Positions 1 through 24,000 of a stretch of DNA of 24,000 nucleotides are shown piece by piece. The notes beneath the pieces are model-generated. The model saw only the letters and a list, made by a program, of their open reading frames with translations, ran no database searches and was not told the origin of the DNA. This DNA is from Actinomyces israelii DSM 43320 (lineage in GTDB: Bacteria; Actinomycetota; Actinomycetes; Actinomycetales; Actinomycetaceae). The position numbers and the translations under genes were made by a program. How positions within the stretch are numbered: the stretch's first letter is position 1; each line of letters begins with the position of its first letter. The stretch is from positions 10,545 through 34,544 of the forward strand of contig NZ_JONS01000013.1 in the NCBI RefSeq assembly GCF_000711965.1, in the 5' to 3' direction.

Positions 1-588
1 GGTGGCGCGCTCTACGCCTGCCCTACAATGGTGGCGGAGCGACCGGGGGGGCCGACGCTCGCCATGGATGTCATCCTGCCCAACAGGGTCATCTCCCCCG
101 CCGGCCTGCCGGCGAGCACCTGGGGCGAGGCGACCCGGCTCCTCACCGCCGCCCAGGCGGAGGACCGCGCCGCCGGGGTGCGCCTCCGGCTCCCCCGGCT
201 CGGCCTGTCCTCACAGCCCACCGACCTCACCGGCGTCGTCGAGTCCCTCGGCGTGCGTCTGGGCAGTCAGGACCATATCGGGCCGAACGTGCTCGTGGAC
301 CAGATCGTCCAGCAGGTCAGGCTCACCGTCGCCGAGGAGGGGACAGTGGCCGCCGCCCTGACCGAGATCACCGCTCGTTCTGGGGCGCTCGCGGGCTGGG
401 AGGAGGACTTCGTCGTCGACCATCCCTACGTCCTGCGGATCGTGGACCAGGCCTCCGGCATCGCACTCATCGAGGCCGCCGTCCTGGACCCCGCCGCCGG
501 CTCGCGGCCCCGGTGCCCGGTGCTGGTCGAGGGCGCGAGCAGGTTGAGGGCGCGGCTCAGTCGGAGGAGGCGAGGACCGAGTCGATGA
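1..588 (+). CDS. serpin-family protein, C-terminal part (5' end lies outside the window)
   Basis: Frame 1 is open from base 1. The translation has the serpin hinge/reactive-centre loop 'EEGTVAAALTEITARSG' followed by 'FVVDHPYVLRIVD', which resembles the serpin C-terminal FxxDxPFLFxI signature. Upstream it has 'LAMDVILP' and 'VRLRLPRLGL'. The stop at 586-588 overlaps the convergent HAD gene by 32 nt. Confidence 0.7.
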   Translation, partial: GGALYACPTMVAERPGGPTLAMDVILPNRVISPAGLPASTWGEATRLLTAAQAEDRAAGVRLRLPRLGLSSQPTDLTGVVESLGVRLGSQDHIGPNVLVDQIVQQVRLTVAEEGTVAAALTEITARSGALAGWEEDFVVDHPYVLRIVDQASGIALIEAAVLDPAAGSRPRCPVLVEGASRLRARLSRRRRGPSR

Positions 589-1351
589 GGGAGGCCACCG
601 ACGTCGTCGTGCGCTCGCAGACGGCCAGGACCTCGGGCGGCGAGCCGTTCATGGCGACGGCGTGGTCGGCGGTCTCGTGCATGGAGATGTCGTTCCACGA
701 GTCGCCAACGCTCCAGGTCTCGATGCGCTCGCCCCGGCAGGGGCCGTCGTCGGCGGCGAGACGCTCGACCAGCACGGTCAGGCCCGCGCCCTTGGAGGAG
801 CCGGCGGGGACGATGTCGAGGAAGTTCTGGTTGTGGAAGCCCACGGCCACGTCGCCCCAGCGGCGCGCGACCTCGGCCTGCATGTGCGCCATGAGCGCCG
901 GGTCGGCGATGCGCAGCGGGACGCCGACGACGGTGCGTCCGGCCAGGTCGGCGCGGGAGGCCCTGGAGAACAGTGTGAGCAGGGCCGTGTCGGAGCCGAT
1001 CGAGTCGTAGAGCTGGAGGTCGCCCTCGAGCGTGGTGGCGAAGACGGTGACGCCGGTCTCGCCCTCGAGCAGGTCGAGGACCTCCTCGGCCAGGCCGTCG
1101 GGCAGGGTCCGGGCCTCCAGGACGTCGTAGCCGCCGTCGGCCAGGGCGGCGCCGGTGTAGAGCACGGAGTAGTCGAAGGCCAGGTCGGAGCCGCTCAGAG
1201 CCGAGTGCAGGGCGGCCACCGAGCGCCCGGTGTTGGGCACGAGGAGGTTGCCGGCGTCGCGCCAGCGCGTCATGGCGTCCAGGTCGTCCTGGGAGATTGC
1301 CGCGTTGAACAGGAGCGTGCCATCGATGTCGGTGGACAGGAGCTTGCGCAT
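557..1351 (-). CDS. Cof-type HAD-IIB family hydrolase (sugar-phosphatase-like)
   Basis: 264-aa ORF. It has HAD motif I 'STDIDGTLL' at the N-terminus, motif IV 'GDSWNDISM' near the C-terminus, and a cap-domain length typical of the Cof subfamily. Confidence 0.85.
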   Translation of the reverse strand: MRKLLSTDIDGTLLFNAAISQDDLDAMTRWRDAGNLLVPNTGRSVAALHSALSGSDLAFDYSVLYTGAALADGGYDVLEARTLPDGLAEEVLDLLEGETGVTVFATTLEGDLQLYDSIGSDTALLTLFSRASRADLAGRTVVGVPLRIADPALMAHMQAEVARRWGDVAVGFHNQNFLDIVPAGSSKGAGLTVLVERLAADDGPCRGERIETWSVGDSWNDISMHETADHAVAMNGSPPEVLAVCERTTTSVASLIDSVLASSD

Positions 1352-1393
1352 CGCCCCAGCCTACGGGGCAGGGCGGGGTCCGGGGGCGCCGTC

Positions 1394-1433
1394 GGACCGA
1401 TCTCGGTGCGGAAGTGGACCGATCCCGGCGAAG
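1394..1433 (+). repeat. tandem-unit intergenic repeat, copy A (GGACCGATCTCGGTGC-GGAAGTGGACCGATCCCGGCGAAG)
   Basis: Two direct ~22-nt units aligning with copies B, C and D. It lies in the 122-nt nadE-HAD spacer, in the opposite orientation to both genes. Confidence 0.7.
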
Positions 1434-1473
1434 GGGCGCGGCGGGGCGCAGCGCACGGCGCGCCCCGGCGCGC

Positions 1474-3753
1474 TCAGGCAGGCGGAACGTTGCGCTCGAG
1501 CTCGGCGATCCAGGCGGCTGCGCCGGCGTCCGAGGGCATGCGCCAGTCGCCGCGCGGGGACAGCGAGCCGCCCGCGACCACCTTCGGCCCGTTGGGCAGC
1601 GTGGAGCGCTTGAACTGGTTGGAGAAGAACCGGCGGAGGAACAGCAGCTCCCACCTCCTGATGGCCGCCAGGTCGTAGGCGACCCGCTCCTCCTCCGGCA
1701 GCCCGACCGGCCACCGGCCCTCACCCGCGTCCGCCCAGGCCTTCTCCGCCAGGAAGGCGATGCGGCTCGGCCGGGACCCGCGGCGCAGCACGTGCCACAG
1801 GGTGAAGTCCTGCAGGGCGTAGGGGCCGATCCTGGCCTGGGTGGACTGGATGGGCTCGCCGTCGTCGGCGGGCACCAGCTCGGGGCTGATCTCGGTGCCG
1901 AGGACGGCCAGCAGCACCCGCCCGACGTCGTCGGAGAAGATCCGCTCGGACACCACCCAGCGGATGAGGTGCTGGATGAGGGTCTTGGGGATGCCGGCAT
2001 TGACCCCGTAGTGGGCCATCTGGTCGCCCACCCCGAAGGTGCACCAGCCCAGGGCCAGCTCGGACAGGTCGCCGGTGCCCAGCACGATGCCGCCGCGCCG
2101 GCCCGCGATGCGGAACAGGAAGTCGGTACGCAGCCCGGCCTGGACGTTCTCGAAGGTGACGTCGTAGACCTCGCGCCCGCGCTCGCCGCGCCCGTAGGGG
2201 TGGTCCATGGCGGCGAGCATCTGCTCGGCGGCGGGACGGATGTCGAGCTCCTCGACGTGGCAGCCGAGCGAGCGGGCCAGGGCGAGCGCGTTCCGCCTGG
2301 TCTCGGCGCTCGTGGCGAAGCCGGGCATGGTGATGGCGTGGACGTGCTCGCGGCCAAGGCCGAGGCGGTCCACGGCGCGGGCGGCCACAATGAGCGCGTG
2401 GGTGGAGTCCAGCCCGCCGCTGACGCCGATGACGATCCTGGGCAGCCCGATCGCGCGCAGCCGCTGGACCAGGGCGGCGACCTGGATGCTGTAGGCCTCG
2501 TAGCAGTCCTGGGCGAGGCGGGCAGGGTCGTCGGGGACGAAGGGGAAGCGGTCCACGGCGCGGCGTAGGCCGATGTCGGTGCGCGGCGCCCGCAGCGTCC
2601 GCCGCCCGATGCGCACGGTGCGGAAGCGACCGGGCCCGACGGCGTCCGCAGCGCCGGGCGCGGGGGCGCCGTCGGGCCCGGGGTGCCCCCGCCCGGGGCG
2701 CCCTGGCCCGCCGAGGGCGAGCGCCGCGCGGTTGTCGTCGAAGGAGCCCTGGCGCAGCCGCTCGGCGCGCAGCCCCTCGATATCGACGTCGATGACCGTG
2801 GCGCGCGGCCCGTCGGGGAAGCGCTCGGTCTCCCCCAGGAGGTCGCCGTTCTCATAGACGAAGGTCTGACCGTCCCAGGCCAGGTCCGTGGACGACTCGC
2901 CCTGCCCGGCGGCCGCGAACACGTAGGCGGCCAGGCCCCGCGAGCTGGAGGCGCGCGCCAGGAGCTTGCGGTCCTCGGCCCGGCCCACGGTGATGGGCGA
3001 GCCGGAGAGGTTGACCAGCACGGTCGCCCCGGCCAGGGCCGCCAGCGACGACGGCGGCACGGGCACCCACATGTCCTCGCAGACCTCCACGTGGAAGGTC
3101 AGGCCCGGCACGTCGGCGACCTCGAAGAGCAGGTTCGGGCCGAAGGGCACGCCAGCGCCGCCCTCCCGGTTCCCGACGGCGGGGGTCGCCCCTGCGCCGT
3201 CGCGGTGCCCGACGGCGCCGCCCTCCCCTGCGCCGTCGCGGACTCCCGGCAGGGAGATCCGCCGGGCCGCCGCGCTGCGCCCGTCGGCGCCGTCGGCGAA
3301 GTGCCGCTTCTCGTAGAACTCGCGGTAGGTGGGCAGGTAGGACTTCGGGACGACGCCGCGCACGGCCCCGCCCTGGATGACGACAGCACAGTTGTACAGG
3401 CGGTTGCCCTCCCGCAGGGGCGCGCCGACGACGATCGCCGGCAGGAGCCCGGCGGAGGCCGCGCGGATGGTCTCGATGGCGGCGAGGACCTCGTCAAGCA
3501 GCACGTCGCCGAGCAGCAGGTCGTCGATGGAGTAGCCGGTCAGGCTGAGCTCGGGGAAGGCGGCCAGGCACACGCCGTCGTCGGACAGGGTGCGGGCCTG
3601 CTCAATGATCGCCGTCGCGTTGGCGGCGGGGTTCGCCAGTGCGACGGGCAGGGTGACGGCGGCCACGCGCGCGAAGCCCTGGTCGTAGGCGGAGCGGAAC
3701 TCGATGGCCGGCCGGCCGGTGGCGGGGGGCGGCGTGGGTGCGTCCTGGTGCAT
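1474..3753 (-). CDS. nadE: glutamine-dependent NAD(+) synthetase (N-terminal CN-hydrolase/glutaminase domain + C-terminal NAD synthetase domain)
   Basis: 759-aa ORF. The N-terminus has the nitrilase-type 'AAFPELSLTGY' and 'EVCEDMW' catalytic Cys region. The C-terminus has the ATP-pyrophosphatase P-loop 'GVSGGLDST'. SD GGGAGGA lies 7 nt upstream of the ATG at 3753. Confidence 0.9.
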   Translation of the reverse strand: MHQDAPTPPPATGRPAIEFRSAYDQGFARVAAVTLPVALANPAANATAIIEQARTLSDDGVCLAAFPELSLTGYSIDDLLLGDVLLDEVLAAIETIRAASAGLLPAIVVGAPLREGNRLYNCAVVIQGGAVRGVVPKSYLPTYREFYEKRHFADGADGRSAAARRISLPGVRDGAGEGGAVGHRDGAGATPAVGNREGGAGVPFGPNLLFEVADVPGLTFHVEVCEDMWVPVPPSSLAALAGATVLVNLSGSPITVGRAEDRKLLARASSSRGLAAYVFAAAGQGESSTDLAWDGQTFVYENGDLLGETERFPDGPRATVIDVDIEGLRAERLRQGSFDDNRAALALGGPGRPGRGHPGPDGAPAPGAADAVGPGRFRTVRIGRRTLRAPRTDIGLRRAVDRFPFVPDDPARLAQDCYEAYSIQVAALVQRLRAIGLPRIVIGVSGGLDSTHALIVAARAVDRLGLGREHVHAITMPGFATSAETRRNALALARSLGCHVEELDIRPAAEQMLAAMDHPYGRGERGREVYDVTFENVQAGLRTDFLFRIAGRRGGIVLGTGDLSELALGWCTFGVGDQMAHYGVNAGIPKTLIQHLIRWVVSERIFSDDVGRVLLAVLGTEISPELVPADDGEPIQSTQARIGPYALQDFTLWHVLRRGSRPSRIAFLAEKAWADAGEGRWPVGLPEEERVAYDLAAIRRWELLFLRRFFSNQFKRSTLPNGPKVVAGGSLSPRGDWRMPSDAGAAAWIAELERNVPPA

Positions 3754-3863
3754 GTGACGATCCTCCCACGGACGTCGGGGCGGGGCGCGGGGCGGGCTGC
3801 GGGCAGCCGAAGGGCCTCCCGTGAGGCGCCTCCGGCGCCCTGGGAGCCCCTCAGAACCCCCGA

Positions 3864-3916
3864 CGTTACCGATTCGTTACCTTCGGGGAGGAATCGAGAT
3901 CATTTCGTTATCATGG
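3864..3916 (-). repeat. decayed, AT-enriched copy I of the tandem-unit repeat
   Basis: The reverse complement reads AATGATCTCGATTCC..GAAGGTAACGAATCGGTAACG, which aligns to AACCGATCTCGAGCC-GGAAG-TGAACCGATCTCGG with many substitutions. It lies in the nadE upstream region. Confidence 0.35.
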
Positions 3917-3952
3917 ACCCGCGGAATCTCGCGGAATCCCCGTGGGGCGGGA

Positions 3953-3982
3953 TTGGATTTCCGAGCCGGGACCCCCTATAGT
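3953..3982 (+). promoter_or_regulatory. candidate sigma-A type promoter TTGGAT-N18-TATAGT
   Basis: -35 TTGGAT at 3953-3958, an 18-nt spacer, -10 TATAGT at 3977-3982 (fits the actinobacterial TANNNT). It points into a 240-nt ORF-less segment ending in two strong hairpins. Confidence 0.35.
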
Positions 3983-4045
3983 TTTCCTCGTCGGAACGCG
4001 GACGACACGAGGGGATCAGGGACCCTGTTGACTGTCGTCGCGTTC

Positions 4046-4063
4046 GGGGATGTCGCGATTCAG
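4046..4063 (+). repeat. direct repeat GGGGATGTCGCGATTCAG (partner at 4168-4186)
   Basis: About 16/18 identity with one gap to the second copy 122 nt downstream. A shorter relative, GGGGATCAGGGACC, sits at 4012-4025. Confidence 0.5.
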
Positions 4064-4087
4064 GGACCGCGCCCCCGAGCCCGACAC

Positions 4088-4118
4088 GAGGCCCCGCACC
4101 GCAAGGTGTCGGGGCCTC
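4088..4118. terminator. 9-bp GC hairpin GAGGCCCCG-N13-CGGGGCCTC
   Basis: Perfect stem 4088-4096/4110-4118. An alternative, mutually exclusive stem is CCGACAC (4081-4087) with GTGTCGG (4106-4112). On the + strand it is followed by CCTCTGTTCTCC, a weak T tract. Confidence 0.4.
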
Positions 4119-4123
4119 CCTCT

Positions 4124-4163
4124 GTTCTCCGGCAGGTCATGATCGCAACACCTGCCGGAGAAC
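4124..4163. terminator. 14-bp perfect hairpin GTTCTCCGGCAGGT-N12-ACCTGCCGGAGAAC
   Basis: Arms at 4124-4137 and 4150-4163, loop CATGATCGCAAC. It lies 68 nt beyond the TetR stop on the minus strand and downstream of the 3953-3982 promoter on the plus strand. There is no U tract on either strand. Confidence 0.45.
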
Positions 4164-4167
4164 CGCC

Positions 4168-4186
4168 GGGGGACGTCGCGATCAGT
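4168..4186 (+). repeat. direct repeat GGGGGACGTCGCGATCAG (partner of 4046-4063)
   Basis: See 4046-4063. The two copies flank the twin hairpins. Confidence 0.5.
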
Positions 4187-4192
4187 CGAGTC

Positions 4193-4235
4193 CCGGCTCG
4201 GGATCGCTTCGCTTCCGCGCCGAGACCGGTTCACC
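4193..4235 (-). repeat. tandem-unit repeat, copy F (partly decayed)
   Basis: The reverse complement is TGAACCGGTCTCGGCGCGGAAGCGAAGCGATCCCGAGCCGG. Its first TGA is the TetR stop codon (4233-4231). Confidence 0.55.
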
Positions 4236-4941
4236 CGCGGGCATCGGCGTCGATCCGCCACCGCTCCCGCAGCCCGTCCACGAACATGCGGACCTCCGGC
4301 TCCATCGAGGTGGCCAGGCACTGGTCCGCGGCGCTGTCCGGCGTCGTCGAGCACAGCCACTGGATCTGGAGCCCGTCGCTGAGGGCCACGACCGACCGGG
4401 CGATCATCCGCGACGGAGCCTCCGGACGCACGGTGCCCGTCTCCTTCCCCCGCTCCAGCGCCTCCTCGATCATCCTCACCGAGCCCGCCAGATGACTGGC
4501 GAACCACCGGTGAGCCGGATGCTCGGCGTCGAGCACGGACACCGCCGTCGCCGCGTAGATCGCCACGAGGTCCCGGTGAGCCGAGTTGTGCGCGACCAGC
4601 GCCACGAAGGCGTCGAGCAGCTCCCACGGGTCCTCGATCGCGCCACCACCCATCACGCCGACGAAGTCGTCCTGGTCCCGCCGCGCCAGCACCCGGGCGA
4701 AGAGCGCCTCCTTGGAGGAGAAGTGGTGCAGCAGCCCCGCCGTCGAGATGTCCGACGCCGTCGCGATATCGGCCAGGGACGTGCCGGCGTATCCGTGCGC
4801 CCCGAACAGCGCGATGGCCTCGTTGAGGATCCGCTCGCGCTTGTCCTCGCCGCCGGCCCTGGGGCGGCCCGGCTTGCGCCGATCGGCCTCCTCGATCTCG
4901 GAGGGATAGTCACCGGGGGAGGCACTGTCAATACTGTTCAT
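4231..4941 (-). CDS. TetR/AcrR family transcriptional regulator
   Basis: The N-terminal HTH 'RILNEAIALFGAHGYAGTSLADIATASDISTAGLLHHFSSKEALF' is typical of TetR_N. I chose the ATG at 4941 (MNSIDS...). The 82 extra codons in the track ORF are Arg/Ala/Pro-rich and look like noise. No SD is present, so the mRNA may be leaderless. Confidence 0.85.
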   Translation of the reverse strand: MNSIDSASPGDYPSEIEEADRRKPGRPRAGGEDKRERILNEAIALFGAHGYAGTSLADIATASDISTAGLLHHFSSKEALFARVLARRDQDDFVGVMGGGAIEDPWELLDAFVALVAHNSAHRDLVAIYAATAVSVLDAEHPAHRWFASHLAGSVRMIEEALERGKETGTVRPEAPSRMIARSVVALSDGLQIQWLCSTTPDSAADQCLATSMEPEVRMFVDGLRERWRIDADARG

Positions 4942-4989
4942 ACCAGCATTGTGGCACCGGGTCCCGCCCGCGCCCGGCAGGCGCGTCCC

Positions 4990-5030
4990 AATATCTCGAA
5001 CTGATCTCAGCGCGGAACTGATGCGCGCGG
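4990..5030 (+). repeat. decayed copy H of the tandem-unit repeat
   Basis: The sequence AATATCTCGAACTGATCTCAGCGCGGAACTGATGCGCGCGG aligns to GAACCGATCTCGAGCCGG..AACCGATCTCGG. It lies immediately upstream of TetR, in inverted orientation relative to copy F. Confidence 0.4.
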
Positions 5031-5483
5031 GCCCGGCGGCCGCGCGACCATTCTTCGACGGCGGGGCTCGGCTTGTCCGCAGTTCGGGTGCCGCCCCGGG
5101 GACGGCCCGCAACTGGTGCGCACGCGCTCCTTGCGCGCCGGTACGCGGGGCGGCCGCGGCAGGCCGGCACGCATTCGCCCATCGCATAACACCGCGCCCC
5201 CTCCCGGTGCAGCAGCAGTCTATGAGGATTATCCATGGGACTTATGCGAATATGATTTCGAGGATGACCGTGAGAGCTCCGGGAAGGTTCCAGGTGGTTG
5301 ATTCTGAAGGGAGGCTCAATCCTCGCGGTCCTACGTTGGCTCGCGTGGCCGTACCTTAGGCGACCGGCGACCGCGGCCCTCAAGCACGACCGCGAGAGCT
5401 TCGGGTTGTCGCCAGTCCAGGTCGGCCTCCCGGGGGTCCCGGAGAGCCGATGGAGGCCCGACGGCGGACGCCCCGAGTCCCCT

Positions 5484-5568
5484 TGAACCGATCTCGAGCC
5501 GGAAGCGGACCGATCTCGGCGAACGGGCGGCGGCCGCCGCCGGTGGACGGGGAGGGTGCCGGCGCGGG
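5484..5568 (+). repeat. tandem-unit repeat, copy B, with downstream GGGGAGGGTGCCGGCG box
   Basis: TGAACCGATCTCGAGCCGGAAGCGGACCGATCTCGGCGAACGGG occupies 5484-5529. Its first 22 nt are identical to copy C. The box GGGGAGGGTGCCGGCGCGGG lies at 5549-5568. Confidence 0.8.
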
Positions 5569-6012
5569 CACCTACAGCGTCCCGAACGAGAGCACCTCCA
5601 CGGCCACCCACACGCAGAAGTCAGCCGGCTGCTGACCCTGAGGCGGAGGAGGGCATCATTCCTTTGCCGACGCTCAACCCGCCACAAGCAGCAACGCACC
5701 CAGCGTAAGCATGAGCGAAGCGGCTACATGCCGCTCACTACTCAACCTGGATATCACTGGGTCTCACCACGTACCCCAAAGAGCGCAGAAAAGGTCCCGG
5801 CCCAGCGCGCACCATAATGAGAGGCCTGGTCAGGGGAGGATTGATTGGGTTTGCAGCATCGGACTGGGGCGAAAGAGACCGATGCCGCCATTTATGTGTT
5901 CTGCATAATATCCGGGACCGAGTCTCACGAGTCGCACGTCCACCCACCCTGCGGAGCGCCTGGCCTCGACGCGGGCCCGGCCCGCCTGCCCCACTTCCCC
6001 GCCCAGAAGCCC

Positions 6013-6052
6013 GGCCGGGGGCGGCAGGTGAACGCGCCTGCCGCCCCCGGCC
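6013..6052 (-). terminator. 16-bp perfect GC hairpin downstream of clpB
   Basis: GGCCGGGGGCGGCAGG (6013-6028), loop TGAACGCG, CCTGCCGCCCCCGGCC (6037-6052). It lies 64 nt past the clpB stop. There is no U tract, which is common in high-GC actinobacteria. Confidence 0.5.
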
Positions 6053-6115
6053 CGCCAGCCGTCGGTGCACGCCGTCCGGCTCAGGCCGGCCTCAGAGCCC
6101 GCCGCCCCGCCAGGC

Positions 6116-8830
<2,715 letters not shown>

Positions 8831-8980
8831 GTGGACCTCCTTGAAGTCGTTCAGACGGCGCAGGTCCTGGCGGGCGGGGCGGTCGGGGGCCCGCTCCTCC
8901 GGTGGTGCCGGTGGCGGTGAGGTCCCGGTCCGCGGGCCCGCGGGGGTCCTGGCGTCTCCGGCCAGTGCAACCTCGCCAGA

Positions 8981-9001
8981 GCTGAGTCTATTCCGCTCAG
9001 C
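8981..9001 (-). promoter_or_regulatory. HAIR-like inverted repeat (candidate HspR operator) overlapping a clpB promoter
   Basis: The minus strand reads GCTGAGC-GGAATAG-ACTCAGC, compared with the HAIR consensus CTTGAGT-N7-ACTCAAG. It sits within TTGCCA-N15-TAGACT (-35/-10 on the minus strand), about 150 nt upstream of the clpB start. hspR is present in this window. Confidence 0.5.
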
Positions 9002-9231
9002 TTACTGGCAAGCCGGGCGCTTTCTGCGATGAGCGCCACACGGGCCCCTTGGCGCGCCCCGCAAAGACGCCGGACCCTTGCACGCGCCGCCCACGGAGGA
9101 CCGGCGCACGCGGCGCCCTTGACACGGAGCCGTCGGGCACGCGGCATGATCGCCGCCAGAACCACGACCGTCGCCGACACCGAGACCTCCGCCGGACGGC
9201 GACCGGCACGGCACCGGTGGCGGCGGCTGTC

Positions 9232-9258
9232 GGCGGCCCCGGGGGTCGCGACCGGCGC
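9232..9258 (+). repeat. 27-bp direct repeat GGCGGCCCCGGGGGTCGCGACCGGCGC (copy 1)
   Basis: 26/27 identical to 9293-9319, with a 61-nt period. It contains the palindromes CCCCGGGG and GGTCGCGACC. Confidence 0.7.
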
Positions 9259-9292
9259 TGCGCGGAGGCCGCGCAGGCTCTCGCTGGCGAGT

Positions 9293-9319
9293 GGCGGCCC
9301 CGGGGGTCGCGAACGGCGC
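9293..9319 (+). repeat. 27-bp direct repeat (copy 2)
   Basis: GGCGGCCCCGGGGGTCGCGAACGGCGC; see 9232-9258. Confidence 0.7.
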
Positions 9320-9330
9320 GATCGCCCCCG

Positions 9331-9397
9331 GCATCGATCTGCCCCGCGGGGGGGGGGCGCCCGGGGAGGGCTGAGCGGGAAGCGGACGGACTCCGGC
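9331..9397 (+). repeat. possible disrupted copy G of the tandem-unit repeat, containing a G10 tract
   Basis: CATCGATCTGCCCCGCGG (unit 1-like) is followed by an insertion containing G10 (9348-9357) and GGGGAGGGCTGAGCG, then GGAAGCGGACGGACTCCGGC (unit 2-like, 9378-9397). Confidence 0.3.
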
Positions 9398-9487
9398 AGT
9401 GGGTACTTCTGCCCACCGCCGCGCCAGGACCATCGCATACGGTGAGAAGTGTTCTTCAGCAACGACTCCAAGCACCGGGAGACACTC

Positions 9488-10156
9488 ATGAAGACCTTCC
9501 ACCGTGTAACCGCCGTCACTGCCGCAGCGCTCCTGTCCGCGTCCCTGGCGGCATGCTCCTCGACCAGCCCCAGGAACGATTCCAGCGGCGACTCCAAGGA
9601 TCAGGAGAGCTCGGCCCAGCCGACAGCCGTATCCGCTCAGCCGGCGCCCGCCGGATACCAGATGGTCACCACGTCCACGTCGAAGATCTCCTTCGCCATT
9701 CCCGATAACTGGCAGATCCTGAGCAAGGACGCCGCCCAGGACGACCAGCGGGTTCAGGCTATCGCGGACGCGCTCGGCAAGAGCCCCGACGAGGTCCGCA
9801 CGATGCTCTCGTCCCTCGACATGCAGGCCATGTCCACGGCTCCCGACGACAAGGGATTCACCGAGAACGTGAACGTCGAGCCGGTGACAGGGCCCACCTC
9901 CCTGCCGACCGAGAACGACATGTCCCAGATGATCCAGGGGCAGAACGGCACACCGGGCGAGTACTCCACCACGCAGACCGCGCTCGGGGAGGTCGCCGTC
10001 ATGACCTACACCATGACCGTCCAGACCACCACGGTGCAGGGCGCCGTAATCGCCGTCCGGACCAAGGACGGCACCTGGACTCTCATCTGGGTGTCAACCT
10101 CAGAGACCTCCCGCGCCAAGGAGCTGGCCGGCATCATCACGTCCACGCTGTCCTGA
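9488..10156 (+). CDS. secreted lipoprotein, unknown function (paralogue 1)
   Basis: ATG at 9488 preceded by GGGAGA at 5-nt spacing. Signal peptide plus lipobox 'LLSASLAAC'. The mature domain resembles the neighbouring gene (for example 'TPGEYSTTQTALGEVAVMTYT'), and the overall layout is reminiscent of LpqN/PsbP-like lipoproteins, which is a guess. Confidence 0.8.
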   Translation: MKTFHRVTAVTAAALLSASLAACSSTSPRNDSSGDSKDQESSAQPTAVSAQPAPAGYQMVTTSTSKISFAIPDNWQILSKDAAQDDQRVQAIADALGKSPDEVRTMLSSLDMQAMSTAPDDKGFTENVNVEPVTGPTSLPTENDMSQMIQGQNGTPGEYSTTQTALGEVAVMTYTMTVQTTTVQGAVIAVRTKDGTWTLIWVSTSETSRAKELAGIITSTLS

Positions 10157-10403
10157 CGCCCCCACCCTGACGCCTCCGCCTCCTCAACACGCCTGTTCGC
10201 GTCCGCGTCCCGACTACGCTCATCGCAAACACGCGGGAACGAGCAGACGGGCACCGCCATCACGGGAACCCCGCCGGAGCGGCCACCTCGCCGCCGGGCA
10301 AGGTGCACTCGCACCAGCCCGGCGGGGGCCTTCTCCCCGTCTGCTCCGATCGTGATCGTCACATACTGTATAGACGGTTCCTCTGCAATATCGGGAGACG
10401 ATC

Positions 10404-11063
10404 ATGAAGGCCTTTTCCTGCGCGACCGCCGCAGCAGCAGCATTGCTGTCCGCCTCCCTGGCGTCCTGCTCATTGATCGGCTCCGAGGATGACCGGGGCG
10501 TCACGGCGCCAACGGGCACGGCCTCGCAGAGCGCCGAGCCGACGGATGCCTCCACCGACGGGGCCGACGACGACTACCAGACGGTCACGGCGCCCTCAAC
10601 GCAGATCTCCTTCGACGTCCCTGCAAAATGGAAGGTGATCAGCAACGACGGCCAGGGGACCGCGATTATCGCCGAGACGCTCGGCGTCGGCACCGACGGG
10701 GAGGCCCATGCGCTCACGGCCGTCGACCTGGAGGCCATCGCTCCGAAGCGCAGGAAGAAGGGCTACGCGGAGAACGTGAGCGTCGCACCGGCGGCGGAGT
10801 TCTCCTCCCTGCCGAGCGAGGAGACGCTGTCCGAGCTGATCCGGACATGGGGGGCCACCCCGGGCGAGTACTCCGTTTCCGAGACGGCCCTCGGAGACGC
10901 CGCTGTCATGACCTCCTCCATCACCGAGTACGCCACCGCGGTGCAGGGCGCCTCAATCATTGTCTCGAGCAAAGACGGCGACTGGACGACCATTACGGTG
11001 CTGACATCAGACGCCTCCCGCACCAAGGAGCTGACCGACACCATCATCTCCACCCTGTCCTGA
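10404..11063 (+). CDS. secreted lipoprotein, unknown function (paralogue 2)
   Basis: ATG preceded by GGGAGA at 5-nt spacing. Signal peptide plus lipobox 'LLSASLASC'. It is colinear with 9488-10156 ('QISFDVPAKWKVISND', 'TPGEYSVSETALGDAAVMTSS', C-terminal 'TKELTDTIISTLS'). Confidence 0.8.
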   Translation: MKAFSCATAAAAALLSASLASCSLIGSEDDRGVTAPTGTASQSAEPTDASTDGADDDYQTVTAPSTQISFDVPAKWKVISNDGQGTAIIAETLGVGTDGEAHALTAVDLEAIAPKRRKKGYAENVSVAPAAEFSSLPSEETLSELIRTWGATPGEYSVSETALGDAAVMTSSITEYATAVQGASIIVSSKDGDWTTITVLTSDASRTKELTDTIISTLS

Positions 11064-11183
11064 CGCCCACGAGCCGCCCGCCGCCCACATCATTTTGTGA
11101 CTCGCGGCGCCCGCGCCGGCGTGCCATGCTGTAGCCAGGCCGGTGCCGCCCGGCACCGCGCACCCCGACGAAAGGAGGTCGCT

Positions 11184-11366
11184 ATGGGACTTGGTGACCT
11201 GACGAGCAAGGCTGGTGAGCTCCTCGGCTCCGACAAGAGCGAGGCCGTGACCGATCAGGCTCTCGACAAGGCCGCCGATGCCGCCAAGAAGGCGACCGGC
11301 GGCAAGCTCGACTCCCAGGTCGAGGCCGTGCGCGACGCTGTCGACTCCAAGATCGGCAGCGCCTGA
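11184..11366 (+). CDS. small Rv0909/MT0933-like ('antitoxin-like') protein, 60 aa
   Basis: Strong SD AAAGGAGG (11171-11178) lies 5 nt before the ATG at 11184. 'MGLGDLTSKAGELLGSDKSEAVTDQALDKAADAAKKATGGKLDSQVEAVRDAVDSKIG' fits the helical K/D/A-rich pattern of that family. A hairpin follows at 11403-11434. Confidence 0.65.
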   Translation: MGLGDLTSKAGELLGSDKSEAVTDQALDKAADAAKKATGGKLDSQVEAVRDAVDSKIGSA

Positions 11367-11402
11367 GCCCAGGAGCATTGAAGCGGCCCTGTGATCGCAG
11401 GT

Positions 11403-11434
11403 GAGCCCCGGCGCCCCGCGGGGTGCCGGGGCTC
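11403..11434 (+). terminator. GC-rich hairpin after the 60-aa gene
   Basis: GAGCCCCGGC ... GCCGGGGCTC is a 10-bp stem with an internal CCCCGCGGGG palindrome. A second perfect 10-bp hairpin, CCCAGCCCAG-N7-CTGGGCTGGG, lies at 11467-11493. Confidence 0.5.
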
Positions 11435-11541
11435 CTGCGCTCCGGCCGGCCCGCCCGACGACGGGCCCCAGCCCAGCGAGCCCCTGGGCTGGGCGGGGGC
11501 CCGGCGGGCCCCCGCCCGGGAGCCTCCTGCACAATGCCCCC

Positions 11542-13875
11542 ATGACCGACCCGACCGACCCGACCGACGCAGCCCCCGCCCAGCCCGGCCTGCCGCCCGT
11601 GCCCGCCTGGCTCGACGACATCGAGGGCGACCGGGCCCTCGCCTGGGTCGCCGAGCACAACGCCGCGACCCGCGCCGTCGTCGAGGGAGCCGAGCGCTTC
11701 GAGGCCATCCGGGCCGAGACCGAGGCGATCCTCGACTCGCCCGACCGCATCCCCGCCGTCGGCCAGGCGAACGGCCTGCTCTACAACTTCTGGACCGACG
11801 CCGACCACCCGCGCGGCCTGTGGCGCCGCACCACCTGGGAGTCCTACCGCGCGGGCGCCCCCGGTCGGGCCGACAACGGCACCGCTGCGTCAGGCGCGGC
11901 CTCCGCCGAGACCGGCACCCGGTGGGAGGTGCTGCTCGATCTCGACGCGCTCGGCGAGACCGAGGGCGTCGCCTGGGTGTGGCACGGCGCCCAGGTCCTG
12001 CGCACCGGGCCCCTGGCCGGTCGGCGCGCCCTCGTGACCCTCTCCGACGGCGGTGCGGACGCCGATGTCACCCGCGAGCTGGACCTCGACACCGGGCGCT
12101 TCATCCCGCCCGCCGAGGGCGGCTTTCACCGCGGGGCCTCCAAGGGGTCGCTGTCGTGGGCCGACGACGAGGGCGGCTCGGTGCTGGCCCTGACCGACCT
12201 CGGCGAGGGCTCCTTGTCCCCCTCCGGGTACCCGCGCCAGGTCAGGCGGCTGCTGCGCGGCCAGCAGCCGGCCGAGGGCGAGGTCCTGCTGACCGCCGCA
12301 GCCGACGACGACGGCGCCTGGGCCCACCGCGACCGCTGGGGCCGCACCTGGCTGCTCACACGCCCCGACTTCTACACCGAGGAGCTGTGGCTGCTTCCCG
12401 ACGGCGCCCCCGCCCTCCCGGCGTCGTCGGGACCGGGCGCCCTGGCGGAGGCCTCCGCGACCGTGGCCCCGGGAGCCGTGCACATCGACGTGCCCGCCTC
12501 CGCGGAGGCCTCCGCCGTGTGGGACTGGCTCCTGGTCAGCCTGCGCGAGGACTGGGAGACCGGCGGCGCCGTCCACCGGGCGGGCTCGCTGCTGGCCGCG
12601 CCCCTGGAGGACTTCCTGGCCGGCGGGCGCGACTTCGAGACCCTGTTCGCCCCGACGCCGTCGGCCTGTCTGATCGGCTTCACCGCAACCGCCCGCCACC
12701 TGGCCCTCACCCTGCTCGACGACTGTGCGGCCGCCCTGGAGGTGCTCACGCCCCCGCGCGCCACCACCGGCGGGTGGGCGCGCCGCCCCCTGGACCTGGG
12801 CGCGCTGGCCGGGAGGCCCGATGCCGGCGCCCGCGCCGATGCCGAAGCCGACGCTCCTGCGCGGCCCGACGCGCAGCCCGACCCCACTGCGCTGCGCCCG
12901 GGCCGGCCCCTGATCGAGGTCAGCGCCACCGCCGTCGACGGGCGGGAGGGCGACCGGCTGTGGCTGACGACGTCGTCCTTCACCCGGCCGACCACCCTCA
13001 TGGCGGGCGAGCTCGACGACGACGGCGCCCTGACCGGCGTCGAGGTGCTGCGCGCCGCGCCGGAGCGCTTCGATGCGACCGGCGTCGAGGTGAGCCAGCA
13101 CGTGGCGGTCAGTGCGGACGGCACGCGCGTACCCTACTTCCAGATCGGGCGGCCGGTCGCCGACGCCGAGGGGCGCGCCGCGGGCGGGCCGACGATCCTG
13201 TACGGCTACGGCGGCTTCGAGGTGCCACTGGGGATCGGGTACCTTCCGGTGACCGGCAAGGCGTGGCTGGAGCGGGGCGGCACCTATGTCATTGCCAACA
13301 TCCGCGGGGGCGGGGAGTACGGGCCGGCCTGGCACCGCGCCGGGCTCAAGGAGCACCGGCACCGCGTCTACGAGGACTTCGCGGCGGTCGCCCGGGCGCT
13401 GAGCGAGCGGGGCGTCGCCGCGCCGGGGCGGCTGGCCGTGCACGGGGGCTCCAACGGCGGCCTGCTCGTGGGCAATATGCTCACTCAGTACCCCGACCTG
13501 GTCGGGGCGGTGCTGTGCGAGGTGCCGCTGCTGGACATGCGCCGCTATACCCACCTGCTGGCCGGCGCCTCCTGGCGGGCCGAGTACGGGGACCCGGACG
13601 ACCCGGCCCAGTGGGAGTTCATCCGGACCTTCTCCCCCTTCCACCTGCTGGAGGCCGGGCACGACTACCCGCCGGTGCTGCTGGTGACCTCGACCCGGGA
13701 CGACCGGGTCCACCCGGCGCACGCGCGCACCATGGCCCACCGGCTGGAGAGCCTGGGGCAGGCGGTGACGTACTTCGAGAACTCCGAGGGCGGGCACGGC
13801 CGGGCCTCGACCAATGCGCAGCGGGCCTTCATGAGCGCCCTGACCTACGACTTCGCCTGGCGGACCCTGCGCTAG
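11542..13875 (+). CDS. prolyl oligopeptidase family (S9) serine peptidase
   Basis: The C-terminal alpha/beta-hydrolase domain has the nucleophile 'GGSNGGLLVG', 'TSTRDDRVHPAHA' (Asp) and 'EGGHG' (His). The N-terminal propeller begins 'WLDDIEGDRALAWVAEHN'. I chose the ATG at 11542 (MTDPTDPTD...); the upstream 47 codons of the track ORF cross two hairpins. Confidence 0.85.
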   Translation: MTDPTDPTDAAPAQPGLPPVPAWLDDIEGDRALAWVAEHNAATRAVVEGAERFEAIRAETEAILDSPDRIPAVGQANGLLYNFWTDADHPRGLWRRTTWESYRAGAPGRADNGTAASGAASAETGTRWEVLLDLDALGETEGVAWVWHGAQVLRTGPLAGRRALVTLSDGGADADVTRELDLDTGRFIPPAEGGFHRGASKGSLSWADDEGGSVLALTDLGEGSLSPSGYPRQVRRLLRGQQPAEGEVLLTAAADDDGAWAHRDRWGRTWLLTRPDFYTEELWLLPDGAPALPASSGPGALAEASATVAPGAVHIDVPASAEASAVWDWLLVSLREDWETGGAVHRAGSLLAAPLEDFLAGGRDFETLFAPTPSACLIGFTATARHLALTLLDDCAAALEVLTPPRATTGGWARRPLDLGALAGRPDAGARADAEADAPARPDAQPDPTALRPGRPLIEVSATAVDGREGDRLWLTTSSFTRPTTLMAGELDDDGALTGVEVLRAAPERFDATGVEVSQHVAVSADGTRVPYFQIGRPVADAEGRAAGGPTILYGYGGFEVPLGIGYLPVTGKAWLERGGTYVIANIRGGGEYGPAWHRAGLKEHRHRVYEDFAAVARALSERGVAAPGRLAVHGGSNGGLLVGNMLTQYPDLVGAVLCEVPLLDMRRYTHLLAGASWRAEYGDPDDPAQWEFIRTFSPFHLLEAGHDYPPVLLVTSTRDDRVHPAHARTMAHRLESLGQAVTYFENSEGGHGRASTNAQRAFMSALTYDFAWRTLR

Positions 13876-13913
13876 CCCGCCGAGATCGGTCCGCTGCACC
13901 GAGCCACAGCGAG
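13876..13913 (-). repeat. tandem-unit repeat, copy E (first unit decayed); fills the entire peptidase-Fic convergent spacer
   Basis: The reverse complement is CTCGCTGTGGCTCGGTGC-AGCGGACCGATCTCGGCGGGC. It begins directly after the Fic TAG (13916-13914). Confidence 0.55.
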
Positions 13914-14552
13914 CTACTCGTCAAGCACCTCGACGAACGGAGCGAAGCGGGCGTAGTAGTCGTCCTGCAGCGAGCGGAGCGTCTCGCGCAGGAACCCGGG
14001 CTGGTGCTCGTACTCGTTGAGACCCCGGTAGTAGAAGAGCTTCGTGGCGTCGAGGACGATGAAGGGCATGAGGCCATTGCGCAGGCACTGCTGGAACATC
14101 AGCATCCGGCCGACCCGGCCGTTACCGTCCTGAAAAGGGTGGATGCTCTCGAAGCGGTGGTGGAAGTCCGCGACGTCGTCGAGCGTCATGGACCCCGGCG
14201 TGCGCGCCAGAAGATCCTCGATCGCCGGCCCGACGCGCCCAGAGGCGACCGTCTCCCGCCCGCCGACGACGTTGGGCACGCGCTTCCAGCCGCCGACGGC
14301 AAAGGACGGCCTGCGGGCGTCGGCCGTCCCGCGCTTGAGGATCCGGTGGTAGTCCTTCATCACCGCTGCCGTGATCGGCTCGTCGAACCGGTCGAGCACG
14401 GCGTCGAACAGCTCAAAGCCGTTGACGGTCTCCACAATGTCGTCAACGGGGAGGGCATCGCCGGCAATGGTGCGGGTCTCGTAGATGTAGCGGGTCTGCT
14501 CCTCATCGAGGCGGCTGCCCTCGATCCGGTTGGAGTTGTAGGCCATGAGCAC
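13914..14552 (-). CDS. Fic/DOC family protein (class II, AMPylase-type); the 5' end appears frameshifted, and the intact gene would start at 14656
   Basis: Fic active-site motif 'HPFQDGNGRVGR' (HxFx[DE]GNGRxxR). N-terminal inhibitory-helix motif 'SNRIEG' ([ST]xxxE[GN]). A separate 23-codon ORF head (ATG 14656, SD GGAGG, about 96% GC3) reads into a different frame near 14587-14592. Confidence 0.8.
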   Translation of the reverse strand: MLMAYNSNRIEGSRLDEEQTRYIYETRTIAGDALPVDDIVETVNGFELFDAVLDRFDEPITAAVMKDYHRILKRGTADARRPSFAVGGWKRVPNVVGGRETVASGRVGPAIEDLLARTPGSMTLDDVADFHHRFESIHPFQDGNGRVGRMLMFQQCLRNGLMPFIVLDATKLFYYRGLNEYEHQPGFLRETLRSLQDDYYARFAPFVEVLDE

Positions 14553-14700
14553 CTGGTTGAGGTGGTAGAGGCCGCCTTCATCCGGGTGCGGCGCTGCTCG
14601 CGCAGGGTGCGCGCGAAGCGCGCGGGGTCAATGGCGTACTCGCCCTGCTCGGGCATGCCGCACCCCCTCCCCGATCCGCAGGGCTTCCATGCTACGAGTC

Positions 14701-14757
14701 ACCCGCACCGAGATCGGTTCACTTCCGGCTCGAGATCGGTTCACTTCCACAACTTCC
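14701..14757 (-). repeat. tandem-unit repeat, copy C (two full units plus extra GGAAGT spacers)
   Basis: The reverse complement is GGAAGTTGTGGAAG-TGAACCGATCTCGAGCCGGAAG-TGAACCGATCTCGGTGCGGGT. A further decayed unit reaches back to the GNAT stop (14779-14777). The box GGGGAGGGGGTGCGGC (14672-14657) ends at the Fic ATG. Confidence 0.8.
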
Positions 14758-14776
14758 ACATCGAGACGCCGTCGCC

Positions 14777-15256
14777 TCAGCACGCTCGAAGGTCGGCGCG
14801 CATGGCGGGGAACTTGTTGAGCGTGAAGCCGGTCTGCTCGTACATGCCCTGTCCCGCCTCGGTGGCCATGAGCTCGGCCCGGCCGATGCCGGTCGATGCG
14901 GCCCACCGCATCACCGCCTCGAAGGCCCGCCGGCCGTGCCCGCGACCGCGATGGGCCGGAAGAGTGCACACGTTGCTGACCAGCACGTCGCGGCCGTCGG
15001 GGACCTCGGGCGAGGGCGCGGCGTCCCGGACCGCCCCCATCGCGCAGGCCACGACCTCCCGATCCGCCTGCACGACGAAGATCCCGTATATCGGGTCCCT
15101 GATCCTCTCGAGGAACCAGCGACGCGCGTTGCTCCGCCACCGGCCATCCGTCATCGCCGTCCCCGTCATGCGGAACATCTCCTCGCGCAGCGCCACCAGA
15201 GCACTGACGTCGGGAACGGTCGCCCGTCTCACGACAATGGCATCATCCACGGTCAC
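14777..15256 (-). CDS. GNAT family N-acetyltransferase
   Basis: Acetyl-CoA binding motif 'VCTLPAHRGRGHGRRAFEAV' (Q/RxxGxG/A type) with typical GNAT length. The start is uncertain: GTG at 15256 (VTVDDAIVVRRATVPDV), 15250 or 15295. The rest of the 405-aa track ORF is antisense to the DUF2992 gene and looks non-coding. Confidence 0.75.
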   Translation of the reverse strand: MTVDDAIVVRRATVPDVSALVALREEMFRMTGTAMTDGRWRSNARRWFLERIRDPIYGIFVVQADREVVACAMGAVRDAAPSPEVPDGRDVLVSNVCTLPAHRGRGHGRRAFEAVMRWAASTGIGRAELMATEAGQGMYEQTGFTLNKFPAMRADLRAC

Positions 15257-15340
15257 GAAACTACCGTGGGCCCAAGCATGAGCAAAGGCCCTCACCCGGG
15301 CCGAGTCGAGGCATGCGCCACGGCGCTCCGTCGGCAGCGG

Positions 15341-15346
15341 TAGAAT
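15341..15346 (+). promoter_or_regulatory. -10 hexamer TAGAAT, candidate promoter of the DUF2992 gene
   Basis: It is the best -10 match in the 225-nt divergent GNAT/DUF2992 spacer. There is no good -35. It would give a ~130-nt leader. Confidence 0.4.
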
Positions 15347-15481
15347 CGCTCCATCAGATCCTGGTGCGCGAATCGCACTGCCCGGTAGGAAGTCCGGGCG
15401 GCACCCCGCCCGTGCCCGTCGCCTCGCCCCGTCGAGGAATCCGGCGTCACCAGGTCCGCTTCGGCGTACCTGGAGACAACA

Positions 15482-15907
15482 ATGGCGACGACTTTCACCA
15501 TCTTCTTCGACGGCCACCGGTGGGTGGGTGTTCTTGAGCAGCGCGACGGCGGCCAGATCCGAGCCGCTCGGGTCGTCTTCGGCCGAGAACCGAGCGGCGC
15601 GGAGATCGAGGACTGGCTCCGCCGTCACGGCAACGACCTCATTGCCCGCGCGTCCGCTGCGCAGCCCATCGACGACGGCGGCCGCCCGGCAATGCGGGCG
15701 CGCAGTCCGAAGCGCGCCCAGCGCGAGGCCGCCCGGCAGGCGCGCCAGCCGCACGGCGCCACCGCCTCCCAGCAGGCCCTCGCCGCAGACCGGGAGGCAC
15801 GAGCCGCAGCCCGCGCACAGGACGAGGCCGCCCGACGTCGTCGGGACCGCGAGGAGGCGTGGGCGAGGCGACGCGCACGCGCCCGAGCGCGCCACCGGGG
15901 CCGGTGA
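15482..15907 (+). CDS. YjdF-family protein (DUF2992)
   Basis: The N-terminus 'FTIFFDGHRWVGVLEQRDGGQIRAARVVFGREPSGAEIEDWL', the central 'SPKRAQREAARQ' and the basic tail ending 'RHRGR' match the DUF2992 pattern as I remember it. SD GGAGA lies 5 nt before the ATG. Confidence 0.75.
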   Translation: MATTFTIFFDGHRWVGVLEQRDGGQIRAARVVFGREPSGAEIEDWLRRHGNDLIARASAAQPIDDGGRPAMRARSPKRAQREAARQARQPHGATASQQALAADREARAAARAQDEAARRRRDREEAWARRRARARARHRGR

Positions 15908-15967
15908 ACCGATCTCGACGCGGAGCTGGACCGATCTCGGCGAAGAGGGGCGAGGGTGCCGGCGGGG
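15905..15967 (+). repeat. tandem-unit repeat, copy D, with downstream GAGGGTGCCGGCGGGG box
   Basis: TGAACCGATCTCGACGCGGAGCTGGACCGATCTCGGCGAAGAGGGG is followed by CGAGGGTGCCGGCGGGG. The first TGA (15905-15907) is the DUF2992 stop codon. Confidence 0.8.
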
Positions 15968-15999
15968 CTGCGTGCTGGACGGGCGCGCGGGCACACGAG

Positions 16000-16041
16000 A
16001 GCCGCCGGCGCGTACCCCTGAAACACGCGCTCGGCGGCTCG
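16000..16041. terminator. 15-bp (one bulge) hairpin between convergent DUF2992 and ABC permease genes
   Basis: GAGCCGCCGGCGCGT, loop ACCCCTGAAAC, ACGCGCTCGGCGGCTC. It could serve both strands. There is no U tract. Confidence 0.5.
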
Positions 16042-16168
16042 TCGTGCTATGAACCTCCTCTCACTCGGTGGATCCCCGCGGCCGTCGTACCTGGAATGGA
16101 CCGCGGAGCCTGGACATCTTCCCCTGTCGTTCCTTGTATTCCTCCTTCCGTGCGAGCTGCGTGCAGGT

Positions 16169-17371
16169 CTACTGGGCGTTGAGGGCCGCCGTCGGGGGCG
16201 TGCGCGCCGCCCGCACCGCCGGGTACAGCCCCGCCACCGCGCCGATAATGACCGTGACCCCCAGGCCCGCCAGGATGATGAGCGCCGGCAGGGAGAAGGG
16301 CCAGCCGTTGGCGGCCGCCACCCCGGCCGTCACCCCGACCCCGATGACGCAGCCCAGCGCTCCTCCCAGCCCCGCCAGAAGCAGGGCCTCGGCGAGGAAC
16401 TGGATGAGGATGTGGCTGCGCATCGCCCCCAGGGCCCGTCTCAGGCCGATCTCGCGGCGCCGTTCCAGCACCGAGATGATCATGGTGTTGGCCACCCCGA
16501 TCCCGCCCACGATCAGGGCGATCGAGCCGACCCCGGTCAGCAGGCTGGTGAAGGCCTGGTCGGCGGCGTTCTTGGCCGCCAGCGCGTCCGAGGGCCGCGA
16601 GATCTTGACGGCCCCGGGCGCCTGGGGCGAGATCGTGGGGCCGAGCAGTTCTCTGACCCGCTCGACGGCCTTGTCCGCGCTGCGCTCGTAGATGGTCGTC
16701 GGATTGCCCGCGTAGCCGAACAGCCTCTCGGCCACGGGCGCCCCGATGAGCGCCGCATTGTCGAGCTCGGGCGCCAGCACCGACGGCTTGAGGATCCCCA
16801 CCACGGTGAAGGACGTCCCGCCGAGCCACACCTGGGTGCCGGGCTCCACCACGCCCAGTCGCCGGGCGGCGGAGGCCCCGAGCACGGTGGACGGGTAGGA
16901 GGACGTGGCCGGGTTGAGCCAGGCCCCCTTGTCCACCTCGCCGGCGACGACGTCGAGCAGCCCCGGCTCGGCCACCAGGGCCGAGATGCCGCCGGTCGCC
17001 GCCTTGTCGCTCAGGGAGTTGCGGTAGACGGAGGCTTTGACCAGCGAGGTCGAGCTCGACTGCTGGACGCCGTCGATCTTGTTCACGCGCCCGACGGCGT
17101 CGGTGGGGAACTTGACCTCGGTGCCGGTCAGGTCGGAGCCCGGCGTGAGGGTGAGCATATTGGTGCCCAGGGACTCGAGCTGGGCGGTGAGCTGGGCCCG
17201 GCTGGAGGTGGACACGCCGACCACCGCGATCATGGCCGCGATGCCGATGGCGATGCCCAGGGCGGACAGGAAGGCGCGCATGGGTCGGGCTCGCAGGCCC
17301 GTTCCGGCCAGGCGCAGGATGTCGGCCGGACGCAGGTGCGAGCGCTTCGGGCGCGTCGTCGTCGAGCTCAT
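16169..17371 (-). CDS. ABC transporter permease, MacB/FtsX type
   Basis: 400 aa. One N-terminal TM helix ('[20 protein letters not shown]'), a ~220-aa extracytoplasmic domain, and a C-terminal FtsX 3-TM bundle ('IGLRRALGA'). The start ATG overlaps the upstream stop (ATGA). Confidence 0.9.
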
Positions 17372-18111
17372 TGTGCCTCCTTCGCCATTGTCGCCTCGCC
17401 CGCCCGCGGGCGGGCCTCAGCCGCTCCCGCCTCCGGGTGGGCGGAGTCTGAGACGATCCTCCCGTCCCGGATGGCGACCCGCCGCGGCAGTTTGGCCGCC
17501 AGCTCGTTGTCGTGGGTGATGACGACCACCGTCGTGCCCTGCTCGTGCAGCTCGTGGAGGAGCTCGACGATCGAGGCCCCCGAGACCGAGTCGAGGTTGC
17601 CGGTCGGCTCGTCTGCCAGGAGCAGGGGCGGGTCCCCGACGACGGCGCGGGCGATGGCCACGCGCTGCCGCTCACCGCCGGAGAGCTGGTGGGGGCGGTG
17701 GCGCAGGCGGTGCCCGAGCCCCACGCGCCGCAGGGCAGTCTCGGCGCGCCTGCGGCGCTCGCCTCGCGGCACCCCCAGGTAGAGCAGGCCGTCGGCGACG
17801 TTGTCGATCGCCGTCACGCCGTCGGCCAGGTGGAACTGCTGGAAGACGAAGCCGATGCGCCGCGCGCGCACGGCCGACAGGTCCTGGTCCGACAGCCCGG
17901 CGACGTCGAGGCCGTCGATCTCGACGGTTCCCGAGCTGGGCCGGTCGAGGGTGCCGATGAGGTTGAGCAGAGTCGACTTGCCCGAGCCGGAGGGGCCGAC
18001 AACGGCGATGAACTCGCCGCGGTCTACATCCAGGCTGATGCCAGCGCAGGCGGCCACGGGCGGCTCCCCGTAGGTGCGGCGCACATCGCGAAGGGACAGG
18101 ATGCGGCTCAT
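17368..18111 (-). CDS. ABC transporter ATP-binding protein (MacB/LolD-like)
   Basis: Walker A 'GPSGSGKST', signature 'LSGGERQRV', Walker B 'LLLADEPT', H-loop 'ITHD'. The ATG at 18111 overlaps the MFP stop (ATGA). The longer track ORF (to 18738) is antisense noise. Confidence 0.9.
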
Positions 18112-19301
18112 CGCTGCGGCACCACCACGCGCTGCCCCTCGGCCAGGCCCTCGCCCGAGATCTCGACACGGCCGGCGGCGAACAGCCCGGTGGTCACCGG
18201 GACCCGCTGGGTCGTGTTGTCGGCCTGGACCACCTCGACGCCGAACTGCTCCGGGCTCAGGGCGACCAGCGCACCCACGGGCACGGACAGGACGTTCTCC
18301 CGCTTCTCGCTGGGCAGGCCCACGGTGACCGAGACCTCCTGGAAGCTCGCGGTGACCGAGGCGTCGTCGGGCGTGATGGTCACCGGGATGACGCGCTCCT
18401 TCTCCTTGGAGTCGCCCGACCCGCTCTTCTCCGTGGGGGTGCCCACCGAGGAGATGGTGCCGGTGGTGTCGACGGCCCCCGGCAGATGCAGGGTGACCTT
18501 GTTGCCGACGACGCCGAGCTGCTGGTCGGCGAGCTTGATGTTGACGTCCACCACCTGGGCGGTGGAGGTGACGTCGTACAGGTCGCCCTCGACCGCCGCC
18601 TTGTCCCCCACGCGGGACTTGATGGAGCCCACGCGCAGGTCGTCCGGGGCGAAGACGACGCGCCCCAGCGGGATGGCGCCGGTCTGCTCCAGGTCCTTGT
18701 CCTTCTGCCAGGCCCTGATCGCCCGCATGGTCCACCACCCGAAGGTGCCGTCCGGCTCGCGGGTGAAGTAGCCCAGAGACTGCAGGGCGGCCTGGAGCTG
18801 CTGGACATCGCTGCCCTTGCTCATGCCGTCCTCGAAGGCGCGCCAGGCGGGGATGGAGCCGTGCATGAGGTAGGCGGGCTCGCCGCCGACGTCGTAGAGC
18901 TGGTCGCCGGCGTGGAGCACTGTGCCGGCCGCCGGCAGCCAGGTGACCACGCCCTCGAATCCGGAGCGCAGCACGTGGGAGTCGGAGAAGCGCAGGGTGC
19001 CGGCGGCACTCGTCTCGCCCTGCAGGGTCCCGCGGGTGATCTCCTCGGTGGTGCCGGTGAACTCGGCGGGCTTGTCCTCGTTCTTCCTCGCCTGGCCCGG
19101 GAGCACCCCGGCCGCCGCCGCGGTGCCCGCCCCGGCCCCGACCAGGAGGAGGGCGGCGCCGACCCCGATGAGGAGCCGACGGCGGGTCGGGTGCGCGGAG
19201 CCCTTCCTCTCCGGAGCCTCCGCACCGGCCGGGTCGCCCGCGCCCTCGATGAGGGACGCGAGGTCGCCCCCGGCGTCACGGGTTCGACGCCTGAGCCTCA
19301 C
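18108..19301 (-). CDS. membrane-fusion (HlyD/MacA-like) adaptor protein with inserted peptidoglycan-binding domain
   Basis: N-terminal TM helix ('[17 protein letters not shown]'). PG_binding_1-like '[46 protein letters not shown]'. Beta-barrel/MP-proximal C-terminus. I prefer the GTG at 19301 (GTGA overlap with the upstream stop, GGGGA SD); the alternative is GTG at 19331. Confidence 0.8.
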
Positions 19302-19786
19302 TGGCTGTCCCCGGACGTCGCGGCGGCGCACTTCTCAATGGCCTCCTGGGGAATGGCGCCGACGTCGAGGGACAGGCCCTTGCCGGGCTCGGGGTCCTTG
19401 ACGTCGTAGCCGTCGTTGCGCAGGCACTCGGCGAGCGCAATGCTCGACTTGAGGATCTCGGGGTCGTCGGGTCCCTGGGTGCTGGCCCCGGGCGGCGTGC
19501 CGAGCTTCTTCTCGCACTCCTCGACGGCGGTGTTGAAGGCGGCCGCGTCCCCGCCCACGTCCTGGGTGCGGATGTCTTTATCGCTGTCGGAGTCTGAGAC
19601 GTTGAAGCCCGCGTCGCGCAGGCACTGGTTGAACTTGAGGTTGTAGTCCTGGGCCGCATCGGCCGTGCTGCTGGTGGAGGCATCGGCGGCGTCGGCCGAC
19701 TTGCCGCCCCCGCACGCGGCGACCATCCCGAGAGCGCAGACCACGCTCGCCGCTGCCGCGAACATCCTCGTCTTGCCGTTCCTCAT
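19298..19786 (-). CDS. small secreted lipoprotein with two Cys-containing internal repeats
   Basis: ATG at 19786 with SD GAGGAG. Lipobox 'LGMVAAC'. Repeats are 'FNQCLRDAGFNVSD...VEECEKK' and 'LAECLRNDGYDVKD...IEKCAAA'. Confidence 0.7.
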   Translation of the reverse strand: MRNGKTRMFAAAASVVCALGMVAACGGGKSADAADASTSSTADAAQDYNLKFNQCLRDAGFNVSDSDSDKDIRTQDVGGDAAAFNTAVEECEKKLGTPPGASTQGPDDPEILKSSIALAECLRNDGYDVKDPEPGKGLSLDVGAIPQEAIEKCAAATSGDSQ

Positions 19787-19924
19787 TGGGGCTCTCCTCA
19801 TTCCTCGATCGTGGGTTCTGAAGCTCCCGTGCGCGCGCCGCCCCGGCATCCGGGGCGGCTCAGCGCCGGGCCCCGGTCCGTCCGGAGCTGGGCACAATCT
19901 CAGCGAAGCCGACGTTGCGAGAGC

Positions 19925-19971
19925 CTTTAGAAAAATCTTTACGCGGGTTTTAACCCCGTCTCCCCTATCGT
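19925..19971. promoter_or_regulatory. AT-rich divergent control region with phased TTTA repeats and a TATCGT -10
   Basis: In CTTTAGAAAAATCTTTACGCGGGTTTTAAC, TTTA starts at 19926, 19938 and 19949 (12- and 11-nt phasing). TATCGT lies at 19966-19971. It is the only AT-rich patch between the transporter operon and the two-component genes. Confidence 0.4.
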
Positions 19972-20003
19972 TGGCTCGGGAAGACGCGGGAGACCGCGGG
20001 AAG

Positions 20004-20687
20004 ATGCAGAGCCTGGAGGTCGATGACGTGCGCGTGCTGGTGGTTGAGGACGAGTCCTACCTCGCAGAGGCGATAGCCACAGGGCTGCGCCGCGAGACAA
20101 TGGCGGTCGACGTCGCGGGCGACGGCGCCGAGGCGCTGGCCCAGGTCGAGATCGCCGACTACGACGTCGTCGTCCTGGACCGGGACCTGCCCGGCGTCCA
20201 CGGCGACGAGGTCTGCGCCCGCCTGGCCGACGAGCACCCGGAGGTGAGAGTGCTCATGCTCACCGCGGCCCGCTCCCTGCGCGAGCGGGTGGAGGGCTTC
20301 CAGATCGGGGCGGACGACTACCTCGTCAAGCCCTTCGAGTTCCCCGAGCTCGTGGCCCGCCTGCGCGCGCTGGAGCGGCGCAGCCAGCCGGCCCGCGGGC
20401 CCGTCCTGGAGTCCCAGGGGGTGCGGCTGGACCCCTTCCGCCGGGAGGTCTCGCGCGACGGCCACTTCGTGCGGCTGAGCCCCAAGGAGTTCGCGGTCCT
20501 GCAGCTGCTCATGGAGGCCGACGGCGGGGTGCTCAGCGCCGAGACGATCCTGGAGAAGGCCTGGGACGCCAATGCCGACCCCTTCTCGAACACCATGCGG
20601 GTGACGATCTCCCACCTGCGCAAGCGCCTGGGCCGGCCCTGGGTCATCCAGACGGTCCCGGGCGCCGGCTACCGCTTCGGGGGCTGA
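20004..20687 (+). CDS. OmpR/PhoB-family response regulator
   Basis: Receiver domain 'VLVVEDE...DVVVLDRDLPG...LMLTA...DDYLVKPF' plus winged-helix 'LSPKEFAVLQLLM...GAGYRF'. The start is the ATG at 20004 or, perhaps more likely, the GTG at 20028 (GGAGG SD 8 nt upstream, giving MRVLVVEDE). Confidence 0.9.
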   Translation: MQSLEVDDVRVLVVEDESYLAEAIATGLRRETMAVDVAGDGAEALAQVEIADYDVVVLDRDLPGVHGDEVCARLADEHPEVRVLMLTAARSLRERVEGFQIGADDYLVKPFEFPELVARLRALERRSQPARGPVLESQGVRLDPFRREVSRDGHFVRLSPKEFAVLQLLMEADGGVLSAETILEKAWDANADPFSNTMRVTISHLRKRLGRPWVIQTVPGAGYRFGG

Positions 20688-20688
20688 C

Positions 20689-21954
20689 ATGTCGTCGCAG
20701 CGCGACCCGAGCGACCCGGCCGTCGAGACGGCCCGGACGGCGTCATCCGCGTCCGGGCCGACGACGACCGCTTCGGCACCGTCAGCGCCGCCGTCTGGGC
20801 AGTCGGCCCGGAGGCCCAGGGCCCGCAGGCTGACCATCCGCGCCCGGCTCACCCTGACCTATGCGGGCCTGGTGACCGGGTCGGGCGCCGTCCTCATCGC
20901 CCTGGTCTACCTCTACATGCGCCGCTTCGAGGTGCCGGTTTCCGAAGCGCCGGTGGTGGGCACCAATGAGAGCGACGGGTCGATCTACCTGCGGGTCACC
21001 CTCCTGTCGGAGTTCCTCAACACCATGCTCGGGATCTCCCTGGGGGCGCTCGTCCTGCTCGCCCTGCTGTCCGGCGCTGTCGGCTGGGTGGTCGCCGGTC
21101 GCATGCTCGCCCCGCTGTCGACCATGAACGAGGCCGCCAAGCAGGCGGCATCCGGCGATCTGAGCCGGCGTCTGGCGCTGGCCGGCCCGCACGACGAGAT
21201 CCGCGACCTGGCCGACACCTACGACCACATGCTCGACTCCCTGGAGTCCTCCCTGGCCACCTACCGCCGCTTCGCCGCCAACGCCTCGCACGAGCTGCGC
21301 ACGCCGCTGGCCACCGCCCAGACCATGATCGACGTGACCCTGGCCGACCCCGGCGCCTCGGCGGACCAGCTGCGCTCCCTGGTCGAGCGGCTGCGGGAGA
21401 CCAACCGTGCGAACGTCGAGACCGTCGACGCCCTGCTGGACCTGGCGGAGGCCCAGTCGGGGGACATCTACCGCGAGGAGGTGGACCTCGGCGAGGTGAT
21501 GGCCACGGTGCTGGCCCAGCTCGCCCCGGAGGCCGCCGAGCGGGAGGTGACCCTGCCGGCGGCCCCCGGCGACATCGTCGTCGTGGAGGGCGACCCGGTG
21601 CTGCTGCGCCAAGCCGTCTCCAACCTGCTGCGCAATGCGGTGCGGCACAACGTCGCGGGCGGCGGCGTCGAGCTCGGGCTCGCCCGCGCGGGCGACAGGG
21701 CCCGGCTGCTGCTGTCCAACGACGGACCGCTCGTGCCCGCCGAGCACCTGACAGCGCTGCGCGAGCCCTTCGTGCGCGGCGCCGGGCGGGGCCGGACCCG
21801 CGGCGACGGGCACGGCCTGGGCCTGGCCATTGTCTCCGCGGTCGCGGACGCCCACGACGGCGTCCTGGAGCTGTCCGCGAACCCGTCGGGCGGGCTGAGC
21901 GTCGTCCTCGACCTGCCCGCGCGCAGCGGCGAGCCGGAGGGCGGGGCCCTGTGA
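20689..21954 (+). CDS. sensor histidine kinase (two TM helices, short external loop, HAMP, HisKA, HATPase_c)
   Basis: H-box 'FAANASHELRTPLA', N-box 'LLRNAVRHN', G-boxes 'GHGLGLAIV'. TM1 is around 'LTYAGLVTGSGAVLIALVYLYM' and TM2 around 'MLGISLGALVLLALLSGAVGWVVAG', separated by about 30-35 residues. The ATG lies 1 nt after the RR stop. Confidence 0.9.
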   Translation: MSSQRDPSDPAVETARTASSASGPTTTASAPSAPPSGQSARRPRARRLTIRARLTLTYAGLVTGSGAVLIALVYLYMRRFEVPVSEAPVVGTNESDGSIYLRVTLLSEFLNTMLGISLGALVLLALLSGAVGWVVAGRMLAPLSTMNEAAKQAASGDLSRRLALAGPHDEIRDLADTYDHMLDSLESSLATYRRFAANASHELRTPLATAQTMIDVTLADPGASADQLRSLVERLRETNRANVETVDALLDLAEAQSGDIYREEVDLGEVMATVLAQLAPEAAEREVTLPAAPGDIVVVEGDPVLLRQAVSNLLRNAVRHNVAGGGVELGLARAGDRARLLLSNDGPLVPAEHLTALREPFVRGAGRGRTRGDGHGLGLAIVSAVADAHDGVLELSANPSGGLSVVLDLPARSGEPEGGAL

Positions 21955-21998
21955 TGCGCCGCCGGCCCCTTCTCCAGAGCCTTGGACGTTCGGACGTC

Positions 21999-22811
21999 TC
22001 AGTACTGGTAGGTGCGTTCGAGGGAGCGGTAGCGCAGCAGGCGGGCGGTGGCGAGAATCGTCACCACCAGGCCCACCAGCCCGGACACCCCGGCGATCAG
22101 GAGCATCAGCATGATCAGCGGCATGCGCGAGAGGTTCAGGGGCGGTCCGATGACAACGTTGCTGGTCCCTGCGGGGCAGGTCACCGTGAACGTGCCCGTC
22201 CCGGGAGCCTCGAACAAGGCGTAGGGCATGGTGTCGGACAGCGGGGTCAGCGCCACGGCGTCGCCGCTCGGAGCGGTGACGGTGCAGTCGGTCGTGGTCC
22301 CGCCGAAGGTCGAGGTGTACAGGGCCGAGGTGGTCCCCTGCTCCAGGTACACCGTACCGGCCTCGCCCAGCGGCTCGCCCAGGCCCCTGGAGCCCCCGAA
22401 CGCCACGAACATGCTGGCGGCGCCGAGGACCAGCGGCACGACGAACAGAAGGACCAGGCCGATCACCGCCATGCGCCAGGGTCGGCGCCTCGCGCGGGGC
22501 TGGGTGCTGAAGCCCGTGTCGGCCCCCAGGCCCGTGTACTCGCGCACGGGCGGTAGAGGGGCCGCCAGTCGGACCAGTCCGTCTCCGGGCGCGCGCGCAT
22601 ACGGATCCGGGCCGCTGCCCCCGCGGTCGGCCTCGGTGTCCCCCGCAGGCGACCCGAACGACGTCGTCGCCGGGGCCGTCTGCCAGTCGGAGTCCGCAGG
22701 CGAGGCCGACGACCGCTCGAGTCTCTGCTCGTGCAGGTAGGCCGCCAGCTCCTCGGGGCTCAGACGCTTGCCGTAAAGGGGCTGGCCGTCCTCGGTCTCG
22801 TAGCGCGCCAC
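21999..22811 (-). CDS. hypothetical bitopic/two-TM membrane protein
   Basis: A hydrophobic helix 'WRMAVIGLVLLFVVPLVLGAASMFVAF', a ~95-aa external segment and a C-terminal helix 'MPLIMLMLLIAGVSGLVGLVVTILA'. The GTG at 22811 lies 7 nt after the upstream stop. The start is uncertain (the track ORF reaches 22874). Confidence 0.55.
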   Translation of the reverse strand: MARYETEDGQPLYGKRLSPEELAAYLHEQRLERSSASPADSDWQTAPATTSFGSPAGDTEADRGGSGPDPYARAPGDGLVRLAAPLPPVREYTGLGADTGFSTQPRARRRPWRMAVIGLVLLFVVPLVLGAASMFVAFGGSRGLGEPLGEAGTVYLEQGTTSALYTSTFGGTTTDCTVTAPSGDAVALTPLSDTMPYALFEAPGTGTFTVTCPAGTSNVVIGPPLNLSRMPLIMLMLLIAGVSGLVGLVVTILATARLLRYRSLERTYQY

Positions 22812-22818
22812 GCGTGAC

Positions 22819-23268
22819 TCAGCCCTGACGGCCACCTGCGGGACCACCGACCTTCGCCGCGATCTCAAGCACAAGGCGCAGCCCCAGGATCTCGGTCAGG
22901 ACCCAGGGCAGGTTCACGAGCAGGTCGATGAGGAACTTGCCGACGTCGAACTCCGAGCCGGAAAGAGAGGAGAAGGACAGCGAGACGCCCGCCTTGTAGG
23001 ACGCGTAGAGCCAGGACAGTGCGAAGCCGATGGTGCCGACGATCATGACGATCGTGCCGTACTTGGCCGCGAAGGAGCGGCCGGCGTCGAACAGGTTGGT
23101 GAAGATGGAGTCCCCGGCCGGAGCCATGCCCGGCTGCTGCGGCACCGCGCCGGTGGGGACGTACTGGGTGTTCTGGGCCGCGAACTGCTGCGGGTTGTAG
23201 GCGCCCGGGGCCGACGGCGCGGAGGTGGGTGGGATGTAGGGCTGTCCGGGATTGGGAGGTTGAGTCAT
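22819..23268 (-). CDS. DUF4282-like membrane protein with Pro/Gln-rich N-terminus
   Basis: ATG at 23268 with SD GAAGGAAG. The N-terminus 'MTQPPNPGQPYIPPTSAPSAPGAYNPQQ' is followed by 'IFTNLFDAGRSFAAKYGTIVMIVGTIGFALSWL' and 'LRLVLEIAAKV', resembling the DUF4282 layout. A -10 TATAGT (minus strand, 23308-23303) lies 34 nt upstream. Confidence 0.6.
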   Translation of the reverse strand: MTQPPNPGQPYIPPTSAPSAPGAYNPQQFAAQNTQYVPTGAVPQQPGMAPAGDSIFTNLFDAGRSFAAKYGTIVMIVGTIGFALSWLYASYKAGVSLSFSSLSGSEFDVGKFLIDLLVNLPWVLTEILGLRLVLEIAAKVGGPAGGRQG

Positions 23269-23312
23269 GGCGAACTTCCTTCGTCGTTGGGAGTACTCGC
23301 ACACTATAGTCA

Positions 23313-23329
23313 CGGGGCCGGAGGCCCCG
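23313..23329 (-). terminator. short GC hairpin after hspR
   Basis: CGGGGCC-GGA-GGCCCCG lies 52 nt beyond the hspR stop. The loop is very tight and there is no U tract. Confidence 0.3.
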
Positions 23330-23380
23330 GACAGAGGATCACGTTCTGATCTCGGCCAGGATACGCCGGTCACGACGACG

Positions 23381-23842
23381 TCAGAAACGGGGCAGGATCA
23401 TGGCGCCGCCCACAGACGTCCTCGGCGCCGCGCTCCGCCCCGTCCGGCCGGTGCGGGCGGGCACGACCTGGACCTCGCCGTCGGCGGCCGCGGCGAAGAT
23501 CCGCTCGGCGGCCGCCTGGCGCAGGCGCAGGGCGCGGTTCTCGCGCTCAAGGGCCTCCAGGCGGCGCTCGAGATCCAGGATACGCCGGATGCCCTCCAGG
23601 TTGACGCCGTCCTGGCTCAGGGCCTGGACGCGCCGCAGCCGTTCGACGTCGCGGTGTGAGTAGCGTCGGCCCCGCCCGGAGGTGCGGGCGGGGCTGACGA
23701 GCCCGAGGCGGTCGTACTGGCGCAGCGTCTGCGGGTGCATGCCGGCCAGCTCGGCCGCCACCGAGATGACGTAGACGGCGCGCTCGGCGGCGTCGTCGGC
23801 TGGGAAGTCGACGCTCTGGCCGGTGCGGCGCCGCGGGCTCAC
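23381..23842 (-). CDS. hspR: heat-shock transcriptional repressor HspR (MerR family)
   Basis: MerR-type HTH 'YVISVAAELAGMHPQTLRQYDRLGLVSPARTSGRGRRYSHRDVERLRRVQAL', then a coiled-coil 'LERRLEALERENRAL'. It lies immediately downstream of dnaJ with a GTGA start/stop overlap, the conserved actinobacterial dnaK-operon position. Confidence 0.85.
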   Translation of the reverse strand: MSPRRRTGQSVDFPADDAAERAVYVISVAAELAGMHPQTLRQYDRLGLVSPARTSGRGRRYSHRDVERLRRVQALSQDGVNLEGIRRILDLERRLEALERENRALRLRQAAAERIFAAAADGEVQVVPARTGRTGRSAAPRTSVGGAMILPRF

Positions 23843-24000
23843 TGCGACGCCTCCCGGGCCAGCGAGGCGCGCGGGTCGGACTCCATGGCGGCGTCGAAGG
23901 CCTCCAGGGCGTCCTTGGCCGCGCGCGAGAGCCTCCGGGGCACGGCGACCTGGATGGTGACGAGCAGGTCCCCGGTCTTCTTGGAGGTGACGACCCCCTT
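23839..24000 (-). CDS. dnaJ: molecular chaperone DnaJ, C-terminal 53 codons (5' end outside the window)
   Basis: Not in the ORF track. My translation of the minus strand is 'KGVVTSKKTGDLLVTIQVAVPRRLSRAAKDALEAFDAAMESDPRASLAREASQ*', which is the typical DnaJ C-terminal end ('GDLLVTIQVxVPxxLSxxxKxxLExF'). The stop TGA is at 23841-23839. Confidence 0.8.
   Translation of the reverse strand, partial: KGVVTSKKTGDLLVTIQVAVPRRLSRAAKDALEAFDAAMESDPRASLAREASQ

Follow-up and report, generated by a model that had tools for sequence, protein, structure and literature searches.

Several described families of intergenic repeats share features with the element considered here. In Mycobacterium tuberculosis, MIRU-VNTR loci are dispersed, tandem direct repeats found intergenically, also between the genes of operons, and strains differ in their copy number. 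A MIRU unit measures 40-100 bp, with reported small reading frames that overlap neighbouring genes. The pneumococcal BOX element (boxA-boxB(n)-boxC) is modular; its modules of 45-59 nt form stable RNA structures. REP/BIME and REPIN sequences (RAYT transposases) are present in hundreds of intergenic copies and are single imperfect palindromes that form hairpins. Integron attC sites, and the intergenic mosaic repeats and minimal mobile elements of Neisseria, are found just after the stop codons of small accessory genes. The STAR elements of Staphylococcus aureus are interspersed, intergenic, GC-rich direct repeats with a 14-bp motif, T(G/A/T)TGTTG(G/T)GGCCC(C/A), whose occurrences are at least 40 bp apart; the loci expand and contract, and their function is not known (PMC3532100).

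The window, a stretch of 24,000 nt from Actinomyces israelii DSM 43320 (contig NZ_JONS01000013.1, positions 10,545 to 34,544), contains a genuine dispersed, intergenic family of direct repeats. A repeat locus consists of one to ten 22-bp units placed head to tail, with a sharp 3′ end in a G-rich tail and a slightly frayed 5′ end. Each unit displays a two-part conserved motif, ACCGATCTCG-N3-CGGR, and variable linkers. Core positions 2-11 are conserved at 94-100% and the CGG at 98-100%, compared with 34-66% for other linker positions, as measured without selection bias; the two-part conservation was replicated on a second set whose search pattern lacked CGGA. The initial annotation had placed the direct units about 22 nt apart, and the phase is in fact 22 nt without exception (153 of 153 adjacent pairs). 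It had also described two tandem units, which is the local state of arrays A-D but not a defining property, as arrays elsewhere have 1-10. The tail (consensus GCGAAGGGG) directly follows the last core and is a general feature of the arrays. A downstream box had been assigned to B, C and D; this 16-mer, GGGGAGGGTGCCGGCG, is common to B (exact) and D (one mismatch) only, and the G-rich stretch at array C is the Fic gene's ribosome-binding site. With up to three mismatches the 16-mer has 8 matches against 3.6 expected, a number reached by 3 of 100 shuffles and barely above chance.

Like STAR elements, the Actinomyces repeat is GC-rich and combines a short conserved motif with a less conserved spacer, and it is lineage-specific, with expanding and contracting loci at positions that are stable within lineages (PMC3532100). 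It differs in its 10 + 4-bp two-part motif, strict 22-bp period, G-rich tail and orientation rule with respect to stops; there is no sequence relationship, and the phyla are different. With MIRU-VNTR it shares intergenic tandem direct repeats in actinobacteria, many loci and strain-variable copy number, and the nadE-HAD site lies within an operon. Its unit, however, at 22 bp, is not divisible by 3, its sequence is unrelated and its loci are far more numerous. As in BOX, a variable number of middle modules can stand between differing ends, since some subfamilies have an additional 5′ module before the n units and the tail, but the arrays have no selected structure. With REP/REPIN it has in common that the copies between genes run into the hundreds, favour gene 3′ ends, form inverted doublets and have long stayed in place across species, and that the conserved core is presumably a protein recognition site; unlike REP, the units are direct and tandem and have weak dyad symmetry. 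As with attC and the Neisseria elements, the repeats mark sites where gene content differs from strain to strain, but the loci lack an integrase and attC-type inverted repeats, and they are dispersed rather than gathered in one cassette array.

Nine copies had been proposed in the window, and seven of these are supported (A-D, E, F and H). All seven are in non-coding DNA, as had been stated; non-coding DNA makes up 15% of the window. Two units are present in A, B, C and D and, in decayed form, in F, and E and H consist of one unit each. The pattern ACCGATCTCGNNNCGGARNNGRACCGATC matches exactly at A (1396-1424, plus strand), B (5487-5515, plus), C (14712-14740, minus) and D (15908-15936, plus), and with two mismatches at F (4202-4230, minus). 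The 11-mer core has 11 matches in the window with at most one mismatch (1.45 expected). When scored with a position-weight matrix from 150 unit positions in other genomes, picked by phase and not by match, A, B, C, D, F and H are far above background; in copy E the terminal core is perfect. Copy I (3864-3916) is a marginal case, its core score of 7.0 being close to the 98th percentile of background, and copy G (9331-9397) is without support as a member of the repeat family. The reported identity of B and C is correct, letter for letter, over TGAACCGATCTCGAGCCGGAAG.

A fortuitous resemblance, or an artefact of sequencing or assembly such as adapter-like sequence, was considered. The reverse strand reads AGATCGG, 7 nt in common with Illumina adapters, and the literature matches to ACCGATCTCG are primer or adapter sequences. 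An origin of this kind is refuted, and its probability is negligible: none of 100 shuffles matches the two-unit pattern, and the copies have unique flanks, occupy shared sites, and occur in independent isolate genomes and many metagenome assemblies.

Array A (1395-1438, plus strand) consists of unit 1 (1395-1416, GACCGATCTCGGTGCGGAAGTG), a terminal core (1417-1427, GACCGATCCCG) and a G-rich tail (1428-1438, GCGAAGGGGCG). The distance from the tail to the nadE stop codon (1474, minus strand) is 35 nt, and that from the 5′ end to the HAD-hydrolase gene start (1351) is 43 nt. Array B (5486-5529, plus strand), flanked by the start of a TetR gene and the clpB stop, has unit 1 at 5486-5507, its terminal core at 5508-5518 and its tail at 5519-5529 (GCGAACGGGCG). 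Copy H (4999-5020, plus strand), a single decayed unit (AACTGATCTCAGCGCGGAACTG; matrix score 19.7) 58 nt upstream of the TetR start, has the orientation of array B, from which it is separated by ∼465 nt of non-coding DNA specific to A. israelii. Copy F (4188-4231, minus strand) is formed by decayed units at 4231-4210 (AACCGGTCTCGGCGCGGAAGCG) and 4209-4188 (AAGCGATCCCGAGCCGGGACTC), with matrix scores of 18.6 and 9.0; the first overlaps a TetR gene stop codon. Array C (14698-14741, minus strand) has two units, 14741-14720 and 14719-14698. It is in sense orientation 35 nt past the stop codon of a GNAT gene (14777-14779) and upstream of the Fic gene. Copy E (13876-13913, minus strand) is situated between the Fic stop (13914) and the stop codon of a peptidase gene (13873-13875), which is 5 nt away, with a decayed preceding unit (13913-13892), a terminal core (13891-13881) and a short tail. 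In array D (15907-15964, plus strand), unit 1 (15907-15928) is followed by the terminal core (15929-15939) and the G-rich tail (15940-15964), and the TGA stop of a DUF2992 gene (15905-15907) overlaps the 5′ edge.

A scan for further copies, which the initial annotation had named as a possible refutation, detected many in related genomes. More than 200 arrays of 2-10 units are present in Actinomyces gerencseriae, Actinomyces massiliensis and oral metagenomes; the scans gave at least 73 loci in two isolate genomes and at least 120 metagenome stretches, from which ∼100 unique arrays (genome set) and 108 (metagenome set) were drawn. The accompanying check on coding regions found multi-unit arrays inside genes in just 2 of 104 and 4 of 108 cases. 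The family is confined to the A. israelii group, that is, A. israelii, A. gerencseriae, A. massiliensis and at least one further species. Syntenic segments of 14-22 kb from Actinomyces sp. oral taxon 414, Actinomyces radicidentis and two further relatives contain no arrays. The family was not found in phage and plasmid collections, and, with hundreds of chromosomal loci, the earlier suggestion of iterons is not sustained. Rfam gives no matches at gathering thresholds, with arrays unmatched at E ≤ 1, and literature searches did not find a description of the repeat; in agreement with the initial annotation, which had not recognised it, the family is apparently undescribed. That annotation made no mention of copy-number variation, stop-codon anchoring or a link to gene insertion.

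Array sites are shared across species, and arrays are kept at such sites in three to four species, but the number of units differs between species and strains. Array A has two units in the window compared with five in A. massiliensis and four in L088, and one or two in A. israelii strains. Array B, with two units in the window, has three in other A. israelii strains and in the A. massiliensis orthologue, which is 24 nt from the clpB stop. For array D, two units in the window correspond to three in A. gerencseriae L070 and five in A. massiliensis L003. Shifts in unit number at fixed chromosomal sites are the pattern expected of replication slippage or unequal exchange. Linkers also show species-typical forms: CGGAAC[CT]N in 54 of 58 in A. 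gerencseriae, mostly CGGAAG[TC] in A. israelii and mixed in A. massiliensis. Such similarity across unlinked loci indicates turnover or exchange between arrays.

It had been stated that the element cannot fold. This holds for two-unit arrays of the window, which fold no better than shuffles (z +0.95 and -0.57), but not for 7-unit arrays: the unit is quasi-palindromic, and these fold back on either strand with z of about -3.4 (range -3.3 to -3.6). Pairing needs G and T at positions 12 and 13, which are found in only ∼37% and ∼27% of units. The variable positions thus do not maintain fold-back pairing, and the long-array fold is probably incidental. These data bear on the idea of a 3′ UTR element, whereby transcribed arrays bind an RNA-binding protein or fold back and stabilise or terminate the upstream message. 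The location of arrays directly behind stop codons, with one orientation preferred, is in keeping with it, as are the folds of long arrays; yet both array orientations occur directly after stops, and Rfam offers no match. A role as RNA is considered very improbable, and we infer that the repeat is not a structured RNA.

Arrays have a preferred position with respect to stop codons. In the two sets, 70 of 98 arrays (p = 2.6e-5) and 67 of 98 (p = 3.5e-4) have the tail directed at a convergent stop codon, at a median distance of 25-34 nt, as determined with a codon-position GC gene caller that misses some small genes and gives approximate start codons. In several convergent gene pairs (L027, L030, L037 and L068) two arrays are 9-25 nt from both stops. 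There is often no room for a hairpin terminator, and canonical U-tract terminators are not enriched in the window (4 found, 3.5 expected). One explanation is that a sequence-specific host protein coats the phased units at gene 3′ ends, where they might, depending on orientation, serve as a roadblock to transcription or as an insulator, or might help to organise the nucleoid, just past the stop. An invariant motif with varying linkers and the persistence of arrays at shared sites point in this direction. On the other hand, ∼30% of arrays are directed at a start codon or have the other orientation, and the number of units drifts freely between 1 and 10. Moreover, close relatives do without the family, and in oral taxon 414 nadE and the HAD gene are just 11 nt apart. 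A host function of this kind is regarded as unlikely.

Neighbouring arrays are arranged tails-out in 43 cases and tails-in in 2, and 14 of 18 tails-out pairs in the genome set have no gene between them. These doublets recall transposon ends, already suggested in the initial annotation: arrays could be stacked transposase-binding sites at the ends of a non-autonomous mobile element, as in Tn7 and Mu ends or foldback elements, with solo arrays as one-ended relics. In A. massiliensis the middle region, 250-480 nt long, is homologous between several tails-out composites at different loci, the outer boundary of arrays is sharp and the inner one fuzzy, and the family is limited to one lineage, all of which fit such an origin. 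However, 18 pairs examined at all symmetric offsets did not reveal a target-site duplication, and pair spacing, from 5 to ∼1900 nt, does not define a fixed element. Ten genes checked between paired arrays include no transposase and are ordinary cargo (citrate transporter, OmpA-family proteins, GNAT acetyltransferases and others). Variable unit number would be unusual for transposon ends, and arrays are retained at shared sites across species. Furthermore, if each array is anchored to its flanking stop codon, the tails-out pattern follows automatically. A mobile-element origin is judged unlikely. Gene families that recur near arrays have sizes typical of ordinary large paralogue families, judged by cluster size.

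Two gene insertions display clean junctions at arrays. A 3.2-kb ABC-transporter/HTH operon, present in some A. israelii strains, has direct units on both sides, and the window allele at this site corresponds to an exact crossover within the core. The operon is foreign DNA, with 62.6% GC compared with 72% for the window; one of its proteins has a 66%-identical homologue in another organism, in an element that also encodes an integrase and a primase-polymerase. The Fic gene is bracketed in direct orientation by array C and copy E, whereas A. massiliensis has a single uninterrupted 3-unit array at this position and lacks the gene. The genes of both insertions read in the same direction as the arrays, and an array begins 0-35 nt past the last stop; DUF2992, TetR and GNAT genes are likewise followed by an array in sense orientation. 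Weaker cases are the non-coding H-B insert and a 1.9-kb insertion/deletion between L036 and L030 with a unit on one side only. As junctions of accessory DNA fall inside units, arrays act as recombination junctions. Dispersed, integron-like gene capture, in which a dedicated recombinase cuts in the core and inserts circular gene cassettes, would agree with direct units at both boundaries, the sense orientation and a crossover point inside the invariant core. Against this, no integrase was found near arrays, the units do not have the inverted repeats that characterise attC sites of integrons, and there are just two clean examples. Homologous recombination between arrays after inter-strain DNA transfer explains the junctions equally well, and dedicated capture appears quite improbable. 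The junctions themselves fit homologous and site-specific recombination alike.

The reading we favour, with a probability of roughly 0.6, is that of a lineage-specific, dispersed, variable-number repeat whose core is a putative protein recognition site and whose arrays serve as recombination junctions. Recurrence of the two-part core every two helical turns suggests recognition by a sequence-specific protein, which would explain why the core is kept near-invariant; the phased protein-binding array first proposed fits this combination of invariant motif and varying linkers. The putative protein may be a recombinase- or transposase-like enzyme that spreads the family, or a DNA-binding protein of use to the host; no binding protein, recombinase or transposase has been identified for the arrays. 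The preferred site places the tail 10-40 nt beyond the stop codon of a gene that is read towards the array, and it may be where arrays are generated or where they are tolerated. Pure hitch-hiking alone does not account for the anchoring of tails to stops or for the strong orientation rule (43 versus 2), and a cis function at gene 3′ ends would account for both. Replication slippage or unequal exchange would change unit number at fixed sites, and the arrays provide a portable stretch of homology at which genes are gained and lost.

Four copies of the repeat in the window, A (1395..1438, plus strand), B (5486..5529, plus), C (14698..14741, minus) and D (15907..15964, plus), match the two-unit pattern ACCGATCTCGNNNCGGARNNGRACCGATC exactly, and copy F (4188..4231, minus) matches it with two mismatches. 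The pattern was found in none of 100 shuffled sequences. A position-weight matrix, derived from unit positions of other genomes that were selected by phase and not by match, supports two units each in A, B, C and D, two decayed units in F and one decayed unit in H (4999..5020, plus); copy E (13876..13913, minus) has a perfect terminal core. The initial annotation listed nine copies, all in non-coding DNA. Seven of these hold (A, B, C, D, E, F and H), the copy termed I (3864-3916) is marginal and G (9331-9397) is unsupported; the non-coding location is borne out, as 7/7 supported copies fall within the non-coding 15% of the window. A G-rich 16-mer, thought to be a conserved module in B, C and D, is not one. 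Only B and D share it, to a degree that barely exceeds chance, and the stretch at C is the ribosome-binding site of the Fic gene. The general feature is instead a G-rich tail with the consensus GCGAAGGGG, directly after the last core.

Further copies, which the initial annotation proposed to look for, are numerous in related genomes. A scan of one genome per species detected at least 73 loci, and the matches listed are all from A. gerencseriae DSM 6844 and A. massiliensis 4401292. A metagenome scan for three cores, with the linker unconstrained, matched at least 120 DNA stretches, of which 80 loci were analysed. The unit has the consensus GACCGATCTCGnnnCGGAnnnn and a 22-bp period, and the spacing is exactly 22 nt in 153 of 153 adjacent pairs. 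Array length is two to seven units in the genome set, reaches 10 in the metagenome set and ranges overall from 1 to 10. With positions defined by phase only, conservation amounts to 94-100% for unit positions 2-11 (ACCGATCTCG), 98-100% for the CGG of positions 15-17, 88% for the A of position 18 and 34-66% for the remaining linker positions. Fourteen of the 22 positions make up the invariant motif. The two-part conservation recurs in the metagenome set, where the search pattern did not include CGGA. The array boundary at the tail is sharp, and about a quarter of arrays have one extra degenerate unit 5′. Such a unit flanks 23% of arrays 5′ and 3% of arrays 3′, and decay at both array ends is therefore rejected.

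Additional sequences are associated with the 5′ side of some arrays. At least five arrays have a conserved module of ∼50 nt (…gaatgcccgactcgcggccccg…cccgggcgcgccgccgtc) directly 5′ of their first unit, which suggests subfamilies with their own 5′ module. It is present at the A. gerencseriae loci L011, L020, L042, L047 and L056 and at positions 8560-8604 of L088, a locus from a fourth species. Many A. massiliensis arrays have on their 5′ side a second repeat family, a CA-rich module that is 250-480 nt long and contains both a hairpin (CTCCCATGTGCG...CGCACATGGGAG) and the motif CTCCCATGTGCAACACC. At several loci this module and the arrays together make up composite tails-out elements. Examples are L010 4410-5064, L023 1968-2473, L045 3854-4550, L072 719-1253, L009 5970-6240 and L030 3560-4176.

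Single units of the core can be read as codons, and the initial annotation raised the possibility that hits would be equally frequent in coding regions. Multi-unit arrays are hardly ever inside genes (2/104 and 4/108). Positions relative to genes were determined with a codon-position GC caller, whose stop codons are exact and start codons approximate. In 70/98 cases in the genome set (p=2.6e-5) and 67/98 in the metagenome set (p=3.5e-4), the tail is directed at the stop codon of a gene that reads towards the array, and the median distance from the last core to the facing stop is 25-33 nt and 34 nt, respectively. Several convergent gene pairs have the gap filled by two arrays, 9-25 nt from both stop codons. 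On the 5′ side, distances in the genome set are much larger than on the tail side. A replication-direction bias would not produce the orientation rule, as only the tail-side gene is biased and the 5′ side of the genome set displays no preference (51 vs 45); the 5′ side of the metagenome set leans to co-directional genes (58 vs 34, p=0.016). Small accessory genes encoding DUF2992, TetR and GNAT proteins are sense-oriented and end at, or at most 35 nt from, the first unit. Neighbouring arrays no more than 4 kb apart are tails-out, direct and tails-in in 18, 15 and 0 cases in the genome set and in 25, 10 and 2 cases in the metagenome set, which amounts to 43 tails-out versus two tails-in pairs. 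It is the stop-codon anchoring and the scarcity of tails-in pairs that hint most strongly that the arrays are more than passive repeat DNA, and no explanation offered here accounts fully for them. At one locus, L074, a two-unit array (18594-18626, minus strand) is within the called 3′ end of a HAD-hydrolase gene of 305 amino acids. The probable A. radicidentis counterpart has 279 amino acids, and the array may therefore have extended the reading frame.

The window is A. israelii DNA, and its NadE protein has 100% identity to an NCBI entry from this species. Loci of A. massiliensis (L069 and L003) and A. gerencseriae (L070) are syntenic with it, and the arrays differ in length at these fixed sites. 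Array A has two units in the window, five in A. massiliensis and four in the fourth species; array B has two in the window and three in A. massiliensis; and array D has two in the window, three in A. gerencseriae and five in A. massiliensis. A. israelii strains recovered from metagenomes carry one or two units in array A and two or three in array B. As unit number differs between A. israelii strains at fixed loci, with 2-5 units at orthologous sites, the arrays are a variable-number interspersed tandem repeat in the generic, MIRU-like sense. They are also ready-made variable-number markers for typing A. israelii strains. The linker is almost only CGGAAC[CT]N in A. gerencseriae, a mixture in A. 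massiliensis and, as read from the window copies, mostly CGGAAG[TC] in A. israelii. Species-typical linkers with a fixed core imply that units turn over or are exchanged between loci. In Actinomyces sp. oral taxon 414, A. radicidentis and two further relatives, the syntenic regions lack arrays. The gap between nadE and the HAD gene is only 11 nt in oral taxon 414, and the locus L089 has a unit-like relic at the nadE-HAD site.

The repeat marks sites of accessory gene entry and exit. In some A. israelii strains, a 3.2-kb ABC-transporter/HTH operon is found between nadE and the HAD gene. It is bounded by a unit plus tail on one side and a two-unit array plus tail on the other, in direct orientation, and the window allele is the exact product expected from a crossover inside the core. 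The insert has a G+C content of 62.6% vs 72% for the window, and one of its proteins has a homologue (66% identity) in another organism, within an element that carries an integrase and a primase-polymerase. The Fic gene of the window is bracketed by the minus-strand copies C and E, and its position in A. massiliensis is occupied by one uninterrupted three-unit array. Two weaker cases are the ∼465 nt of A. israelii-specific non-coding DNA between H and B, and a 1.9-kb difference between the array-bearing loci L036 and L030 at an array 5′ edge, with a unit on one side only.

Both non-coding flanks of array B, 5021-5485 (∼465 nt) and 5530-6115 (586 nt), are missing in A. massiliensis, where the counterpart array is 24 nt from the clpB stop. 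The region at about 5640-5940 appears by eye to be more A+T-rich, and strains differ by a deletion of ∼96 nt in this flanking DNA. A structured RNA beside B (5225-5485) was considered and rejected, with fold z-scores of -0.7 and -1.3. Near the Fic gene, an ATG-initiated frame at 14360-14656 (minus strand, start at 14656) has a strong ribosome-binding site (GGGGAGGGGGTGCGGCATG). This frame differs from that of the Fic domain (13914-14552, minus strand); either a frameshift or a short frame preceding Fic may be the reason. Two tandem paralogous genes without a Pfam match, at 9449-10156 and 10404-11063 (plus strand), are 76% identical over 213 nt and 73% over 85 nt, and are upstream of a small gene annotated as an MT0933-like antitoxin in other assemblies. 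A hairpin (GAGCCGCCGGCGCGTACCCCTGAAACACGCGCTCGGCGGCTC) at 15999-16040, between array D and the stop of a permease gene, is a possible terminator or small RNA element. It is conserved, together with its loop CCCCTGA(A/T)ACA, in A. gerencseriae and A. massiliensis.

Assembly gaps and contig ends also fall at arrays (L009 5497-5966; the starts of L081 and L083-L085; the 3′ end of L092). Several metagenome loci have an array at position 1-2, and the 3.2-kb ABC cassette is often its own short contig. From these gaps and contig ends, the repeat fragments short-read assemblies of array-bearing species, and it accounts for intergenic breaks in assemblies of these oral pathogens.

The arrays were compared with known classes of elements. 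There are no Rfam matches at gathering thresholds in the window, and at E<=1 none overlaps an array, either in the window or in four loci rich in arrays. Between nadE and the TetR gene, at 3985-4091 (plus strand), the Rfam small RNA Actinomyces-1 gives a near-threshold match (33.6 bits; gathering score 39.1). This match is probably a genuine homologue, because it lies in a 281-nt block (3891-4171) that is 92% identical to A. massiliensis, far above neighbouring intergenic DNA.

REP/BIME (REPIN) units are imperfect-palindrome hairpins. The array units are direct, and the two-unit window copy shows no excess folding over shuffles (z-scores of +0.95 and -0.57). The assertion that the element cannot fold is correct for such two-unit copies and fails for arrays of seven units: the unit is quasi-palindromic, and these arrays reach z-scores of about -3.4 on either strand (down to -3.6). 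The variable unit positions do not keep the fold-back pairing and the two-unit copies do not fold, so that a selected RNA or single-stranded DNA structure is unlikely.

MITE or transposon ends would display terminal inverted repeats and a target-site duplication. Tails-out pairs are present, and no 5-mer duplicate was detected at symmetric offsets of 0-29 in 18 pairs. The initial annotation had pointed to a phased protein-binding array, as in multi-site transposon ends or iterons; the iteron comparison fails, and the one with transposon ends is unlikely. Tn7/Mu-type ends have a fixed set of sites and transposition genes; here units vary from one to 10, and the ten genes checked between paired arrays are all ordinary cargo with no transposase. 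Iterons are direct repeats clustered at an origin beside an initiator gene, and here more than 200 chromosomal arrays are dispersed beside unrelated genes. A phage or plasmid origin is rejected, with no array match in viral contigs, 72,556 plasmids or 50,697 phages.

CRISPR repeats are 24-48 nt long with unique spacers of similar length, and the 11-12 nt between array cores is a semi-conserved linker with an invariant CGG. With integron attC sites, the only common feature is direct units bounding inserted genes; the inverted-repeat architecture is lacking, and there is no integrase in the window or its syntenic flanks. The window has no tRNA gene that could provide an attachment site. A promoter or ECF-sigma reading does not fit: the spacing is unsuitable, there is no -10-like hexamer and a scan found no promoter-like site. 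Gene families that recur near arrays form one cluster of 11 members, a second of six and others of at most five among 489 predicted proteins, which is the usual size range of large, ordinary paralogue families.

MIRU loci, BOX elements and REP/BIME each have some properties in common with the arrays. The STAR element of staphylococci comes closest: it is a direct repeat interspersed between genes, and it has a short conserved motif, expanding and contracting loci and a function that is not known (PMC3532100). STAR elements have a 14-bp motif, T(G/A/T)TGTTG(G/T)GGCCC(C/A), with spacers of at least 40 bp (PMC3532100), which the array consensus and its 22-bp period do not match. No description of the 22-bp array family was found in the literature. 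As all class memberships based on sequence or architecture fail, the arrays are a new family among dispersed tandem repeats.

The comparisons show variation in copy number at fixed sites, species-typical linkers and junctions of insertions inside units. Unit number might be changed by slippage or unequal exchange, and recombination between arrays would homogenise them and move or delete intervening DNA. The two-part core, phased every two helical turns, would be kept through recognition by a putative protein. RAYT transposases propagate REP elements, and the putative protein might propagate the array family in a similar manner, or it might serve the host, for example as an orientation-dependent transcription block directly downstream of stop codons. 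The invariant motif, the stop-codon anchoring and the scarcity of tails-in pairs together suggest such a sequence-specific protein. A more far-reaching proposal, which we consider improbable, is that the A. israelii group has a dispersed gene-capture system of its own, with the arrays as its landing sites on the chromosome. A dedicated putative protein would recognise the invariant ACCGATCTCG-N3-CGGR core, and foreign cassettes would be inserted, excised and moved between hundreds of sites past stop codons. This protein might be a recombinase, or a factor guiding uptake or recombination, by analogy with proteins that recognise DNA uptake sequences. The invariance of the motif and its anchoring turn the old question of what purpose dispersed bacterial repeats have into a tractable one in the Actinomyces israelii group.

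Follow-up and report, generated by a model that had tools for sequence, protein, structure and literature searches.

Interspersed 22-bp tandem-unit repeats of Actinomyces lie with fixed polarity at the 3' ends of genes

Results

The window, by which we mean the whole stretch of 24,000 nucleotides of Actinomyces israelii DNA that was analysed, holds six arrays of a 22-bp unit (A, F, B, E, C and D). The unit consists of a nearly invariant 10-nt core, ACCGATCTCG, followed by R-N-S-CGGAR and then by three variable bases, and a complete element is made of one to eight such units in tandem, closed by a short G-rich tail (CGAARGGGG). There are eight exact copies of the core in the window, where 0.09 would be expected, and all eight are intergenic. 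The features are listed below.

1393..1438, + strand: array A, two units with cores at 1396-1405 and 1418-1427, tail CGAAGGGGCG
4177..4233, - strand: array F, the TetR stop TGA (4233-4231) followed by three progressively decayed units with cores ACCGGTCTCG (4230-4221), AGCGATCCCG (4208-4199) and ACTGATCGCG (4186-4177)
4998..5010, + strand: isolated decayed unit, GAACTGATCTCAG
5298..5486, + strand: open reading frame of 62 codons ending on the TGA of array B, not a credible gene
5484..5529, + strand: array B, two perfect units with cores at 5487-5496 and 5509-5518, tail CGAACGGGCG
13880..13913, - strand: array E, one perfect core (13890-13881) and one decayed unit (13913-13893)
14708..14776, - strand: array C, two perfect units with cores at 14740-14731 and 14718-14709, a decayed unit ahead of them
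15905..15950, + strand: array D, the DUF2992 stop TGA (15905-15907), cores at 15908-15917 and 15930-15939, tail CGAAGAGGGG

Array A is 45 nt from the stop of nadE (1474-1476, - strand), in what proved to be the canonical antisense position, and array F ends more than 400 nt ahead of the nadE start. Array B has the antisense orientation with respect to clpB (- strand), whose stop at 6116 is 597 nt away. Array E occupies the 38-nt gap between the stops of the S9 peptidase gene (13873-13875, + strand) and of the Fic gene (13916-13914, - strand), while array C, whose decayed unit starts within 3 nt of the GNAT stop (14779-14777), ends 155 nt ahead of the Fic start. The FtsX stop (16169, - strand) lies 229 nt past array D.

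An earlier note on this DNA had described the repeat as starting at the stop codon of a co-oriented open reading frame in five cases; two of these are exact, two hold through decayed units and one concerns a reading frame without coding signal. The element and the reading frame do share their orientation in all the claimed contacts. The base after the TetR stop opens ACCGGTCTCG, the core with one mismatch, and the base after the DUF2992 stop opens ACCGATCTCG. For Fic the contact exists in a loose sense only, since the 21 nt after the TAG are unit-like just in CTCGGTGC, and the perfect core opens 24 nt past the stop. For GNAT, a decayed unit (GACGGCGTCTCGATGTGGAAG compared with GACCGATCTCGATGCGGAAG) is indeed found within 3 nt of the stop, but no good unit is present there: the first one comes 33 nt downstream, with its TGA out of frame with GNAT, and the 3' flank carries an 11-nt partial duplication besides the decayed unit. 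The reading frame at 5298-5486 ends on the TGA of array B as described, but the evidence does not support it as a gene: it scores -9.0 for coding, matches no Pfam family and is absent from the public gene calls of the same DNA. The window therefore contains two exact and two approximate stop contacts among six arrays, a rate that exceeds that of related genomes, where 4 of 53 arrays (7.5%) are within 25 nt of such a stop.

The DUF2992 stop is the native one: the family as a whole keeps the C-terminus HRG[RH]*, and the related locus L076 has the identical TGA without the repeat. In TetR, the length of the C-terminal tail varies across the genus. We also noted that the codon usage of DUF2992 is atypical.

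Beyond the window, the repeat proved to be real and abundant, forming a family of tandem-unit elements that are interspersed between genes throughout the genus Actinomyces. We collected 113 arrays from 69 loci, the source always being Actinomyces, and 111 of the 113 are outside called genes. Adjacent units are spaced 22 nt start to start in 244 unit pairs, and conservation per core position is 95-100%. The core is kept in rumen Actinomyces species even though the spacers there are quite different, and in A. gerencseriae a palindromic head module of roughly 100 nt precedes many arrays, with the tail following them. In 44 kb of A. israelii DNA there are about 10 arrays. The family is apparently undescribed so far: a search of the literature covered, for the repeat sequence and for Actinomyces repeats, returned nothing relevant, no Rfam family matches any array at the gathering threshold or at permissive E-values, and searches for tRNA and tmRNA were negative. 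Tandem Repeats Finder misses the arrays because most copies in the window have fewer than two full periods. To our knowledge, the non-coding DNA of the A. israelii group has hardly been studied.

Placement relative to genes was assessed on 53 independent, best-annotated arrays from A. massiliensis, A. gerencseriae and rumen species, with the window excluded; genes at related loci were called with a codon-usage caller made for this analysis, which misses atypical genes such as DUF2992. The predicted enrichment of element starts at co-oriented stops was absent: at a distance of up to 3 nt there were 0 of 53 starts where 1.45 would be expected, and at up to 25 nt there were 4 of 53 where 9.1 would be expected. 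It is the tail end that lies near a stop, and that stop belongs to the anti-oriented gene (19 of 53 arrays within 25 nt, where 9.1 would be expected; P=0.0002). The arrays do show a strong bias in how they are oriented to the upstream gene, as the earlier note had anticipated, but its direction is the opposite of the one proposed: between genes of the same direction, the array is antisense to the upstream gene in 24 cases and sense in 4 (p=1.8e-4). In the same set, convergent contexts outnumber divergent ones 19:6. When all arrays flanked on both sides by called genes are counted, 72 have their 3' side toward a gene end and 26 toward a gene start, while for the 5' side the numbers are 49 and 49. 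The direction of the bias is alike in each species group, and three of four further arrays in the A. israelii DNA flanking the window are canonical. Adjacent arrays without a called gene between them are tail-outward in 15 pairs, on the same strand in 2 and of the opposite kind in 0; between convergent genes such pairs are always tail-outward, back to back, one array per gene.

Taken together, co-oriented stop contact is not the rule of the family, and most arrays are opposite in orientation to the gene that they follow. The arrays are features of transcription-unit 3' ends and have a fixed polarity, in which the tail end points toward the stop of the opposite-strand gene, so that the sense strand of that gene reads stop, C-rich stretch, (CGAGATCGGT...)n. 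The stop-contact pattern seen in the window does not recur outside it. In other genomes, stop codons and arrays are weakly in register (phase 0 of the 22-nt register relative to the co-oriented stop in 6 of 28, p=0.0014), and in these phase-0 cases the stretch between the stop and the array is mostly unlike units. Reading frames that end at array starts outside the window give low-complexity translations with no Pfam match, and none is gene-like.

Comparison of orthologous sites shows that the arrays are old residents of their positions, where whole 22-nt units have been gained and lost. Array E has one extra unit in contig L084 of the same species, an exact 22-nt within-species polymorphism, and counts 1 or 2 units within A. 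israelii. For array C, close relatives show 0, 2 or 3 units, and it is deleted in L077. Array D has two units in the window, one in L077 (where it opens right after the DUF2992 TGA), five in A. massiliensis and none in L076. The orthologue of array F is a single unit in L088 and a remnant with a shifted stop in L090; at the TetR locus, A. ruminicola has an array of opposite orientation 7 nt past the stop and A. radicidentis has no array.

The same comparisons show that arrays frequently mark the end points of insertions and deletions, including those of Fic and of a 3.2-kb cassette. This cassette (five genes, ABC/ArsR), found in some A. israelii contigs, is inserted at the site of array A; it is bounded on both sides by direct copies of the tail and core, the crossover falling within the core. 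In A. massiliensis there is no Fic gene, and arrays C and E are represented by one array between the S9 and GNAT stops, the GNAT contact being conserved. The isolated unit at 4998-5010 and array B bracket about 475 nt that are absent from L088, in which the equivalent of array B is about 50 nt past the clpB stop. In L083, a 340-nt deletion runs from the core-like CCGTGATCGG within Fic to the edge of array C. The loss of DUF2992 in A. massiliensis has just one end near an array.

With regard to folding, the hairpin formed by two adjacent units is more stable in the gene sense than in the array sense (minimum free energy -13.75 versus -10.72 kcal/mol, 244 unit pairs, p=2e-35). The variable R position is paired in 95% in the gene sense against 36-52% on the other strand, and the variable N position in 63-74% against 19-24%, a wobble pattern that has only two independent positions as its basis. 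With DNA folding parameters no strand asymmetry is seen, and the stability is unremarkable for the base composition (Z-scores -1.6 to +1.9). A single core (CCGA-TC-TCGG) cannot fold on itself, so the hairpin requires two adjacent units, and no two-sided compensatory covariation was found in the unit-pair hairpins because the core does not vary. A terminator scan returned 3 terminator-like sites against 2.5 expected, none at an array, and no U-tract or T-run follows the arrays in either orientation; the GC-rich hairpin with U-tract of an intrinsic terminator is thus not what the arrays present. The completely conserved, unpaired central TC/GA and the core shared by species with different spacers fit recognition by a protein no less well than a hairpin.

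Discussion

The detailed comparison of independent copies of a repeat can overturn what a single locus suggests, and here the stop-contact rule drawn from one window was reversed once it was tried on other arrays. On balance, we favour reading the repeat as REP/BOX-like, not MIRU-like, and as an element that accompanies gene 3' ends in a fixed polarity. The co-oriented stop contacts of the window would then be secondary. Arrays C and E would derive from a single ancestral array, which spanned the whole interval from the S9 peptidase gene to the convergent GNAT gene and which Fic later split. At TetR and DUF2992 the spacer would have been lost, including the unconstrained triplet before the core, leaving the constrained remainder of stop codon and core, so that the native TGA would occupy the place of the unit's variable triplet. 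Against this, two of six arrays with cores exactly abutting a TGA are more than spacer loss easily predicts. In the transcript of the upstream gene, neighbouring cores would pair as a hairpin of 10-12 bp with a central tandem G.A mismatch, and either this hairpin or a sequence-specific factor on the core would help to form or protect the mRNA 3' end; this mechanism is the least certain part of our proposal. A role in the 3' flank, as suggested in the earlier note, is plausible, given the association of the element with gene 3' ends and its strong orientation bias.

Among known systems, the REP and BIME sequences of enterobacteria and pseudomonads are similar in having hundreds of short extragenic copies per genome, concentrated just 3' of genes and between convergent genes, in composite arrays capable of forming hairpins. 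They are co-transcribed with the upstream gene, and they are known to protect mRNA 3' ends and to bind proteins. The Actinomyces arrays share the high copy number and the strictly extragenic location, and their positions point to the same 3'-flank preference. They differ in architecture: a REP consists of one palindrome and a BIME of REPs in alternating orientation, each unit being a stable imperfect palindrome, whereas the Actinomyces units are direct 22-bp repeats whose two-unit hairpin is about as stable as shuffled sequence. The host also differs, being a high-GC Gram-positive genus, and no RAYT (TnpA-REP) transposase was present in the loci examined. The BOX elements of Streptococcus pneumoniae (boxA-boxB(n)-boxC) likewise have variable tandem middle units between distinct end modules and are intergenic, abundant and variable in copy number; the head module and tail of the A. 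gerencseriae arrays are comparable end modules. The BOX sequences are unrelated, their unit is 45 nt as against 22 nt, and the Actinomyces arrays keep a much stricter polarity toward the upstream gene.

A second explanation, which we regard as possible although rather unlikely, is that the arrays are double-stranded DNA sites, with a sequence-specific protein bound to the core every two helical turns and exerting a polar effect at the ends of genes, for example as a transcription roadblock or as an organiser of the nucleoid or of topology. The ten invariant core positions, central TC included, the near-palindromic core (CCGA-N2-TCGG), its survival in rumen species despite different spacers and the 22-bp period, which keeps the sites on one helix face, all speak for such sites, as do the absence of covariation and of any thermodynamic excess over shuffled sequence. 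On the other hand, no candidate binding protein was identified, the strict gene-linked polarity requires an asymmetric complex, and the purines and pyrimidines at the two variable helix positions suit pairing on just one strand, although a degenerate R in the site would match them too. It could also be that a dedicated Actinomyces factor recognises the cores, which would combine a polar, lineage-specific 3'-end or termination signal with crossover points for gene blocks. We consider this improbable, but if it is true, about one in four transcription units would have its end marked, in a polar manner, by factor-bound arrays, and gene blocks (Fic, the 3.2-kb ABC/ArsR cassette) would enter and leave the chromosome at arrays, as in a dispersed, integrase-independent counterpart of integron attC sites.

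Still less probable, in our view, is that the cores are crossovers for a dedicated recombinase or transposase that moves cassettes, from which it would follow that cassette genes end right at an array. The 3.2-kb cassette between its direct copies, Fic between the direct arrays E and C (a single array in A. massiliensis), the segment of about 475 nt ahead of array B, the L083 deletion and the atypical codon usage of DUF2992 agree with this. However, most arrays, which are dispersed and unclustered, stand behind ordinary core genes (clpB, nadE, S9 peptidase and TetR, with TetR orthologues present across the genus), no recombinase gene is linked, no copy of the repeat came up in the viral-contig, phage and plasmid collections searched, only one of the two ends of the DUF2992 loss in A. 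massiliensis is near an array, and slippage or microhomology between units explains all the variants equally well. The attC sites of integrons, such as the Vibrio cholerae repeats, are comparable as repeated sites right after cassette ORFs that form an imperfect hairpin on one strand, and the Actinomyces gene blocks also lie between direct copies with the crossover in the core. An attC-type location 3' of a cassette gene applies to the 3.2-kb cassette and Fic; most sites are dispersed behind core genes, there is no integrase, attI or cassette array (no integrase is found among the genes of the window or of the loci), and it is the sequence itself that is conserved, not structure alone.

Equally doubtful is the MIRU-like reading, in which the element inserts at, or is selected to abut, a stop on its own strand and acts in the 3' UTR or between cistrons. 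Its best evidence is the core directly after the TetR and DUF2992 stops, the decayed units after those of GNAT and Fic, the GNAT contact shared with A. massiliensis, the phase-0 signal, and the DUF2992 TGA followed by 0, one or two units in L076, L077 and the window, which makes the array boundary exactly the native stop. Against it stand the scarcity of array starts near co-oriented stops, the 24:4 antisense excess, the array-start ORFs elsewhere that are not genes, and the phase-0 stretches that are mostly not unit-like. MIRUs are also tandem, intergenic actinobacterial units of strain-variable number (as for arrays E, D and C) and of defined orientation to flanking genes, and a few of the arrays do touch stops. 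But MIRU units are 46-101 bp long, lie between the genes of operons in the orientation of these genes, and contain small ORFs that share overlapping start and stop codons with the neighbours (translational coupling), while the Actinomyces arrays are mostly antisense behind the last gene, many of them between convergent genes, with stop contact the exception. The MIRU-like behaviour described in the earlier note is not borne out by the unit either, as no ORF runs through it, 22 is not a multiple of 3 and therefore breaks the reading frame, and no start codon is overlapped in the window.

Several other candidates were rejected. An OmpR/PhoP-type operator consists of direct repeats that are GTTCAC-like; only the TGAACC variant of the unit is similar, most units having CGGACC or TGGACC, and the arrays are behind genes, not at promoters. 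A CRISPR-like array does not agree with spacers of 12 nt that are themselves conserved, nor a replication-strand bias with arrays of opposite orientation back to back within a few hundred bp. Carriage by mobile elements was dismissed because a scan of viral contigs gave no exact match to the two-core pattern, and BLAST with a five-unit array had no match in the phage or plasmid collections. In other genomes, hidden genes ending at array starts were discarded on account of their low-complexity translations without Pfam match, and decayed units joining stops to arrays because, despite the phase-0 excess, the intervening sequence is mostly not unit-like.

The repeat family has several implications. 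A. israelii and its relatives are common oral bacteria and agents of actinomycosis, and about one array per 4-5 kb would rank this family among the densest interspersed repeats in any Gram-positive genome. The strict polarity behind genes suggests a lineage-specific way to end or protect transcripts. High-GC actinobacteria have few canonical terminators, and the arrays therefore bear on an open question. The link between arrays and the end points of insertions and deletions bears on the movement of accessory genes in Actinomyces genomes, and the changes in 22-nt copy number could serve directly as strain-typing markers.

Finally, an artefact of the Illumina PE primer, 11 nt of which resemble the core, was rejected, as independent isolate genomes carry the arrays at orthologous sites and differ in unit number. 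The likeness of the core to these 11 nt accounts for the literature matches to the sequence.

An Actinomyces family of 22-bp tandem repeats

Eight exact copies of the core ACCGATCTCG occur in the window (0.09 expected), all of them intergenic, and with a core-to-core spacing of 22 nt they mark six arrays, A, B and D on the forward strand and C, E and F on the reverse strand. When one genome per species was scanned for two cores 22 nt apart, at least 69 loci were recovered, and all 69 among the matches listed are from Actinomyces (A. massiliensis, A. gerencseriae, A. ruminicola, A. ruminis, A. succiniciruminis and one MAG). The window and these listed loci hold at least 113 non-redundant arrays of 2-8 units each, with the unit consensus ACCGATCTCG-R-N-S-C-G-G-A-R-N-N-S-G, conservation of 95-100% at core positions and a G-rich tail, CGAARGGGG, after the last unit; the rumen species keep the core and have a different spacer. 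The arrays thus form a genus-specific and abundant family of tandem-unit repeats. None of the Rfam families matches them, viral contigs scanned for the two-core pattern contained no exact match, phage and plasmid collections searched by BLAST with a five-unit array gave no match, and the literature that we searched nowhere describes such a repeat; the family appears to be new.

Larger modules accompany some arrays. In A. gerencseriae (loci L020, L041, L042, L059, L065 and L070), a second repeat module lies about 100 nt upstream, directly before many arrays; it consists of nested palindromes, CGAGTCGGGCAT...GAGTCCGACGAC-GGC-GTCGTCGGACTC...ATGCCCGACTCG, has no Rfam match, and makes up with array and tail a composite head-array-tail element. 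In A. massiliensis, a non-coding repeat of 300-450 nt, in which we found no convincing ORF, occupies the space between back-to-back arrays where the ends of two genes converge (L019, 4533-4985; L036, 2025-2372; L068, 3911-4405; partial copies in L018, L022, L047 and L054), its copies being 77-85% identical and in either orientation.

Polarity of the arrays relative to genes

The earlier note had proposed that the repeat tends to begin at the stop codon of a gene on its own strand (co-oriented), in the manner of MIRUs. We examined 53 arrays outside the window, from the loci among the matches listed, with both flanking genes no more than 400 nt away. Genes were called by a model of codon usage, for which long ORFs of high GC3 served as the training set; it reproduces the public calls of the window except for DUF2992, whose codon usage is atypical. 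Expected values were obtained by random placement and orientation inside the same gaps. Array starts are not enriched at 0-3 nt from a co-oriented stop (0 of 53, 1.45 expected), and 4 of 53 lie within 25 nt of one (9.1 expected). It is the tail end that is close to a stop, and the gene in question is on the opposite strand (anti-oriented): in 19 of 53 arrays the tail is no more than 25 nt from such a stop (9.1 expected, P=0.0002). We call this antisense placement behind a gene canonical. Nor does co-orientation hold as a rule, since between genes of the same direction 24 arrays are antisense and 4 sense (p=1.8e-4).

This fixed antisense polarity of arrays behind genes, with a forward gene followed by a reverse array or a forward array ahead of a reverse gene in the locus maps, is present in every species group. 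The 53-array set has 19 convergent contexts and 6 divergent ones, both types of gap being equally common in the loci; among the arrays listed, a gene end lies on the 3' side in 72 cases and a gene start in 26, and on the 5' side each occurs in 49. Back-to-back array pairs between convergent genes number 15 in the loci among the matches listed, and the opposite arrangement 0. Outside the window, no array start coincides with the end of a credible protein in an ORF check that was independent of the codon-usage caller. Four further arrays lie in 20 kb of flanking A. israelii DNA; three are canonical, and one of these provides the stop codon of the gene before it, as CGAGATCGG-TAG. One signal does concern co-oriented stops: outside the window, 6 of 28 arrays with a co-oriented upstream gene have its stop at phase 0 of the 22-nt register (p=0.0014; the distribution is flat in the three control classes of flank), the sequence from stop to array being mostly unlike decayed units.

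Stop-codon contacts in the window and at orthologous sites

The window has a G+C content of 72%; its FtsX and HAD hydrolase are identical to A. israelii RefSeq proteins, and the same DNA is found on the complete genome CP124548.1. Its gene map was drawn from Pfam scans and public gene calls on identical contigs.

Genes of the window (position, strand, product)
1-588, +, serpin
557-1351, -, HAD hydrolase
1474-3753, -, nadE
4231-4941, -, TetR
6116-8830, -, clpB
9449-10156, +, unknown paralogue 1
10404-11063, +, unknown paralogue 2
11184-11366, +, MT0933-like antitoxin
11542-13875, +, S9 peptidase
13914-14546, -, Fic
14777-15169, -, GNAT
15482-15907, +, DUF2992
16169-19331, -, FtsX/ABC/PG-binding operon
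about 20004-21954, +, two-component system

The two adjacent paralogues share DNA repeats 73-76% identical at a spacing of 907 nt, and no Pfam family matches either protein; the nadE coding sequence contains a 36-nt tandem repeat (3159-3241, 2.3 copies, 82% identity).

The stop-codon contact observed in the window is partly confirmed. Of the five cases claimed, two are exact and two approximate, and the fifth fell away. After the TGA of both TetR and DUF2992 the core begins on the very next base, so that the exact TGA-core junction exists at two of the six window arrays. A decayed unit does follow the GNAT stop within 3 nt, but the first good unit is 33 nt downstream; behind Fic a perfect core follows, but the first 21 nt after the stop are barely recognisable as a unit. 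The ORF at 5298-5486 has a negative coding score, no Pfam match and no place in the public annotation.

These contacts are probably explained by the filling of short gene-end gaps, arrays C and E seemingly occupying the whole gap between S9 and GNAT; by Fic, which would have inserted into an array; and, at TetR and DUF2992, by a presumable loss of all unconstrained sequence between stop codon and core. In A. massiliensis (DNA 81-90% identical), which has arrays of three units at the C site and five at the D site, C and E are united, because Fic is absent there, in one array that takes up all the space from the S9 stop to the GNAT stop. L076, a related contig, lacks Fic and GNAT, and window positions 13876-15480, within the S9 peptidase-FtsX interval, vary among close relatives (compared with L011, L076, L077 and L083).

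At DUF2992, L076 (73% identity) has the identical TGA and no array, and L077 (92% identity to DUF2992) has a single unit directly after the TGA, so the stop is native and coincides exactly with the boundary of the array. The family C-terminus is HRG[RH]* even in distant homologues, and A. massiliensis retains only the last ~20 nt of the gene. The coding score of DUF2992 is 0.9, against 17-460 in its neighbours, yet its Pfam match is strong; its codon usage, clearly atypical for the genome, suggests recent acquisition.

TetR belongs to the core genes of the genus, and its C-terminal tail varies in length. One unit follows its TGA in L088, and in L090 a unit remnant is present and the stop is displaced by two codons. 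Two lineages carry arrays in opposite orientations at this site, for the two-unit array of A. ruminicola, 7 nt behind the stop, runs the other way, in the canonical orientation; in A. radicidentis the array is absent. In the TetR-nadE spacer, 3985-4091 (+) gives a full-length Rfam match to Actinomyces-1 RNA at 33.6 bits, below the gathering score of 39.1; some 85 nt separate it from array F, and the stretch, together with a hairpin in it, GAGGCCCCG...CGGGGCCTC, is also conserved in L088, L090 and A. radicidentis L093.

Copy-number change and indels at the arrays

Arrays persist for long at orthologous sites and vary by whole units, as in L084 (A. israelii), where an additional, exact 22-nt unit lengthens array E. 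They are also often associated with indel end points. In L083 (A. israelii), 340 nt are deleted, from a core-like CCGTGATCGG within Fic as far as the array C edge, and Fic is 5'-truncated, and in the close relative L077 array C is lost between two CGAGA motifs. Some A. israelii contigs carry at array A a 3.2-kb five-gene cassette, present or absent within the species (L086, 4700-7900, also L087; corresponding to window 1352-1473), which encodes an ArsR-type HTH regulator, three unknown proteins and an ABC ATPase and has direct copies of tail plus core, CCCCTTCG-CCGAGATCGGT, on both sides. The clpB-TetR spacer is 130-137 nt across L088 and L090 (in L088 it is 137 nt and includes a canonical array); compared with L088, the window has extra blocks of about 590 and about 475 nt, the second having array B at one end and a decayed unit (4998-5010) at the other. 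In the window this spacer (4942-6115, about 1.1 kb) has a lower G+C of 0.67, shows no coding signal and matches no Pfam family.

Possible function and relation to known families

Adjacent cores are able to pair, CCGA/UCGG and UCG/CGA enclosing a 2x2 internal loop that reads as tandem G.A in the sense of the upstream gene. Over 244 unit pairs, the mean MFE is -13.75 kcal/mol in the gene sense, -10.72 in the other orientation and -10.6 for shuffles, and DNA parameters give no strand asymmetry. Two variable core-flanking positions are paired in 95% and 63-74% in the gene sense, via C-G or U.G, and in only 36-52% and 19-24% on the other strand. The pairing evidence is limited: it consists of these two independent positions, hairpin Z-scores against dinucleotide shuffles are weak, and double compensatory changes are absent among the unit pairs because the core never varies. 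Speculatively, the arrays may act on the transcript of the upstream gene as inter-unit hairpins, or a core-specific factor may bind them.

The invariance of the core also keeps a DNA-binding model fully open. That the arrays are recombination sites has a low probability, and this model is still alive because of the cassette junctions. Identity as an integron, CRISPR array, terminator or Rfam family was rejected; no U-tract or canonical terminator was found at the arrays.

The arrays fail three of the four MIRU features tested, and of the earlier reading the link to gene 3' ends is supported, but not MIRU-like behaviour as a rule. The closest likeness, in location, abundance and modularity, is to REP/BIME and pneumococcal BOX elements, from which the arrays differ in being built from direct 22-bp units and in their strict polarity. 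We consider the repeat family itself moderately interesting.

Follow-up and report, generated by a model that had tools for sequence, protein, structure and literature searches.

Two genes of unrelated kinds, one for a GNAT acetyltransferase and one for a Fic-family protein, lie one behind the other on the minus strand of the window analysed here, a 24,000-nt stretch of the Actinomyces israelii DSM 43320 genome. The 120-nt gap that separates them (14657-14776) is largely taken up by short tandem repeats, and the question raised by the locus is whether the Fic gene owes its ribosome-binding site to the repeat. A preliminary description proposed that it does: one repeat copy was held to fill the whole gap, to offer a G-rich box as the Shine-Dalgarno (SD) sequence of Fic and possibly to join the two genes in transcription and translation, or else to have carried an outward-facing ribosome-binding site when it inserted. 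The minus-strand order on which this proposal was built is exactly as claimed (GNAT stop, decayed unit, GGAAGT spacers, two perfect units, G-rich box, ATG at 14656). The interpretation itself is partly supported.

The repeat unit consists of a 12-nt core, GRACCGATCTCG, which contains GATC, and a 10-nt semi-conserved spacer (RNNCGGAAST), giving a period of 22 bp. In the gap (array C; Table 1) the first unit on the GNAT side is decayed and agrees, by hand count, with 16 of the 22 positions of the consensus; a partial duplication and two perfect units follow. On hand comparison with the consensus unit, the segment beyond the last perfect core reads as a probable further unit in truncated form, and the nhmmer match to the array reaches only 14700. 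Recognisable repeat occupies 14695-14776, that is, 82 of the 120 nt. An array of the repeat takes up most of the gap, and the final 38 nt are not recognisably repeat. These 38 nt form the leader of the Fic gene. They comprise a -10-like TAGCAT (14694-14689) and a G-rich box (14672-14657) in which GGAGG (14670-14666) precedes the ATG (14656-14654) by exactly 9 nt. In copies B and D of the repeat a GCGAAGGGG-like G-rich motif stands immediately after the last unit; at Fic the G box is 36 nt off.

Table 1. Positions of the genes and repeat features discussed in the text. Plain numbers are window positions; those with a C prefix belong to the searched genome (G000).
Feature	Position	Strand	Remarks
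Prolyl oligopeptidase (S9) gene	11542..13875	+	Pfam PF00326, 1.3e-41; convergent with Fic
Copy E	13876..13913	-	decayed repeat and one perfect core, 13892-13881; same orientation as array C
Fic gene	13914..14656	-	frameshifted by one base after about codon 27, near 14575
Fic leader	14657..14694	-	unique, 38 nt; TAGCAT, G-rich box, GGAGG
Putative truncated further unit	14695..14708	-	GTGCGG-type spacer, then GTGA and CTCG
Polymorphic 53-nt block	14709..14761	-	spacer of the decayed unit, 9-nt partial duplication, two perfect units
Two perfect 22-nt units	cores 14742-14731 and 14720-14709	-	exact matches; GGAAGT closes each preceding spacer
Partial duplication, 9 nt	14751-14743	-	GTGGAAGT-type
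Decayed first unit of array C	14752..14773	-	core-like GACGGCGTCTCG and spacer ATGTGGAAGT
GNAT acetyltransferase gene	14777..15250	-	stop TGA 14779-14777
Copy D	15906..15960	+	two units and canonical G-rich tail; inverted relative to the GNAT-Fic array
Back-to-back inverted pairs	C18:48462-48531, C2:155891-155960, C22:3164-3233, C25:21843-21912, C25:34487-34557, C7:126996-127066, C7:128912-128982		
Pair interiors with shared modules	C25:10917-12144, C5:103194-103623, C2:45335-45630, C19:49750-51867		
Arrays with tail before a predicted start	C20:48977-49010, C17:53899-53932, C25:34487-34520, C2:113470-113525		

The two genes are identified by their domains. The GNAT product matches Pfam PF00583 (5.5e-12); its start is uncertain, with in-frame GTG candidates at 15256, 15250 and 15232. 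The Fic product matches PF02661 (7.9e-12), and its translation contains HPFQDGNGRVGR, which agrees with the HPFxxGNGR motif of the Fic/DOC family. The frameshift lies upstream of this domain: the frame that opens at ATG 14656 stops at 14360, and the domain is encoded in a different frame, open across 13914-14627. Intact Fic orthologues from two other Actinomyces species (G008 and G010; 246 aa) have the same N-terminus, as does an intact 247-aa homologue with 93% identity from a metagenome (contig L033). Because these proteins share their beginning, ATG 14656 is the authentic Fic start, and the GGAGG noted in the preliminary description is a good SD sequence in front of it. An exact look-up of a Fic fragment returned no record. 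In a second metagenomic contig, L034 (Logan SRR25639852; protein P0040), Fic keeps its frame at the site of the shift seen here and is itself frameshifted near codon 175; another species, G036, has at a different locus (C3:86162-86410) the remnant of a Fic gene that has lost an internal part. Taken together, the frameshifts and the remnant represent either repeated independent decay of Fic across strains or assembly errors.

The two metagenomic contigs separate the repeat from the SD sequence. The contig L033, from a close strain, carries the same GNAT gene and is missing 14709-14761, a 53-nt block that is present in L034. In L033 the decayed unit at 14752..14773 is kept and is joined straight to the truncated unit and the leader; a decayed unit occupies the same place in Actinomyces massiliensis. 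The leader is identical in L034, in which the perfect units are present, and nearly identical in L033, where it includes GGAGGAGG and where GGGGAGGAGG stands 9 nt before the ATG. Array C accordingly has no perfect unit in L033 against two here. The unit count of copy E is one here, two in L034 and two or more in L033. Since leader and SD sequence persist without the 53 nt that hold both perfect units, these units are a copy-number polymorphism and not the source of the ribosome-binding site, and the SD-bearing leader is constant. Moreover, a BLAST search of the genome with the 52 nt before the ATG (14657-14708) found no second copy. A site that is unique, and that is kept where the perfect units are gone, argues against the claim that the repeat supplied Fic with its ribosome-binding site.

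The explanation that we favour, with rather more confidence than doubt, is that the gap holds a single member of a lineage-restricted family of non-coding arrays that is spread over the intergenic gaps of the whole genome, and that Fic has its SD sequence in a leader of its own. The array would be a minisatellite prone to slippage or recombination, the number of its units shifting between species and between close strains. Its position would be old, because the same array follows GNAT in A. massiliensis. Intact Fic would be translated from ATG 14656 by means of an ordinary SD sequence in the constant 38-nt leader, outside the repeated units; the array would be a passenger in the spacer that probably permits read-through from GNAT and that could not couple translation.

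The abundance of the family is readily demonstrated. In the genome searched (4.03 Mb, 71.4% G+C) the core has 1,127 matches with up to two mismatches, compared to 119 for a reversed control, and in the window an 18-mer with up to three mismatches occurs 7 times, compared to an expectation of 0.04. Genome-wide there are 249 arrays of 2-9 head-to-tail units, with a spacing of exactly 22 bp in 351 of 366 cases. In 113 of 245 arrays RCGAA and a run of G come immediately after the last core; this canonical tail often holds GAGG or GGAGG. Arrays of either orientation are found between convergent, divergent and tandem genes; measured against gene positions from a crude, purpose-made gene caller, just five of the 249 lie inside genes. 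The G-rich tail faces the 3' end of a gene in 141 arrays and a 5' end in 86. Literature searches on the core sequence and on A. massiliensis repeats found no description of the family, which is apparently undescribed.

Neighboring arrays are arranged with a strong bias. Among pairs less than 1 kb apart, 20 of 26 are head-to-head with their tails outward, the other arrangements occurring 1, 2 and 3 times. In seven back-to-back inverted pairs the arrays are 3-4 nt apart, tails outward, and form palindromes of ~100 bp; no direct repeat of the kind left by target-site duplication was seen at the ends of these seven. Three of them nearly occupy the gap between convergent genes, and pairs so placed could be bidirectional terminator hairpins. 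For single arrays an RNA-structure or terminator role is unsupported: with their flanks (the gap and three other copies, both strands) they fold no better than dinucleotide shuffles, with z-scores of +0.9 to -1.35, and Rfam at gathering thresholds gave nothing in the whole window. The idea of a transposon with cargo is unsupported by the cargo, as the 33 proteins encoded between inverted pairs have no mutual similarity. Gene-free DNA inside head-to-head pairs shares further repeated modules of 100-230 bp with 70-85% identity (interiors listed in Table 1), and the 22-bp arrays may belong to larger mosaic intergenic elements.

High copy number of the repeat is restricted to three of the 58 Actinomyces species examined. 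The number of matches to a two-unit pattern, with up to three mismatches, is 352 here, 271 in G036 and 479 in A. massiliensis 4401292 (G042), compared to 0-2 in the other 55 species of the genus; the exact two-unit pattern is absent from the 12 other genera sampled in the order. The whole window is syntenic across the three species, with arrays A and D in all of them and arrays B and C in A. israelii and A. massiliensis. Copy D, for example, has 5 units in A. massiliensis and 3 in G036. Across the three species orthologous arrays have 2-5 units, and their cores are unchanged although the genes are ~84% identical; the GNAT protein at the syntenic position in A. massiliensis is likewise 84% identical. 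This identity of the cores means that the arrays may not be mere passengers, and it suggests either constraint or gene conversion. Of the 64 A. israelii arrays that are syntenic with an examined 800 kb of A. massiliensis, 38 are matched in position and 26 are without a counterpart. Between the TetR gene and clpB (window 4957-6112) the spacer measures 1155 nt here and 182 nt in A. massiliensis, a difference of ~970 nt; here it holds array B and a single unit at 4998.

The comparison with sister species also bears on how array and Fic gene came to be neighbors. The convergent S9 peptidase gene (86-93% nucleotide identity in A. massiliensis and G036) is conserved in all three species and anchors the locus, and copy E fills the gap between its stop and that of Fic. 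Between the S9 stop and the GNAT stop, A. massiliensis has a G-rich tail of 23 nt and then four units, the one nearest GNAT being decayed; Fic is absent, and homology is lost precisely where the last perfect core ends (14708/14709). At the syntenic site G036 lacks both Fic and GNAT. The Fic orthologues of G008 and G010 adjoin mnmA, without GNAT or the repeat. Insertion of the array with an outward-facing ribosome-binding site is unsupported: A. massiliensis has this array after its GNAT gene and no Fic next to it, so that the array there has no gene to serve. With three species compared, gain of Fic cannot be polarised against loss, and the A. massiliensis array does not show that the array came first. 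A divergent small gene beside GNAT (window 15277-15907; ORF 15482-15907) is absent from A. massiliensis, where homology breaks off at copy D, in its first core; in G036 the small gene is present and GNAT and Fic are lacking, so that three species present three gene contents at one locus.

These observations are open to a reading in which the arrays are recombination substrates, and in which Fic either inserted into one ancestral array or was deleted from A. massiliensis by recombination between units. The place of the array before Fic would then be a by-product of gene gain or loss and not of expression needs. Such a history is quite possible, though we would put it short of an even chance. 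It accounts for the presence of array C upstream of Fic and copy E downstream of it in direct orientation, for the tail and four units that lie between S9 stop and GNAT in A. massiliensis, and for a break in homology at the end of the last perfect core; it also suits the lack of Fic and GNAT from the site in G036 and the lack of the divergent small gene from A. massiliensis, with its break in copy D. Genome-wide, arrays are present in 41-51% of collinear junctions that differ in length by 300 nt or more, compared to 12-14% of those that differ by less than 100 nt, a statistic that is not normalised for gap length and is suggestive only. Against this reading, the tail beside S9 measures 6 nt here and 23 nt in A. 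massiliensis (hand count), the other Fic loci (G008, G010 and C3 of G036) are array-free, and three species do not distinguish gain from loss.

On the favored explanation the array is neutral to the expression of Fic, and transcription is expected to pass through it. A consensus scan of the gap found no terminator-like site and no sigma-70-type promoter; the sole terminator-like match of the scan is on the other strand, at 15514. With no such site and no unusually stable fold (z-score of the gap, +0.9), read-through transcription from GNAT into Fic is plausible. Translational coupling, by contrast, is excluded: the gap is 120 nt long, and neither the 22-nt period nor the 53-nt difference between alleles is a multiple of three. 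The proposed translational link between the two genes falls with it.

Fic may also possess a promoter of its own. The TAGCAT of the leader would serve as its -10 box, transcription beginning ~7 nt downstream and yielding a leader of ~25 nt; the array would then lie upstream of the promoter and an operon with GNAT would not be obligatory. We regard this as possible and on balance would not expect it. In the genome, 255 of 1,999 predicted genes (~13%) have TANNNT at -12/-13 of the start codon, a signature of leaderless transcripts; TAGGCT or TAGCCT are the commonest hexamers in that position and TAGCAT is within the top ten. A TAGGAT stands 20-21 nt before the ATG in the Fic orthologues of G008 and G010, and TAGCAT is retained in L033 and L034, although these close strains are too similar for retention to count. 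Weighed against this are the consensus scan, in which no sigma-70-type promoter was found, and the background counts, from which the chance of a TANNNT in 38 nt is roughly 10-20%. Elsewhere in the window, array A lies immediately upstream of the -10 box of a HAD-hydrolase gene that starts at 1351 (window 1352-1370).

A reading nearer to the original proposal is that the repeat element once ended 3' in a tail that has since decayed to the G-rich box and was co-opted as the SD sequence of Fic, so that the element does fill the whole gap. The canonical tail is G-rich and often includes a possible SD sequence, and by hand two more units with deletions can be made out between the last perfect core and the box. 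In addition, the orthologous array of A. massiliensis ends in GGGGAGGGAGGGGCG, which resembles the Fic G box at 13 of 15 positions; in 207 of 2,000 shuffles, however, a score as good was obtained (p ~0.1), and the similarity is not significant. Position provides a further guide. G boxes are enriched only within 0-40 nt of the last core (44, 14, 8 and 6 in successive 10-nt bins, compared to 1.7 expected), and the Fic box, at +36 from the last perfect core, is at the edge of this zone, where enrichment is ~3.5-fold (6 vs 1.7). An nhmmer profile of the terminal unit and tail has no match in the 52 nt before the ATG, the Fic-proximal box included, and the uniqueness of these 52 nt and the survival of the leader in L033 weigh against this origin. 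Comparison of the homologous loci points the same way: the Fic orthologues of the two repeat-free species have an SD sequence of their own, the purine-rich GAGGAAGGAG, at the same place. A local alignment of the 38-nt leader with the leaders of these orthologues is at chance level (p ~0.5). On this evidence descent of the box from a repeat tail is less likely than not.

Nor is the supply of ribosome-binding sites a general property of the family, given that start codons lie within 60 nt on the tail side in 22 of the 249 arrays and on the head side in 16, which amounts to no preference of gene starts for sitting behind tails, and that a tail precedes a start at just four loci. In these four arrays (Table 1) 17-21 nt separate the canonical tail from a predicted start, and GAGG is spaced as an SD sequence would be. 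They lend the idea of a co-opted tail some credit, and they are better candidates for a tail used as ribosome-binding site than the Fic locus. The spacing at Fic is within the range that the genome uses: across the genome the distance from GGAGG to the start peaks at 4-6 nt, and 9 nt is still in use.

Least probable, and in our judgment improbable, is that the arrays have a function as DNA sites, their identity across species preserved by a protein peculiar to the lineage that binds or recombines them, and that individual accessory genes are acquired and lost there. Fic would be a cassette between direct arrays, and GNAT and the small gene, which copy D and the GNAT-Fic array bracket, would lie between inverted ones; if true, it would amount to a dispersed, integron-like shuffling of accessory genes in the A. 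massiliensis clade.

Had a repeat donated a ribosome-binding site and welded two genes together as an operon, the locus would have exemplified exaptation. A plainer reading, the one with which we began, is favored by the evidence: a repeat of variable copy number in the spacer beside a decaying gene that probably has its own initiation signals. The family is of greater interest than the locus, being restricted in high copy number to three of the 58 species searched, identical in its cores across species, variable in unit number between strains and present at the edges of several differences in gene content. Its arrays offer a tractable system in which to ask what maintains such repeats.

How does the family compare with known repeats? 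The REP and BIME sequences of enterobacteria and pseudomonads are extragenic and lineage-specific, consist of palindromic units that form hairpins, and are associated with RAYT proteins. The arrays resemble them in their hundreds of extragenic copies and lineage-specific sequence, in their frequent position right after stop codons and within operons, and in the occurrence of inverted pairs. They differ in that the unit is a 22-bp direct tandem repeat and not a hairpin palindrome. Membership of the REP/RAYT class is ruled out by the failed palindrome test and by the transposase: the RAYT domain (Y1 transposase, PF01797) has no match in the A. israelii genome or in the other 57 genomes of the genus, while control genomes were matched.

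MITEs have terminal inverted repeats, are flanked by a target-site duplication and have a related autonomous transposase. Those of Neisseria, the Correia elements, are similar to the arrays in copy number and intergenic location, some copies forming inverted-repeat structures, and they are co-transcribed with their neighbors. The 26 of 64 syntenic arrays that lack an A. massiliensis counterpart could reflect mobility of a MITE-like kind. As differences, no target-site duplication was seen at the ends of the seven palindromes, the proteins between inverted pairs are unrelated to each other, and many loci keep their position across species, with only the number of units varying.

A precedent for a dispersed repeat that gives initiation signals to the gene downstream is provided by the REP2 repeats of Neisseria and the IR repeats of Borrelia, which carry promoter, ribosome-binding site and ATG (PMC3184786). 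In those systems many genes have a ribosome-binding site that belongs to the repeat itself; here the stretch with the SD sequence is unique and the family has no preference for the 5' ends of genes. The GGGAATC heptamer arrays of Xanthomonas and Nostoc are dispersed and intergenic, with a 7-nt unit that forms G-quadruplexes (PMC4692102). Like them, the present repeats are short, non-coding tandem arrays spread genome-wide, variable in unit number and often near stop codons; unlike them, they are built of 22-nt units in which a core that contains GATC is conserved, and their G-rich tail is a distinct part.

The MIRU elements, finally, have units of 40-100 bp, number ~40-50 per genome and contain ORFs that are in phase with the genes on either side and overlap their stop and start codons (Supply et al. 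1997, as summarised in PMC3184786). The arrays differ in having a 22-bp unit that is not a multiple of three, allelic variation of 53 nt and no conserved bridging frame, and in occupying ~250 loci in both orientations and in every type of intergenic gap. What they share with MIRU-VNTR loci is the arrangement of tandem units in the spacers of co-oriented actinobacterial genes and a number of units that varies between strains, and for these oral Actinomyces the arrays could serve in the same way as strain-typing (VNTR) markers.
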